This document shows positions 1-58,382 of a DNA stretch of 58,382 nucleotides, piece by piece (position 1 is the first letter of the stretch; the number at the start of each line of letters is the position of its first letter). Origin of the DNA: a virus (Duplodnaviria > Caudoviricetes); IMG/VR virus record IMGVR_UViG_3300036792_000539, positions 1 through 58,382 of that record. The stretch is one strand, 5' to 3'. The position numbers were made by a program, and so were the translations under genes. Under the pieces are notes generated by a model. It worked only from the letters and a program-made list of their open reading frames with translations. It was not told the origin of the DNA and did no database searches.

Positions 1-1041
1 ATGGATAATGCGCTTAAAATTCTCTATGACGAGCTGATCGGCTTTTCGGGGTTGGGCCCCCTAATGGACATGTACCATAAAAACGACTACTCGCCTCTCC
101 ATACCTTCCACGGCATCCTGTCAGCCGTCTCGCCGGTGATCCCGTTCCTGTTGCTGATCGAGATCACCCGGGCTCTGGTCTACAAGCGGTTCAGGATAGA
201 GGACTACCGGATGCCCTTCTTTGTCTTTGTCGCCAACCGGTTTCTGTCGCGGTTCATCAGCATCGCGGCGGTTGGTTTTTGTATCTCGGTATTCACCCGG
301 GTTGCGCTGCTGAAGACCAATTTCACCTGGTACTGGCTCCTGTATGGATATGTGGTCTGGGAGCTGGCGCATTTTGTCTATCATTATCTTGGGCATAAGG
401 TACGGTTGTTCTGGTGCCTCCATTCGACCCATCATGCGCCCCAGTCGATGAATTTGTCGGTGACCTATATGCATTTCTTCCTGGAAGCGCCCTATGCGGA
501 TGTGATCCGCACTTCGATCTGTATCGCAGCCGGGGTCAACCCGCCTTTACTGTTCCTGATCATGGCGATCGACGGCACCTGGGGCGCCTTTATCCATGTA
601 GGGGACAACATCATGAAAGATGGCCGGCTCGGCATGCTGGGCCACCTGGTCCTCACTCCTTCCCACCATCGGGTGCATCATGCCCGCAATCCGCTGTATA
701 TCGACACCAATTTCTGCAACCTGCTGAATATCTGGGACCGGGTATTCCGCACCTATCAGCCGGAAGACCGTTCAGTCCGGATCGAATACGGTATCACCCG
801 GCCCGTCAGGACCCGGAGTTTTACCGACATGTATTTCGGGGAGTTCATTTGCCTCTTCCGTGACATCGCCCATGCACCGGGTCTGTACAACAAGATGCTA
901 TACGTCATCATGCCGCCGGGCTGGAGCCATACCGGCGACCACAAAACCGCGCACGTGATGAAGCAGAGCTCCGCCGCTGCAATGCCTATAAGCCATCCGG
1001 CGGAGAAAAGCGGGGATTTCGCGGGGAAAAATATCCCGTAA
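1..1041 (+). CDS. Sterol desaturase / fatty acid hydroxylase family membrane protein (host gene)
   Basis: Histidine boxes HFVYH, HSTHH and HHRVHH, several hydrophobic segments, and an NFCNLLNIWDRVF motif typical of the family. Confidence 0.9.
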   Translation: MDNALKILYDELIGFSGLGPLMDMYHKNDYSPLHTFHGILSAVSPVIPFLLLIEITRALVYKRFRIEDYRMPFFVFVANRFLSRFISIAAVGFCISVFTRVALLKTNFTWYWLLYGYVVWELAHFVYHYLGHKVRLFWCLHSTHHAPQSMNLSVTYMHFFLEAPYADVIRTSICIAAGVNPPLLFLIMAIDGTWGAFIHVGDNIMKDGRLGMLGHLVLTPSHHRVHHARNPLYIDTNFCNLLNIWDRVFRTYQPEDRSVRIEYGITRPVRTRSFTDMYFGEFICLFRDIAHAPGLYNKMLYVIMPPGWSHTGDHKTAHVMKQSSAAAMPISHPAEKSGDFAGKNIP

Positions 1042-1045
1042 AAAA

Positions 1046-1076
1046 TTTGCTATCAATACATTTTGACTTATTTTTG
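1046..1076 (+). promoter_or_regulatory. Bacteroidota-type sigma-A promoter for the tRNA
   Basis: TTTG (1046-1049), a 19-bp spacer, then TATTTTTG (1069-1076), matching the TTTG-N19-21-TAnnTTTG consensus. Confidence 0.65.
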
Positions 1077-1109
1077 CGATCCCCAAAAAGCGTAGCTTTT
1101 TTCGCGGTT

Positions 1110-1182
1110 GATTCCGTAGCTCAGTTGGTAGAGCAATACACTTTTAATGTATGGGTCCTGGGTTCGAGTCCCAGCGGGATCA
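1110..1182 (+). tRNA. tRNA-Lys (anticodon TTT); probable prophage integration site (attL)
   Basis: Acceptor stem GATTCCG/CGGGATC, D-arm AGCTCAGTTGGTAGAGC, anticodon arm ATACA-CTTTTAA-TGTAT, T-arm CTGGG-TTCGAGT-CCCAG; 73 nt; an integrase follows directly. Confidence 0.97.
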
Positions 1183-1184
1183 CG

Positions 1185-1222
1185 AACCAAAGCCGCGTCA
1201 GTCGTGGCTTTGGTTTTCTTTC
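1185..1222 (+). terminator. Rho-independent terminator after the tRNA
   Basis: Hairpin AACCAAAGCCGCG-tcagt-CGTGGCTTTGGTT followed by a T-rich tract. Confidence 0.75.
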
Positions 1223-1253
1223 TCTTCCAGGCGTGGAGTAATTTTTAACGAAA

Positions 1254-1274
1254 CGGAACACCATCCGGAACACC
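1254..1274 (+). repeat. Direct repeat CGGAACACC x2 (candidate integrase arm-type sites)
   Basis: Exact 9-mers at 1254-1262 and 1266-1274 between the tRNA and integrase; function is inferred. Confidence 0.4.
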
Positions 1275-1292
1275 GTTCAAAAAATTACTGCT

Positions 1293-2552
1293 ATGCCCCT
1301 TTTGCTCCCCAATGGCTGCCACATCGGCAAATTAAGCGTTCACCCCCTGGACTGGGATCAGCCCACCGCTGACATATCGATCGAATGGTATATCCATTAC
1401 CGGTTCCATGATCCCCGCTTTAAAGGACGCTGGCCCAAGGGTTATCCGGTGAAGGTCCGCAATATGAATACCTCCAAGATCCTGGTGCAGCGACAGCGGA
1501 TAACCAAAAGCCTCCTTGCCAATGAAAACCACAATCTCCTGCGTGGGTTCAATCCTCTCCCGGTGCAAGATTCGGAGCTGGAGATATCACCCACAACGGG
1601 ACTCGAGGGGGCGCTAAAAAAGGTCTTTCCGCTGGTGCCTGACAGCGCGACCAAAAAGAAAATGGTAAACGCCCTCCCTCACCTGCAGCTGGCGATCACG
1701 CAGCTGCGTTATGCCGAGCTTCCGGTCAGTGAGATCGAGCAGCATCACCTGGAGAAGGTCCTGATCAAGGTCGGCCGAAATAAGGAGCTGGAATATGACC
1801 GGCTCCGGGCGCTTCCGGAAAGTAAGAAAAAGGCCATTCCGACACAGTGGGGCGCCGAGGCCTTCAACTCCTACCGGGCCTATCTCCAAATCCTCTTTAA
1901 GCAGCTCAAAAAGCTGGGGGCGACGAAGGTCAAACCGGTTGATGATATCGAAAAGAAAACCGGCATCAAGAAACTCCGGATCGGATTCACGACGGAGGAG
2001 TTTGACCGGATCTGCGATCACCTTAAACCCGACTATTACTCTTTTTGGAGGCTTATCCACCTGTTTTTCCCATTGGGTGCCCGGGAAACGGAGTTCATGG
2101 GCATCAAAAAAGAACATGTCAATCTGGTCACCTCAAAGGTCCTGGTGCTGACCAAAAAGGGTAAAGGACCTTGGGAATGGGTATGGAAGACGATCCGGCA
2201 AAAGGAATTGTGGCTTTGGCAGGAGGTGATGGCGGAAGGGTCCGCCGGCCATTACCTTTTCTCCGAAGGGCTGCGACCTGGTCCGGTCCTGATCTCTGCC
2301 CGACAGCTGACCATCCGTTGGCGGAAGCATGTGAAGAAAAAGCTGGGGGTTCAGCAGGATTTCTATGAACTCAAGCATTCCTTCACCACCAAGGTGGTCA
2401 GCATGGCACTGCAGAAGATCGACCAGGCCTCTAGCGAGGCGGCAGCGGTGAACAGCCATAAGGGGACTGAAATGGTGAAGCGGAAATATGACTTGGAGGC
2501 GGGGGAGCGGCTGCACCGGGAACTAAAGGATTCGACGGCCGGCCTCTCATAA
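1293..2552 (+). CDS. int: Tyrosine recombinase / phage integrase
   Basis: Catalytic motifs GARETE (Arg I), FYELKHSF and SHKGTEMVKRKY (Tyr); position next to the tRNA. Confidence 0.9.
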   Translation: MPLLLPNGCHIGKLSVHPLDWDQPTADISIEWYIHYRFHDPRFKGRWPKGYPVKVRNMNTSKILVQRQRITKSLLANENHNLLRGFNPLPVQDSELEISPTTGLEGALKKVFPLVPDSATKKKMVNALPHLQLAITQLRYAELPVSEIEQHHLEKVLIKVGRNKELEYDRLRALPESKKKAIPTQWGAEAFNSYRAYLQILFKQLKKLGATKVKPVDDIEKKTGIKKLRIGFTTEEFDRICDHLKPDYYSFWRLIHLFFPLGARETEFMGIKKEHVNLVTSKVLVLTKKGKGPWEWVWKTIRQKELWLWQEVMAEGSAGHYLFSEGLRPGPVLISARQLTIRWRKHVKKKLGVQQDFYELKHSFTTKVVSMALQKIDQASSEAAAVNSHKGTEMVKRKYDLEAGERLHRELKDSTAGLS

Positions 2553-2595
2553 AAAACCCCGGGTGTACAACGTCCGGAGCTTCGCGGTCCCCGCT

Positions 2596-2859
2596 TTACG
2601 CGATAATATAGACCGGGATTTCAGCGTGCTCCAGAAAACGGAAAAGGGAGAGCTGGTCCACTGCGGTAATAACGATCATGTGCTTGCCGGGGGAAAGTTC
2701 ATCGTCCTCATATTCGGACGTGACGCCAATCCAGCCCATTCCTTCTGCCGCTTCAACCAGGTTGCCAACTCCCTCATCTTCGAGTAGGCTATAGTCCCTG
2801 ATCGTAACCTCGTTGGTTTGGGTAACATAGTTTGCTTTCATTAGATCAAACATAACCAA
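2596..2859 (-). CDS. Small acidic hypothetical protein
   Basis: 87-aa ORF with protein-like composition, convergent with the integrase. Confidence 0.5.
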   Translation of the reverse strand: MVMFDLMKANYVTQTNEVTIRDYSLLEDEGVGNLVEAAEGMGWIGVTSEYEDDELSPGKHMIVITAVDQLSLFRFLEHAEIPVYIIA

Positions 2860-2897
2860 GTCCCGAGATAGTTTTTTACGGGAACCCGTAAAGCACG

Positions 2898-2922
2898 AAA
2901 AAACCCCGGCGAAAGCCGGGGT
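2898..2922 (-). terminator. Hairpin, probable intrinsic terminator (minus strand)
   Basis: AACCCCGGC-gaaa-GCCGGGGTT preceded on the + strand by an A-run, which is a U-tract on the minus strand. Confidence 0.5.
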
Positions 2923-3062
2923 TATCCTAACAAGGTGACTGATGCTCTAACCAGAATTCCATAACCATTAAACCTTATCCTATACGCCCAAGGTACAAAG
3001 AATTACCGATCTGTGGCCTATAGCCTACAATTTATTTTCGGCCGGATGCAGACCTTGCCAGG

Positions 3063-3284
3063 ATGGATGACCGGAAAAGACGGAAATTGCTTCAAAAAAT
3101 AGGCAAAAGGCTCCGGGAGGTCAGAATCGAGAAAGGATTTAGCATCTCGGGACTGGCAGATCAGGCTGATATCGACCGGTCGAACCTTAGCCGGATCGAA
3201 AACGGCGCTGTTGATCCATCTATCTCCACTCTGTATATTCTCGCCGATGCGCTCGATATTCCGATCGCTGAGCTTCTCATTTAG
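3063..3284 (+). CDS. XRE-family helix-turn-helix regulator
   Basis: IGKRLREVRIEKGFS...IDRSNLSRIENG...PSISTLYILADAL, a classic HTH_3 pattern. Confidence 0.92.
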   Translation: MDDRKRRKLLQKIGKRLREVRIEKGFSISGLADQADIDRSNLSRIENGAVDPSISTLYILADALDIPIAELLI

Positions 3285-3299
3285 CTTGTCCTTTCAAAG

Positions 3300-3333
3300 G
3301 AACCCGGTCTGGCATGCGGCCGCCGGGTTTTTT
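3300..3333. terminator. Terminator between the convergent XRE and methylase genes
   Basis: Inverted repeat AACCCGG...CCGGGTT followed by a T-run. Confidence 0.5.
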
Positions 3334-4130
3334 CAGCTGATCGAGTAGTTGGCCGTCATAACCTCAACCTTTTTGCCGCCCGTTCCCTTATTGACCGAGA
3401 TCTTCTGCTCGAATTCCACTTGGTGCCAGCCGGCCGCGGCAGTAAATTCGGCCAAAACCTTGGAATGATAAGAGGAGAGTAAAAACTTGCCTTTGATCGA
3501 AGTGAGGACCTGGAGTAGCTGGCGGAATTCTTCTTCGGTATAACCCCGATAGTGGCCACAATCGCTGTTGAAATAAGGCGGATCGCAATAGAAAAAGCTC
3601 TCCGGCGTGTCCCGACTTCGGATGATATAAAGCGCATCCATGGATTCAAGCTGAACATTCTGCAGCCGGATGGCATATTCCTCGGTGAAGCTTTCTTTTT
3701 TATGCTGGACCTTGCTGGTAGTGCTTGCTTGCTTTTTATCATAGCCCCAAGAACCGTCCAGTATACTGCTGAAGCTCTGACTAGCCAGCACCCAAATCGC
3801 CCAAGCGCGCTGGATATCGCTAAACAGATGCGGAGCGCTATAAATGACGCCGGCGTCGCGGTGCAGATCCCGGCTATGCAGGCTAATCCGGATCTTCATC
3901 TCCAGTTCGGTGAATTTGGTTTTGACAACCTGGTAGAAGTTAATGAGCTCCTTATTCGTATCGTTCAAGATCTCAACTTTGGAGGGATCCTTGGCGAAGA
4001 ATTCCGCTGCGCCGCCGGCGAAAACCGAGGCATAGAGGTTATGTACCGGGATGCGGGAAATGATCTCCTTCGAAAGACGTTGCTTGCCGCCATAATAAGT
4101 GAGCGGTGTCTTCAGGTGAATTCGGGTCAT
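3333..4130 (-). CDS. DNA adenine methyltransferase (Dam/D12 class), orphan
   Basis: YYGGK, FAGG, LND and catalytic DPPY motifs; no restriction endonuclease nearby. Confidence 0.93.
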   Translation of the reverse strand: MTRIHLKTPLTYYGGKQRLSKEIISRIPVHNLYASVFAGGAAEFFAKDPSKVEILNDTNKELINFYQVVKTKFTELEMKIRISLHSRDLHRDAGVIYSAPHLFSDIQRAWAIWVLASQSFSSILDGSWGYDKKQASTTSKVQHKKESFTEEYAIRLQNVQLESMDALYIIRSRDTPESFFYCDPPYFNSDCGHYRGYTEEEFRQLLQVLTSIKGKFLLSSYHSKVLAEFTAAAGWHQVEFEQKISVNKGTGGKKVEVMTANYSIS

Positions 4131-4249
4131 AATGGTAATATTTGAGTTTGTTGCTTGCCACTCTCAAATAAAAGCCAGCCGTGGAAACGGCCGGCCCCAA
4201 AACTAACTGCTTATGAGAAAACTGCCCCCTTGGGCTGAAGGTGGTTCTT

Positions 4250-4831
4250 CTAGGAATTCGTTGTCGTACCGGTACCGGCAGAAGCAGCTGCAGCAGGGAT
4301 CGGGTTGAATGTAAACTTGCTGGCTACTGCAACCGGAGGAGGAGGCGGCGGAGGCGGCGTCACCGGTGCGGTAAAGATCAGGATGCCGGAGCTGGTCGGT
4401 ATAGGATTACCATTCACATCCTCGGCATCGAAATTGATCTGGCCGTCGCTGGCTGATCCCGGAGTATTCTCCGTGACCACAAAATCTTCTTCATCGGAAG
4501 GTGTCGAAACGGTGAATCCCGGAGGATTACCGCTGGGGCCCGGGACGACCGTGTACTTGCAGGATCCGCTTTTGTAAGCTGAATTGGGAAGCACGTTGTC
4601 GCCGGAATCGAGCGGCGCATTAAAACCTGATACGGGTGTGCCTGATGGCACGGTTAAAGTAGGCGCATTCATTGCTGAAAATTTTAAAGTATTAATAATA
4701 AAAGTGAACCGTGATTGATGTGCGGGATGCGGCTGATGGCGGCGGTGAAAGTGTTCATGCAATTCCGCCTTCGCCTTTCGGATATCCCTTTTACAGGTCT
4801 CTATCCACTCCCTAATTTGTTGTTCGAGCAT
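4250..4831 (-). CDS. Hypothetical Pro/Thr/Ser-rich protein with a poly-Pro tract (start uncertain, 4831 or 4672)
   Basis: ORF with a beta-strand-like core and a PPPPPPPP linker. Confidence 0.5.
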   Translation of the reverse strand: MLEQQIREWIETCKRDIRKAKAELHEHFHRRHQPHPAHQSRFTFIINTLKFSAMNAPTLTVPSGTPVSGFNAPLDSGDNVLPNSAYKSGSCKYTVVPGPSGNPPGFTVSTPSDEEDFVVTENTPGSASDGQINFDAEDVNGNPIPTSSGILIFTAPVTPPPPPPPPVAVASKFTFNPIPAAAASAGTGTTTNS

Positions 4832-5019
4832 ATTGTCAGTTTTTAGTGCTGTGATACGTCTTCCAGGGTATCCCATCGCCAGAGCTGCCATTTCGGTTCG
4901 AACTTCGATTCCCTCGGTTTCTTCTTTCCCTGATCGATGAAGGCCTGGAACCGTTCCCGGATCTCCGGCCGCATTACATGCGGTTTTTCAGGAAATGGGG
5001 ATTTGCGCCGCGGCATGGG

Positions 5020-5286
5020 CTATTTAATTTCCGCCCAATGCCATGTTCCGGGCTCTTTGGTTTCTGAATAGACTGCAGAAGTAACCCAGATATCGGCAGG
5101 TCCATCGGTGAATACCCGTAAGTTAACTTTCCCTTCATCGATATATCCAGGCTGATCCAGCCATGGGTTTACGATGATTGCGGGCAATGGCGAAGTCTTG
5201 TTGGAGTTCTTGTTACTTTGATTATCGCTGTCTGTTGGAACATACATGACTATGCGACCAGATGAATATGACTTTGGAGAGTTCAT
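5020..5286 (-). CDS. Small phage hypothetical protein
   Basis: GRIVMYV...PAIIV...VNLRVFTDG...PGTWHW pattern; start moved to the ATG at 5286. Confidence 0.65.
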   Translation of the reverse strand: MNSPKSYSSGRIVMYVPTDSDNQSNKNSNKTSPLPAIIVNPWLDQPGYIDEGKVNLRVFTDGPADIWVTSAVYSETKEPGTWHWAEIK

Positions 5287-5317
5287 AAAAAGGTGTTCGG
5301 TATCCCCGTCCCCGGTT

Positions 5318-5899
5318 TTAAAAATTGAGGACCTTTCGGGCCCGTTCATAATTAGCGGTCCGGACGTCGATGCCGTTCTGACCACCATTGACCAAAAGCG
5401 TCATCCACTGGATCTTTGTGTAGGTCTTTCCGTTGTGATGCCAGACCGTCGTCCAATCCTCCGGATGATCACACACCGCATTCAATGGCTTGGCCGTTGT
5501 CCAGAACCAGCAGGCGGATTGTATTGCATATTCTGGCTGCAAGAGCAGATCCGGGTTGACCAAAAGCCGATCGTCTGCGAAGATGTCTTTGGAGCACCAT
5601 TGATAATTGCCACGGCCAGTTATCTGGATAAGGCCTCGCCCCTTGTACTTCACGCCGTCTCCCGGGTGAATATTTCCTAGATCCGACCGGCCTTCATATT
5701 CGGCGCCGGTGGCCAGCTCTTTTACATGGGAAAAGTTGATAGATTCTTCTGCTACCTGCGCGAGGAAACCGCCTATGCGTTGCGGCGTGTCGATGTGATA
5801 GTGCGGCAGCAGCTGCTGCAGGAAGGGCAGATACAAAGCCAGGTTCCCGGGGGTGATCCCGGGAACGATGGCCTGTAGGATGGATTGGTCTATGGTCAT
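5318..5899 (-). CDS. Endolysin, glycoside hydrolase family 19 (chitinase-like lysozyme)
   Basis: FLAQVAEES, YEGRSDLGN, DGVKYKGRGLIQITGR, SACWFW and VNGGQNG motifs. Confidence 0.92.
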   Translation of the reverse strand: MTIDQSILQAIVPGITPGNLALYLPFLQQLLPHYHIDTPQRIGGFLAQVAEESINFSHVKELATGAEYEGRSDLGNIHPGDGVKYKGRGLIQITGRGNYQWCSKDIFADDRLLVNPDLLLQPEYAIQSACWFWTTAKPLNAVCDHPEDWTTVWHHNGKTYTKIQWMTLLVNGGQNGIDVRTANYERARKVLNF

Positions 5900-5912
5900 G
5901 GGTCTAGGTTTG

Positions 5913-6299
5913 TTAGATGAAGGGTTGAATAACGGCGAAAATCACCAGGGCCAGGATCTCGATGATCCATGTCCGGGCGCCGAATAGGCGGAGCTCGATC
6001 TTATCCTCAAGGGAAGTCGACGAAAGACTGATATAGGTCCAGGATAGCCCTCGGAAACGGTTGAGGGCGACATTAAATACCGTCAGCCGACCCGCTCCCT
6101 GCGCAATGCCGTAGAGCATGAACTTATACCATGGGACCAGGGAGCCGCATACCCACCAACCCGCCGCAAGGATCAGTAAGGCATAGGCGGCCGCCCATAG
6201 TCCGTGATAGATCGGCCGGTTATTTTTTATCAACCGGCTTTGCCAATAGGCCATCCCGACCGTTATGACCAGGAGGATAAGTTCGGATAGGTACACCAT
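5913..6299 (-). CDS. Multi-pass membrane protein in the lysis module
   Basis: Three to four hydrophobic segments; next to the endolysin. Confidence 0.6.
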   Translation of the reverse strand: MVYLSELILLVITVGMAYWQSRLIKNNRPIYHGLWAAAYALLILAAGWWVCGSLVPWYKFMLYGIAQGAGRLTVFNVALNRFRGLSWTYISLSSTSLEDKIELRLFGARTWIIEILALVIFAVIQPFI

Positions 6300-6300
6300 G

Positions 6301-6798
6301 CTAATAAGTTTGTGGGGCGGTTGACCAAAATGACTCCAGGTCGCCGCCATACTTCATATAGTCCATCTTCCTGATCTCCCGCTCCGTATTAAAGTAGTAG
6401 AAGCCGCCGATGAAGCTGCCGCCAATCACAATGGATCCGAAGGCGATCATCAGTGTCCACATAGCGTTTTGCCCATTGGAGGTGAGATAGACGTAAATCC
6501 CCATGCCGATCAACACGATAGCGATGCCGACGACCAGCATCCACTTATTTCCACTTCCCCACTTTTGATAGAGCGTGAATTCGACGATATATACCGAATC
6601 GCAGAATTGAGGGTTGGAGCCGGCATTGGCCGCTGGAATTTCGCGCACGTCGCCGGCGTCGAGGAGTGCTTGCACGGAATCGGTAAGCGGAGAGAACGCA
6701 CAGGATTGAGCGACCTGTCGCCCGACAATCTTGTTGTGATAGTCTTTGCTGCAGGAGGCAAAGCAGAGGATCAGGGCAAATAAGGCGAAGATTTTCAT
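6301..6798 (-). CDS. Lipoprotein with two internal TM helices (lysis module)
   Basis: MKIFALFALILCFASC lipobox plus two hydrophobic helices. Confidence 0.65.
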   Translation of the reverse strand: MKIFALFALILCFASCSKDYHNKIVGRQVAQSCAFSPLTDSVQALLDAGDVREIPAANAGSNPQFCDSVYIVEFTLYQKWGSGNKWMLVVGIAIVLIGMGIYVYLTSNGQNAMWTLMIAFGSIVIGGSFIGGFYYFNTEREIRKMDYMKYGGDLESFWSTAPQTY

Positions 6799-6800
6799 AT

Positions 6801-7439
6801 TTATTTTTTTAGTAAAGCCCCTAGCAGCACGACGACGATCGCGCCAGCGAGGCCCTTGTTTAGAAACTGGCTAAATTTCAACCTTCCCCCTACTTTTTGA
6901 TAATCGGAATAGAGGGCGTTATACTTGGCCGCCTGGAAATTGACGGTTGTGTCGGCGTGCAGATAAAGCGATCGCCAGGAAGCGGCTGTGCTGTCTTTGA
7001 TCATGCCCTGCTGGACCATGGCGCTCACCAGGCTATCCGTGAGCAACCGGTATCCGCTGACAGCTACTTTTCCCGCCTCCACTTCCGTGGACAGAGTATC
7101 GCAGGTAGCAATGATCCGAATGGTATCCTTCTGGACCTCGGCTGTATGCAGATTGCCGATCGTGTGACCAATGGCTTTTCCGTCAACCACAACGGCACTA
7201 TCCGCTGTCGATCGTTCTGCCATGAGCCAGTTGATCTGATTCTGCTGGTCGGCAGAATCCTGCTGCAGCTGCGCAATATGGGCCATTTTTGCAGTGGAAT
7301 CGGTCTGTAGGGCTTTGATGGCGCTGTCCAGGCTTGCATTATCCCCAGCATGCGAAGGGGGCGAGTAGCAACCTCGAAGAAAGTAAAAGACAGCGCCGAT
7401 GATCAGCGCGGTGCAGATGAGAGGAATCCATTTTGTCAT
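6801..7439 (-). CDS. Spanin-like protein (possible unimolecular spanin)
   Basis: From Met at 7439: hydrophobic N-terminus ending LRGC (lipobox-like), coiled-coil middle, C-terminal TM helix GLAGAIVVVLLGALLKK. Confidence 0.55.
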   Translation of the reverse strand: MTKWIPLICTALIIGAVFYFLRGCYSPPSHAGDNASLDSAIKALQTDSTAKMAHIAQLQQDSADQQNQINWLMAERSTADSAVVVDGKAIGHTIGNLHTAEVQKDTIRIIATCDTLSTEVEAGKVAVSGYRLLTDSLVSAMVQQGMIKDSTAASWRSLYLHADTTVNFQAAKYNALYSDYQKVGGRLKFSQFLNKGLAGAIVVVLLGALLKK

Positions 7440-7509
7440 TACGTTCGTTTTTGTCGGACCCCTGCGCGATAATCCTGCGAGGACCAGGATTATCGCCGGG
7501 CATCCGGTT

Positions 7510-7671
7510 TTACAATTTGGCTTTAAATGCGGCCAGGGTTTGAGCGCCGGCGGCTGTAGCGGCTTTGATTTCCGCATCCAGCTTCGCCTTCAGGCTCGCT
7601 TTCGTGTTATTCCAGGCCACCAGAGCGCCTACAATAAAGCCGGCAGCTCCCACTACGAGGTACAGTAGCAT
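7510..7671 (-). CDS. Small single-TM protein
   Basis: MLLYLVVGAAGFIVGALVAW..., 53 aa, within the lysis cluster. Confidence 0.55.
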   Translation of the reverse strand: MLLYLVVGAAGFIVGALVAWNNTKASLKAKLDAEIKAATAAGAQTLAAFKAKL

Positions 7672-7693
7672 ATGATTGTTTTTTGATGACGGG

Positions 7694-7975
7694 TTATGGT
7701 TTCGCCTGATCGGGCGCAGTGTCCGGGTCCTTGAGGCCGAACTTTCCCAGCGTTCCCTTAATTGCCGGAATCGCACTGTCTCCGAACACCAGGGAAATAT
7801 TGATCACCAGGAATTGATAAAGCTGCGACTGGAGATCGGCTTGCAACACTCTGGTGTGGTCGTACAGGTTAACCAGGACGACAGCGATAAAGGTGAACAT
7901 GGCCAAAAACAGAATGACCCTTTTACTGGATAGTGTGCCGTCAGGGCCTGTCAGAATGGATTTTAGCATTTTCAT
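7694..7975 (-). CDS. Putative holin
   Basis: 93 aa with two TM helices, a DGTLSSKR motif and an MKM possible dual start; upstream of the endolysin. Confidence 0.6.
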   Translation of the reverse strand: MKMLKSILTGPDGTLSSKRVILFLAMFTFIAVVLVNLYDHTRVLQADLQSQLYQFLVINISLVFGDSAIPAIKGTLGKFGLKDPDTAPDQAKP

Positions 7976-7985
7976 AACTGCTTGT

Positions 7986-8303
7986 TTAATGTTTAAAAAT
8001 GTGCTCCACGATATAGGTGAAAATCAGAGCGATGGTCCCGCCCGCCATGCTCCACATCAGTTTCACCTGGGTATTGCTTTTGATCGCGGTTTTTTCGATC
8101 CGGTCGACTCGTTCCTCGAGATTTTCTTTTTGCTTTTCCAGATCAATGACCCGCTGGATAAGTCCGCCGTCTCTGGCCAGTTCATTACCGACCAGGGCGT
8201 AATGGATGTTATCCAGCTTTTGGCCAAAGGCGGCCACATCCTTTTTGATATCCCGAATATCGGCCTGCGTAGCGGCGACGAGGTGTGGGTTTTCGGATGC
8301 CAT
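7986..8303 (-). CDS. Coiled-coil protein with C-terminal TM helix (holin/antiholin-like)
   Basis: Heptad region followed by a single C-terminal hydrophobic helix; first gene of the lysis cluster. Confidence 0.6.
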   Translation of the reverse strand: MASENPHLVAATQADIRDIKKDVAAFGQKLDNIHYALVGNELARDGGLIQRVIDLEKQKENLEERVDRIEKTAIKSNTQVKLMWSMAGGTIALIFTYIVEHIFKH

Positions 8304-8304
8304 A

Positions 8305-11300
8305 TTATTGCAATACCGGTTTTTTCCCGGCCGGTACGGTGAGGTAAGTGGGTGAATAAAGTTGTAGGATCATGCCGCTATAGGCCGGGATCGTCACCGA
8401 TCCGGTATGCGGCGCCCCGGTCACGTCCAGGTAATAGGCGTAACCCAGGCTCATCGATATCGGTGCCGCCGTCGGATTGTACAGAAGGACCTGCGGGCCG
8501 TTTTGCAGCGTGCTGTGGCTATCGTAGCTCGTACTGGACTTAAAGCCCGGGAAGGACCTGGTGGTGCCGGCGTCGACGGACGACTTCGTGTAAAAGAGAT
8601 TGGTCAGCGTATTAACCGGCCCGAGATAGCTATTATAATCGATGGCGCCGAAGTTGCCAAGATCATTATTGGGACTGGTGAGCTGCAAGGCTCCGAACTG
8701 GGACGCGAAGACATTATTTTCAACCACCAGGCCCACAATAGGGGTGGCGCTCGTTGCGGCGGCCAGAAATTGCGTCCAGCCTTCCCCATAACCGATGTTA
8801 CCGGTAAAGGTGTTATAAGGCCCGTGGTCGAAATAGCAGATGGAGTTGACATTGCCCACGACGCAGTTCGTCACATCGACGCTGTCGGAGATATTGTCGT
8901 TGTAAATGCCGCAGGCGGCCGAGGAGTAATTCAGGCTAACCCCATTATGCGAAATCGAACTACCGCCGCCGATGCAGATGAGGTTTTTCACCTTGCGGCG
9001 CCGGGCGAAGGCAGTATTCCCACCCGTGCCGATCCAGGTATAGTGCGCGGCGCCGTCCTCGAGGATCTGGCACCAATTGCGGATGTAACTGGAGTCGTCG
9101 TCGAAACCGCTGCCGTAGTTGGCGATCGCTATATAGCCGATGGAATCGAGGAAGCATTTTTTGACCACCGATCCGCTGTCGCCGGCGATGATGCCGCAAT
9201 AATACTGGCTGGCATTACCGGTATGCCCCATGCCCGGCTGCATGCCGATATCAAAAAGCGTATCGTAGAGATAGGAATTATTGTAGTTATTGGCATTCTG
9301 CTTCAGGATACCATTATCCGTCATGTGCAGGATCTTGGTGTTGAGGATCGTTACGCCGCCTTCGCTGCGCAGCTGGACGCCGTCAAAGCCGTAATCCAGG
9401 GTGTCGTTCGACAGCGTTACTCCGGACGCCGCCTGGAAGGCAAGAATGACATTGGCGTAGTTGCCGCCCTGGATGTGCAGGTGATCGAGCGTGAAGTTCA
9501 CGGCCGCGCTGTAGACCGGGGTATCTACGGCCGGAACCGTAACGCCGGTCGGCGTGGTCGTGCTAAAAATTTGCACCGTTCCCGCTGTATTCCGCCACTG
9601 GTTCTGAATTCCGGGGAGACCGCTTTGCTTGAAGTAGCCTGCCGCGCCGGCACCATTGTAAGTGAGAGCCGGACTGACGGTGATCGTACTGCCGGAAATG
9701 CCAGTTATTGTTACCTTATCCAGGGTATAGGCGCTGCTTTTCACGATCAGGGTGTCCCCGACTTGGAGGATACTCGCATGCGCAGCATCGGTAAAGCTCG
9801 TAGTGTTGATCTGCGTCATCGCCCAGTATTGCCCAAATCCGGCAGAGGTGCTTTTGCTTTGAAGGACACCGTTGACGGCGAGTAGATTCGGTTGGGGGCC
9901 CGCATAAGTCGTTTGCCAGACGTTTCCGCCGATACTGGTCCAACCTGTAAGTGCCACCATGCCGCCGATAATTGGCAGGTTGCCGGTGCCGTACGAGGTG
10001 TAATAAACGCCGGATACGGGGGCGAGCTGTATCGCATAGGTGCCGCCCGCCTGAAAGTAAACCGAATCGCCTGCAGTCAATGAAAGGCTCGGTATATAAG
10101 ACGCCGGGCATGGGGCGGGATTCGTGCAGGCAGTCCCGGATCCGGAGGAGGAGATATAGAAGCCGGCCTGCGTAGTCGAGGTAACGGTGAAAGAAGTAGT
10201 CGTGGAATCGGCTTCCCAATACTGCCCCTGTGTCAGGACCTTCACTACGTAAGTACCTGGTACCAATCCGGTGATGGTATCGGTCTTATTTACCGGATTG
10301 TCCACCACTCCCATATTCGGGGTCGATGGCCCGGATACAAACGAAAAACGGACATGCTGCAATCGCGTTCCACCATAAGTGGATGCCGCAGCCGTTAGGA
10401 AGCCCGTTGATCCGGACCAGCTGGCGGAAAGTGCCGCATGAATAGAATAGCAGGTAACGGTGATCGCCGAACACTGCGTGCTGGAAACCGGACCCCCTAC
10501 GCACGCGTTAGAACAACCCTGAGAAGTGGATGGAGCGCAAGTATTGGCGAAGGCATCATATGCCTTTGTGAAATAGGGGAATTGGGCGCCGTCAGGTTGC
10601 ACCGCTGAGAGGTTACTGGACGCATAGTCGGCATAATGAACACCCATCGGGGCGACGAATATTTTATACCGGCCGCAAAACCACCAGTCCCCATTCTGGT
10701 CTTGATAGATATTGTAATAGCAGTAATAACCGCCATTCAGCAGCGTCTTCCAGTTTGTTTTGCCCGCGCAAATAACAACCGGTGTAAATTGTACGATCTG
10801 ACCCGCGCTCTCATCCGATCCGCCATCGTTATAGGGAGAAGAATAAGCGGCAAAATTGAGCTGCGCCCCGTTCCCCAGCGTACCCTGCTCTGAGCTACCC
10901 CACCCTACCAGCACCCTGGTGCTTCCCGAGCCCACCAGCATGTGCGTGCTGGCCATATCTGTCACAATCGTATCGATTGGGCCGATCGCTGTCACAGTAG
11001 AGGTAAGAATCTTTGAGGTGATGTCTGTCGGGTTATTGAGCGGATCGGCTCCTACAGAAGTCGAATGGCACATGCGCCAGCCATATGTTCCCCACCCATA
11101 AACCCGCTGCACGCCGGCGGAATCGAAAAGGGCATAATTACACTCCAGGCCCCCGGCCATCATACGTATATTGTGCGCATGCTGTCCATTGACTAATATC
11201 TCCTGCGGGGTATTATAGCCTCCATTATAAGTGCCAGCGCTTTCCCCGAAGGATGGGCTGCCATAACCAAGAGAGGCCTGATGCGCTCCGCTTACGCTCC

Positions 11301-11931
11301 AGGTATAAATTCGCTGGCCAAGCACGATACCACCCGCGACTGTGTCGCAAAGCACAAAAACGGTGAAAGAAGAATAAATTTGAATCGCCTTCAACCCGGC
11401 TGGGAGCTGGACCTTCACCCATTTCATCAAGTCGGTTGAAGCCGTCCCATTTCCGCGAATGCCGTTTTTTAGGTCCCCGCATATCCATATAGAACTGTCC
11501 AGACCATCTCTGGCTACAAAAAAACCTTCCTCGCCGTCCTGAAAGTTCCACCCAGCTGTCATCATATCGAAGAAGTGGCTGGAACTCCCCGCGCTATCCT
11601 GTATCCCATCATAGACATTATTTCCAGTTATGTAAGGGATACCCGACTGCTGGCCGCCGAACCACGGATGACCATTGTAGTCCAACCATGCGGCACAGTG
11701 GAGACTATTGACAGACACTTTCATCTTTGTGGAGGTCCCGATCAAAGAGGCGGTACCAGGCGTTCCGGTACCCCCATTACACATCAGACCCGTTGCATCC
11801 GTGAAAACCACTCCGAGACTGTCAGAGCTTCTGCCGGCACCCATATATTCTCCTAAGGAGTAATCAAGGATTTTTCGTTGCCCGAGAGTGGCCAGCGGCA
11901 AAAAGGATAATATGATGATGAGGTTCTTCAT
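8305..11931 (-). CDS. Large secreted-type protein with RCC1-like repeats, a PKD-like domain and a right-handed beta-helix; tailspike/adhesin-like
   Basis: Signal peptide MKNLIIILSFLPLATLG|Q; GWGSSEQGTLGNG-type RCC1 repeats; ITGLVPGTYVVKV; YISSSGSGTACT...PC followed by beta-helix-like repeats. Confidence 0.7.
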   Translation of the reverse strand: MKNLIIILSFLPLATLGQRKILDYSLGEYMGAGRSSDSLGVVFTDATGLMCNGGTGTPGTASLIGTSTKMKVSVNSLHCAAWLDYNGHPWFGGQQSGIPYITGNNVYDGIQDSAGSSSHFFDMMTAGWNFQDGEEGFFVARDGLDSSIWICGDLKNGIRGNGTASTDLMKWVKVQLPAGLKAIQIYSSFTVFVLCDTVAGGIVLGQRIYTWSVSGAHQASLGYGSPSFGESAGTYNGGYNTPQEILVNGQHAHNIRMMAGGLECNYALFDSAGVQRVYGWGTYGWRMCHSTSVGADPLNNPTDITSKILTSTVTAIGPIDTIVTDMASTHMLVGSGSTRVLVGWGSSEQGTLGNGAQLNFAAYSSPYNDGGSDESAGQIVQFTPVVICAGKTNWKTLLNGGYYCYYNIYQDQNGDWWFCGRYKIFVAPMGVHYADYASSNLSAVQPDGAQFPYFTKAYDAFANTCAPSTSQGCSNACVGGPVSSTQCSAITVTCYSIHAALSASWSGSTGFLTAAASTYGGTRLQHVRFSFVSGPSTPNMGVVDNPVNKTDTITGLVPGTYVVKVLTQGQYWEADSTTTSFTVTSTTQAGFYISSSGSGTACTNPAPCPASYIPSLSLTAGDSVYFQAGGTYAIQLAPVSGVYYTSYGTGNLPIIGGMVALTGWTSIGGNVWQTTYAGPQPNLLAVNGVLQSKSTSAGFGQYWAMTQINTTSFTDAAHASILQVGDTLIVKSSAYTLDKVTITGISGSTITVSPALTYNGAGAAGYFKQSGLPGIQNQWRNTAGTVQIFSTTTPTGVTVPAVDTPVYSAAVNFTLDHLHIQGGNYANVILAFQAASGVTLSNDTLDYGFDGVQLRSEGGVTILNTKILHMTDNGILKQNANNYNNSYLYDTLFDIGMQPGMGHTGNASQYYCGIIAGDSGSVVKKCFLDSIGYIAIANYGSGFDDDSSYIRNWCQILEDGAAHYTWIGTGGNTAFARRRKVKNLICIGGGSSISHNGVSLNYSSAACGIYNDNISDSVDVTNCVVGNVNSICYFDHGPYNTFTGNIGYGEGWTQFLAAATSATPIVGLVVENNVFASQFGALQLTSPNNDLGNFGAIDYNSYLGPVNTLTNLFYTKSSVDAGTTRSFPGFKSSTSYDSHSTLQNGPQVLLYNPTAAPISMSLGYAYYLDVTGAPHTGSVTIPAYSGMILQLYSPTYLTVPAGKKPVLQ

Positions 11932-12635
11932 TATTGAACTTTCATGGTGAAGGTTGGAACCGTTTGAATAGAATTGATCGAACCGGTCCCCCATTGCGCA
12001 ACCAGTCCGATCGCGTTCGAAACTGTGGTGTTGATGGAATAAGTAGTGCTCGAACTGGCGCCCAAAAATTCATATGGAACTTGACCAGATACGGTGAAAA
12101 TCTGCGATAGAGTCACCGTGCCACCACTGCCAGTCGTCAGGATGGTAATTTTGGCAATATAATGGACTGGTGTATTGCTGGCGCCGTTGGGTAGAACAGG
12201 TCCCCAACTTACCGTCGTCGTACCTGCAATTGAAGGACCGATGGTAAAAGTTCCTATAGAAGAAGCAGCTGTGCTAAGTAGCATCTCCCCTTCCAGAATG
12301 ATGGTCTGACCGACTTGTAGGGTGTTCGCTGGAATAGTGAGCGATCCTGTCCCGGTAGCGCCCATAATATTCGTAGCAGATGTCCCGGTCAATGCCGCGC
12401 CATTGGCAGTCTGAGAGAAGAGGATGGGATTCGTCGCTGCTGCTAAAGCATCCGCCAATAGCAGATCAACGCTGACCGCCGCATGCGTCATTCCCTTAAG
12501 AAACTTAAATCGGGGCGTATCGCTGAATTGTCCGGCCCATCTGTCGCCATCACCCGCTATCGTATTCTTACTGCCTTCCTGTGCTATCCCATGCAGGCAC
12601 GAAAAGAGAAGGGCAAAAAAAAGTATCTTTTTCAT
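11931..12635 (-). CDS. Secreted-type beta-rich protein (fibre-associated)
   Basis: Signal peptide MKKILFFALLFSCLHGIA|Q; Thr/Gly/Ser-rich beta-strand pattern including GSLTIPANTLQVG. Confidence 0.65.
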   Translation of the reverse strand: MKKILFFALLFSCLHGIAQEGSKNTIAGDGDRWAGQFSDTPRFKFLKGMTHAAVSVDLLLADALAAATNPILFSQTANGAALTGTSATNIMGATGTGSLTIPANTLQVGQTIILEGEMLLSTAASSIGTFTIGPSIAGTTTVSWGPVLPNGASNTPVHYIAKITILTTGSGGTVTLSQIFTVSGQVPYEFLGASSSTTYSINTTVSNAIGLVAQWGTGSINSIQTVPTFTMKVQ

Positions 12636-12645
12636 AATGAATTGA

Positions 12646-15438
12646 TTAGTGTACATATCCTTGGGCAATAATCCACCGGGCTATCGCATAATCGCACGCC
12701 CCAGTGGGGTGAATGTTATCGGCCTGCATCGGGCAGCCGCTGGTCCCGATGCTCTGTGTGTAGGTCCATACGTCAGCGAAGGTGATCCCCAGATCCGTGG
12801 CGATCTGCGACAGCGTCCCGGATGGCCCCGCCATCCCAGCCTGACAGGTTTGGGCGGAGTGATAGGGCGGAGACATGATGATGATCTTCGATCGAGAATA
12901 ACCGTAGTTGATTAACTTATTAATCTGCGCTTCATAGTCCAACTTCCAAGTTGTGGCATTGCTAACGCAGTAGTCGTTTGTCCCATATTCCAGCAAAACC
13001 CAGCCATTATTAGCACCGCGCATATAGCTCGATGTAGTTGCGAAGGCATTCGGCGGCGTGACGACCTTAGTCCCGGCGATCCCATAATTGAAGTAGTCCT
13101 TCCCGAGTGTGTCAGCGATGAAGTAGAGGAAACATGAATCGGCATTCCCCAGGCCATAGCCCGCCATGATGCTGTTTCCGAACCCGGCCAGAAAATCATT
13201 ATTGGCCAGCCCGTACTTCGTTTGGAGATAATCTCGTACACTCTTGTCATCGGCATCCTTGGGAATACCAGACACCACGATGCATTCCTCGATGTTGTAA
13301 TTGCAACCGCCGCCAGAAGTCGTCAGCCCCATATTGAATGCGGTCATGGCGCCGGTACCGGGGTTATTCGTGCCCAAATAATAGTAGATGTTCTTCAGCT
13401 CCTCATTCACTTCCACGCTGGAATTGGTGCCGTTAAATACCAATTTGAAAATCTGCCACGTACTGCGGGCATTCATCACGTCCTGGGTCTTCCAGTCGAC
13501 AGACGCTACAGCGCACAGCGTATATCTTCCCCTCGTATCCGGACCGGTGTAGGCGATGCCGTTGGTCGAGGAGGACCCGAATTGGAAGAGGTTGAGGTGA
13601 TTGCCATAGGTGACCCCCTGGACGACGATGTATACAGTATAGGGTTGTGACAGAGCAATCCCGCCCGAGACCGCCATCGTAGCGTTGGAGATGCTGACAT
13701 AGGGCAAATCGTTCGGGCCGCCATAATAGACAACGGTCGGAGATTTCGTGGTGTCCGACTGCGTGAGATTGTAGTTATTGCCGCTCTTGTCGTTGACCTG
13801 GGTGATCCGGGAGGCGCTTCCCGAGGCATTGACGGCGAGCGTAGATTGATCCTGAAAATCGTACCAGCAAACCAGACCGGGGATGTCCTTGGGGTTATAA
13901 TAGAAGGCGGCTTGAGTGGTTTGGTTAACGTTCAATATAATACTTCCCGGCTTCGAAGTCGTGTCTGCATTCAGGCCGCTACCGGCCACCACGGTTTTAA
14001 TGCTATCCGTTCCGGGCGTGGCAAGTGGAATGGCGCCTGCATTGCCCATTCCGCGGTTCAAAAGAGTGCCCCCAGAGGCACTAAGTGCGCCATTCACGAT
14101 CGCTAAATTGGCGCCTAAAGCTACTTTACGCACCGAGCTGTCCGCATCTTGAACGAGAAGGGAGCCTGCGGGTGTCGCCCAGGTTAGTCCCCTTAGCAAC
14201 ATACCGGTCCCAACGGAATCCAAAATATATTGCGCATTGGTCGCGCCGGCGGTATTACCGAGATTCTGGTAAACCGTCGAATCCCAATGACCGAAGGGAG
14301 AGCCGAGAGCAATGAGATTCAATCCATCCATGAACACTCCCCTTTTTGCATAAATATTAAACGGCGGGATGCCAGCGATCCCTTGCGCGACCGCCCGGTC
14401 AACATATAGATCATTAGCCGCTTTGGTCGTGCTATCATGCGCCGTCTGAGTCGGAACCGTCGGATTGCCGGTGAAGGAGGGCGAGGCAAGTGGCGCCTTT
14501 GCGGCCAGCAGGGCATTAACAACCGCCAGGATCGAGTCTACTACCTTTTGGCGAGAGGCCTGCGTCACATATCCCCCCGGATCCGTGGCGATACTGTCAT
14601 TGATTGCTTTCTTCAAGGCAAGTGCCGCATTGAAAATAGCCTGCAAGCTATCGGATACCTTTTGCCGGCTGGCCTGAGTCGTATACCCGCCTGGTGACGT
14701 GGCCGCGCTGTCCGATATATTCTTCTTCAGCACCAGCAGAGCATTGAAAATGGCCTGGAGACTGTCGGACAATTTCTGCTTCGAGGCCTGGGTGACATAA
14801 TTTGACGGCTTACTAACCCCGCTATCGGTAATCTGCTTATATTTTGCCACATTGAAGCCGTCGGTGTGGAAACCGCCGCCTTGTGAGGTGGCGGAGTCGA
14901 ATCCGGAGGAGATCAACCCGCGCAGCGACGCGGCGCTGTCGACGAGGGCGTTCCGAAGACTTGCTCCTGTGTCGATGACCCCCATCTCGGCTAGGGCGAC
15001 GTCCAAGCCGACCGTATCAATCCGGTGGGATAGATTCAGCGTATCTGATGGCGGTATGCCACCTCCGCCGCCTCCGGATGGCAGGATCTGGAAGAACGGC
15101 AGGTGGTGGATTGAATAATGGAGAGTATCGTTCGAAATATAAATAGTGTCCAGGAAAGAAGGCAGCTGGCTAAGCGGGACCTGCCCACCGGCTAAATTCG
15201 GAATAGACAGCCCAATTTGCGCGTTGATGGTATTTAGGACCTGCGTAGAATCCATGTTCAGCAGGTTGATCGCATGCATAGTGGCATTGAGCGTCTTGGC
15301 GGTGATTGCCCGGACACCATTGACGCGAATGCTGTCATTAATCTGCTGCTCTATCGCTGCCTTGCCTGCATCCTGGCCATGAACAGCTATGACCAGGAAG
15401 ACGGGAATAAAAAATATCAGTAGTTTCTTCATACTCAA
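12646..15438 (-). CDS. Tail-fibre-like protein with LamG-like and C-terminal SGNH/GDSL esterase domains and an N-terminal signal peptide
   Basis: KAPLASPSFTGNPTVPT fibre motif; WYDFQD...DKSGNNYNLTQ lectin-like domain; SGNH blocks FGNSIMAG, GIAG, YGTND and DNIHP. Confidence 0.75.
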   Translation of the reverse strand: MSMKKLLIFFIPVFLVIAVHGQDAGKAAIEQQINDSIRVNGVRAITAKTLNATMHAINLLNMDSTQVLNTINAQIGLSIPNLAGGQVPLSQLPSFLDTIYISNDTLHYSIHHLPFFQILPSGGGGGGIPPSDTLNLSHRIDTVGLDVALAEMGVIDTGASLRNALVDSAASLRGLISSGFDSATSQGGGFHTDGFNVAKYKQITDSGVSKPSNYVTQASKQKLSDSLQAIFNALLVLKKNISDSAATSPGGYTTQASRQKVSDSLQAIFNAALALKKAINDSIATDPGGYVTQASRQKVVDSILAVVNALLAAKAPLASPSFTGNPTVPTQTAHDSTTKAANDLYVDRAVAQGIAGIPPFNIYAKRGVFMDGLNLIALGSPFGHWDSTVYQNLGNTAGATNAQYILDSVGTGMLLRGLTWATPAGSLLVQDADSSVRKVALGANLAIVNGALSASGGTLLNRGMGNAGAIPLATPGTDSIKTVVAGSGLNADTTSKPGSIILNVNQTTQAAFYYNPKDIPGLVCWYDFQDQSTLAVNASGSASRITQVNDKSGNNYNLTQSDTTKSPTVVYYGGPNDLPYVSISNATMAVSGGIALSQPYTVYIVVQGVTYGNHLNLFQFGSSSTNGIAYTGPDTRGRYTLCAVASVDWKTQDVMNARSTWQIFKLVFNGTNSSVEVNEELKNIYYYLGTNNPGTGAMTAFNMGLTTSGGGCNYNIEECIVVSGIPKDADDKSVRDYLQTKYGLANNDFLAGFGNSIMAGYGLGNADSCFLYFIADTLGKDYFNYGIAGTKVVTPPNAFATTSSYMRGANNGWVLLEYGTNDYCVSNATTWKLDYEAQINKLINYGYSRSKIIIMSPPYHSAQTCQAGMAGPSGTLSQIATDLGITFADVWTYTQSIGTSGCPMQADNIHPTGACDYAIARWIIAQGYVH
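14500..14840 (-). repeat. Three tandem ~38-aa repeats within the fibre gene
   Basis: YVTQASKQKLSDSLQAIFNALL / YTTQASRQKVSDSLQAIFNAAL / YVTQASRQKVVDSILAVVNALL; boundaries approximate. Confidence 0.85.
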
Positions 15439-15830
15439 TTATTGAAATCAGGACCAAAGTCCTGGTTAAAGTCTCCCGGGTTGTTACATTCGACGTCGAC
15501 GGTAGTCGTTCCGATATACACGCCGCCGGCGCCGATCCGGATGAAGGACTCTTGCCCGTTACCGGTAAAGGGATACATGGCATAGAACCCTTCTCTTGCG
15601 ATTTCATAGGCGGGTCCGGATAGGACGTAGAGAATATCGCCAGGGACCAAGCTGTTATACTGGGCGCTGAAGAGGAAGGCTGGATTATTCGACACAAATG
15701 ACGAATAGCAGTACATCTCCTCCAGTGCGGCGATCACTCCGTTTTCATCAGGATAGATGGTGGTAATATCCACCATCGCTCCGGTGCGGGAGTAAACGGT
15801 AGCCGTCCCGTTTACTCCACCGTAAAACAC
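15435..15830 (-). CDS. Hypothetical tail-region protein
   Basis: Overlap-coupled ORF ending GDFNQDFGPDFNN. Confidence 0.6.
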   Translation of the reverse strand: MFYGGVNGTATVYSRTGAMVDITTIYPDENGVIAALEEMYCYSSFVSNNPAFLFSAQYNSLVPGDILYVLSGPAYEIAREGFYAMYPFTGNGQESFIRIGAGGVYIGTTTVDVECNNPGDFNQDFGPDFNN

Positions 15831-16357
15831 TCAAAGATCCCGGCCGGAATAGCGACGGGTGCCGGCAGCACCTGGCTGATCCAGTCGACCTCCACTTCCC
15901 AGACTACGATTCCCTGCAGGTCGTCGGGGATCTGCGCCTTGGGCTTCCAGACGGCCGTCTTATCGGCCACATGCAGCTTCGTATTCGACCGGAAGGCGAT
16001 GTACCAGTCCCGGCTAAACATGAGGGAGTTGTAAAAAGCAGCGTTGCCGCTATAATTCGGGTCGCGAAACTGCACTTTGAAGTTGTAGGTTAGGTTCTGC
16101 TCTGGCGTATCGCCAAAGCCCGTCACCGTCTTGGGCGTGCCGCCATCGAAATCACCGGAAGTCTCCGGGATGATGACGATCAGGCCTGCCTCGATGCCGG
16201 CCTGCCATTCGGCGGGGTCCGTTGGATCGTTGAAGACCCAGCTCTTGTTGATGACCGCTACCGAGCGCACCCTGGCGGCCTCAAGGGGCGCACAAGGATC
16301 GCAGGAGTGATTGGAGCCGATGCCGCACTCCGATCCGTAATAAAGAATTTGAGACAT
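15812..16357 (-). CDS. Putative major tail (tube) protein
   Basis: 181 aa, beta-rich, following neck and terminator-like genes; called mainly on position. Confidence 0.5.
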   Translation of the reverse strand: MSQILYYGSECGIGSNHSCDPCAPLEAARVRSVAVINKSWVFNDPTDPAEWQAGIEAGLIVIIPETSGDFDGGTPKTVTGFGDTPEQNLTYNFKVQFRDPNYSGNAAFYNSLMFSRDWYIAFRSNTKLHVADKTAVWKPKAQIPDDLQGIVVWEVEVDWISQVLPAPVAIPAGIFECFTVE

Positions 16358-16396
16358 TGGTCAAAAAATTTAATAATCCAGGTTCTTTCGCTGCCA

Positions 16397-16999
16397 TCAG
16401 CAGCCGCAAATGGCGAGGCAATCCTTTCGGTAGCTGCTCTCCACTTTATAGTTGATCTGAAACAAGATGCTTTCCGGTTTCAGGAAGTTGTCGGCGCCAG
16501 GATACTCCTGCGCGAAGACCGCTCCTGAATTAAAATTGGTATCCGACAAGGAAACAATAAGCGAGCTAAACCCTTCGCTCGGATATTCCATCTTCGGGAT
16601 CTCATCGATAAACCCAGAGATGATCACGGCCTCCAGTTCATCGGCCGATAGCCGGATCCGGCTCCGGTCGGCATAGACGATCATATACAGGATCGCCGAA
16701 TTTTTGATCCGGTGCTGCCCGTCACCGAACTGTTTTGAGGCCGGCTCGGGCACGGTCACGCTGCGCTGGACCTTGTGATAGATGATCAAGGGAGCGGTGT
16801 CGTCGATCCCGATGTATTTCGCTTCCCCGTCGGATATCCATACCGTCGGGATGGACTGTTTGCCCCCTCCGGTGACCTTATCGCGCATTACATTCATCGC
16901 AATCCCATTGAACTCGCCGCTGGCAAATCGTTTGTCAGTCAGCGTACCGCGCTGCAGTCCCTGGTTGATCAATCCGACGATATGGTCTAAAAAGGGCAT
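16397..16999 (-). CDS. Putative tail terminator / head-tail joining protein
   Basis: Position and size; Cys-rich C-terminus CLAICGC. Confidence 0.45.
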   Translation of the reverse strand: MPFLDHIVGLINQGLQRGTLTDKRFASGEFNGIAMNVMRDKVTGGGKQSIPTVWISDGEAKYIGIDDTAPLIIYHKVQRSVTVPEPASKQFGDGQHRIKNSAILYMIVYADRSRIRLSADELEAVIISGFIDEIPKMEYPSEGFSSLIVSLSDTNFNSGAVFAQEYPGADNFLKPESILFQINYKVESSYRKDCLAICGC

Positions 17000-17550
17000 T
17001 AGGAATTAAAAATTTTCATGATTTCATCCGCGGCAATTTGTATCGCGAGATCCTCTTCGCGGGCAGTCAGCCCGAAAATCTCTTTTCCATAGGTCTTCTC
17101 CACATAGCCTGCTTTATTGAAGTTCTCTTCATTCGAATAGCCAAGGCCGTAGCCGTCCTCCGTAGCTACGACCTTGAAATCATTCTCCATCTGACGGGTC
17201 AGGCTCGCCACTACCTTGGTGTCACTTGTGCGGTTATAATTCGGTCGGGGTTGCCCCTTGTTCTTTCCCTTGGTGAAAACGCCGGAATCTTTCGGCTGCC
17301 CTTTGTTTTTTCCACGGACAAACCTTTTGGAATTCCCGAAATCGCCCGTCCGAACCTTCATATATTCTTGCCCGTATGTCCCGATTTGGCCGCCAGTAAC
17401 GTCCCTACCCTCTTCATGGATGCGATCATGGACGTCGGCTAAAAGAGTTGTGGCCACCTTGCGCATGACGATATCGTCCTGTCCGAGCTGCTGAAGCTGC
17501 TCCAAGGCGGATCCTAAACCGGGCGATATCGTAACCTTAGCTTCGATCAC
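16999..17550 (-). CDS. Putative neck / virion morphogenesis protein
   Basis: RIHEEGRDVTGGQIGTY...VVASLTRQMENDF...IFGLTAREE pattern resembling neck proteins. Confidence 0.55.
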   Translation of the reverse strand: MIEAKVTISPGLGSALEQLQQLGQDDIVMRKVATTLLADVHDRIHEEGRDVTGGQIGTYGQEYMKVRTGDFGNSKRFVRGKNKGQPKDSGVFTKGKNKGQPRPNYNRTSDTKVVASLTRQMENDFKVVATEDGYGLGYSNEENFNKAGYVEKTYGKEIFGLTAREEDLAIQIAADEIMKIFNS

Positions 17551-18581
17551 ATCGTTATCATTTCGCGGTACGTGACGGGAGCATTACATTCAATGCAGCA
17601 ATCGCTCGTCCGGATGTCAATGCCGTCGAGGGCCTGCTTTAACATCTCGGTCGATTGCGATTCGAAATATTCCTGGTTGGCCTCCGCCTGGTCCCGGTCA
17701 ATGGTCGTATACCGGTTGATCCGGTCAGAGGCCAGGCGTTCGATCATGATTTCCGCTCCCAGCAGGTATTGCAGGGCATCGCCGAGGATATACCGGTTGT
17801 TCCAGGCGAGGGCATCATAGGTGCATCCTACGCTGAAGACGCCGGTCAGTCCGTAGGACTGCATGCCGAAGGCCAGATCGGTGAAATCCTCCTGGACGAT
17901 CGTCTGAGCGCCGCGGATATAGGCATTGCAAAAGACAAAGCCATAGATCCAGTTGACGCAGGAGGAGCATTCCCATTCCACGGTCGGCGGGATATACAAG
18001 TTTGTGCCTTGCACCTCGGTCGCATCGTAGGCCACAAAAAGTCGGAAAGCCGTATAACGCTTCCCGATCTTGATCCGGTTCCAGCCCACCGTCGCGGTCG
18101 CAGCTTTGATCAGGAAGGTGTCCAGAATGGTTCCGGTGTTCAAATCAAAAATGTTGACGGTAACATCATTGGTCGGAACCCCATTCAGATAGAGGCTTAC
18201 TTCCTGAATAATGGTCGACTGAAAGGGCGATGCCACGATCCGCTGCATATTTTTGAAGGTCAGCTCGATCGAAAAACCTCGCCATTGAGGGGCGGGATCA
18301 TAATAGACGGGATCGATCTGCCGGAGCAGGTCGACCGATTGGATAACCGTTTTAAGGCGATACCGGTGGTTGAGGGTCGAATAGATCGCCATCTGAAATT
18401 TCTTCATCGCGCGTTTCTGGATGGTATTCCATACCTGCTGATAGGTGAGCTGATCGGAATCGGCGACCTTATCGATGGATTTCAGATTAATTCCCGGAAG
18501 GTCATTGACATATAGGCCGCTATCCGGGAGGATCCCCGAAATTGCCCCGCGAAGCCCGATATAGTCAATAAAACAGTCCAT
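17547..18581 (-). CDS. Putative head-tail adaptor / structural protein
   Basis: Directly downstream of the capsid gene; SGLYVNDLPGI motif and Cys-rich ends. Confidence 0.5.
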   Translation of the reverse strand: MDCFIDYIGLRGAISGILPDSGLYVNDLPGINLKSIDKVADSDQLTYQQVWNTIQKRAMKKFQMAIYSTLNHRYRLKTVIQSVDLLRQIDPVYYDPAPQWRGFSIELTFKNMQRIVASPFQSTIIQEVSLYLNGVPTNDVTVNIFDLNTGTILDTFLIKAATATVGWNRIKIGKRYTAFRLFVAYDATEVQGTNLYIPPTVEWECSSCVNWIYGFVFCNAYIRGAQTIVQEDFTDLAFGMQSYGLTGVFSVGCTYDALAWNNRYILGDALQYLLGAEIMIERLASDRINRYTTIDRDQAEANQEYFESQSTEMLKQALDGIDIRTSDCCIECNAPVTYREMITM

Positions 18582-18647
18582 CGTTTTGTAAGGATAGGGA
18601 GCGGCGGATAACCGCTCCCTGGTTTATGGTTAAGGCGTCAGACGATT

Positions 18648-19808
18648 CTAATCGTTGGTGATCAGGTACCGGAAGGTGCCGTTGCTGCCATACAGCCGGT
18701 CCGTCGGATCGTAGGCGTCTCCCGGGATATTGAACAGGTCATAGGCCTTAGAGACGTAAAGTGCCCAACCCCGATTGAACGTCTGGGCATAGCCGCCGGG
18801 GCCCTGCAATTGGGTCGGGCAATCGATATACTTCAGCTGACAATCCAGTTCGAGGCGCGGAAGGGCATTGCCCAGGGAATCCTCCCCGGGAGGGGTCATT
18901 GTAAAGAAGATCGAACCACCCTTGAAGCCGGCCGCGAATCCCTTATACCGTGCGCGGGTGACAAATTGCACCGCATCGGCCGCGAATAACGCGATTTCAT
19001 TCGCGCCAAAGGCATTAACGGTGGAGGAATCCCAGTACCATTTATACAGTTTCTCGAAGGCCGCCGTGTCGATACCGATGAAATCATTCCCGCCTTTGGC
19101 TAGTTGCTGCAGCACATAATTGTGCATGATCCCGTTGCCTACCATCAGCATTGGACCAGCATTTTCATTCTCCTTCCACTGCGTGAGGAGCTCTGTCATA
19201 CCGCTGGCCAGGTTGTTTTTGGTGGCGTCCAGCAGGATATTGACCGATACGGCGTTGTTGTTGCCCGATTGCGGGTTGACGCCGAAATTGGCCGCCAGCT
19301 TTTGGGTGAGATCGGCATTGATGTCATGGAAGACGCCATTGAGCATCTCCATTAGCCGGTCGAAAAACTCCTGCATGAAGGTCGTCGTGCTCTTAAAGCC
19401 CTCCACCTGTCCGGCCGTGTTGACCTTGGCGACACTGGTGGCTTCCGCCAGGTACTTCGACATCGTCGCGTCGTCAATGTAGAAGCCGATCTTCCGAAAG
19501 AGGGACAGGTTGACCGAGGCCTCCTTGTAAACGGGCACATTGTCAATGTTACAGTCATCGGTTGTGATCGTCTGACCTTGCGGAAGGCGGTTCCGGTACT
19601 TGATCTGCATCGCGCGAATATGACCGGTGCCGTCGTCGATTCCTTCATTGATGATGTTGGGAGCTTCCGTATTCTCGAGCAATGCGCGGAGAAAACCGGG
19701 AGGGGTTATTTTCTTAGAGGGGGCGTTTCCTTTGGCCACCTCCGTCAACTGGGTCAGGAGATAAGGCGCAAAGCCTAACCCGTTGTTAGTAGGATAAATG
19801 CCAGGCAT
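18648..19808 (-). CDS. Putative major capsid protein
   Basis: 386 aa, after the scaffold-like gene and followed by a hairpin; called on size and position. Confidence 0.65.
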   Translation of the reverse strand: MPGIYPTNNGLGFAPYLLTQLTEVAKGNAPSKKITPPGFLRALLENTEAPNIINEGIDDGTGHIRAMQIKYRNRLPQGQTITTDDCNIDNVPVYKEASVNLSLFRKIGFYIDDATMSKYLAEATSVAKVNTAGQVEGFKSTTTFMQEFFDRLMEMLNGVFHDINADLTQKLAANFGVNPQSGNNNAVSVNILLDATKNNLASGMTELLTQWKENENAGPMLMVGNGIMHNYVLQQLAKGGNDFIGIDTAAFEKLYKWYWDSSTVNAFGANEIALFAADAVQFVTRARYKGFAAGFKGGSIFFTMTPPGEDSLGNALPRLELDCQLKYIDCPTQLQGPGGYAQTFNRGWALYVSKAYDLFNIPGDAYDPTDRLYGSNGTFRYLITND

Positions 19809-19844
19809 GTGAAAAAGTTGAGAAGATTATCTCAGCTTCAGTAC

Positions 19845-20735
19845 CTATGCGTTAAAGCCGGATGTGGCAAGGGCTCCCAGGGATGCTTGATTGGCCTCGA
19901 GCAGCCGCGTGTTTACCTTTTTGTCGTCACCGGTAACAATGGTCTGTTGCTGATGCGAGGGATCACCAGTTTTTGACTGGTCGGTAACGGCGAGCAGTTT
20001 ATTGCTCGACAACACGCCGTCGAAAAATCCGTCGGCGTCCACTTTGTTGTGCTTCGAATCGTAGTAATCCGAACCATCTTGTTTCAAAACTCTTATGACG
20101 CCATCCTTATTGACGACCATCAGCCCTTCTTTGGCGAGAGCCTGATCGATCAAGGTTTTGGCCGTAATTATGCTAACTCCTTTGGGGAGCTCTTTGTTGG
20201 CGTAGTTCTTTCCTGCCAGGATGGCCTCGACCATGAGACCTGTTTCCCGAGCGGAAAAAGTTTTCTGGCGGTTGTCCAGCTCAGTTGTGTGACCTTCTTT
20301 GGTCAGGCGCAGCTGCTCCTGGAGCTCCTCGATCTGCTTTTGCAGCTGTCCCTTTTCGGTCTTACTGGTGGCATTGTCCTTTGCATCCCGTAGCTCAAGG
20401 AGCTTGTCGGTGAGCATCTCCATCTTTTTAACGGTAGATTTCTCACTTTCTATCGGCGCCCAGTCCGCATCCGGGATCTGCCGTTTTTGAGCGATCTTTT
20501 TGAGCGATGCGTCCATACCATCCGCCAAGGCGGCAAAAAAATGTCGCTTAAGATCCGGATGGCTCTTCGCACTATCCATCGTGAGCAGGGCGGTTTCAAT
20601 TTGATTAGCGACCGCGTCCGGCACTTCCGCAGCAAGGCTCAGCAGCCCGGCAAAATCGGCGCTTTTTGTCGCCAGATCATTAATGTCGACCCCGGCCTTC
20701 GTCGCTAAACTTTTGAAAAGCTCACCCAGTTTCAT
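19845..20735 (-). CDS. Putative capsid scaffolding protein
   Basis: Charged coiled-coil protein directly upstream of the capsid gene. Confidence 0.6.
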   Translation of the reverse strand: MKLGELFKSLATKAGVDINDLATKSADFAGLLSLAAEVPDAVANQIETALLTMDSAKSHPDLKRHFFAALADGMDASLKKIAQKRQIPDADWAPIESEKSTVKKMEMLTDKLLELRDAKDNATSKTEKGQLQKQIEELQEQLRLTKEGHTTELDNRQKTFSARETGLMVEAILAGKNYANKELPKGVSIITAKTLIDQALAKEGLMVVNKDGVIRVLKQDGSDYYDSKHNKVDADGFFDGVLSSNKLLAVTDQSKTGDPSHQQQTIVTGDDKKVNTRLLEANQASLGALATSGFNA

Positions 20736-20761
20736 GTATGATAGTTAAAAAGTATCGACCC

Positions 20762-21175
20762 TTATTCCTCCCCTTCTCCTTCACCATCCCCGTCCTGCAG
20801 ATCATCCCCCTTTCCGTCCGTCCTTCCTTTTGCGCCCGGCACTTTCTTAGTCAATTGCTTCTGCAGCGCCTCGATCTGAGCCTTCAGTGCCTCATTTTCC
20901 GAATTCAAGGCCGCGTTCTGACTATCGACCGGCGAGAGATTCTCATAGAGCGTTTCCAGATGCTCGACTTCTTCAAATTCCTGCGACCCTTTTACTTTGC
21001 CGGGAATGAACCTGCCTTTCACAATCTTCACCGATTTCGGTTTATCGGCGGCGCCTACATTGGCGGCCTGCTCGATATGGAATTTTCGGCTATGCCGATT
21101 ATCCGGGACAATATGGATCTTGTCCTTGCGGTCCGTAATCTTCAAATATTGCTTAGCGGGATTCTTCGAAGCCAT
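20762..21175 (-). CDS. Hypothetical protein with coiled coil and acidic tail
   Basis: First gene after the divergent promoter region. Confidence 0.65.
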   Translation of the reverse strand: MASKNPAKQYLKITDRKDKIHIVPDNRHSRKFHIEQAANVGAADKPKSVKIVKGRFIPGKVKGSQEFEEVEHLETLYENLSPVDSQNAALNSENEALKAQIEALQKQLTKKVPGAKGRTDGKGDDLQDGDGEGEGEE

Positions 21176-21195
21176 AGAATTTTTCTTGTCGAGAC

Positions 21196-21265
21196 CAAAT
21201 GTAGATTCTTTGGGTATTATTTTCCAACCGAAAGTTTGCTTCTTTCAAAGAAACCGATAGTTTTG
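21196..21265. promoter_or_regulatory. Divergent Bacteroidota-type promoters
   Basis: Minus strand: TACATTTG at 21203-21196. Plus strand: TTTG (21235-21238), 19-bp spacer, TAGTTTTG (21258-21265). Confidence 0.6.
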
Positions 21266-21280
21266 GTGCAAAATCCACCA

Positions 21281-21724
21281 ATGACACCTATTAAGAGCGG
21301 CCCGCGGTCGCTATCTTTGAAAAACGTCCCGGACGACGTTTTCGAACTGCTGGTCCACGAGCAAACCCGCATCAAGCTTGAAAAAAGAACGGGTAAATTC
21401 GGTATCGAGCAGGTCGTCTATAAGCTCCTGCGGGCCCTAAACAAAATCTCCGGCATGAAAAGAAGGCCTTACGATCACGATCACATGTGCTATTTCGCCA
21501 GGTATGTCCTGCAGCGATGCAAAGCCAGCGAAACTCTTTCTATCTATGGCAGCGGCAGCGAGAGTATTTCTCTGCAGACACTTAATTCTCTTCTTCACGA
21601 ATGGAAGCGCGATCACCCCAATGAATATGAGGAAGAAAAATCAATGGTCATAGGAATAGGCAAAACCCCAGCAGACGTGCTGGGGTTGAAAGGTCCCAAG
21701 AACGAGCCGCCGTCAGCCAGCTAA
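21281..21724 (+). CDS. Putative ribbon-helix-helix DNA-binding protein
   Basis: From ATG 21281, RSLSLKNVPDDVFELL resembles an RHH strand-helix; it has its own promoter. The upstream part of ORF 20738 is an antisense shadow. Confidence 0.5.
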   Translation: MTPIKSGPRSLSLKNVPDDVFELLVHEQTRIKLEKRTGKFGIEQVVYKLLRALNKISGMKRRPYDHDHMCYFARYVLQRCKASETLSIYGSGSESISLQTLNSLLHEWKRDHPNEYEEEKSMVIGIGKTPADVLGLKGPKNEPPSAS

Positions 21725-22261
21725 CGGTACCCGGTACAAAAAGCAGCTGGGCAGGATCTCCGCCTCGGGCAGGATCTCGTCAACCGCCTTGCGCACGGCG
21801 TCGAAATAGATATCGTGGCCGGCCAGCACTCCGCCCGGCTTTATAAGCGGCTTGTAATTTTCCAGGTCGGCCTTGACGTAGAGATAGGTATGATTCGCAT
21901 CCACAAAGGCGAAATCCAGCGAAATCTCCCTTTCCCTGAAATAGGCAGCTGCCTCCGCCGTCGACATCTGCAAGGGCGTAATAAACTCGGATACGCCGCA
22001 CAAATTCATATTGTGCCAGAAACGCTGAAAGATATCCTCATTCACATCGGCGTGGTCATTGTCGACAGTCTTTTTCCACAAATCCACCGCATAAAAGTGA
22101 ACCTTTTTGCCGCTATCCTTGATAAGGCCGGCCATATAGGCGGCCGACTGGCCGAGGTAGACGCCGAGCTCGACCAGGACATCGCCGTCCTTGGCGCGGT
22201 CTACGGCGTCGCGATACAACTGCTGGTAATCAAACCAGCCGGGAATGTCACTCCATTTCAT
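21713..22261 (-). CDS. Class I SAM-dependent methyltransferase (Methyltransf_24-like)
   Basis: VELGVYLGQS, AVDLW, DFAFVDANHTY and KPGGVLAGHD motifs; start at MKWSDIPGWFDY. Confidence 0.9.
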   Translation of the reverse strand: MKWSDIPGWFDYQQLYRDAVDRAKDGDVLVELGVYLGQSAAYMAGLIKDSGKKVHFYAVDLWKKTVDNDHADVNEDIFQRFWHNMNLCGVSEFITPLQMSTAEAAAYFREREISLDFAFVDANHTYLYVKADLENYKPLIKPGGVLAGHDIYFDAVRKAVDEILPEAEILPSCFLYRVPLAG

Positions 22262-22262
22262 G

Positions 22263-22886
22263 TTACTTGAATTTATTGTTGGTAATAGAAAACAGGTTAT
22301 GTGCCGCGGCCGGCTGATGGGTATTGTCACTGTAGCTCGGCCGCTGATCGAAGACCATAGGCGTCACGACATAGGCTGCCCGGATCGGCTGTACAACGGA
22401 TCGCAGGTACTCGTCGATGGGGGTCCGGGATCCGCAGGTTACCATACCTCCGAATTCATCGAGGATCCGCCTCATGCCCTGCTGGCTGAGGCCATAGGCA
22501 TGGCAACAGACGACATTCTTGGCGACGTGCAGGTGTTCCGCCACGCGGTCAGTGTTGATCTCGTCAGGAAACACCAGGCCGCCAAGGTAGACTACTTCCC
22601 AGCCGCGCGGCAAGGACTCCAGCGCTTCGGCGACATGGTCCATATCCCCTTTGGCGCAAAAGTCATCCTCGAGGATGAAGAGATTGGACAAGTGCCGGTT
22701 TTTTCGGATCGCGGAAAGATGGGAGAGTGAACAGCCGTAAGGACCGTGCGGATGTGCGATCGCTGGTATCCGCTCAGCCTCAAAACCCAGCGTTTTGAAT
22801 TCCTGCTGGCATTCCGCCCACCGGTCCGTCCGGCGATCGAGGTTAATGCAAACGATTTTCTCAAAGAAAGAAAGCGATGTATTCAT
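22263..22886 (-). CDS. Glycosyltransferase family 25-like protein
   Basis: CINLDRRTDRW, GCSLSH, ILEDD, VVYLG and PIDEY motifs. Confidence 0.88.
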   Translation of the reverse strand: MNTSLSFFEKIVCINLDRRTDRWAECQQEFKTLGFEAERIPAIAHPHGPYGCSLSHLSAIRKNRHLSNLFILEDDFCAKGDMDHVAEALESLPRGWEVVYLGGLVFPDEINTDRVAEHLHVAKNVVCCHAYGLSQQGMRRILDEFGGMVTCGSRTPIDEYLRSVVQPIRAAYVVTPMVFDQRPSYSDNTHQPAAAHNLFSITNNKFK

Positions 22887-24328
22887 ATAGTTATTTTTGT
22901 TCGGACCATGGGCGGAACGGCTGACGTCGCCACCGCGATCAGCTGGTGACCGCAATTGTATCCGCCGCGGTAAATGGGAAAATTATATTTATTCGTACCT
23001 GGAATCATCCCCTGCGGCAGGTTCGTCCGCTTATCAATTTTGCCTCCCTGTTCTTTGAACTCCGGGAAATCCCCTTCGATCACCGCCTCAAATTCCGATT
23101 TATGGACATATTTTTTTTGTATCAAGGCTTTGCAGAGTGGGCGGCTTGTCTTGATGAGGGAGCCGACATATTGAAACCACTCCAGCCCCAGATCGTCGGT
23201 CACCACTTGATTGTACTGCGCCGAGAACTGGTTTAATGCATCCGTGGTGATCTGTTGGGTATACCTGACCATGGCGCCGCCCATACCAGGCGTTCCAACT
23301 ATATAATCCCTCATCTGGCTCATCAGCTGTGGGAAGTCGCCGCCCGTCGTGATATTCGTGCGGAGGATATCCTGCACCCCGCTCATCACGCTTGCGTGCA
23401 GGCCGGCCGCGGTAAGGCCGTCGATCGTGGCTTCAATTGCTTGGGTTTTAACCACCTCCAGGACCTTCGGAGGCGTAAATTCGGCCGCCACCGTGCTGAA
23501 ATATTTGTTCTGCAGTTTGGCGACGGCCGCAAAGGCGTCGGCGAATTCCTCCACCTTTTTCACATAAGGATCGGAGATGATGACCTTCTCCAGATCCGCC
23601 CGCAGCTGCCCGATCGCCTTGACGTTTTTTACCGTCGCCGATAGGCGCCCATTCTTGAGGTCGAGCTCTTTTACCAACCGGACAATTTCATTATAGGCGT
23701 CCTGCTGAATCGCGGGGATCGCCTCCTGGAAGGAATCGACTGCCTTTTGGATCGTCGAAAGAAGCTCGTCTATAGTCTCCTGCCCCTTAGCCGAATTGAA
23801 AGAATCGGTTGATTTTTGGTCCTCGTTGGGTTGCGCGTCTTGCTTTTTAGCTTCACTATCAGCTTGCTGATGGGGTTGCTTTTCGGGCTTTGCGGGCTTT
23901 TCGGGTTGGTCCGGCTGTTTTTCCGCAGGAGTATCTTGTTTGGCGGCGTCTGGCTTCCGGGAACGATCATTCGGATATTTTTCATCATACTCCTTTAGAA
24001 CCTTGTTTCCAGCGTTTTCCGCGCGTTTAGACCCCTTTATCGTGCCAGCAACCTGATCGAGATCGCGCTGTAACCGATCTTTTACGCGCTGTTCGATATC
24101 TGGGTCGGGAATGCCCTTCTCTAGGTTTTCCCGGGCTATTTCAATGGAAGTCTGCAAAGAAGATAGGGCTTCCACTCTATTTTTTACCAGATACCACGCA
24201 TCTATCACCTCTATAACATCGCCGTCATTCTTATAGCCGTTAACAGAGCGGATCTGGTCTGCCTTTGCCTGCAGCTTATCCCTCAGCACGGAAAGTCGTG
24301 TAATGGTATCCTGTAAAATGTCGCTCAT
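22883..24328 (-). CDS. Minor head / head morphogenesis protein
   Basis: C-terminal WFQYVGSLIKTSRPLC...RGGYNCGH motif; follows the portal gene. Confidence 0.75.
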   Translation of the reverse strand: MSDILQDTITRLSVLRDKLQAKADQIRSVNGYKNDGDVIEVIDAWYLVKNRVEALSSLQTSIEIARENLEKGIPDPDIEQRVKDRLQRDLDQVAGTIKGSKRAENAGNKVLKEYDEKYPNDRSRKPDAAKQDTPAEKQPDQPEKPAKPEKQPHQQADSEAKKQDAQPNEDQKSTDSFNSAKGQETIDELLSTIQKAVDSFQEAIPAIQQDAYNEIVRLVKELDLKNGRLSATVKNVKAIGQLRADLEKVIISDPYVKKVEEFADAFAAVAKLQNKYFSTVAAEFTPPKVLEVVKTQAIEATIDGLTAAGLHASVMSGVQDILRTNITTGGDFPQLMSQMRDYIVGTPGMGGAMVRYTQQITTDALNQFSAQYNQVVTDDLGLEWFQYVGSLIKTSRPLCKALIQKKYVHKSEFEAVIEGDFPEFKEQGGKIDKRTNLPQGMIPGTNKYNFPIYRGGYNCGHQLIAVATSAVPPMVRTKITI

Positions 24329-26229
24329 TTATTAGCGTTTGTTGGATCCGTGTTGGGTGTCTCGTCAATTCCGGGCTTCTGCTTGGGGCCTGTATCATCC
24401 GCATTGCCGGTCTTTTGATCCTGGTTGCCGGAATTGTCGAGCTCATCCTGATTCGGATCGGTGACCGGTGCGCCTATGGCTTTTTGAGCCATCTTGAGCT
24501 TCAGCTGCGCCGCCTGATCATTGGCGTCGATGACCTCCTGGGCATATTTTTCGAGCACATCCCGCTGATCGCCATAATCCAGCGCGACGAACTTTTCATC
24601 CTCGTCTATGGCGCGACGGACAAACTGGTGAATATTGCAGCTCACGACGTAGTCTATCTTCGAGATGCCACCATTCTGCATCCGGGTCATTTTGTCATCA
24701 TCCGCGATCTCAGGGAAGGGATCGAGAAGTAGCGTCAACCGGACAAGGGCCTGTACGTCGGGCTCTCCGCTGAAGCGCTTGGTGGCGAATTCCACCTCCA
24801 TCTCCGTCACGATTGACGGATCCACCTTTCCGGTTTTGGCGTCTTGTATATCGCCAATCATGCTGTTGGACGACAGCAAATCAAACTTCAGGGGTACTGA
24901 AAAGGTCGGCACGAGGCCCTTCCGTTTCGATTCATTCGGGACAATGATCCGGTACCGGTAGTCTATTCCTATTTTTTCGATCTCCCGCATGATGCCGACA
25001 ATATCGCTGGCGACCGAATTGACGAAGATATTCAGCTCATCGCGGTCGACCTCCTTGGCCGTACCGGATTCGCTGAGCGGCGTATCTTGAAGGAACTCCA
25101 TGTTAATTGCGGAGAGGGCTTTATAGATGTGCGCGTCGACCCGGTCATCCTGGATTTTCACAATTTCTGTATCCTTGGATACATAGCCCATGGGCGGCGT
25201 GGGGACCTGCTGCTCCCCTAACTGGGCCGGCCGGATTACCTGGTGCGCGTAAGGCGAGGTATTAATCTTGCCTTGCCCTTTGCAGACCTCGCAGACAACC
25301 GTTCGGCCCTCCCGGCCCGGCAACTGCCCGAGGCCTTTACATTCCTGGCAGTCCTGAGTAGCATATACCCACATCGTGGAGTGGATATGTTGGACTACCT
25401 CCGCCTGCAGATCGGAATACTCCCGCACTGCCTCATTCAGGCCCGGAACAATGGATGCGATCCTGCTTTTCCACATGATGGTCTTGTCTAGGGCTTTCTT
25501 AAAAATGCCCTTTGCCCGGAAGGCTGGCATATAACCAAGGTTATGAACATAATTGACCACCAACTCTTTATCGCCCTTCGCGTTGACCTGATCATAACGC
25601 TGGATCACTTTGTCTGTGACGACGTAGTAGATATCGCCGTCGTTTTTGATGGTTGTTCCCACCTTATAGTTCGCCTTATCCGTAGAATAAAGGACGCAAA
25701 AAGACTCCTCTTCGTAGTCATAGACCAGGTTGCTGTTGAAGATCACCGGGAAAGGCCTGAGGTAAGTATTTTCCGGAAGATCCGTCTCCAGCGGCAGCAC
25801 CACGATAACTGCATTGGCGTCGATCAGGTAATTTTTCAGCCCGACATTGAACATCCAATCGGTGAGCGATTTGAAATAGGGGAATTGCGATTCAAAATAC
25901 ACCTCTGGCGTTTCCTCTTTCGCAATTGCCGGCGGCACATCCGTCTGGTCATATTTAATCCCCCAGTCCGAGGCTTTGCGGATTTTACCCAGGGAGGTTA
26001 GGATCTTGGAAAACGTGCCTTCCGTGATGGGTTCATAGATCTTTTGCCGATAGGCGTGGATCTCCATCGATTCGGCCGGCCGCCGTTCTTTGATCAGCTT
26101 ATGGGGAAACTCCCCGTCGGCATGGGTTCTGAGCGCATCATACAGCGCGACACTATCGTCATAGCACTTCCAGCGCTTGGGATTTGCCTTCTTCGTATAC
26201 TCCTTGAGTTGTGCGGGCGTGATCTCCAT
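24325..26229 (-). CDS. Putative portal protein with CxxCxGxG zinc-finger insertion
   Basis: 634 aa, helical; ESGTAKEVDR motif, acidic tail, upstream of the minor head gene; contains CQECKGLG...CEVCKGQG. Confidence 0.75.
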   Translation of the reverse strand: MEITPAQLKEYTKKANPKRWKCYDDSVALYDALRTHADGEFPHKLIKERRPAESMEIHAYRQKIYEPITEGTFSKILTSLGKIRKASDWGIKYDQTDVPPAIAKEETPEVYFESQFPYFKSLTDWMFNVGLKNYLIDANAVIVVLPLETDLPENTYLRPFPVIFNSNLVYDYEEESFCVLYSTDKANYKVGTTIKNDGDIYYVVTDKVIQRYDQVNAKGDKELVVNYVHNLGYMPAFRAKGIFKKALDKTIMWKSRIASIVPGLNEAVREYSDLQAEVVQHIHSTMWVYATQDCQECKGLGQLPGREGRTVVCEVCKGQGKINTSPYAHQVIRPAQLGEQQVPTPPMGYVSKDTEIVKIQDDRVDAHIYKALSAINMEFLQDTPLSESGTAKEVDRDELNIFVNSVASDIVGIMREIEKIGIDYRYRIIVPNESKRKGLVPTFSVPLKFDLLSSNSMIGDIQDAKTGKVDPSIVTEMEVEFATKRFSGEPDVQALVRLTLLLDPFPEIADDDKMTRMQNGGISKIDYVVSCNIHQFVRRAIDEDEKFVALDYGDQRDVLEKYAQEVIDANDQAAQLKLKMAQKAIGAPVTDPNQDELDNSGNQDQKTGNADDTGPKQKPGIDETPNTDPTNANK

Positions 26230-26232
26230 AAC

Positions 26233-27120
26233 TTAAATTTTCTCCCGTTCCGGGATAAAGTCTTTTTTGTTTTTCCAGACATACGGCGCCCGGAGTCCCA
26301 GCTTCCGGTAGGCGTATGCTGCCTGTCGATTGTATATGTTCTCCTGGAAGAGTGGCGTCGAATTGCCTCCCAGAGAATAGGTGAAATAGTCTTGTTTCAG
26401 CTCGAACGGGAACTTCCCTGACTTTTCCTGCTCCCGGTAATACCAATAGGTCGGGAAATAGGGCTCTTTGTGCGGGTAGAGGCTATGAGTAGCCATGGCG
26501 ATGCAAAATGCCAGCTCCTCGGTTATTGGCTGACCTGCAAATTTCACCGTCGCGCACCTCGGCGGCTGGATAAAAACGTCCCGCGCAGTGTTGAAAAACG
26601 CGTCGGAGAATTCGTTTTTTTCAAAATAGAACCATTCCGCGTAGATCTTGTAAAACTTACGGCTTTGGATTTTGTACGCCGCGGCGATGGCGTGGATATC
26701 TCCCCAGAGGCTCATATTCTGGTCCGCATGCTCATTGGTGATCGTATACCCATTGTTACAGATCGTGAAGGGCCTGCCTTCGAGCTCGTCAAAGACCGTT
26801 TCCGGATCGTTGCCCTGGATCCACAGCTGATCTCCATCGAGGGAAAGCGTCCGGTCGAACGGCGAAAGGATATCGAGATATACCCTCGGCATGAGCGGCG
26901 AGAACGTTCCATCCGCGGCAGTATAATAGAGGGGATCCAGCTCCATCACGAGGGTAAAGAGCTTTCTTTCTTCCGCATTAAGATGCCTGGCGCCGGCATG
27001 ATTGGTTAGCAGGGCGATAGGAAGCTTCCTATTCATGCAGCGGATGAGCGCGACCAGAACGGCCGCCATGCGACCGTAATTGGGATGCCCGAGGGCCAGT
27101 ATGACGATTCCTTTTTCCAT
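26233..27120 (-). CDS. GT-A fold glycosyltransferase-like protein
   Basis: GIVILALG...YGRMA and SPFDRTLSLDGD (DxD) pattern. Confidence 0.65.
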   Translation of the reverse strand: MEKGIVILALGHPNYGRMAAVLVALIRCMNRKLPIALLTNHAGARHLNAEERKLFTLVMELDPLYYTAADGTFSPLMPRVYLDILSPFDRTLSLDGDQLWIQGNDPETVFDELEGRPFTICNNGYTITNEHADQNMSLWGDIHAIAAAYKIQSRKFYKIYAEWFYFEKNEFSDAFFNTARDVFIQPPRCATVKFAGQPITEELAFCIAMATHSLYPHKEPYFPTYWYYREQEKSGKFPFELKQDYFTYSLGGNSTPLFQENIYNRQAAYAYRKLGLRAPYVWKNKKDFIPEREKI

Positions 27121-27121
27121 G

Positions 27122-29017
27122 TTAACTCAAATAGGCGTTTCCCCCGAACTCGTTGGCCTCGTTCAGGGTGATATAAAATGCCCCTCCGCCCTGCGAAAAA
27201 GCAGCCGGTGGATAACCTGGTGTTCCTGATGGCGGCGCACTGCCTGCACTGTTCCATTGGCCTAATAATGACGCGAAATTGACGGCCTCTATCAGTTTCA
27301 GCGCAATGGTCGCAGGAGTATCTCCGGCTAAAGCCACCACCGTAATCACATGGCTATACACTTCAAGCGTGAACCTATTGCCAGCCTGCACGTTGGGCCC
27401 GACTTGAAAATAGTTGGTGCTGGTCGAGCCGTTACTTCCTGTGCGTACCAGGGTAAGCGCTGGGAGTGCCTGGATCGTAAAGGGCTGGGTCGCGGGCGTT
27501 CCTTGGGCGCCGTTATCACAGATCGGGATAATTTTAGCTGAGTGGTTGCCGACCGCAAGATTATTGAGCACGATGGAAGGCGATCCTGCCTTGATCGGGG
27601 TGACGGCATTGTCGATATAGATATACCAAAGGGTCGGTGATCCGGTCGCCTGCCAACTAAGCGTGGCCTGCGTCTGTGAATTCTGCAAAAGGGTAATATT
27701 CGACACCGTGCCATCACATGGCGCAGTCCCGGTTGTTGATCCGGTAAAGGTCCCTGACCATGATCCCGTCACGGAGCCGCAGATACTTTGCAGCTGATAC
27801 TCAATTTCTGTCCCCGCAGGGAGACCAGGTATAGTATAGGTACGACCATTCAGGCCCGACACCAGGTTCCACTGCGTTGAAGATGCCAGCCGCCACTGGA
27901 GATTCCAGCTGGTCGTGAACATCCCAAAATTGACGGCAATCGTGAACGAATTATCCGTCGGCGTGGTCGAGGTTACAAAGGGCGGACAGCAGGGGATCGT
28001 GGTCTGGCTATAGCAGTTGCTATTGATATCGGAGATCGGCATCGAGATCTTCAGCTTTGCCGAAGCCACGACGATCGTATTTTCATCGATCCAGTCCGGC
28101 TTATAATCTCCCTGGATGAATAGCTCATTGCTTACCAGCCCGGTATCGGTATTGGTAAAAAGGACATGGTCGTGCTTGAGCGCGACCACAATCCGCTGAT
28201 GGAAATAATCCGTCAGTACGTCCGTATACCCCTCAAATTCCTTATTGATGCGCGCCGATGCCCGCCTCATTTTCCCATTTGATTTGGTATAGACCTGTTC
28301 GACAATCGGATAAATGGGCTTGTGAAAGGTAAGCGGCAGCCGGATCGTATTAAAAAAAGCGCTTGTGGGATAGCTGAACCCATAGGCATCATCATCATTC
28401 CAGTATGCGAGGAACGTACTATAGCAGGTATCCCCTACCCGGCGGAATTTGTTGCTGAAGGCAATCACATTGCCGCTGCCATCTGCGATACCGTAGCGAA
28501 AGCAGTCGCCGATCCGGAGTAGTCCGGACATATTGGTCTGCGGATAAACGGCAAAGCCATAATCCCAGAAAGCACCGAAGGTGATTGTGCCGGTACTCGT
28601 AACGATAGAGAGCGCCGGAAAAAGACAGCAATAATCGAACTGGGTTGAAGGAATATCAGTACCAACCACGGCGCCAAGCGCCGCGAGAAAGGAAGGGAAA
28701 TCATAGGAGCCGGCTGGAATTGGCTGGCCGGCGTTCACGATGACCGGAAAAGCACTCTCCGCTACGCTAAGCCGGTATTGATAGCAGAGATTCTGCACCA
28801 TAATTCCCTGATCGAGGATCTTGTTTCCATCCGCATCACAGATCACCAGCTTTAGGCCGCTGGCCGCCGGCAGGTCACCGCTCACCTGCAGTTGGAACTG
28901 GATCCCGAAATCGTTATAGGCCGGAAGGGAGATATCCGGCTGCGGCGGACAGAGAATATCCACCGGAGGGTTGAAATCGACGAAGCTATTCGGCGGGCTA
29001 ATGATCGAGAAGCTCAT
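27122..29017 (-). CDS. Virion structural protein with fibronectin type III domains
   Basis: YTIPGLPAGTEIEYQLQSIC and a second FN3-like unit; Cys-rich. Confidence 0.7.
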   Translation of the reverse strand: MSFSIISPPNSFVDFNPPVDILCPPQPDISLPAYNDFGIQFQLQVSGDLPAASGLKLVICDADGNKILDQGIMVQNLCYQYRLSVAESAFPVIVNAGQPIPAGSYDFPSFLAALGAVVGTDIPSTQFDYCCLFPALSIVTSTGTITFGAFWDYGFAVYPQTNMSGLLRIGDCFRYGIADGSGNVIAFSNKFRRVGDTCYSTFLAYWNDDDAYGFSYPTSAFFNTIRLPLTFHKPIYPIVEQVYTKSNGKMRRASARINKEFEGYTDVLTDYFHQRIVVALKHDHVLFTNTDTGLVSNELFIQGDYKPDWIDENTIVVASAKLKISMPISDINSNCYSQTTIPCCPPFVTSTTPTDNSFTIAVNFGMFTTSWNLQWRLASSTQWNLVSGLNGRTYTIPGLPAGTEIEYQLQSICGSVTGSWSGTFTGSTTGTAPCDGTVSNITLLQNSQTQATLSWQATGSPTLWYIYIDNAVTPIKAGSPSIVLNNLAVGNHSAKIIPICDNGAQGTPATQPFTIQALPALTLVRTGSNGSTSTNYFQVGPNVQAGNRFTLEVYSHVITVVALAGDTPATIALKLIEAVNFASLLGQWNSAGSAPPSGTPGYPPAAFSQGGGAFYITLNEANEFGGNAYLS

Positions 29018-31704
29018 GCGCGTTTGGGAATAAGGGTGTACTTGGCCATTCCCGCGACAGGGCTATAAGATATTTTGGATATCCATCCCTGCCGGACCTC
29101 GCTCGGGTCGCGGTAATAGGTAATCAACCCGTAAGGGTTCGCTTTGATCGCGACGAATTCATCCGCCGCCATGGGATAATCGAAGGAATCTTCTTCGAGC
29201 GCAAAAATTGGCTCGTTTCCGGGTTGGTCAGCAAAGATCTGGATGCTTAGGTTTTGAGCTTCTTTCACGTCCACCGCCTCCATCTTGCCGGTAGGATCCA
29301 GCTGCTGACCAGTTGCGAAATAGTTTCCATCGCCGGTTACAAAGACAAAGACGCTGCTCGGATCATAAGGGTTCTGGTACATGGAAAGCATCCATTTCAT
29401 CCACCGCATCATGTTGCGGAAAGGCGATAGCCGCCAGTTGTAGACTGTCGACGGGTCAACCATGAAGCAAGTGGTCTGATCTACCTCGCCGCTGGCGGTC
29501 GTAACATTTCCCTGCTCCGGTTCGAAGAGCCGCGGAGATACGCTTTTTATTACGCCCGAGAAAGCAGTTCCCGGCACAAGGGATTCTTTAACGGTCAAGA
29601 TCGAATCGCCCCCATAAAGGGTCGTCGGCGAGGTTTGGACAATATTGCGGGCGCAGGTTACGACGGTATAAGTCATTGGCGCTCCGCTCCCGATCGTTAT
29701 ACTGAACGTACCACCGACTGGAAAGACCAGGACCTGTCCGGTAATATAGATAATGTTCCCAGGCTGGAACTGAATGCTTTGACAAGTCAGCTTCATCGGT
29801 AAGACGCAGATCAGGAAGGTATCGTTATCAAACTCGCTGTCCTGGGTGGCGTCCCCGGATGCGCGCCGGCAATATTCGATCGCGTAGCCCGACGTCACAA
29901 AGTCGCAGGTCTTATCGAGGGTATTCTGGATTTGGGTGAAAGTCGAGCGGTACTGGCGTTTCGTAAGAAATTCATCCAAGCCGTCATAGGAGGAGGTTTC
30001 CCATTTCGAATAGCCGAAGTTCATCAAACTATAAAATTTCCCGCTCTTGGTCTCTTTTGTGATCTCCAGGATATTATCGAGCGTCATAAGGACCTGACTC
30101 TGGAAGAAATAATCAAACCGCTCCATCCGAAGGCGCTGCTTGCCAGGTCGCGTGGGGTCATCTTCGATGCCCAGTCCGGTGCAATGGATCGCATTCAGGG
30201 CATTAAAGACATCCTCAAAGGAAAGGGCAAAAATGTTGACATTGTTGAGTATATCCGACTGCGAAGAGTTGAAATTATCCAGATAGCCTCCTTGCGCGTT
30301 CAGGACGGCTTGGCGAGCCTGAAGGCCCCGCATGATCAGCCCTTTCGTAAGCACTTCGAACGCTCCTTCACCGTCAGTAGCTGCCGCATATGGCTGGCTG
30401 TCTATACGCCCGAAATAATCTGAGACGACGGAGAGCTCTGTATTGGTGATATTCTCAGCGATCCGGCTCATCGTTTCCAGGACCGGGAAAACTTTGCAAG
30501 GCGTATCCACATAAGTCGTCGGCGCCTCGCAATTGATGGAATTATTTCCGTCAAACGTGAAATTGGGCCGCGCGCCTAATCCAAACTTCCCAAAGATGAC
30601 AGCGAACATCAGGGCTTCGCCATTTTGAAGGGGATAAGCCGGATTGTTATATTCGAAATCGAAATTGACGATATCCGAAGGCCCGGAGGCTCTATAAACT
30701 GGGCTTTGCTGAATAATGGCATTGACAGACCGACTGCCATTAGAATCGTATAGATAGGAGATCAGCAAGATTTGGAAAAACCCTTCTCCCGCCGGGCCTA
30801 TGTCTGAATAGAAGCCTTTAAAAACGATATCTATGGACGGCGCCTCTACCTGGACCAGGTTGGCGATATTGATAGGAAGCAAGCGAGGCTTATACATTAG
30901 GTAAGCCCCACCGATATGGCCGAGATCATTGTATCCGCCATAGGCGATCTGGACACTGGTAATGTTCGTAGCAATGTTAATCCCGATACTCGGATATTGA
31001 ACGAAGGATTGCAAGATTTCGACCGCCCGCACATTGGTAAAAGGCGGGATGAAGTAGCCGGCACTGATGTTGGGATCGCCATGGATGAATGCCTGATCGT
31101 TATACAGGGGATAGCTGACGGGTTGAGGCCCAAAGTTCGCATCGCCGATCCCCACGCTGGTATTATCCGCTACGATCCGCTCAATGACGGTCTTGTTTTT
31201 CAGCGTGATCACCTGCCCCATGGCGCTATAGGGTGTCAATGGCGTCTTCAGGTCATAGCCTATCATATTCTCCAGGTCGACCTTTTGGTCATAGAGGTTA
31301 TTGAACTGCAAGAGCGCGGATGAGGTTTCGAGCGGCACATCGATATAGCAGAAGTCGCTGTCCACCCGCTTATATTCAGTAAAATTGAACTGGGCCTGGT
31401 AGAAGAACTGGTACTGGCAATCCGGACACTCCGGGCAATAGTATTCAATGAGCAGCTGCACATTGGCCACAATGCCAAAGCCCTCATAGGCGGTGCGCAG
31501 GATCCAATAGGCCTGATCGGTCCACTTCAGACTGGAGAACGAATAATCGAAAAAGACACCCTTCAGATCCTCATCGCGCTCAATTTCGATCGTTGCATCC
31601 GTCCATCCGGGGGGCTCATAGAGGCTGCCATCCTTTTCCGTAAGGACAGTGTTCGTCCCGCCGACGCTGGTCGTAAAATCGATCATGGTAAATCTCCAGT
31701 TCAT
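29014..31704 (-). CDS. Large tail structural protein (hub/tip-like)
   Basis: 896 aa directly after the tape-measure-like gene; EPPGW...IEIERD N-terminus. Confidence 0.6.
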   Translation of the reverse strand: MNWRFTMIDFTTSVGGTNTVLTEKDGSLYEPPGWTDATIEIERDEDLKGVFFDYSFSSLKWTDQAYWILRTAYEGFGIVANVQLLIEYYCPECPDCQYQFFYQAQFNFTEYKRVDSDFCYIDVPLETSSALLQFNNLYDQKVDLENMIGYDLKTPLTPYSAMGQVITLKNKTVIERIVADNTSVGIGDANFGPQPVSYPLYNDQAFIHGDPNISAGYFIPPFTNVRAVEILQSFVQYPSIGINIATNITSVQIAYGGYNDLGHIGGAYLMYKPRLLPINIANLVQVEAPSIDIVFKGFYSDIGPAGEGFFQILLISYLYDSNGSRSVNAIIQQSPVYRASGPSDIVNFDFEYNNPAYPLQNGEALMFAVIFGKFGLGARPNFTFDGNNSINCEAPTTYVDTPCKVFPVLETMSRIAENITNTELSVVSDYFGRIDSQPYAAATDGEGAFEVLTKGLIMRGLQARQAVLNAQGGYLDNFNSSQSDILNNVNIFALSFEDVFNALNAIHCTGLGIEDDPTRPGKQRLRMERFDYFFQSQVLMTLDNILEITKETKSGKFYSLMNFGYSKWETSSYDGLDEFLTKRQYRSTFTQIQNTLDKTCDFVTSGYAIEYCRRASGDATQDSEFDNDTFLICVLPMKLTCQSIQFQPGNIIYITGQVLVFPVGGTFSITIGSGAPMTYTVVTCARNIVQTSPTTLYGGDSILTVKESLVPGTAFSGVIKSVSPRLFEPEQGNVTTASGEVDQTTCFMVDPSTVYNWRLSPFRNMMRWMKWMLSMYQNPYDPSSVFVFVTGDGNYFATGQQLDPTGKMEAVDVKEAQNLSIQIFADQPGNEPIFALEEDSFDYPMAADEFVAIKANPYGLITYYRDPSEVRQGWISKISYSPVAGMAKYTLIPKRA

Positions 31705-34700
31705 TTGCGTCGATGATACCGTTTTGAGATGGAAATCTGTCGTTCAATTCCCTTTCGGATGGCATGGACAAACCCATTTTCGTCGAAAGAAAATTCATTC
31801 ATCGGCAACTGGGAAATAGCGCCTCCCAGGTGACGGGCAACGGCGGCGCCCAGCTGGTCATAGTCGATCGCGGCGCCCCCAAAGCCTCGACGTTCCATAT
31901 CTTCCAACGGGAGGGCTGGATTTAGATCGCCGGTGAGCATGGCATTGGCAACCTCCGGCTGGATGAGTTCATTGTGGATGGCTGACAGGGCCGGGAAATA
32001 CTTCCGGTTGATATCGGCTCGGACGACCCGCTCCCCCTTGCTAAGCCGGGCAAGGATCGAATCGGAAGTAGACGTTCCCGGGCCGTCGAGCATTTCCACG
32101 CCAGCGCGGTAGGTCGGGAGCGGTGTGGATTTGATTTTTGATAGTTGAGCCGTGGTTTGCGCAATCGCGAGAGCAGTCAGGACGGCAGCCAGGATGGGAT
32201 CGTCGGCATGCTCAGCCCATATCTTCGCAATGGCCAGGAAACCATCGATTTCCGCCTGCTGCTCATCATTATTGCGCTTTTGGATATCCGCTTGACGTTC
32301 GGAGGCAATCTGCTGACGTTTAAAGGATTCATCAATAGCCGCCTTTTGGGTATTGGTCAGGAATTTTTGGTTGAGGGTAGCTTCCTTGTCCCGATCCAGA
32401 GCAGCCGTGCGGTTTATCTCCTCCTGCCTGATCTCATTGTCATTGACCGCAAAAACGGCATCCGCGATTTTCTGGGTGATCTCGATCGTAGTGTTCTGGA
32501 TCGCCTGGTAGACCTGCTTTTTGTGGGCCGCTTCGGCATTATCGATCTCATATTGCTTTTGCAGCCGCTGGTTTTCCAGCTCCAGCGACTTCTGGACGTA
32601 TTGCTCCTGGGTGATAATCTTATTTTGATAAAGGCGTTCATTTTCTTTTTCTTCATTATCAATATTTTCCAGTTCAATCTGCCGGGCCTGCTGCTGCAAC
32701 TTAAACCGCTGGTCATTGGTGGTGGTGGGACTGGCGGCCTGCCCTTGCAAGCGGGTGATCCGGATGTCATTGACGGCCCTTGAGCTATTGGTCTCATCCT
32801 CGATCTCCTTTTGCAGATAGGCTTTTCGCAAATCTGCTTCCTGCTGCAAGGCTTTGGCGTTGATCTCAGCGATCTGCGCCTGTCCTTTCTCCGTATTCCG
32901 CACCCGTTCGTCGATCGCTGCGACTTCCGCCTGGCGCTCCAGTTCGACTGCTTGCAGCTGAAGGGTATATTCCTCATGCGTGCCCCGTTGGGTGGCATCG
33001 AGCTTCGCCTGGTTGACGAGCTTAGCGCTTTCCAGCTCATCGAGATTGCGCTGGCGGATGAAATTGCGCAAGAGGGCGCTATAATCGTCCTCGAACTGCA
33101 GGCGCACCCGCTGCTGCTCCTGGATATTGTCCCGGGCAGCGAGGGTATCGACATCGCGCTTTTGGATCAACAGTTGCTTTTCCAGCTCCAGCTCTTCGTT
33201 GCTGCCTTTTTGCACAACGGCAAGCTTTCCATTGGCATAGGCCTGATAGATTGCCAGGCTACCTTTGGCCTGCTCTAGGGTATAATTATACTGCAGGTCG
33301 CGGATCTCCCGGGCGGTCTGTTCCTCAATTGCCCGCCGCTGAATGCCGGTCAGGTTGGCATCATTTAGTTCCAGCGCTTTCTTTCGGTTCAGGACGCCGA
33401 TCTCGGCATTGAGCTCCTCTTCCGTTGATTTTTTCGATAGGGCAAGGCGGATATTGGCCGCGGCGACATCGTCTTTCAGCCCTTCTTCTACAGCGTGCTT
33501 CCGGAGCTCTTCAGCTTTGGCTTCATCTGCGGCGCGGGCTTCAATTAAGGCTTTTTGGCTATTTTCTCCCGTCTCGAGCTGCTTCTGGAGGTTCTCGATT
33601 TGCGCCTTGGTATTATCGATATCGTCATTAATAGTCGATTCGCCTCTTTCACCATAGAGCCATTTGGTCAAGAACCAGCTGGACTTTTTGGAATCGAGCT
33701 CCGTTTTCAGCGAAACGAGCTTTTCCTTTAGAAAGGAAATTTGCGAAGATACATCGCCGATATTTTTTACCTCAGCCGCATAGAAACCGGCATTGTTGCC
33801 GGCAAGGGCCCGCTCCGCGGCAGCCAATTCCTTTTCCTTCTCGAGGATCTGGGTCTGGCTAACATTTTTTGCCTTTAGGACGGTAAGCTCGGCCTGGAGG
33901 TCGCGGATCCGTTCACTATTGCCTTGTACGGAGATCCGTTGATATTCCTCCAAGGCTTCCATCTGCAGCTTTTCTTCCTCGAGGAGCTTTTTCTGGGCCT
34001 CGGCCGCTTTATTGGTGTTGCTGGTAAAGGCAAAGAGGGCAGCGCCGGCGGCAACCAAAATACCAATAAGCAAAACGGCGGGATTGGCTGCCATGACGGC
34101 ATTTAACGCGGCCTGAGCGGCCGTAGCGGCATACCGGACAACAATATATTCGCTTTCGGCAGCCGCGGCCAGTTGAGTAGCTGTTGCTTGTAGCGCCGCC
34201 TGCCCCCGGGCAATCAACTGGACAGCGGCAGATTCTTTCAGCGTTACATTGTAGAGCTTCTGAATACCGTTGGCCAGCGCCATTGCGGCAAACACCCGTT
34301 GCGTCGTTTTCTCGAGTTCTTCGGACTTTTCCCCGAAAATGGCCGATGCGCCGGCGGCGGCTTCAAATGCGCCGGCGATGCCTTCTGCCCCTTCTACAAC
34401 GCCCCCTAAGTTTTTTGTTTCGCTGGCCACCCCTCCAATGTCTTCGCCTACCTTTTTGGCGCTGATCTGCAGTTCTGCCAGGCTATTTTTGACGGCCTTA
34501 TAGACCTCTGTATTATCAAGCCCTGCCTGCTTCAGCTGGACGAGTGTATTGGTATAGGCCCGCGTTTGTTGTTGAATAGTGGAGGTGCCGGCGGCCAGGG
34601 ATGCCGTCGTCTTGGCAAGGGCCCCCATTGCAATCTCGGTTGCTTTAATTTCCTCCTCCAGATCGGTAAAGGCGTCTGTGCCGGCCTGAAGCGATGCCAG

Positions 34701-35051
34701 CTTTGCCTTTGCCTGATCCAGCTGGGAGATCATCTTTCCGATCTCCGTGGATACGCCGGCGGTAGATGTCCGGAGGCTATCCAGCGCCTGTTTGCCGGCG
34801 GCCCCGACAATGCCTTTAGAGGCGTTGTTCGTAGCATTCGCCAGTCGGTCGAATTGGGAACCGGCGCCGGCGGCAGCCGTTGCTATCGCCTTGACGTTGG
34901 AGGCGGTAGCAGCTGTCGCCTTATTCAGCTCGTCGAACTGCTTGACCTGCTCTGCCGACAAGCCGCTTTTCTGCAGTTCCTGATTGGCGGTTGCCAGCTC
35001 AGAATAATCGCCGGTGAATTTAATGACGACGTTGCGGGTATCCGTGGGCAT
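31701..35051 (-). CDS. Tape-measure-like protein
   Basis: 1116-aa Ala/Gln/Glu-rich helical protein; AQAALNAVMAANP plus TM segment; C-terminal GPGTSTSDSILARLSKGERVV motif. Confidence 0.8.
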   Translation of the reverse strand: MPTDTRNVVIKFTGDYSELATANQELQKSGLSAEQVKQFDELNKATAATASNVKAIATAAAGAGSQFDRLANATNNASKGIVGAAGKQALDSLRTSTAGVSTEIGKMISQLDQAKAKLASLQAGTDAFTDLEEEIKATEIAMGALAKTTASLAAGTSTIQQQTRAYTNTLVQLKQAGLDNTEVYKAVKNSLAELQISAKKVGEDIGGVASETKNLGGVVEGAEGIAGAFEAAAGASAIFGEKSEELEKTTQRVFAAMALANGIQKLYNVTLKESAAVQLIARGQAALQATATQLAAAAESEYIVVRYAATAAQAALNAVMAANPAVLLIGILVAAGAALFAFTSNTNKAAEAQKKLLEEEKLQMEALEEYQRISVQGNSERIRDLQAELTVLKAKNVSQTQILEKEKELAAAERALAGNNAGFYAAEVKNIGDVSSQISFLKEKLVSLKTELDSKKSSWFLTKWLYGERGESTINDDIDNTKAQIENLQKQLETGENSQKALIEARAADEAKAEELRKHAVEEGLKDDVAAANIRLALSKKSTEEELNAEIGVLNRKKALELNDANLTGIQRRAIEEQTAREIRDLQYNYTLEQAKGSLAIYQAYANGKLAVVQKGSNEELELEKQLLIQKRDVDTLAARDNIQEQQRVRLQFEDDYSALLRNFIRQRNLDELESAKLVNQAKLDATQRGTHEEYTLQLQAVELERQAEVAAIDERVRNTEKGQAQIAEINAKALQQEADLRKAYLQKEIEDETNSSRAVNDIRITRLQGQAASPTTTNDQRFKLQQQARQIELENIDNEEKENERLYQNKIITQEQYVQKSLELENQRLQKQYEIDNAEAAHKKQVYQAIQNTTIEITQKIADAVFAVNDNEIRQEEINRTAALDRDKEATLNQKFLTNTQKAAIDESFKRQQIASERQADIQKRNNDEQQAEIDGFLAIAKIWAEHADDPILAAVLTALAIAQTTAQLSKIKSTPLPTYRAGVEMLDGPGTSTSDSILARLSKGERVVRADINRKYFPALSAIHNELIQPEVANAMLTGDLNPALPLEDMERRGFGGAAIDYDQLGAAVARHLGGAISQLPMNEFSFDENGFVHAIRKGIERQISISKRYHRRK

Positions 35052-35142
35052 GCTTCATCTTTCGTCTATTTGCATTTTCAGTATCTATCTCCTTTTTCAT
35101 ATCGTTCAGATGGAAATAGTACTCGTATATAGAAAGGCTCAT
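35020..35142 (-). CDS. Small ORF or frameshift extension of the tail assembly chaperone
   Basis: ATG overlaps the upstream stop (TGATG); the frame is -1 relative to the upstream ORF and open back to at least 35373. Confidence 0.4.
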   Translation of the reverse strand: MSLSIYEYYFHLNDMKKEIDTENANRRKMKHAHGYPQRRH

Positions 35143-35789
35143 CAGTTCGATCTGCGGCGGGAGCCATTTAGCGAGGGCGATTTTCTGACGCTCTCGAGTA
35201 ATGGCAGACTGTCGGATAGCTGTGACGAAATGGTCTCCCACATCTTGTCGTTCAGCACCTTTACGACCTCCGAATAGTTCTCTAAATTCTCCTCGAAGGA
35301 ATCCAAACCCGGTATCAAATTTTTGATAGGGGTCGACAAAAAAAAACTCTTCAGCGACAGGTCCTTTTTCCATCGCTCGATCTTCTTTTGTCCATAGGCA
35401 AAGTCATAGCGGTACGGGTCCTCGGTTTGATCGAAATACATGACCGCGGCGAGTTTGTATACGATCTCCGGTTCCACGATCAATCCGAGCCGGTCCTGCA
35501 AATTTTTGTTCAGGATGGAAATCCGGTAAACGTCGATCTTTTTGGGATCGGCAAGAATTTCGCGCATCGCCCTACAATGCGCCTCCAGGTATTCCCGGGT
35601 CGTGCGCATGCGCAGCTCCTCATAGAAGCTGAGGGCGGTCAGCGCGCGCTCGAATCCCATGGACAGCACATCCGGAAAATGATAATAATCGATGCCGTTA
35701 GCCGTGAAGGCCAGCTCGATCTTATGGCCCGGGCGCAGCTGATGCGCCGGCCTGCGGAAAATACTTTTCAAGATTTTTGTTAAGGTCAT
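35142..35789 (-). CDS. Putative tail assembly chaperone
   Basis: Helical protein upstream of the tape measure gene; contains a T9 run. Confidence 0.45.
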   Translation of the reverse strand: MTLTKILKSIFRRPAHQLRPGHKIELAFTANGIDYYHFPDVLSMGFERALTALSFYEELRMRTTREYLEAHCRAMREILADPKKIDVYRISILNKNLQDRLGLIVEPEIVYKLAAVMYFDQTEDPYRYDFAYGQKKIERWKKDLSLKSFFLSTPIKNLIPGLDSFEENLENYSEVVKVLNDKMWETISSQLSDSLPLLESVRKSPSLNGSRRRSN

Positions 35790-35994
35790 ATAAATAGCCG
35801 CTGGCCACAGCGGAGCCGTTTTTTTTGATGACGAAGGTCCCATGGACGGTCTGCGCGGGTCGGATCTCGAGCACCTGGTTGTTCACGCCGCGCAGAAAGC
35901 ATTTGTACAGGTTCCCGCAGGCCGTGCATTTGCTGACCGTAAAGCCGCAGCGTTCCATCAGCGTCCTGAAATTCTCCTTAGTAACCGCCTCCAT
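35722..35994 (-). CDS. Small Cys-containing hypothetical protein
   Basis: CTACG motif; overlap-coupled in the operon. Confidence 0.55.
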   Translation of the reverse strand: MEAVTKENFRTLMERCGFTVSKCTACGNLYKCFLRGVNNQVLEIRPAQTVHGTFVIKKNGSAVASGYLYDLNKNLEKYFPQAGASAAPGP

Positions 35995-36274
35995 GGGGAA
36001 TAAAAAATTGGTCTTTCCAGATGGCGATGAGCCAGTTTAACCCGATGACCGGTAGCATCAGCTCGATCAGGCCGCATGCCGGCCGGCCCAGCACGTAGAA
36101 TACCAGCGTCCAAAAGCCGCCCATGCAAGTCAGGCATTCAAATGCGGGCTTGTGCAGGACCTGCGGTAGGATGCGCCAGAGCCAGCGCCGGACCGGCGCC
36201 AGGATCATGCCTTCCTGGAAGCATACATATACTGCCAAGATCTTCAGCGACGTGAGGACAACCTGCTCCAGCAT
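35978..36274 (-). CDS. Small membrane protein with CxxC
   Basis: KPAFECLTCMGGFW flanked by hydrophobic helices. Confidence 0.65.
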   Translation of the reverse strand: MLEQVVLTSLKILAVYVCFQEGMILAPVRRWLWRILPQVLHKPAFECLTCMGGFWTLVFYVLGRPACGLIELMLPVIGLNWLIAIWKDQFFIPHGGGY

Positions 36275-36288
36275 GACGGACGATTTGC

Positions 36289-36675
36289 TTAGTGGCAGTC
36301 GATGATCGAGTTGGGAACGTTAGCCGTGACATTGGCGAACGCCATCAGGATCGTATCGTAAGCTTCGGCGCAGAACGTTAAGGGCTGGGGAGCCTCGTCC
36401 TGGAGGGTCTTTTTGACCTGCAGCTGAAACTTACCGCTATAGGGATTGAAAAGGCCGGTGGGAAAGTCCGCGGCCAATAGTTCAAAAGAACCGTTCTCGT
36501 CGGCCGTTACCTGCTTGGTATATTCATTGCCGAATTTGTCGGTGACGATGTACCAATACTCGGTAGCAGGCGTGAGATGGGCGTTGATGGTGATATTGTC
36601 GACCGCGGCATTGGCGCCGCTGGGCGCCGGCAGGGTGATCTGAAAAACGCTATTGCAAGGGGTAACAAGGCCCAT
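36289..36675 (-). CDS. Hypothetical beta-rich virion-associated protein
   Basis: 128-aa ORF, first in the operon after terL. Confidence 0.65.
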   Translation of the reverse strand: MGLVTPCNSVFQITLPAPSGANAAVDNITINAHLTPATEYWYIVTDKFGNEYTKQVTADENGSFELLAADFPTGLFNPYSGKFQLQVKKTLQDEAPQPLTFCAEAYDTILMAFANVTANVPNSIIDCH

Positions 36676-36691
36676 CCGCCGGTATTTTAAT

Positions 36692-36699
36692 CAAACTTA
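36692..36699 (-). promoter_or_regulatory. Candidate -7 promoter element (TAAGTTTG)
   Basis: TAnnTTTG match 17 bp upstream of ORF 36675. Confidence 0.45.
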
Positions 36700-36723
36700 C
36701 AGGATTATTTTAATTCCGGGAGA

Positions 36724-38091
36724 TTATTTTTTGTCCATCGGACGGAACCAATCCATGAAGTTGTTGCAGAAATACCGGAACGTATCGAGGGCATCGGATT
36801 GCTGCGCCGGATCATTCCGGTCCTCTTTGACGATCGTACCATCCGCGCGCTTTTTGACATTTTGCATATCGAAAATTAGCGGAGCCGCCTTTTCCTCATC
36901 GATGGTGACTTTATAAAAGGCTAGCACGCAGTTGACATGCGTCTGGTTCTTTTGTAGCCGCGGATTAGGCTTTACTTTTAGCTGGCCGGGCGACAGCCGG
37001 AGGTATTGCTGGATCAGCTTATAATGCGTCACCTGTTCGGCGAAGAGAGACGTTTCGTTATTGCCGGAATAGTCACCCGTAACGATGTACAAGCAACCGG
37101 GATAGAAGACCAGGACGTGGGCACATACCGCGTCGACCCCGGATTTGGGAATCTTGAAGACCTGCAGCACATAGATCCGGCCGCCGTAATGCTGGATCAC
37201 CGCACAGCACATGGGATTGCGGTTGAAGTCAAAGGACAGGTAAACCGGCTCTTTGGGGTTGAGCTGACAGTGGCCGACATGCTTGCTTCGATCGAACGCG
37301 AATGCCCAGGGAGCATCATTCGCCTGGTTGCCCCAAAGCCCCAGTGTATAGACTTGGTACCAATAATAATTAGTATTCTTGAGCGACTCGTGGAAAGCGA
37401 TACGTTGGGGCGAGACATAGGGATTATCGACATAGGTGACGTGCGTCGCCCGGTAGGTGACCTGGACCGGATTGCCTTCCTTATCCTTCATCGGTTGGCC
37501 GGTCTTGGGGTCATTGATTACCATTGCGCCGGTAAAATTCAGCTGTCCCTCGTATGCCGCAAAGAACATCTTATAGAGCCAGAATTCCTTATAATCCGCA
37601 GTCAAGGCTTCCGGGTTGAGACTGAGCCAGACCTTGATCTTGCCATAATCCGACCGAAGGCCGGTAATGATCGTAATAAAGCCTTCTTCCGTCGTTTGGT
37701 TGGCTTCTTCGACCCATACCTTCGATGGATTCGTAAAGGACCGGAGTTTGCCCGGATCATCCAAGCCGCGAGTAGCAAAAGTTCCTCCGCTCCGGCATTC
37801 AATCCCGAGCGGCGACGTTTTGAACCGGAACAAGGGATCGACGCCCCATTGTTCGGCGTTATCCTTGATCATCTGCCACTGAGCGTCCTTGATGGATTCG
37901 TGCGTCTGCTTGATCAGGATGCACCGGAAATAGTCAGCGCCCATGCAGTCCTCGGTCAGGATCTGGGCGATGAACTTCGACTTTCCGCTATCGCGGCCGC
38001 CCCATAGGATTTCGATATCGATGTCATTGGGCTCCAGTAAGTGATGGAAGCATTCTAAATAGACGTCTTTATGGATCTCGACCTCGATCAT
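36724..38091 (-). CDS. terL: Terminase large subunit (PBSX-like)
   Basis: Walker A GGRDSGKS, Walker B VWVEEA, SLNP, YTLGLWG, and nuclease motifs SFDFN and DALDTFRY. Confidence 0.95.
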   Translation of the reverse strand: MIEVEIHKDVYLECFHHLLEPNDIDIEILWGGRDSGKSKFIAQILTEDCMGADYFRCILIKQTHESIKDAQWQMIKDNAEQWGVDPLFRFKTSPLGIECRSGGTFATRGLDDPGKLRSFTNPSKVWVEEANQTTEEGFITIITGLRSDYGKIKVWLSLNPEALTADYKEFWLYKMFFAAYEGQLNFTGAMVINDPKTGQPMKDKEGNPVQVTYRATHVTYVDNPYVSPQRIAFHESLKNTNYYWYQVYTLGLWGNQANDAPWAFAFDRSKHVGHCQLNPKEPVYLSFDFNRNPMCCAVIQHYGGRIYVLQVFKIPKSGVDAVCAHVLVFYPGCLYIVTGDYSGNNETSLFAEQVTHYKLIQQYLRLSPGQLKVKPNPRLQKNQTHVNCVLAFYKVTIDEEKAAPLIFDMQNVKKRADGTIVKEDRNDPAQQSDALDTFRYFCNNFMDWFRPMDKK

Positions 38092-38513
38092 TCCTTTACC
38101 GGCAGCTCCTCGCCGGTAAGTGCGAAATATAGGTTTTGCAGCTGATGGACTGCTTTCAATTCGATGCCGGCAAAGCCATATTCATGCTCATCGGGCCCAC
38201 CGTCCAGCAAAAGATGAAATTTGCCGGTATCCCTTTGTCGAATTACGCTCATATTATTATAGAACAATTTACCCACGGCGTCTCCGACAGATGGTTCCCA
38301 GTTTTCTTCTACAGTTTCAAATCCTATTTTTTCCAGCCATTCCTCCGAAAGGGGCACCGGATCAAGCTGCTCGGGAGAATAGTCGTAACCCGGAGAAAAG
38401 GACATGGTAATATCAGCATCCCCATCTTCGCAGACGGTGAGGGAAGTAACCGATCCGGTCAGGTTCGCCACCGTAGCGATATTGCCAATGCGGAGCTCTC
38501 TCCCATTTATCAT
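38088..38513 (-). CDS. Phage hypothetical protein
   Basis: ELRIGN...PVPLSEEWLEKIGF...VHQLQNLYFALTGEEL, a pattern I recognise from Bacteroidota phages. Confidence 0.75.
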   Translation of the reverse strand: MINGRELRIGNIATVANLTGSVTSLTVCEDGDADITMSFSPGYDYSPEQLDPVPLSEEWLEKIGFETVEENWEPSVGDAVGKLFYNNMSVIRQRDTGKFHLLLDGGPDEHEYGFAGIELKAVHQLQNLYFALTGEELPVKE

Positions 38514-38538
38514 AAATCGTTAATTTTTTTGGTTTATC

Positions 38539-39093
38539 CTACTTTCTTTTTACGCTGATCTTCAACACCTTTTGCTGATTGTCCTTCTCGAAGCCGCCGA
38601 GATGGCGGATCAGATCCACTCCGGATGCCCTTTTATCCACGAATTTTAACTCGACGCTTTTAACCGGCCGGCCATCTGGGTCATACCGCTCAGTCGTTTT
38701 AATCCCCACCACAGGCTTCAACAGCTCCCTGGGCAGTGTAGTAAGATCGAGAATAGTGTTGCCGGCGCCGACAAAATCTTTGATTGACCAGAAGGTAAAG
38801 CGCTTCATCTCATTGATTAAAGAATCCAGTGAAAGATCCGCCCTTATAAGGGCTTCGTTTCGCAACTGGTCGATCCGGTCCCTAATTTTAGGATTTCTCA
38901 ATAGTTCGTGGCCGATAGCGCCGGCTGTCTTCTTAGAATAACCAGACCGTATAGCTGCTTGAGTATCATTCATATCGATCAGCCACTCGTGGCAGAAAAG
39001 TTCTTGTTTGGCCGTGAAGGCAATTGCATTTTTACCGGGGCTCTTCGGAGGTTTGCGCGTAATGGCCTTTTTCAACGATTTGGGGGCTGTCAT
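38539..39093 (-). CDS. terS: Terminase small subunit
   Basis: KQELFCHEWLIDMNDTQAAIRSGYSKKTAGAIGHELLRNPKI HTH signature. Confidence 0.93.
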   Translation of the reverse strand: MTAPKSLKKAITRKPPKSPGKNAIAFTAKQELFCHEWLIDMNDTQAAIRSGYSKKTAGAIGHELLRNPKIRDRIDQLRNEALIRADLSLDSLINEMKRFTFWSIKDFVGAGNTILDLTTLPRELLKPVVGIKTTERYDPDGRPVKSVELKFVDKRASGVDLIRHLGGFEKDNQQKVLKISVKRK

Positions 39094-39130
39094 GCCATAA
39101 AGCTAAAAATAAACTTTGGGTTCGAAAAGC

Positions 39131-39370
39131 CTACTTCGGGAATAGTTCGGACGGATCAATTTTAAAGGCGTGGCAGAAGTTGTAGAATTGCTCCAGGGTA
39201 AAGGTAAATGTGGGATCCCGCTCGATTCGGTAGATGCAATTACGGTTCATGCCTATGCGGTCGGCGATTTGCCGCCGGTTTTTGACCACATCGTCGGCAA
39301 TAAGCAATTTCATTCGTCGGATCATGTTTTCGGTGATGATCCGATGGGGCGGGGTTGACCGTTTTACCAT
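39131..39370 (-). CDS. Helix-turn-helix (Cro/XRE-like) protein
   Basis: RRQIADRIGMNRNCIYRIE...FCHAFKIDPSELF. Confidence 0.75.
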   Translation of the reverse strand: MVKRSTPPHRIITENMIRRMKLLIADDVVKNRRQIADRIGMNRNCIYRIERDPTFTFTLEQFYNFCHAFKIDPSELFPK

Positions 39371-39467
39371 TAGCAGCCTTTGAGGGCGTACAAGATAATA
39401 CCGGAAGTTGGAAAAACCTACTCGGATGGGGAAATCGTGGGGATAATTGGAGATGGTCGCGCCGGCG

Positions 39468-39647
39468 CTATTTATCCCTCTTTTCTACATAATCGACACC
39501 GTCAGGCCAGATAACCCAGTTACTGCCATCGGGTTGTTTGATCAGAAAACATAGCCCATTCCACTTGTCATCCGCCCAGACGCCCACCCCTAGGAATTTC
39601 CCATCCTTAAAAATCAAATAGGTGATGCCAATAGTCGGAGCGCTCAT
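39468..39647 (-). CDS. Small hypothetical protein (59 aa, below the ORF-track cutoff)
   Basis: Translated by hand: MSAPTIGITYLIFKDGKFLGVGVWADDKWNGLCFLIKQPDGSNWVIWPDGVDYVEKRDK. Confidence 0.45.
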   Translation of the reverse strand: MSAPTIGITYLIFKDGKFLGVGVWADDKWNGLCFLIKQPDGSNWVIWPDGVDYVEKRDK

Positions 39648-39667
39648 TGCCTTAAATATCGTTTTTG

Positions 39668-39700
39668 AAACAAAAGCGGCGGTGCCAACCGCCGCCTTGT
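39668..39700 (-). terminator. Intrinsic terminator ending the early operon
   Basis: Minus-strand hairpin GCGGCGG-ttggca-CCGCCGC followed by TTTTGTTT. Confidence 0.6.
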
Positions 39701-39784
39701 CTTTGCTTTCATTCGTAATTTGATATTTTCTGCCTGCATCTGTGCGGTCGAGGCGGCCCCCGATTGAGTTCTTCAGTTAGCCTA

Positions 39785-40150
39785 TTAAAGTTCATGGTCT
39801 TCCTCCTCTTCATTGCCAGCTTCTCCAGCCAGGGCTTTTCCAACGCCATCAGATGTGGGAAGGGCCGGCATATGCTTTTTGACCAGCTCTTGAATATCCC
39901 AAATCTGAACGGGCTTGACGTGAAGCTGGCCCGCAATATGCCGGGCTGTTTCTTCATCTACGGGGTTGAGGGCATAGATGGCAGTGGATCCGAAAAAGCG
40001 AGTAAATGATGGGGCGTCTTTCGTTTCCGGGACGTCAACGCGGAGCATGTTTGCGCCGGCAATATTTTGCTCGGTACAAAAACCGGCGATGCGGGCATGC
40101 CCGAAGAGCTCGACCAGGCACCAGGCGCTAAATGTTGGTAATGTGTTCAT
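39785..40150 (-). CDS. Phage hypothetical protein
   Basis: WCLVELFGHARIAG...MLRVDVPE...FTRFFGSTAIYALNPVDEETAR. Confidence 0.75.
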   Translation of the reverse strand: MNTLPTFSAWCLVELFGHARIAGFCTEQNIAGANMLRVDVPETKDAPSFTRFFGSTAIYALNPVDEETARHIAGQLHVKPVQIWDIQELVKKHMPALPTSDGVGKALAGEAGNEEEEDHEL

Positions 40151-40166
40151 ATCGATCTTTTAAAGT

Positions 40167-40568
40167 TTACCAAATTGGTTCATATACATACCGGAAGCCC
40201 TGGAAGCCGCGCATCGGGATCTTGCGGGGTGCCTTTTCGAAAGGTCCAGCCATCAGTATGCGCGGCCAGGTAATAATACTGCGGCTCGACCAAGAATGCC
40301 CGTTGCCATTGAATGCTGCCGTCGCACCGGTTTGATAGCCGGCATAAAATAACCGGTATCTGACCTTGTTGCAGACAATCACGTATACCTGGGCCACGTC
40401 TTGCTGTGGACAGTTTTTGCTCTTCTGCATCCAGATTCCTTCCTCATCCGCCATGGTCAATTCGAAATAACGGATGAAGGCGAGTAAGCCACCTTTCTGG
40501 ATGATCATATCCCTGCCCCAGGTAACAATGATGCCGATCGATGGTAGTCCTCCATAGCTAATGTTCAT
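40167..40568 (-). CDS. Hypothetical protein
   Basis: Overlap-coupled ORF ending MRGFQGFRY. Confidence 0.65.
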   Translation of the reverse strand: MNISYGGLPSIGIIVTWGRDMIIQKGGLLAFIRYFELTMADEEGIWMQKSKNCPQQDVAQVYVIVCNKVRYRLFYAGYQTGATAAFNGNGHSWSSRSIITWPRILMAGPFEKAPRKIPMRGFQGFRYVYEPIW

Positions 40569-40885
40569 GGTTGCTTGATTAATAGTTCAATAACGTCGAT
40601 CCAACCTCTTTCAAAATCCTCATGCGTCCAAGTCTTGCATTCCGGCAGCCCGCGTAGGAAGTTTCGAATTTGCATTCCCTCCCGCAAGTGGATTGGATGA
40701 ACAGGGATTTTTTTCTTTTGAAAGTTCAGCCGAAGTATGACATTGATGCCACCTTTGAGCCCCTTTACATGCCGAAACCACCTGATATTTTCCTTGCCTA
40801 TAAAGGCGGCGACCTTTTCAATAATGCTTTGCTGGATTTCCATATCAATTTTCCTCCGGCGTTTTAAAATCATTTTTCTCTTCAA
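40565..40885 (-). CDS. Hypothetical protein (start possibly 40843)
   Basis: HPIHLREGMQIRNFLR core; coupled in the operon. Confidence 0.6.
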   Translation of the reverse strand: MKRKMILKRRRKIDMEIQQSIIEKVAAFIGKENIRWFRHVKGLKGGINVILRLNFQKKKIPVHPIHLREGMQIRNFLRGLPECKTWTHEDFERGWIDVIELLIKQP

Positions 40886-41066
40886 GGATTGTGATGGTTT
40901 CTTTTAGGGCTAAGATCATGTCCTGGCGCTTGGCATTGGAGAGGTAATTTGCAATTCCCGGATGATGGAATTCAAAGACTACTATAGCGAAGCCGAGACT
41001 TGGGATTTCCCGAGCGATCTTTTTTCCCAGTTTTCTCATGGCGGCAGCTCCGATTTGTTGACTCAT
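40845..41066 (-). CDS. Hypothetical protein
   Basis: GFAIVVF...NYLSNAKRQDMILALKE pattern. Confidence 0.65.
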   Translation of the reverse strand: MSQQIGAAAMRKLGKKIAREIPSLGFAIVVFEFHHPGIANYLSNAKRQDMILALKETITILEEKNDFKTPEEN

Positions 41067-41079
41067 ATTATTGCTATGT

Positions 41080-41352
41080 TTATTGAGTTAAAGAATCCGG
41101 TACCGGGATCTGCGAATGGTTCTCCAGGGTGCTGTCCCACGGGTAAAAAGTACCGGTCAACGGGCCTGGTTCCCAGCAGAGGGTCGTACATACACCGATC
41201 GCGCCGACGAGCATGACGGCCAGTAGGATGATCAAAACGATTGTCCGGTCGGTGAAGCGAGGCCGAGCCGAGGCCCGCCGGCTTCGGATCGTAAATTCCT
41301 GGGTGCGGTCGTCCCACCAGGCCTGTTCATTATCTTTCAGTTTAGGTATCAT
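41080..41352 (-). CDS. Small single-TM protein
   Basis: TIVLIILLAVMLVGAIGVC helix. Confidence 0.55.
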   Translation of the reverse strand: MIPKLKDNEQAWWDDRTQEFTIRSRRASARPRFTDRTIVLIILLAVMLVGAIGVCTTLCWEPGPLTGTFYPWDSTLENHSQIPVPDSLTQ

Positions 41353-41363
41353 AATTGGTTGAT

Positions 41364-43112
41364 TTATAAAAGTTCGAGTAATTCGGGATTGAAACGGATC
41401 TTGCCGGCTTCCCTCTCGATCAGCTCGAGCGTCGACAGCCGGGAAAGAGCGTTCTGGAAGGTGCTGGAATTGACCGAATAACCGGTAGCTGTGCGCGCCG
41501 CGATCTCGTCCTTGCTAAGCAGCTGGTCCGGAGTGGCAAGGATCACTTCATAGAGCTCCTTTTCACATTTGCCCAGGTTCGTGGAAAATGTGTGCGCATT
41601 AAATTTGTGCTCGAAGACCGGACCAACAAGGGAAAGGATCTCCTGCCACGCCTCCTGGTTATAAGTGATCCGATCGCCGCGAACGATCAGGCCACGGGTA
41701 TTCAGCTCCGAAAGCGCATTTTGAAAAGTGCTTGAGTTCACGGAATATCCGGTGGCCACGCTTATCTGCACCTTGGTGAATTTCCTATTGTCGAAGCCGG
41801 CCAGGAAAGAAAGGATCGCGCGGGCGCACTTGCCGAGTTTATCGCCATCCGGCACATTTTTATCAGGTTTCGGTACGGGTTTTTCGGATTTCGGCTCATT
41901 CTTAGCGCGAATCGGCTCACGTTTCGAAGGGATCGTCTCGCCTGCAGGCGTCGGAATGGCTGATATCGTCAATGGCACCGCCAGCTTGCTGATCCGGCCC
42001 ATGCGGTTGTTCAGCTCATGGATCACATCTGTCAGTTCCTTGATCTTTTTATTGCCTTCCTGGATGAGTTTCTTGAAATGGTCGGTCGTATCGGCACGTG
42101 CTTTATCAGCAGCCCGGTCGACGGCCATCTGAACCTGCTTTTCATTGAAATGCGGATAGGTCGGTGCAGCTGCCGCCGGCGCCTTCTTCGTCTTCGCCAA
42201 CTCTCCTGTCAGCCGCTTCACCTCCACTTGGAGGCTTGCGATATCCTTCAGCTCCTTCTCCGCGTCCTTCGGCAACAGGGACAATTTCGACAGTGCCGCC
42301 ATCACTTTATCGGTCGGTTTCTTCGGTTTGATATCGAGAGCCATGCCGAATTTCGGAATAGTAGTCTCACAAAGGCCGATTGTTACCTCATGGACATGAT
42401 GAGGCTGAATACTGGTACCATAACAGTAAAAATGCCGCGGCTGTAGACCACGTAACGACAGCCGGGTGTATTGACTGGAGGAAGTAAAACCTAATTCCCG
42501 GGCAGCGCGGTCCATATCGATGTCGAGATTGGTACGGCCGACAAACTTGTTATTGCACTCGGCAGCTGCATCCTTATGGAGCTTGCTTATCCGCTGCGTC
42601 AGCAAAATCCCGCAATAGCCCATCTTCCTTCCACCGCTCATTAGATCGCGAACAGCAGGACCCGATTCCTGTTTATCTTGCTCTCCGCAGTACTTATGAG
42701 CCTCCTCGATAAACACAAAATATGGCTTCCAAAGCGTCTTGGGCAGCTCCATCATGGTCTCCAGAAAAATCTTGACGTATTCAATCCGCCCCTTCATCTT
42801 CATTTCGCTCGGATCTATCACGACCGAAAGTTGGTTAGATATGATTTCCCGGGGAAGTAGCCTGGCTGCTTGAAGACTGAGTGGTATGTCAGCTGCATGA
42901 CCGCCGATAACTATTACGTCAGACAGCTTTTCTTTCAACGTGTAGTATTCTCCGTCATAATCAATTACAATGAAAGGCACTATCCCATAGCATTTCTCCA
43001 TGATCTTGCGGGCAAGCCCGGATTTTCCGCCGCCGCTGTTGGCCTGGATCAGCAGCCTGCTGACCAGCAGATCCGCGAGATCGATTTCCGTGCCGATGTC
43101 TATTTTTTGCAT
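41364..43112 (-). CDS. HerA/FtsK-like P-loop ATPase (DUF87-like) with coiled coil and tandem winged-helix-like C-terminal repeats
   Basis: Walker A ANSGGGKS, IDYDGEY, Walker B FIEEAH, LLTQR; ATGYSVNSSTFQNALS occurs twice. Confidence 0.82.
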   Translation of the reverse strand: MQKIDIGTEIDLADLLVSRLLIQANSGGGKSGLARKIMEKCYGIVPFIVIDYDGEYYTLKEKLSDVIVIGGHAADIPLSLQAARLLPREIISNQLSVVIDPSEMKMKGRIEYVKIFLETMMELPKTLWKPYFVFIEEAHKYCGEQDKQESGPAVRDLMSGGRKMGYCGILLTQRISKLHKDAAAECNNKFVGRTNLDIDMDRAARELGFTSSSQYTRLSLRGLQPRHFYCYGTSIQPHHVHEVTIGLCETTIPKFGMALDIKPKKPTDKVMAALSKLSLLPKDAEKELKDIASLQVEVKRLTGELAKTKKAPAAAAPTYPHFNEKQVQMAVDRAADKARADTTDHFKKLIQEGNKKIKELTDVIHELNNRMGRISKLAVPLTISAIPTPAGETIPSKREPIRAKNEPKSEKPVPKPDKNVPDGDKLGKCARAILSFLAGFDNRKFTKVQISVATGYSVNSSTFQNALSELNTRGLIVRGDRITYNQEAWQEILSLVGPVFEHKFNAHTFSTNLGKCEKELYEVILATPDQLLSKDEIAARTATGYSVNSSTFQNALSRLSTLELIEREAGKIRFNPELLELL

Positions 43113-43423
43113 GTGTCTTGATTTCCGTATAATTCAATGATTTTCTGTAGTAAGGGTCGCATGTGCCACAGCAGACGGGCGGGGGCGCTGCCAGAGGAAT
43201 ATATTTGGATAGAATCTCTGTATCTCTTCAAAAAAGGCTCGAGCTCCTGTAGTTCGCGGCTGATCTTTTGATCCAGCGCTTCCTGGGCCATTTCCGTTCG
43301 CGCTTCCCAGACCGCCTTTTTCAAGGCGTCCATGATCCGGGGATGAAGAAATAGGTCCATTTGGTCGATGAACATCATCAGCTGGCCCATTTTTGTTTTC
43401 GGTGGCTGTTCCTTCTTTTTCAT
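43100..43423 (-). CDS. Hypothetical protein
   Basis: Overlap-coupled 107-aa ORF. Confidence 0.55.
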   Translation of the reverse strand: MKKKEQPPKTKMGQLMMFIDQMDLFLHPRIMDALKKAVWEARTEMAQEALDQKISRELQELEPFLKRYRDSIQIYSSGSAPARLLWHMRPLLQKIIELYGNQDTCKK

Positions 43424-43788
43424 TCCCCTGGAGTTTCATCTTTCCCTTCCTCCACACAGGCACTGCAGAGATCCGCTTCCACCCAATGGCAGGCGTTCCC
43501 AGTCTTTTCGATACACTGGCGGCAATCGTCATCCGTGCATCCGCACACCCGGCATTTGCGGACCGCCGGCACAAAGAGATTGTCGTTGTCGAATTCCAGG
43601 GCGATCCATTCTTTCGTCCCTTCCGGGATCTCCTCTCCGGCCATCTTGCTGATCGTGAATCCAGGGTAGATCCCATCGGAGCTCCCTTCTTCATCTGCTC
43701 CCCGTTCGTTGGCCGCCCAATCGAGGATCGCCACCTCTATCTCCGGGTCGAACTGCTGCAATTTTGCGATCAAGTCTTTGTTTTTCAT
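43420..43788 (-). CDS. Hypothetical protein with Cys-rich zinc-binding C-terminus
   Basis: CRVCGCTDDDCRQC...CHWVEADLCSAC. Confidence 0.7.
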   Translation of the reverse strand: MKNKDLIAKLQQFDPEIEVAILDWAANERGADEEGSSDGIYPGFTISKMAGEEIPEGTKEWIALEFDNDNLFVPAVRKCRVCGCTDDDCRQCIEKTGNACHWVEADLCSACVEEGKDETPGE

Positions 43789-43789
43789 C

Positions 43790-44182
43790 TCAGTAGTTTT
43801 TAAGAATGTAGTCAATACGTTCCTCCTGGCTCATGTTGCTATATATCGCCGGCGGTCGCTCCCATTGCCTCGGCGGATCCGGGGCGACATTTTTCAACTT
43901 TTCAGGTGGCAAGGGCGCCGGCTTTTCCTGCAGCTCGGCTTTCTGCCACTCCTCAGTCAGGGAATAGACAGCCGAATTGTCTTTTTGCACGGCAATTCCC
44001 CGGTTGATTAGGCTCCGGAGTACACGGACGCGCTTGATGTCCGTCGTGATTACAAAGAGCAGCTCCTGCATGGCGAGGATCTCCCGCCGTTGATCTTCTG
44101 TCAGATACCGGATATCAGTGTCCGGATGGAATTGTTGTCTCATCTTGCGTTTATTACAATTAAAAAAAGGGCGCTTCATCAT
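43790..44182 (-). CDS. Hypothetical protein
   Basis: Coupled ORF with RPPAIYSNMS motif. Confidence 0.55.
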   Translation of the reverse strand: MMKRPFFNCNKRKMRQQFHPDTDIRYLTEDQRREILAMQELLFVITTDIKRVRVLRSLINRGIAVQKDNSAVYSLTEEWQKAELQEKPAPLPPEKLKNVAPDPPRQWERPPAIYSNMSQEERIDYILKNY

Positions 44183-44402
44183 CCTCCATTTTCGAGGGGA
44201 CCGTCAGACAAAAGCTCACCTGATCTCCGGGGATCAAAAGCCGGTCTATTTCCCGCTCCAGGATAGCGACCATTCCCTGGATCTGCTTTTGCCGGTATTC
44301 ATGCTCGTCTCGCAGCGGGATGCGCCGGTCCCTTTTCATCAGCTCCGGTGCTATCCGGGCACGCAGTAATACCTCCCCGCGGACCAGCACCTCAATAACC
44401 AT
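44160..44402 (-). CDS. Hypothetical protein
   Basis: 80-aa coupled ORF. Confidence 0.55.
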   Translation of the reverse strand: MVIEVLVRGEVLLRARIAPELMKRDRRIPLRDEHEYRQKQIQGMVAILEREIDRLLIPGDQVSFCLTVPSKMEDDEAPFF

Positions 44403-44841
44403 AGACCAGCATTGCGGCGTCCATGGAATGCGAGGTCACCGGGGCGCTCCAGCCGGTCAACCGCTCAAAGGCATTTACCTTCAGTTTCGTGATCGATTTG
44501 ACCGGCCGAACCATTTGAAAATCGATGCCCAGGCCAAGGAGGAAATCTTCCCAAACTTTAGCATCTCGCTTGACCGACCCCGCTCCTTGCGCTTTATAGG
44601 CATCTTTTTGTCTCCGGAATTTAGCTTGCCGGGCATCCTCCACCCTAACCAGGATCCGGGGGGACATTGCCCAATCCGCTACCCGCTGCATGGCCTCATG
44701 GATCAGCAAGGTGCGGACGCTGAGGAGTCGCTTTCCCGGCACCTGGTAGACGGCATAACCCGTCTTTACCCCGGTATCGATGCCGATCCAAAACCAGTAT
44801 TTCGTGCGGTCAAGGCCGGTTAAAGATTCGATTTTTGCCAT
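44392..44841 (-). CDS. RuvC-like (RNase H fold) Holliday junction resolvase-like nuclease
   Basis: IGIDTGVKTGYAV, VRVED, GAGSVKRD and HSMDAAML; follows the replication initiator. Confidence 0.78.
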   Translation of the reverse strand: MAKIESLTGLDRTKYWFWIGIDTGVKTGYAVYQVPGKRLLSVRTLLIHEAMQRVADWAMSPRILVRVEDARQAKFRRQKDAYKAQGAGSVKRDAKVWEDFLLGLGIDFQMVRPVKSITKLKVNAFERLTGWSAPVTSHSMDAAMLVYGY

Positions 44842-46018
44842 TTGTTTTCAATTGTTTAAAAATTTCCAGCACTCCGAATGCCCGAATCAGCGCATCCTCA
44901 ATCGCCGGCCCCTGCAGTCCTTTTTCCGTCATATGAGCCCTCGCCATCTTCCAGAGTACTTCATTCCAGCCAGATATGTAGTAATGCAGCTCCTCTGCCT
45001 TGAGCGCAGCAAAATGCTCATCAGTAATCGAGGTGACAGTCACTTGCTCCGGATTGGCGCACCACTGGCTGTAGATGCTATTCACCTCCTCCTGGATCTT
45101 CGCCAGCGGCGGCCCTTTTGGCGCAGCGGCCGCTGGCGCGGTGGCTCCTGATTTTTTCCATCGCACATCGTTATCCTCCCATTTTACCAGCCGAAGCTCG
45201 AGTACCCATGTTTCCTCCAGCTCCCACTTCATTTTCGTCCGCGACTTGTTGGCCTCCCGCCAGTAGTCGTAAAAAGCCCGGATCATTTCTTTTCCATAGG
45301 TCGACAGGTGGGGGACCAGGCTTTGGTAAAATTCCTTTTCCCGTTCGAGCATAGCCAGTTGCTTTTCTTCCGTCTTATTCCGTGGGGGGGGCAAAGGCGC
45401 GTCAGCGCCTCCTTCCCCCTCCCCTTTTTTCTCTTTATTATCCTTATTTATATTTGTTCCCTGACTGTTCCCTGACTGTTCCCTGACTGTGTCATTCTGT
45501 GTCCCTTTTGCTGTACCCGCACTCTCATCTAATCCTTTGCTGTCCTGCGTTTCACTGTCCCTTTTGCTACACCTTTTGTTTTTTTCCGGCTGTTCCTTCT
45601 GCGTCCCGTCATTTTGATCTAATCCAGTGCCATTGCGGGTTTTGCTATCCCTTTTGCTTCCCATATCATTTTCCGTTCTTCCGATCGAATTATACCTTTC
45701 GAAGTTCACGAGTGAGAGTTTCGTGACACCACCTTCTTTGCCGACGACGACCATCTCTTGGCTACGCAATACTTCAACAAAGTCACACGTTTTATGGATC
45801 GACCAGTTCCACCGGCTCGCTATCCACCTGATGGAGGCGACAATTTCTCCCCGGTTGCGGGTGATCGCCTTTCCTTTAATCAGCTCCGTTTGACCGTCCA
45901 CAAAGGACGCCAGTTGAATTAAGTCCAGCCAGGCCTCGAATCGACTGAACACTCTGTGTTCATTGTAAAGAAAATGCTCGAATAGGGTTCTTCTGATCGG
46001 TATAAATCCTTTGCTCAT
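44810..46018 (-). CDS. Phage replication initiator (replisome organiser)
   Basis: MSKGFIPIRR...EAWLDLI...RGEIVASIRWIASRWNWS wHTH, low-complexity linker, and FYDYW..N...KMKWE C-terminal domain. Confidence 0.82.
   Translation of the reverse strand: MSKGFIPIRRTLFEHFLYNEHRVFSRFEAWLDLIQLASFVDGQTELIKGKAITRNRGEIVASIRWIASRWNWSIHKTCDFVEVLRSQEMVVVGKEGGVTKLSLVNFERYNSIGRTENDMGSKRDSKTRNGTGLDQNDGTQKEQPEKNKRCSKRDSETQDSKGLDESAGTAKGTQNDTVREQSGNSQGTNINKDNKEKKGEGEGGADAPLPPPRNKTEEKQLAMLEREKEFYQSLVPHLSTYGKEMIRAFYDYWREANKSRTKMKWELEETWVLELRLVKWEDNDVRWKKSGATAPAAAAPKGPPLAKIQEEVNSIYSQWCANPEQVTVTSITDEHFAALKAEELHYYISGWNEVLWKMARAHMTEKGLQGPAIEDALIRAFGVLEIFKQLKTNGKNRIFNRP
45421..45662. repeat. Iteron-like repeats plus AT-rich tract inside the initiator gene (candidate origin)
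   Basis: TGTTCCCTGAC x3 in tandem (45455-45487); CCCTTTTGCT x3 (~45503, ~45559, ~45648); AT-rich stretch ~45425-45454. Confidence 0.7.
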
Positions 46019-46054
46019 CCGATTGTGAGGATTTTAGCGGGCACGGATTAAAAC

Positions 46055-46270
46055 CTAAGCCTCTGTATCGGCTGTCTTCAGTTCCGGCACGAGGGCCGGC
46101 AGCTGCGCAATAAGTCGGTCCAGATCTGCTTCACGCCGTTTGGCCTCGGCATAATGGGCTTGTTTCATTTTGGATTCCTTCGGCTCCCGGCACGCGTAGT
46201 AAGCCTTCTGCGCCTCCCGGCATTTTTTGGCCGTTCTATACACCTGCTTTAGAACATATACTGCATCCAT
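46055..46270 (-). CDS. Small helical hypothetical protein
   Basis: CREAQKAYY...AKRREADLDR pattern. Confidence 0.65.
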   Translation of the reverse strand: MDAVYVLKQVYRTAKKCREAQKAYYACREPKESKMKQAHYAEAKRREADLDRLIAQLPALVPELKTADTEA

Positions 46271-46281
46271 GGCACTTGATT

Positions 46282-46680
46282 TTACGTAGTGGCGGCCGCT
46301 TTGACCTCCAGCAGCCAGTAGAGGGTATTCTGCCCGCGCACCTTGACCGGCTCCGGGACGATCGCGGCCCTTGCGGACTTATCCTTCGGCAATTCCCAGG
46401 CATCCATGAACGTCTGCACGAGCTCCAGATGATGGATCAGCAGGCCGCCTTTGGCGATCTTCTTCAGCGGGAAGCCTTGTTCATCCTTGAAGAAAAACCA
46501 CTGATCAGGGCTGGCATCATCCTGACAAAGACTGACCTTGTCGCCGGCTTTCAGCTCCATGAGCTGGCAGGCATTGACGCTGAAGGAAATTTGTCCTTTG
46601 CGGCCAAAGCCTATTTTGTTCACATTTTTTACCCCCCCCCCCGTTGACTTTGGCGGGAAGCGTTTCCTGCGAGAATACAT
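46282..46680 (-). CDS. Hypothetical protein
   Basis: GQISFSVNACQLMELKAGDKVSL, resembling a swapped-hairpin fold. Confidence 0.6.
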   Translation of the reverse strand: MYSRRKRFPPKSTGGGVKNVNKIGFGRKGQISFSVNACQLMELKAGDKVSLCQDDASPDQWFFFKDEQGFPLKKIAKGGLLIHHLELVQTFMDAWELPKDKSARAAIVPEPVKVRGQNTLYWLLEVKAAATT

Positions 46681-46718
46681 TCAGTTTCATGTTGTTTGCT
46701 TTTATAAGAATGGAATGA

Positions 46719-47474
46719 TTACTTGATCGGGATTGGATTGACGGTCATGTTCTCCAGGTTCACATAGCAGCCATGGTGGCGGATGACGCCTTTGCGAAAG
46801 AGCTTCCATAGCAGCCCTGCTCCAAACTGCGCCAGCGTACTATTGATAAAAAGGTCCTGCCGGTTGATCGCCTGCGCGAGACTGCAGCTGGGCCCTTCAT
46901 CGACTTCTTTTAGTTTACTCAGCTGCGGGAACTTCTGTAGCACGGTCTTTAAGCTACCGGTTGTTCGCTTTTCGCCCGTTGGCTGCGGAGCCGGCTGGAT
47001 CGTTCCAAGGATGGCCTGCCCGGTCTCCTGTGCGTTGCCCATATCGAGCCAGTAGTAGGTGCGCTCGGTTGCGACACCCTTCCCCCTGGGCTTCAGCTGT
47101 GCTCCGATCTTTATGCGCCCGGCAGCGGTATCGATGCAGGTGATGATAATATTGGCCCCCTCGCTTCCGTCGAAGGCCCGGCTGTTGGCTTCCCAATCCA
47201 GACCAAAACAGCGATTAATCCGGCTGACCAGGACGAGCGCCTTATTCAGCCCGAGATCCGGCTCATAAAAAAGCTGCCGGGCAAGATTTGCTGCGGAGAC
47301 CACATCTGCATCCCAGGCGCGGATGTGAAGCCCAGGATGACCGAGCGCCTTTAGCGTCTCGTGCAGGCGCACGAGTTGGTTCAGCATCTGAGACCCGGTA
47401 CCGCCGAGGCCGACCAGGTGCACGGTGACCTTGTGCGCCGGATCCAGAAGATACTTTTGCGTATAATGGATCAT
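46719..47474 (-). CDS. PRTRC system ThiF-family (E1-like) adenylyltransferase
   Basis: VGLGGTGS, DADVVSAANLARQ, ITCID, YWLDMGN, catalytic-Cys motif PSCSLAQA, and QDLFIN. Confidence 0.93.
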   Translation of the reverse strand: MIHYTQKYLLDPAHKVTVHLVGLGGTGSQMLNQLVRLHETLKALGHPGLHIRAWDADVVSAANLARQLFYEPDLGLNKALVLVSRINRCFGLDWEANSRAFDGSEGANIIITCIDTAAGRIKIGAQLKPRGKGVATERTYYWLDMGNAQETGQAILGTIQPAPQPTGEKRTTGSLKTVLQKFPQLSKLKEVDEGPSCSLAQAINRQDLFINSTLAQFGAGLLWKLFRKGVIRHHGCYVNLENMTVNPIPIK

Positions 47475-48193
47475 AAAATATCTTTCACGGTTTTTTTGCC
47501 GATGGGCTGTAGCTCGTCGAGCTCCGCCCAGGTCAGCCGCTTATTTTTGATAAGTTTGGGCCACAAAAGATTGATGTTGGTCCTGGTCGGGCTCTTCGAA
47601 CCTTGGAGGTGCGAGAATTCACTCAGCCAGAAGAGGTCCTCCCAATATTTCATTAGGGCGGCGTAGGTACGTTCTTTGGGTTTGGGAACCATCGCACTAC
47701 CCAGGCAGACGTCGCCCTCTTCGCCCACATTGTGGAAAGGCGCCCGCAGTAGCGCGGTCTTCTCATCGGGGCGCCGGTCATCCGGGAGCGCATAGACCGC
47801 CAGCTCCCTGCGAGAGGCTTTGTAAAGCATAGGGGGCACAAAGGCTTCGCCGTTTGCGATGTGAAGCGACTTCTCGAAGAACAGCCGGCGACGTTCCGCG
47901 GGCCGGTGCCAGATCATGGCATAGTGACCGCCGGGCAGCCCCTCGTAAAAGAGGATATTTGGCGGCAGAAGGCCTGAGATAGCAATCCGGTTCTGCCGAT
48001 CATCAAAAAAAACGTCAATCATCCCCTGGATCGTCTCCTGCTTAAGCGGCTTGGCTTCCAGGAGCGCACCCTGATCGTCAATTTCGTGGCTCTCGAGATA
48101 AGCATCGCCCCAATCGTCCATCATGGAGGTATATGCTATGATCGCCAGGCGCGGTTGAAATGTCTTGGTCAGTCGTTCGGTAAGCTGATTCAT
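47471..48193 (-). CDS. PRTRC system protein B (prokaryotic E2-like)
   Basis: LRAPFHNVGEEGDVCLG with E2-like Cys, and WEDLFWLSEFSH; start at MNQLTE (48193). Confidence 0.9.
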   Translation of the reverse strand: MNQLTERLTKTFQPRLAIIAYTSMMDDWGDAYLESHEIDDQGALLEAKPLKQETIQGMIDVFFDDRQNRIAISGLLPPNILFYEGLPGGHYAMIWHRPAERRRLFFEKSLHIANGEAFVPPMLYKASRRELAVYALPDDRRPDEKTALLRAPFHNVGEEGDVCLGSAMVPKPKERTYAALMKYWEDLFWLSEFSHLQGSKSPTRTNINLLWPKLIKNKRLTWAELDELQPIGKKTVKDIL

Positions 48194-49320
48194 CTTTTTC
48201 TCAAGTATTTGGTGACGAGCTCCTGGGCCCGGCTGGTGAATTGCTGCAGCTGCATCGGCCATCCCAGGAGCGACTCCAGCTTATCCAGGTCCGCCTTCGT
48301 CGTCTTTTTTTTGATTTGAAGCGTAACAAAGGGATGCTCTACCCCTTCCTGGGCATTGGCATCGAGAAAGGTTTCGGTTTCCTGGGTGATCAGATCGGAG
48401 GCATCGAATAAGATAGCAGATTGATCGAGCAGGTGCAGATAGCTGGCAAAATCGTCTCCGTAGTAACCGCGGTAGATGTAATCCGTCAGACTTCGCCCCT
48501 GCCGCATGATCTCGACCCCCTGGTGAATAAGATTGGCGATGGGCTGACCTGCTTTATAACAGCGCGCCCGGCTTTGCATTTGGGGGAGCGGAATTTTGGG
48601 CGCTTTGCGGATCAGGGCGATATATCTTTTCGGATCCCCCTTTTCGTATTCGGCAATCGCCTTTTTCACTTGCCTTTTATCTTCCGCATTTTCAAAATCA
48701 TTCACCAAGACGCTATCTTTCAGGTAGTCCAGCCCATAAGCCATAATGCCGTCGTCCCAGATGGGGATCTGGCAAGCCGAGGAGTATTGATTCAGGAAGG
48801 AGAGGAACAGGCCAAATAATCGCTTATTTTCCTTTTCCAGCTTCCGGAGCGCCGGGCCTACTTCAAAGGCCGACCAGGACCAGTCGTAGGGGCATTCCTG
48901 AAAGATCGTTACCACATAATCCTTCCCCTCCCGGTCAATGTTGAACTCAAACCCCCTGGGTATTTGATCACTCAGGCGACGCAGGACGTAGGCTGCCGCA
49001 AAGGGCATGGTAATCCCCTTTTCCAACGGATCAAAATCAACCGGCTTTCCGGTGCGGATCGTCTCCAGCCGTTTTGCGGCAGACAGCAGGATCTGATAAA
49101 GCCCTTTGGGATCATCGAGCGGATGGCCGAGCGCTTTAAAGAAGACCTCCGTACCCGGCTTCTCCTTGAATCTTACGGTATAAAGGGTAGGTCTTGCGAC
49201 GGCAGCATCCGGCGTTCGTTCTCCTGATCGCGGGCGTGAAGCCGGAGATCTCTTCTTTCCTCGCGCAGTACGCGACCGAGCTGATGATGGAGATCGTCTG
49301 GTCTTAACTTTTTTCGGCAT
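48190..49320 (-). CDS. PRTRC system protein F-like
   Basis: Lies between the C and B genes in the usual E-C-F-B order; called mainly on position. Confidence 0.6.
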   Translation of the reverse strand: MPKKVKTRRSPSSARSRTARGKKRSPASRPRSGERTPDAAVARPTLYTVRFKEKPGTEVFFKALGHPLDDPKGLYQILLSAAKRLETIRTGKPVDFDPLEKGITMPFAAAYVLRRLSDQIPRGFEFNIDREGKDYVVTIFQECPYDWSWSAFEVGPALRKLEKENKRLFGLFLSFLNQYSSACQIPIWDDGIMAYGLDYLKDSVLVNDFENAEDKRQVKKAIAEYEKGDPKRYIALIRKAPKIPLPQMQSRARCYKAGQPIANLIHQGVEIMRQGRSLTDYIYRGYYGDDFASYLHLLDQSAILFDASDLITQETETFLDANAQEGVEHPFVTLQIKKKTTKADLDKLESLLGWPMQLQQFTSRAQELVTKYLRKR

Positions 49321-49348
49321 GATTTCTTGAAGTCTTTGGTTTTCATCT

Positions 49349-49570
49349 TTATCCTTTGGTTCCAACGGTCGTCTTGAACTCATAGACCGCCTTATCTCCC
49401 TCGATCTTCGGTCCCGCGATCGTGGAGGTCGTCAGCTCTTCATGCTGGCCGGCATAGAATTGCATCACCTCTTCGGGGGAGAGATTAGGGTTAAAGTCGG
49501 AGAGCTCGACGGTCTTGCCGTCTTTTTTGAAATGGAATATGCGGGTGAGGCCTGTTACTTGTAATGCCAT
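49349..49570 (-). CDS. PRTRC system protein C (ubiquitin-like, 73 aa)
   Basis: MALQVTGLTRIFHF...LSDFNP.LSPEEVMQFYA..HEELTT...GP...YEFKTTVGTKG with a free C-terminal Gly. Confidence 0.9.
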   Translation of the reverse strand: MALQVTGLTRIFHFKKDGKTVELSDFNPNLSPEEVMQFYAGQHEELTTSTIAGPKIEGDKAVYEFKTTVGTKG

Positions 49571-49625
49571 ATGCTCGATTTTAATTGGTTTCCGTTTCAG
49601 GTGATTGGGTTTCAAGAGAAGTAGG

Positions 49626-50090
49626 CTACGCTTCCGGTAAGAGATCCGGCGCGGGCTGGGAGAACATATCACCGACCAGGAGAGCAGGCGCGGTTTTACT
49701 CTTCTCTTCTTTAACCCGCTTCTCCCGTTTGGGCGTCTTGTCCTTTTGAGCAATCTTTTTCTCCTTTGCTGCTTTAGCGGCCTTAGAGGACCTTGCATAT
49801 GCCGGCGCCTTCTTCTCCTTCGACGCTTCCTTTTCCTTGGTTTCGGCGTCCCGCTTCACCTGGTCGAGGTTGCTGAGCAGGCCTTTGATCGCATTCATCT
49901 GGCCGGTTACCTGGTCAAAGAAGCCTTCATCGAGCTCCGCAGCCGTACCGGTCAGCACCAAGGGTTTTACTTTTGAGGCGTTCTTCGCCTGGGGCTCTAC
50001 CGACATGGTAATCGTCCCGTCTTTGCCTTTGATCCGGAGCACCAGATCCATTCCCTGCCCCAGCGATTCGAGTTGTTGGAAAAAGTTCAT
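49626..50090 (-). CDS. PRTRC system protein E
   Basis: MNFFQQL...PLVLTGTAAELDEGFF followed by a Lys-rich tail. Confidence 0.88.
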   Translation of the reverse strand: MNFFQQLESLGQGMDLVLRIKGKDGTITMSVEPQAKNASKVKPLVLTGTAAELDEGFFDQVTGQMNAIKGLLSNLDQVKRDAETKEKEASKEKKAPAYARSSKAAKAAKEKKIAQKDKTPKREKRVKEEKSKTAPALLVGDMFSQPAPDLLPEA

Positions 50091-50097
50091 ATTGTTG

Positions 50098-51186
50098 TCA
50101 TTGTAGCATTAGTGGCATAATAAGTCCGAGATAATTGGCATCTTCCTCCGAGGTGATCACCACGCCGCGGTTGGGCCCGTCGATGTGAAGGAAAAGATCA
50201 TCGAAGGGCAGCTGCCCAAGTACCGTTCTCAGCAGCACCGGCGCCAGGGCGATCTGCAATGTCTTTCCCGCGTATTCACCGGGCATCGTAACGACAGAAT
50301 CGCGCCCCCGCTCTTCGCTGGCGGAGGCCAGCTTGAATCGCCCGTTCCGGCTTTCCAGAGGTTCAAATTGCAGCAGGATCTGTTTGTCATCCGTCAGCAG
50401 GCATTTATTAAGGGAGGTCATGAGCTGAAGCCGGCCGACTGTAAGATTTGCCTCGCTGTTGGGAATCACCACCTTCCAGTCCGGATACTTATCGCTGGAC
50501 CGGGTGCTGATGACAGTAATATGGTCCGCCTGAAACGCAACATGATGAGAATGCCAGCGGAGCGTTGTTTTCTCCAGGCCTTCCAGAGCAAGGCCGATCT
50601 TAGGGGAAACAAGGATGGTCTCCGTTGTCGGCACCCCCATCGGGAACCGGTATTTGAACAGGGCATGGGCATTCGTAGAGACGATCGTGATGGCATCAGG
50701 GGTTAGTTCAAGGCAGGCCTTGGTCATGGCGGGTCGCAAGTCATCCTTGGATGCGGTGGCCATGGACCGGAGAAGCCAGGTCATGAATTCCTCGTTCAGT
50801 TCCAGACTATTCTTTTTGGGGATGTCCGGAAGCTTTGGAAAATTGCCCACCTCCTCGAGTCCGGCAAGGTGGAAGACCTCGTCGGCGGCGGAAAACCGCG
50901 CCTTCTTGCCGTTCAGCTCGATCACCAGTGGCTGGTTTCCCAATAGGGGGACGAGCTTTGAGAGGAACTCGAAGGGAATAAGCATCTCAAACTCCTGGGC
51001 GCACTCACAGGAACAAGTATAGCTGATGGTCAGCTCCAGGTCCGTCGATATCAGCTCCAGCTCGTTCTTCCGCGCCCTGCAATAAAGATTTAATAACACA
51101 TCGAGCGCAGGTTTTTTGAGGACGGCCTGGCTTAGATGTCGGAGCGCCGGTTTGAGGCTCTCCGTCGAAATGATGACTTTTTTCAT
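50098..51186 (-). CDS. dnaN: DNA polymerase III beta sliding clamp homolog (phage-encoded)
   Basis: 362 aa; STDLELTI, SKDDLRPAMT, VSTNAHAL, KYPDWKVVIP and GLIMPLM motifs. Confidence 0.88.
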   Translation of the reverse strand: MKKVIISTESLKPALRHLSQAVLKKPALDVLLNLYCRARKNELELISTDLELTISYTCSCECAQEFEMLIPFEFLSKLVPLLGNQPLVIELNGKKARFSAADEVFHLAGLEEVGNFPKLPDIPKKNSLELNEEFMTWLLRSMATASKDDLRPAMTKACLELTPDAITIVSTNAHALFKYRFPMGVPTTETILVSPKIGLALEGLEKTTLRWHSHHVAFQADHITVISTRSSDKYPDWKVVIPNSEANLTVGRLQLMTSLNKCLLTDDKQILLQFEPLESRNGRFKLASASEERGRDSVVTMPGEYAGKTLQIALAPVLLRTVLGQLPFDDLFLHIDGPNRGVVITSEEDANYLGLIMPLMLQ

Positions 51187-51436
51187 TCAAAAACTGTTTA
51201 TATAATCGCTTGATCGAATTTTTACCGTGTAACCGCTGAACAGCCCGAATACTGATCACCTGCTTATCTGTGCCCTTCGGCTTGAGGATGTTCCATTTAT
51301 TGATAGACCTGATCAGGTTGTCCGGTATCCGAAGCACCGGAATCCGGTTGCCTTCATAGAGCGTCAGCTTACCATGCACCTTCACCAGGTAGGCGCCGCG
51401 GAGCAATTTTGATATGAGGAGTTTTCTATTTTTCAT
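51005..51436 (-). CDS. Basic hypothetical protein (C-terminus overlaps the clamp gene)
   Basis: Start MKNRKLL at 51436, coupled to the upstream stop. Confidence 0.55.
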   Translation of the reverse strand: MKNRKLLISKLLRGAYLVKVHGKLTLYEGNRIPVLRIPDNLIRSINKWNILKPKGTDKQVISIRAVQRLHGKNSIKRLYKQFLNEKSHHFDGEPQTGAPTSKPGRPQKTCARCVIKSLLQGAEERAGADIDGPGADHQLYLFL

Positions 51437-51437
51437 A

Positions 51438-51794
51438 TCAGAACAGCGATCGCTGGTTTTCTTCTTTGGGCGGATCCGGGCGGCGCGCGCGGTTGGTTTT
51501 GGTAGGGCTGCTTTTCGGGCTTTGCGTGGCGACAGCCGGCGGGGCAGCAACCACCGGTTGTCTATGTTCTTCGGCGGTTGGCGGAGGCGTCGACTGGGCC
51601 AGCCATTCCGCCGGTATATCAAGGATATCGCTGGCCAGCGCCGGGTATTTAAATCCGCTCTGACCCTTTACAATAAAGACATGCCCGTGAACGGAAATGA
51701 TCTCCACTTCCTCGCCGGCGGCGCCGTATATTCTTTTGGGCGGGAGCGCGCTTCGGATATCGTGCTTAAGGGTAGGCATGTCAGGTGAATTCAT
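51438..51794 (-). CDS. Hypothetical protein with C-terminal clamp-binding-like motif QRSLF
   Basis: Small beta domain, Pro-rich linker, and terminal NQRSLF resembling QL[S/D]LF. Confidence 0.6.
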   Translation of the reverse strand: MNSPDMPTLKHDIRSALPPKRIYGAAGEEVEIISVHGHVFIVKGQSGFKYPALASDILDIPAEWLAQSTPPPTAEEHRQPVVAAPPAVATQSPKSSPTKTNRARRPDPPKEENQRSLF

Positions 51795-52071
51795 AGCGTT
51801 CGTTCTCTTTTACGATCGTTGTCTGGAAGGGGAAGGCTTCCTTTGGCACCCGTTCGATCATCTCCCGCAGCGTCGCTGATCCGGTAAAAATGACGTGCTG
51901 CGTCTCCCCGATCCGGATCTGCAAGTCCAGGCGATCGCCGTCGAACTTGGATTTCTCGATCTTGAAGGCTTCGACCGTGATTGACCGGTTGAGGATCCTG
52001 TCGATCTTGATTTTGTCGCCCACGAATCCTTTCTGGGCCGGCTTGATCCCGAATTCCTTGAAATTTCTCAT
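51781..52071 (-). CDS. Small protein nested in the RT 3' end; candidate DGR accessory factor
   Basis: MRNFKEFGIK...FVGDKIKI...IFTGSATL...FPFQTTI, 96 aa; I recall similar ORFs following RTs in Bacteroidota DGRs (not checked). Confidence 0.7.
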   Translation of the reverse strand: MRNFKEFGIKPAQKGFVGDKIKIDRILNRSITVEAFKIEKSKFDGDRLDLQIRIGETQHVIFTGSATLREMIERVPKEAFPFQTTIVKENERYEFT

Positions 52072-53017
52072 GCAGTAAGGTTTTGAGTAGGTGGTTGCAG
52101 TCGGCATGGGCAGCCCAACCGTAATAGGATGCGACCGATTGAAGGGTCAGTCGACGCGCAACCATGCGCGCAAAATTCTTCTTGATGGATTTGCGAAGAA
52201 GCGTATGGGTAAGAAAGAACCGGTATCCGACAAAGTCGATGCCCCGGGCGGCGACGGGAAAGACCTGGTAATTGGCTTTCAGCTGCAGGCGCAAGTGGAC
52301 TTCGAGGTACTGGCGGATCTCGCCCAGCAACCGGTGCAGCGACGGCTTATTCGGGGCCAGGAAAACCATGTCATCCAGGTAGCGGAAATAATGCCGGACC
52401 AGCTTTTCTTCTTTCAGCCAGTGGTCAAAATAGGTCAGGTAAAAATTGGCGAAGTACTGCGACAGGTAGTTGCCGATCGGAAGACCCGGAGCGCTTTCGA
52501 TGATCTCGTCGAGGAGCCACAATAGATCAGGATCCTTGAATTTGCGGCGAAGCAGCCCTTTGAGGACGTTATGGCTGACCGAGGGGTAGAACTTGCGGAT
52601 ATCGAGCTTAAGACAATAGCGGGTCGCTTCTGGGTCGCGGAGGGCCCTTTTAACAGCCCTGGCGGCGCCGTGGATCCCGCGGCCGCGGATGCAGCTATAG
52701 CTATCGGCCGTATAGACGGCCCGGAAAATGGGCTCGAGGATGTTCAGGACCGCATGATGCAGAATGCGGTCAGGGAAATACGGCAGCCGGAAGATCTCGC
52801 GCTCTTTGGGCTCGTAGATCTTAAAGGTAATATAGGGGGATGTTTGGTAGGTCTTCGTCAGAAGCATTTGCTGAAGGCTAAGGAGGTTGGACTCAGCGCT
52901 CACCAGGTGCGCCTTCACGCCCGGCTGATGACTTTTGCCCTTGCGGGCCTTTTGGTCGGCCAGCCGGAGGTTATCCAGGCTGCAGATCTTCTCGTATAAC
53001 TGACCGATGCGCTTCAT
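51791..53017 (-). CDS. DGR-type reverse transcriptase
   Basis: EPKER, PDRILHHA, LKLDIRKFYPS, GLPIGNYLSQ (DGR-type IGxxxSQ), RYLDD and GIDFVGY; no maturase or endonuclease domain. Confidence 0.96.
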   Translation of the reverse strand: MKRIGQLYEKICSLDNLRLADQKARKGKSHQPGVKAHLVSAESNLLSLQQMLLTKTYQTSPYITFKIYEPKEREIFRLPYFPDRILHHAVLNILEPIFRAVYTADSYSCIRGRGIHGAARAVKRALRDPEATRYCLKLDIRKFYPSVSHNVLKGLLRRKFKDPDLLWLLDEIIESAPGLPIGNYLSQYFANFYLTYFDHWLKEEKLVRHYFRYLDDMVFLAPNKPSLHRLLGEIRQYLEVHLRLQLKANYQVFPVAARGIDFVGYRFFLTHTLLRKSIKKNFARMVARRLTLQSVASYYGWAAHADCNHLLKTLLHEKFQGIRDQAGPERIRGRQNQDRQDPQPVNHGRSLQDREIQVRRRSPGLADPDRGDAARHFYRISDAAGDDRTGAKGSLPLPDNDRKRERTL

Positions 53018-53230
53018 CCTTTGCTGTTGGGGGCCCGCGTTCGCACATACAGCGCTACCGGCGGACCCGGTTTAAGAGACATTTTTTGCCATGCGGGCAA
53101 GGCTTGCGAGAACGATGATCGTTGCAAATGCTGGGAGCTGCCGGTCGTGTTCGTGATGTCGTAGTTCGAATCGTTGAACCGGAAACTGGAACCACCCGCT
53201 CCGCCCTCGCGCCGCCTGTATCAGGACCTG
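53018..53230 (-). ncRNA. DGR template RNA region (TR plus structured spacer)
   Basis: 213-bp non-coding gap holding the TR, a TTGCC-cgcat-GGCAA hairpin (53086-53100) and a GGGTCCGC/GCGGGCCC stem before the RT start. Confidence 0.8.
53129..53194 (-). repeat. DGR template repeat (TR)
   Basis: Minus-strand tggttccAgtttccggttcAAcgAttcgAActAcgAcAtcAcgAAcAcgAccggcAgctcccAgcA: 66 bp with 17 A and three AAC codons. Confidence 0.96.
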
Positions 53231-53713
53231 CTAAAGCAGGAACCGGTTATAGTGATCCAAGAACTGGGTTCCGACATAGTCGCTGATTCGCTTGGAGCAA
53301 AGGCGGAGCCGGGAGCCGCCGGTCGTGAGCGTGAGGGCGTAGTCCGAAACGAGGAACCGGAAACCGGAACCAGTGTGGACAAAATAGGGCGCCCATTTTT
53401 GCTGATTGTTATTCGGCGACCAGTCCCATTCCCATCCGGGAGGAAGGAACGCTTCTATCACTACCTTGAGCTGCTTATAGGCGATCTCATCAGACGTTCC
53501 GCTGTTCAGCTCCATATCCTGTGGATCATCGCCGGTGATCCGGCACGCCGCCTCAAAAGAGGGCACGAGCGGGATAATGTAATCCTCCCATTCCTTGATA
53601 TTGGTGTAAAAGGGAGAGCCGCCGAATAAATTATTTAGTGTAATTAAACCACCTTCGTCAGCCTCCTTATAGGCTTGCAAGACTTTTTCTTTTGGAATTT
53701 GAATCATATCCAT
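53231..53713 (-). CDS. DGR target protein 1 (160 aa, no signal peptide)
   Basis: Contains VR1, encoding GSGFRFLVSDYALTLTTGGSRL near the C-terminus. Confidence 0.92.
   Translation of the reverse strand: MDMIQIPKEKVLQAYKEADEGGLITLNNLFGGSPFYTNIKEWEDYIIPLVPSFEAACRITGDDPQDMELNSGTSDEIAYKQLKVVIEAFLPPGWEWDWSPNNNQQKWAPYFVHTGSGFRFLVSDYALTLTTGGSRLRLCSKRISDYVGTQFLDHYNRFLL
53307..53372 (-). repeat. DGR variable repeat VR1
   Basis: Ungapped 66-bp alignment to the TR with 12 mismatches, all at TR adenines. Confidence 0.96.
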
Positions 53714-53732
53714 CGTTTGAATTTTAGCGTGT

Positions 53733-54404
53733 TCATGCGGCGCCCATCAGGCTTCCGAACAGCGTCGCATATTTAAAAGCCAGATCCTGGTATTGCGCTT
53801 TGCCTTCCTGGTAGTTGGCATCGCCTCGCCGGATCGGAACCTGGAAGACCCGGCAATTTTTTTTGCTGATCCCAATCAGCATATCGCGATCGACCCCTTC
53901 GATATCCATGTACCAGGCGCGTTGGCGGAAATATTCGAAGTAGTGGCAAGCCTCTTCGAATTGCTTCTGCGTCTCGGCCGTCGTGCTTTTGATGTCGCCG
54001 GAGATCTGGAGCTTCGGCATGGCGAAGAGGTCCCATTTGCACCGGACATCCAGCAGGAACCGGACGCCAGCATATTCGACTGGAAAGCCTCTTCGGATGC
54101 TGACCTTTTGGAACTCCGAATTTTGGGCCAGCAGCTTGCAAAAGGGTACCCGGTAAAAAGCCTTCTTCATTTCCTCGGCGAGTTCGAAATCTCCTCGGGT
54201 GTATTGATTTCCCGCACAGGTATACCGGAAGTAGTTCACCTTATGCGGCTCGGTGATCATGCAATCGATCAGGGTACCGAACCGGTAAGCGGCCTCCTTA
54301 TCGTAGCGAAGGATCTCCGGCTCCCAATAGCGCTTTAGATCGGAGAGATCGCTATTGCTCACCTCCGGCCGGCCGTAGTAGGGATCATTGACTTCCTCGA
54401 TCAT
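53733..54404 (-). CDS. PD-(D/E)XK exonuclease (DUF3799 / RecE-ExoVIII-like)
   Basis: YYGRPEVSNSDL, FGTLID, RCKWD, GDIKST and YFRQRAWY; near the recT-like gene. Confidence 0.85.
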   Translation of the reverse strand: MIEEVNDPYYGRPEVSNSDLSDLKRYWEPEILRYDKEAAYRFGTLIDCMITEPHKVNYFRYTCAGNQYTRGDFELAEEMKKAFYRVPFCKLLAQNSEFQKVSIRRGFPVEYAGVRFLLDVRCKWDLFAMPKLQISGDIKSTTAETQKQFEEACHYFEYFRQRAWYMDIEGVDRDMLIGISKKNCRVFQVPIRRGDANYQEGKAQYQDLAFKYATLFGSLMGAA

Positions 54405-54631
54405 AGAAGCGGTGATTTAGAAATTCCTGTCCGTTGTTCCATTTCGATCAAGCGTTCCAGGCGATCACGCGGTCCAACGGATGTTTCATTGATATTCCTG
54501 GCCAGCTTCAGGGCGTCCTCAACGAACCAGGTGATCTCCTCCCGGACGCGGCGCCGGGTCAATTCCTCCGGTACTGTTGTTTGCCGCGCATGAGTAATGC
54601 AGCGCTCAACGACATTGTCTATCCGGCTCAT
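54401..54631 (-). CDS. Hypothetical protein
   Basis: 76-aa ORF with overlapping start/stop codons on both sides. Confidence 0.6.
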   Translation of the reverse strand: MSRIDNVVERCITHARQTTVPEELTRRRVREEITWFVEDALKLARNINETSVGPRDRLERLIEMEQRTGISKSPLL

Positions 54632-56154
54632 GCCTCCTCCTTGTTTTTTTCTTTCCGGTTCACAGCCTTGACATCCAGTTCATAGCGCAGATATTCGCTC
54701 TGGATCCGTTCGCCGGATTTCTTGTCCGTATCTTTGGCCGCCGTCTCGCAGAACGTCTTCATCGACTCCAGCTTTACGGATGCCATTTTATCAACCGCCA
54801 TCTTGCAGCCCTTGTGCTGGTACCAAAATTGGAAGATCTGAACCCATCCTGCCGGATGCAGTACGGTGATCTCATATCCTTTCCGGGATTCGGGCCCATC
54901 GTCTACCAGGCTGGCCGCAGCCTGATCGAAGAGCGTGCCGGCGATCAGCGAAGAGGTTGTCAGCTCCGCGGTCTGTCGGTTCTTTTCCTCGGCCGCTTCG
55001 CGCTCCCGCTGGAGTTTCTCCTTTTCCTGGCGTTCGCGTTCCAGTTTTTCATTTTCCAGCCGGTCATTCTCGGCTTGCAAGGCGGCGAGACGTTCGTTTT
55101 CCCGCTGCTGGTCTTCCTCGCGCTTCTTCCGATTGATTTCAGCCTCCTGGCGCGCTTTGGCTGCCTCGGCCTCGAGTCGCTTCCTTTCCTGCGCATTGGC
55201 CCGGGCAATGTTCGCCTGACGCTGTTCTTCGGCTTTCCTGGCCGCCTCTTCTTCCTGTTGGCGTTTCAGTTGCGCCTGGTAGCGCGCCTTTTCGGCTTCG
55301 CGCGCCAGTCGGGCGAGCTCCGCCGCTTCCTCGAATTGCTGCCGCAGCGCCGGCAGCCGCTCGATGAGCGACTGTTTGAGCTCCTCCATCTCCTGGTCGT
55401 GCCGGGCGATCCAGCTATCAAAATCATAGTCTTCATGTGCTTTAATGCGGGCCGTGTTAATCTGCTCTTCGGCTAATTTGGGAAAGACAGGTAGTTCGTA
55501 GCGCAGCACCTCGCCCAATTTGGTGCGCACGAAAGCGGTCGACGCCTGTTTCAGGTTCTCTGCACTTTGGTCAAATCCCTCCGCAGCGATCGCATTGAAG
55601 GAATCCATCCATTTCTGCCGTTTATTGAAAAGATAGCCCGTCAGCAGGTCGCCGATCTTTTGGGTGACCCAGCCGATCAGCCGGGCCTTCTCCTTTTCGA
55701 TCTCCGCTTTTCGTTCCGCTTCGATCCGCTGGCGCTCCGCCTCCTGGATGCAAAATTTCGCCCAATCGTTGCGAAGGCCCTGGATCTGGGTGATATCGTT
55801 CGGAGCCTTGGAGGCGATATCCAGTTCTGCCTCCAGGCCGGTGAATTGCCGGGAAAGCGCGGTGGCCAGCTGAGTGAAAGGTTCGCGCCGTTCTTTCATC
55901 GTCTTCAGGGTCGTGGAAACTTTGATCAAAAAACCTTTTGCTTGCTCATCGAGCTCGGCCGTCATCTTACCCCCGGCCGCGGCGACCTTCTGCAGGATCC
56001 GCTGCGCGCCGGCCTTCGCACCCATGTTGGACTTTTTATTGGCCTTAAGGATATTGGGGGCATCCTGGAAGATGTTCAGGCTTTCGCGGAACATCACCAC
56101 ATCCTTATCCTCCTGTTCCGGCGAGACGGGTGCCGGCAATTGATTCGTATCCAT
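54628..56154 (-). CDS. Long coiled-coil phage protein in the recombination module
   Basis: 508 aa, Glu/Arg/Lys/Ala-rich, between the recT-like and exonuclease genes. Confidence 0.75.
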   Translation of the reverse strand: MDTNQLPAPVSPEQEDKDVVMFRESLNIFQDAPNILKANKKSNMGAKAGAQRILQKVAAAGGKMTAELDEQAKGFLIKVSTTLKTMKERREPFTQLATALSRQFTGLEAELDIASKAPNDITQIQGLRNDWAKFCIQEAERQRIEAERKAEIEKEKARLIGWVTQKIGDLLTGYLFNKRQKWMDSFNAIAAEGFDQSAENLKQASTAFVRTKLGEVLRYELPVFPKLAEEQINTARIKAHEDYDFDSWIARHDQEMEELKQSLIERLPALRQQFEEAAELARLAREAEKARYQAQLKRQQEEEAARKAEEQRQANIARANAQERKRLEAEAAKARQEAEINRKKREEDQQRENERLAALQAENDRLENEKLERERQEKEKLQREREAAEEKNRQTAELTTSSLIAGTLFDQAAASLVDDGPESRKGYEITVLHPAGWVQIFQFWYQHKGCKMAVDKMASVKLESMKTFCETAAKDTDKKSGERIQSEYLRYELDVKAVNRKEKNKEEA

Positions 56155-56177
56155 TTTATTCGCAGATTATTAAATGA

Positions 56178-57101
56178 TTAATAGGGTTGATCCGGATCGT
56201 CATCGAAGCTGACCGTGCGACCATTCAGCTTCGATTCGTGAGCGGAGTGAGAAGGAACCACAGCAGCCGGTTGTTGCGCGGTAGGCGAAGCGTTCTCCGG
56301 ACTGAATGGTTTGGTAGAGTTTGCAATTACCTCCGGACGCACCGGCGCGCCAGAAGGCGACTCGTCGTCGACATCCATCTCGACGTCCGTGAACTGCTCC
56401 ACGTTGGCCGGCGTGGTACCAATAGCCCAATGCTTCGCCTTACAGGCGTGAAGGGTGATCTTGGTCTTGAGGAATTCCGGTTGAGGTTGCTGTGAGCCGT
56501 TGTGGTTCCAATTGGGGCCGTCCTTCATCTCCGATTTCTGCCGCCAGGATTCCCAATCGCTCTTGCGGAAGGTGGCGAATAGATCCCTGCCATTCTCATC
56601 CAGCTCAAAGCGGATGTAGCCTGCGATGATGATATCGGTCTGGAAGTTCTCCTGGTGGCGCAGGACCCGACCTTTCTCCACCTGGTAGATATCGCCCTGA
56701 TAAACCAGGACGGGCTTGTCGGCACTGAGGATCTGGCCGGAGCGCTTCAGCTTGCGGATATAGGCGCCGGCTTGCCGCTGCAGAACGGCCTTGCCGCCGC
56801 GGGGAACAATATAGACCTCGTCATCGGCGGGATCGAGGCTGTATCCATTGACGGCCGCGGTCGCGAACACGGCATAAAGGCTGAAGGGATCGCAGTTGCG
56901 CAGCTTCTCGCTGGCGGAAAGTATCTGCTTGAAATGGATGACATTTCTATGGTACATCATATCGCCCACCTTTTCGCGGTGGCAGGCGTTGTAGTTACGG
57001 ATGTATCGGTCACGCACGAAGTCGAGCTCACCGATCGCCGCAGGAGGCGTATTGGCAAGGACCTGCGTGATGCTGTTTTGCGAATTTGTTACGTTTGACA
57101 T
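56178..57101 (-). CDS. RecT-like single-strand annealing protein
   Basis: CDPFSLYAVF..AAVNGYSLDP...VYIVPRG...LVYQGDIY...IIAGY...FLKTKITLHACK. Confidence 0.8.
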   Translation of the reverse strand: MSNVTNSQNSITQVLANTPPAAIGELDFVRDRYIRNYNACHREKVGDMMYHRNVIHFKQILSASEKLRNCDPFSLYAVFATAAVNGYSLDPADDEVYIVPRGGKAVLQRQAGAYIRKLKRSGQILSADKPVLVYQGDIYQVEKGRVLRHQENFQTDIIIAGYIRFELDENGRDLFATFRKSDWESWRQKSEMKDGPNWNHNGSQQPQPEFLKTKITLHACKAKHWAIGTTPANVEQFTDVEMDVDDESPSGAPVRPEVIANSTKPFSPENASPTAQQPAAVVPSHSAHESKLNGRTVSFDDDPDQPY

Positions 57102-57125
57102 ATATAAGACTTGTTTTCGCTGTTA

Positions 57126-57157
57126 GAAAAATGGGGCCGGGCTCAACTCCGGCCCCT
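57126..57157 (-). terminator. Hairpin terminator or attenuator upstream of the recT-like gene
   Basis: GGGGCCGG-N8-CCGGCCCC followed on the minus strand by ATTTTT. Confidence 0.55.
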
Positions 57158-57706
57158 ACTTCACTTAAAACTGGATCCAAAACCGTTACTCCTGGTCCTT
57201 CTTTTCTTCGTCTTCCTCATCGTCCGGGCCGGCGTAAAGCCTCAGCTCATCGGGAATGTTTGTCTTCATATTTAAAACCGGGTAACCGTCCCGGCGGGTT
57301 TACAAAATGCCGGTCTTTCCCGGCCGCCATCGAGTTACCCATTTCCTTTCCTTCTCGAAACTAGAACGACACGCCGTGGGCTCGGGGGCATAGTCAGTGA
57401 TACGCATGTCTATGGCCAACCTTCAGGGCATTTCTGCCGTGTGCGTATAAAGCAAGTAATATTTGCCTGTGCCGGATCACCTCTCCCTTTCAGGTTGTAG
57501 GCGTGCTTGGAACGCCTCGTTACTTGTGTCCGTCCCTGCACTATTTCTTTCAGGCCCATCTAACCACCGATACCGGTGTCGGTGGGGTCCTATAGACGGC
57601 CATTCAGAAATAGACAGCAGGCTCTTAAATATTTTGATCCAAAGAACTTTTTTATAAACCCAGGCTTGGGAACAGGCCCGGCATAACGATTACGTGCCTA
57701 TGAAAG

Positions 57707-57772
57707 TGGAGGAGCAGGGATTCGAACCCTTGTCTGGCGCGCGCCGTCCCTCCGCCTTTCGGATACTCCCCC
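57707..57772 (-). ncRNA. tRNA-like element lacking a canonical anticodon arm
   Basis: Acceptor GGGGGAG/CTCCTCC plus A, D-like stem TCCG/CGGA, T-arm AGGG-TTCGAAT-CCCT; only 19 nt between D and T arms. Confidence 0.55.
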
Positions 57773-57890
57773 ATTAGCGGCGGCATCCAATATCATAGTT
57801 TAGCCGCCGCCGGTTAATGTATAAGACCAACAAAGAACTAATCCCGGATTCCGCCGGGCCGTCCGAGGCCGTGTCGTCGCCTCAAGCTTT

Positions 57891-58079
57891 TTATACCGAG
57901 TATCTACCTGACCGGACCAGAATTTCCTGCACCTTCAACCGGGTGCGCCTGTTCAGCTGCTCCCAGTGCGGAAGAAGCGCTTCGGCCGCATCAAAGGCAC
58001 CGGGCACACATATCACCCAATCATACTTCCGCGGGTTATTGACGATATCGATCAATGTTTTCATTGGGGCGTTATACAT
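57891..58079 (-). CDS. Small hypothetical protein
   Basis: 62-aa ORF starting immediately after the stop of target 2. Confidence 0.45.
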   Translation of the reverse strand: MYNAPMKTLIDIVNNPRKYDWVICVPGAFDAAEALLPHWEQLNRRTRLKVQEILVRSGRYSV

Positions 58080-58382
58080 TCAATTTTCAATTTCCTCAGT
58101 CGATGCCGCTTTTTTTATAGCGGGCAGCTGGCCACCGCAGAAGTCAGCCCAAAGGGCAATGCACTCGATGGCGAAAAAGTCCTGATCATCCACAGAGAAA
58201 GTGCAAAGCCGGGAGCCGCCGGACGAGTACGTGAGGCCGTAGCGCGAATCGCCGAACCGGAAACCGGGGTCATTCATCAAAAACCAGCTTCCATATTTCT
58301 CTTCGCTGCGGTCATTCCAGTCGGCGACCCGCCGGCTGACCAGTGCCTTTCGGATTACTTCCAGCTGGAAGGAGACAACTGG
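58080..58382 (-). CDS. DGR target protein 2 (5' end beyond the window), paralog of target 1
   Basis: Frame is open to the window edge: ...FQLEVIRKALVSRRVADWNDRSEEKYGSWFLMNDPGFRFGDSRYGLTYSSGGSRLC..., aligning with QLKVVIEAFL...DWSPNNNQQKWAPYF of target 1. Confidence 0.88.
   Translation of the reverse strand, partial: PVVSFQLEVIRKALVSRRVADWNDRSEEKYGSWFLMNDPGFRFGDSRYGLTYSSGGSRLCTFSVDDQDFFAIECIALWADFCGGQLPAIKKAASTEEIEN
58208..58267 (-). repeat. DGR variable repeat VR2 (remote)
   Basis: Ungapped 60-bp alignment to TR 53130-53189 with 12 mismatches, all at TR adenines. Confidence 0.95.

Follow-up and report, generated by a model that had tools for sequence, protein, structure and literature searches.

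The diversity-generating retroelement (DGR) analysed here is directed at three small, soluble and paralogous proteins that are encoded among the recombination and replication genes of a temperate Bacteroidota phage, and not at the tail fibre. Phage DGRs are usually seen as host-range devices that act on tail proteins; the targeting of early soluble proteins in this case suggests that phages may also apply targeted hypermutation beyond host recognition. The window, that is the whole stretch of DNA that was analysed (58,382 nt), corresponds to positions 172595-230976 of C16, minus strand, within a 5.5-Mb genome. Positions given with the prefix w continue the window numbering past the window end (58,382).

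The template repeat (TR) core is a non-coding stretch of 66 nt (53129..53194, minus strand) between the genes for target 1 (T1) and the reverse transcriptase (RT), the latter of which begins 110 nt further downstream. Three variable repeats (VRs) correspond to it, namely VR1 (53307..53372, minus strand) in T1, VR2 (58207..58267, minus strand) in target 2 (T2) and VR3 (w58686-58746, minus strand) in target 3 (T3), the last of which is approximately 300 nt past the window end. Counted on the alignment, the TR/VR mismatches on TR adenines amount to 12/12 for VR1, 13/13 for VR2 and 10/10 for VR3. Because adenines make up only around one quarter of the TR, this bias, 35/35 in sum, is far beyond chance. 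When a stretch of 141 nt around the TR was searched by BLAST in the complete genome of 5.5 Mb, it returned the TR itself and the three VRs (E <= 4.5e-10) and no fourth copy of the repeat, the next-best match having an E value of 0.17. The fibre genes and all of the genome outside the three targets are therefore without a VR, which bears out what a first-pass annotation of this DNA had stated for the fibre genes. The locus thus combines the features by which a DGR is recognized: a DGR-type RT beside the repeats, TR/VR differences at adenines only, and VRs near the C terminus of intact targets, where they span approximately codons 115-136 in proteins of 159-162 aa.

The mutable zone of the TR contains 13 adenines, and four further ones are at sites where all VRs share one fixed base. 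The mutable adenines fall in ten T1 codons (121, 122 and 124-131), which read AAC (three times), GAT, GAC, TAC, ATC, ACG (twice) and ACC in the TR; by our own arithmetic on 13 adenines in 10 codons, the sequence space per target is approximately 5-5.5 x 10^7 peptides. At the four further adenines the same substitution is found in VR1-VR3, and three of the four are located in a G+C-rich run at the VR 3' end. We infer that this run may be the counterpart of the IMH/IMH* difference in BPP-1. Selection for Gly/Gly/Arg/Leu would also explain the fixed substitutions.

The RT gene (51791..53017, minus strand) matches RVT_1 (E 2.2e-14) and phrog_1423 (E 2.5e-123), and its product is 57-69% identical to all but one of the RTs found in 62 related viral loci. 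Among GenBank phages, the best matches are to RTs annotated in crAss-like phages (52-54% identity); in one of these phages, cr52_1, the RT adjoins an Mtd-like tail protein. The homologous part of the window RT stops near 52075, and the frame, which is without the usual stop, continues for 94 extra codons over the following gene, orf107. The RTs of relatives are mostly 315-335 aa long, and those of three loci (L002, L004 and L068) have similar but shorter run-on tails. The orf107 gene (51781..52071, minus strand; approximately 96 aa) comes directly after the RT in another frame, belongs to phrog_19665 and has a predicted OB-fold, with the order b1-b2-b3-helix-b4-b5 in its model (pLDDT 93.2). 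We also considered that RT and orf107 are one frameshifted gene and rejected this, since relatives have two distinct genes here that overlap slightly. Avd is a common, though not universal, DGR accessory. An Avd-type protein was not detected among the 62 window ORFs (E <= 0.01), and the cassette maps of 80 related loci hold no conserved small helical gene. The orf107 product is a candidate for a DGR accessory that stands in for Avd.

The run-on of 94 codons, in a frame that lacks the stop found in most relatives, could also be taken as a sign that the DGR is a relic which is inactive in the prophage, with the three VRs being a frozen record that has no present role. In addition, the one public run with the locus, a soil metagenome that is probably the source of this DNA, gives a single contig with no alternative VR; no RNA run with the locus was found. 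Contigs, however, hide minor VR variants, and the RTs of the three loci named above have a comparable run-on. Furthermore, the ORFs of T1, T2 and T3 have remained intact, as have the RT core and orf107, the TR and VRs differ at adenines only, and the att repeats described below are still exact over 47 nt. We therefore consider it very improbable that the element is a mere relic.

T1 (53231..53713, minus strand) is an intact ORF that encodes an acidic, soluble protein of 160 aa matching phrog_11581 (E 3.5e-13). T2 (w58080..58556, minus strand; 159 aa) has its C-terminal 100 codons (58080..58382) inside the window and matches the same family with an E value of 8.4e-5, and T3 (w58583..59071, minus strand; 162 aa) is outside the window and matches it with an E value of 6.7e-11. 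The three proteins are paralogous, with T1 being 26% identical to T2 and 31% to T3. Where two targets had been reported in the first-pass annotation, both are indeed real paralogs, but the count was one short, as T3 is located just outside the window. None of the three has a TM-like segment, the maximum Kyte-Doolittle mean over 19 residues being 0.72 for T1, 1.39 for T2 and 1.36 for T3 against a threshold of approximately 1.6, and signal peptides are absent from T1-T3. Their pI values range from 4.8 to 5.6, with that of T1 alone being 4.76. The earlier description of T1, as a protein of 160 aa at these positions with no TM segment, is thus correct, and a DGR with small soluble paralogous targets, as it had been proposed, is confirmed by the RT, the TR, the 35 adenine mismatches and the identity of T1 to its two paralogs.

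An AlphaFold2 model of T1 built with 124 sequences (pLDDT 91.4, pTM 0.81) has six N-terminal helices, a hairpin (106-114/117-126), a loop and two C-terminal helices, and VR1 makes up the second hairpin strand and the loop after it. In residues 100-160, the mean column entropy is 2.89 bits at the TR-adenine codons and 1.94 bits in the other columns. Along the VR, positions 121, 122, 124, 126, 127, 129 and 131 have high entropy and positions 125, 128 and 130 low entropy, an alternation of variable and conserved positions that is as expected if one face is exposed. A Foldseek search of the PDB with the T1 model gave no match at E <= 0.001, C-type lectin (CLec) folds included, and no solved CLec structure was matched in a VIA fold search with the same model. 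Five matches at E <= 0.001 were obtained in BFVD, and all of these are uncharacterised phage proteins, one of them from a crAss-like virus. At the sequence level, a profile search of the PDB with the target family gave nothing below E 0.09, and the CLec-type Pfam families (FGE-sulfatase, Lcl_C/DUF1566) did not match T1-T3 even at E <= 5. The minimal C-type lectin-like fold that had been anticipated for the targets is therefore not supported by the confident T1 model, which consists mostly of helices with a single hairpin and found no counterpart among solved structures. On the basis of this model, we cannot call the T1 scaffold a recognizable C-type lectin fold; a derived CLec is compatible with the fold searches.

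The DGR is part of a prophage. A 47-nt att core (1141..1187, plus strand) forms the 3' part of a tRNA-Lys (1110-1183) and is repeated exactly at w61938-61984. The two copies enclose a prophage of approximately 60.8 kb that holds the DGR, and the 60,810-nt contig of the public run spans roughly the same interval. The carrier is a temperate Bacteroidota phage integrated at tRNA-Lys of a soil bacterium. Next to this att site, where an integrase would be expected, is a 419-aa ORF (1293-2552, plus strand), for which no Pfam (E <= 0.01) or PHROG (E <= 0.001) match was found.

The prophage genes are nearly all on the minus strand. A possible repressor (w60601..61155, plus strand), which is named by position alone and has no family match, is followed leftward on the minus strand by an ORF of 80 aa that occupies the Cro position, then by three small ORFs, T3, T2 and an ORF of 61 aa. 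Left of the last of these are RecT (56178..57101, minus strand), a charged coiled-coil protein of 508 aa with no family match (54628..56154, minus strand) and a PDDEXK recombination exonuclease (53733..54404, minus strand), and then T1, the TR, the RT and orf107. The coiled-coil gene is conserved alongside RecT and Exo in two related loci (L060 and L062). The early region continues to the left of orf107 with the DnaN clamp (50098..51186, minus strand) and a PRTRC-type set on the minus strand, made up of PRTRC_E (49626..50090), Prok_Ub (49349..49798), E2 (47471..48262) and ThiF (46719..47474), and then DnaD-like and HerA-like genes. ThiF/E2/Ub genes also adjoin the DGR cassette in L015, L037 and L068. 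The terminase (36724..38091) and the portal (24325..26229) come thereafter, and at the far left are the lysis genes, a methyltransferase and a tail-fibre candidate (12646..15438, minus strand; 929 aa; PHROG tail-fibre matches, E 1.4e-7). The targets are 38-45 kb from this candidate and among recombination/replication genes, which is in agreement with the placement and the 38-43 kb given for them earlier. The tail-fibre candidate, which is without a VR, has a C-terminal GDSL/SGNH lipase-esterase domain (residues 752-913) and may, judging from its sequence, be a receptor-modifying enzyme.

We propose the following explanation. Adenine-specific mutagenic retrohoming can rewrite 10 codons in each of three paralogs, which are the sole DGR targets in the genome. 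T3 and T2 are near the start of an operon that diverges from the possible repressor, and T1 is between the recombination exonuclease and the RT. The targets would be made early after induction or infection. They would act inside the cell and bind host or rival-phage molecules in phage-host conflict, with counter-defence, host take-over or a function as adaptors for host replication/recombination proteins being possible roles, and the DGR would let the phage re-aim these proteins as hosts change. That T1-T3 are hypervariable cytoplasmic binders is plausible from where their genes are located, from analogy and from the absence of signal peptides and TM segments. We hold the explanation as a whole, in which the DGR acts on three early paralogs that serve as intracellular hypervariable binders in phage-host conflict, to be moderately probable.

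The same gene order bears on a second explanation, according to which the targets are made in lysogens, where they would, as variable proteins, sense or block superinfecting phages to the benefit of host and prophage together (by superinfection exclusion or abortive infection) and would not serve the phage's own lytic growth. Exclusion genes of lambdoid phages are often found beside the immunity region, and T2 and T3 adjoin the putative immunity region with its possible repressor. Furthermore, the typeable phages that carry the family look temperate or transposable, 11 of the loci having an integrase and 19 having MuA. T2 and T3 are, however, on the lytic strand, which diverges from the repressor-like gene, and come after the Cro-position ORF and its three small neighbours, and T1 is deep in the recombination/replication operon. 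A function in lysogens thus seems quite unlikely to us, and we continue with the explanation of early, intracellular binders.

The cassette recurs in other viruses. With an alignment of 13 family sequences as the query, 80 related viral loci were collected, and ORF clustering places family ORFs in all of them (80/80, 153 ORFs in total). A tblastn search detected the RT in 62 and orf107 in 50 of these loci, and the cassette order is always target(s), RT and orf107 on one strand. All loci with the RT on the plus strand (60/60) have a TR just upstream of the RT as well as adenine-biased VRs, and 1715 of the 1766 TR/VR mismatches in these 60 loci are at TR adenines. The TRs are 42-89 nt long and are accompanied by 127 VRs; most loci (51) have two of these, 8 have three and a single locus has one. 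Called family ORFs contain 117 of the 127 VRs, and the remaining ten are at locus edges or in places where our crude ORF caller picked another frame; in L022, L024 and L025, a tblastn match to the family is found at the VRs outside called ORFs. No VR was detected in structural genes within +-10 kb of the 60 dedicated-cassette loci.

Neighbour maps were drawn for the 80 loci, with names given to 40 of the commonest neighbour clusters. Genes for MuA/MuB transposition (19 loci), primase, SbcC-like/hydrolase, SSB/NinG and replication initiators are the neighbours of the cassette on the same strand. In Mu-like phages the cassette comes after the MuA/MuB/ATPase genes, and in non-Mu loci it is preceded by primase, by an SbcC-like nuclease and a hydrolase, or by SSB/NinG. 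The genes that come next are those for methyltransferases or replication initiators, or else the first of the head genes. In none of the 80 maps, in which many neighbours are without a name, is the cassette located between two named head/tail genes.

The family to which T1-T3 belong, phrog_11581, has no named function and is made up of 'FEDAC ... GSRLC' proteins. A profile search with T1-T3 returned 2041 cluster representatives (E <= 1e-3), of which 666 reach 1e-10 and 11 reach 1e-30. The members are mostly viral and chiefly 120-165 aa long, some being two-domain tandems. Their relatives in Pfam, PHROGs, the PDB and BFVD are all uncharacterised, and the neighbours in the ESM Atlas are 'hypothetical protein' clusters that are mainly viral. 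No Pfam family fits: among the matches listed (25 of 43 families, E <= 1), none is found on more than two of 124 members, and a CLec-type family is absent from these listed matches to the 124 members. A tblastn search of GenBank phages with T1 gave no match, whereas other family members do match phages. One form of the family, seen in 22 member sequences, has an Lcl_C (DUF1566-like) lectin-type domain fused to the family domain, with the Lcl_C part scoring 34.3 bits, slightly below the cut-off of 34.9. In a partial record assigned to candidate division KSB1 (P0170), a response-regulator receiver and a PAS domain are joined to the family domain. We dropped this REC-PAS fusion as a sign of a cytoplasmic function, as it is one partial sequence with the junction inside the family N-terminal helix and may be a chimera of the assembly as well as a genuine fusion.

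Approximately 18 of the 80 loci are without an RT within 10 kb, and we considered whether the family also exists without a DGR. This was rejected, as an RT is found elsewhere in 3/3 near-complete records and the family members of all three (3/3) carry VRs of the distant RT's TR. The mismatches are on TR adenines in 8/8 and 13/13 cases in the first of these records and in 19/19 in the second; for the third the count is 12/19, with an alignment that extends beyond the repeat. In two incomplete records without a nearby RT, no distant RT or VR was found. The target family is thus a DGR target in every checkable genome, either as the sole target or as a remote second one. A jumbo-sized genome, a viral record of 380 kb with terminal repeats (L076/L092), has a family member approximately 40 kb from the RT whose VR matches the distant TR, with 19/19 mismatches at adenines.

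Family members are also present in the Bacteroides phages BT-TP2, Versailles and LoVEphage, the first two with the host named in the record and the third from a virome catalogue. The BT-TP2 member is an unannotated gene across the record ends, directly after a Cro-like HTH gene. That of Versailles (WAK79127.1; ON453897, L085:5992-6573), which the depositors labelled 'tail protein', is located between NinB and a replisome organiser, and that of LoVEphage (QVQ57199.1) is among methyltransferases, radical-SAM genes and RtcB. With the 124-sequence family profile, hhalign recovered the former at 99.4% (E 4.7e-22) and the latter at 99.5% (E 3.7e-23). In all three phages (3/3), one remote TR serves both the VR of the family member and a large target beside the RT. 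Both proteins therefore sample the same peptide space, so that in some phages the family does not stand apart from a large second target. A joint peptide space could mean one ligand class, for example a cell-surface structure.

This sharing of a TR has to be weighed against our explanation, since it would fit targets that function outside the cytoplasm on a ligand like that of a tail protein, either as virion-attached adaptors or decorations or as soluble proteins that are freed at lysis and bind the cell surface, and that are simply encoded away from the structural genes. Such a function is also suggested by the VR end of the family, 'GSRL(C)', which resembles the VR ends 'IGFRLC' and 'IGSRLA' of the RT-adjacent targets, by the Lcl_C-type fusion in 22 member sequences and by the 'tail protein' label of the Versailles record. 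The shared TR, the fusion and the label count against the intracellular reading, as does the Lifelines NEXT 2026 preprint, in which no DGR was found to be aimed at a known anti-defence protein (10.64898/2026.03.05.709809), and the absence of a signal peptide holds for virion proteins too. However, the Versailles label may reflect nothing but the VR in common with the RT-adjacent target, and an hhalign comparison of the family with the RT-adjacent target aligned 25 VR columns only, with a probability of 4.5%. Furthermore, the 80 maps show the family on the early strand, within regions devoted to early functions, replication or transposition, and never between named structural genes, and no VR is found in a structural gene either here, in the whole genome, or within +-10 kb in the 60 loci. 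Activity outside the cytoplasm is hence unlikely in our view, although with a real chance of being correct, and we retain intracellular binding as the preferred explanation.

The LoVEphage RT is split over three frames, and by this and its neighbours LoVEphage matches the description of Quimbyvirus by Benler et al. (2021), a comparison that was made by description only. The Quimbyvirus RT is reported to lie in three frames, and the same report describes an additional DGR target that is non-structural and neighbours methyltransferases and a tRNA ligase (PMC8008677). According to Dahlman et al. (2025), four prophage species have a second, distal VR near counter-defence genes, and LoVEphage species were induced from isolates (PMC12629997). 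In both reports, the authors interpret distal DGR targets near counter-defence genes as phage-host conflict (PMC8008677; PMC12629997). The idea of distal non-structural DGR targets in phages, which had been presumed to be new in the first-pass annotation, has thus already appeared in print in these two reports. According to Roux et al. (2021), annotated VR regions are all CLec and other VR domains are expected to be CLec variants (PMC8144416); their catalogue may well hold the target family among its unannotated viral targets. Within the literature covered, which is incomplete, we found no description of the target family, of a dedicated small-target cassette or of an OB-fold DGR accessory.

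What appears to be new is, first, that the printed distal DGR targets, as judged by sequence comparison, belong to one large, mostly viral family. Secondly, sequence searches point to a widespread DGR cassette that is devoted to this family alone, usually with two or three copies, and that occurs in Mu-like and integrase-bearing temperate phages alike. Thirdly, an OB-fold gene, as predicted from its model, is in the usual place of Avd and could represent a DGR accessory of a new type. Finally, the predicted target scaffold is unrecognizable as a C-type lectin fold. [quoted passage not shown] More speculatively, the family could represent a second, non-CLec DGR scaffold that gives the phage an antibody-like cytoplasmic repertoire, in which the hairpin is re-aimed at host defence or replication proteins and Avd has been swapped for an OB-fold RT partner; we put this forward tentatively, as a possibility that is itself rather doubtful.

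Comparison with known systems can be made at several levels. T7 Ocr and Mu Gam are small, acidic, soluble early anti-defence proteins that are encoded at or near the start of an early operon. By analogy, T1-T3 are like them in size, acidity, solubility and early location, and no sequence or fold similarity of T1-T3 to either protein was found. We know of no early anti-defence protein of this kind that is diversified by a DGR. As in the CLec variable proteins Mtd, TvpA and TaqVP, a conserved scaffold is combined here with a short DGR-written segment that ends in G-(F/S)-R-L, and conserved and variable positions alternate. Unlike in these proteins, the predicted T1 scaffold consists of eight helices and one hairpin and has no CLec Pfam match. 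The DGR of BPP-1 (Mtd, Avd, TR and Brt) shares with the one described here the adenine-specific transfer, a VR near the target C terminus, a TR upstream of the RT and a GC-rich VR 3' stretch that differs from the TR. In contrast to BPP-1, there are three targets here, none of which is a tail fibre or has a recognizable CLec, and no Avd was found among the 62 ORFs; the VR is 66 nt long, compared with 134 bp as given for BPP-1 in PMC6199706.

The closest counterparts are the distal targets of Quimbyvirus and LoVEphage-like phages, which belong to the same family and, as here, are small, carry a VR and are encoded outside the structural module. The two reports describe the distal target as a C-type lectin domain protein (PMC8008677; PMC12629997), an assignment that the T1 model does not reproduce. 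Moreover, LoVEphage-type phages have the small protein as a second target at a distance from the RT, whereas the DGR described here and those of the 60 loci serve this family alone, with one to three copies beside the TR and RT. The TR is approximately 112-118 nt long in the former and shorter, 63-89 nt, in the dedicated cassettes, which are further set apart from the LoVEphage-type arrangement by the predicted OB-fold gene that follows the RT.
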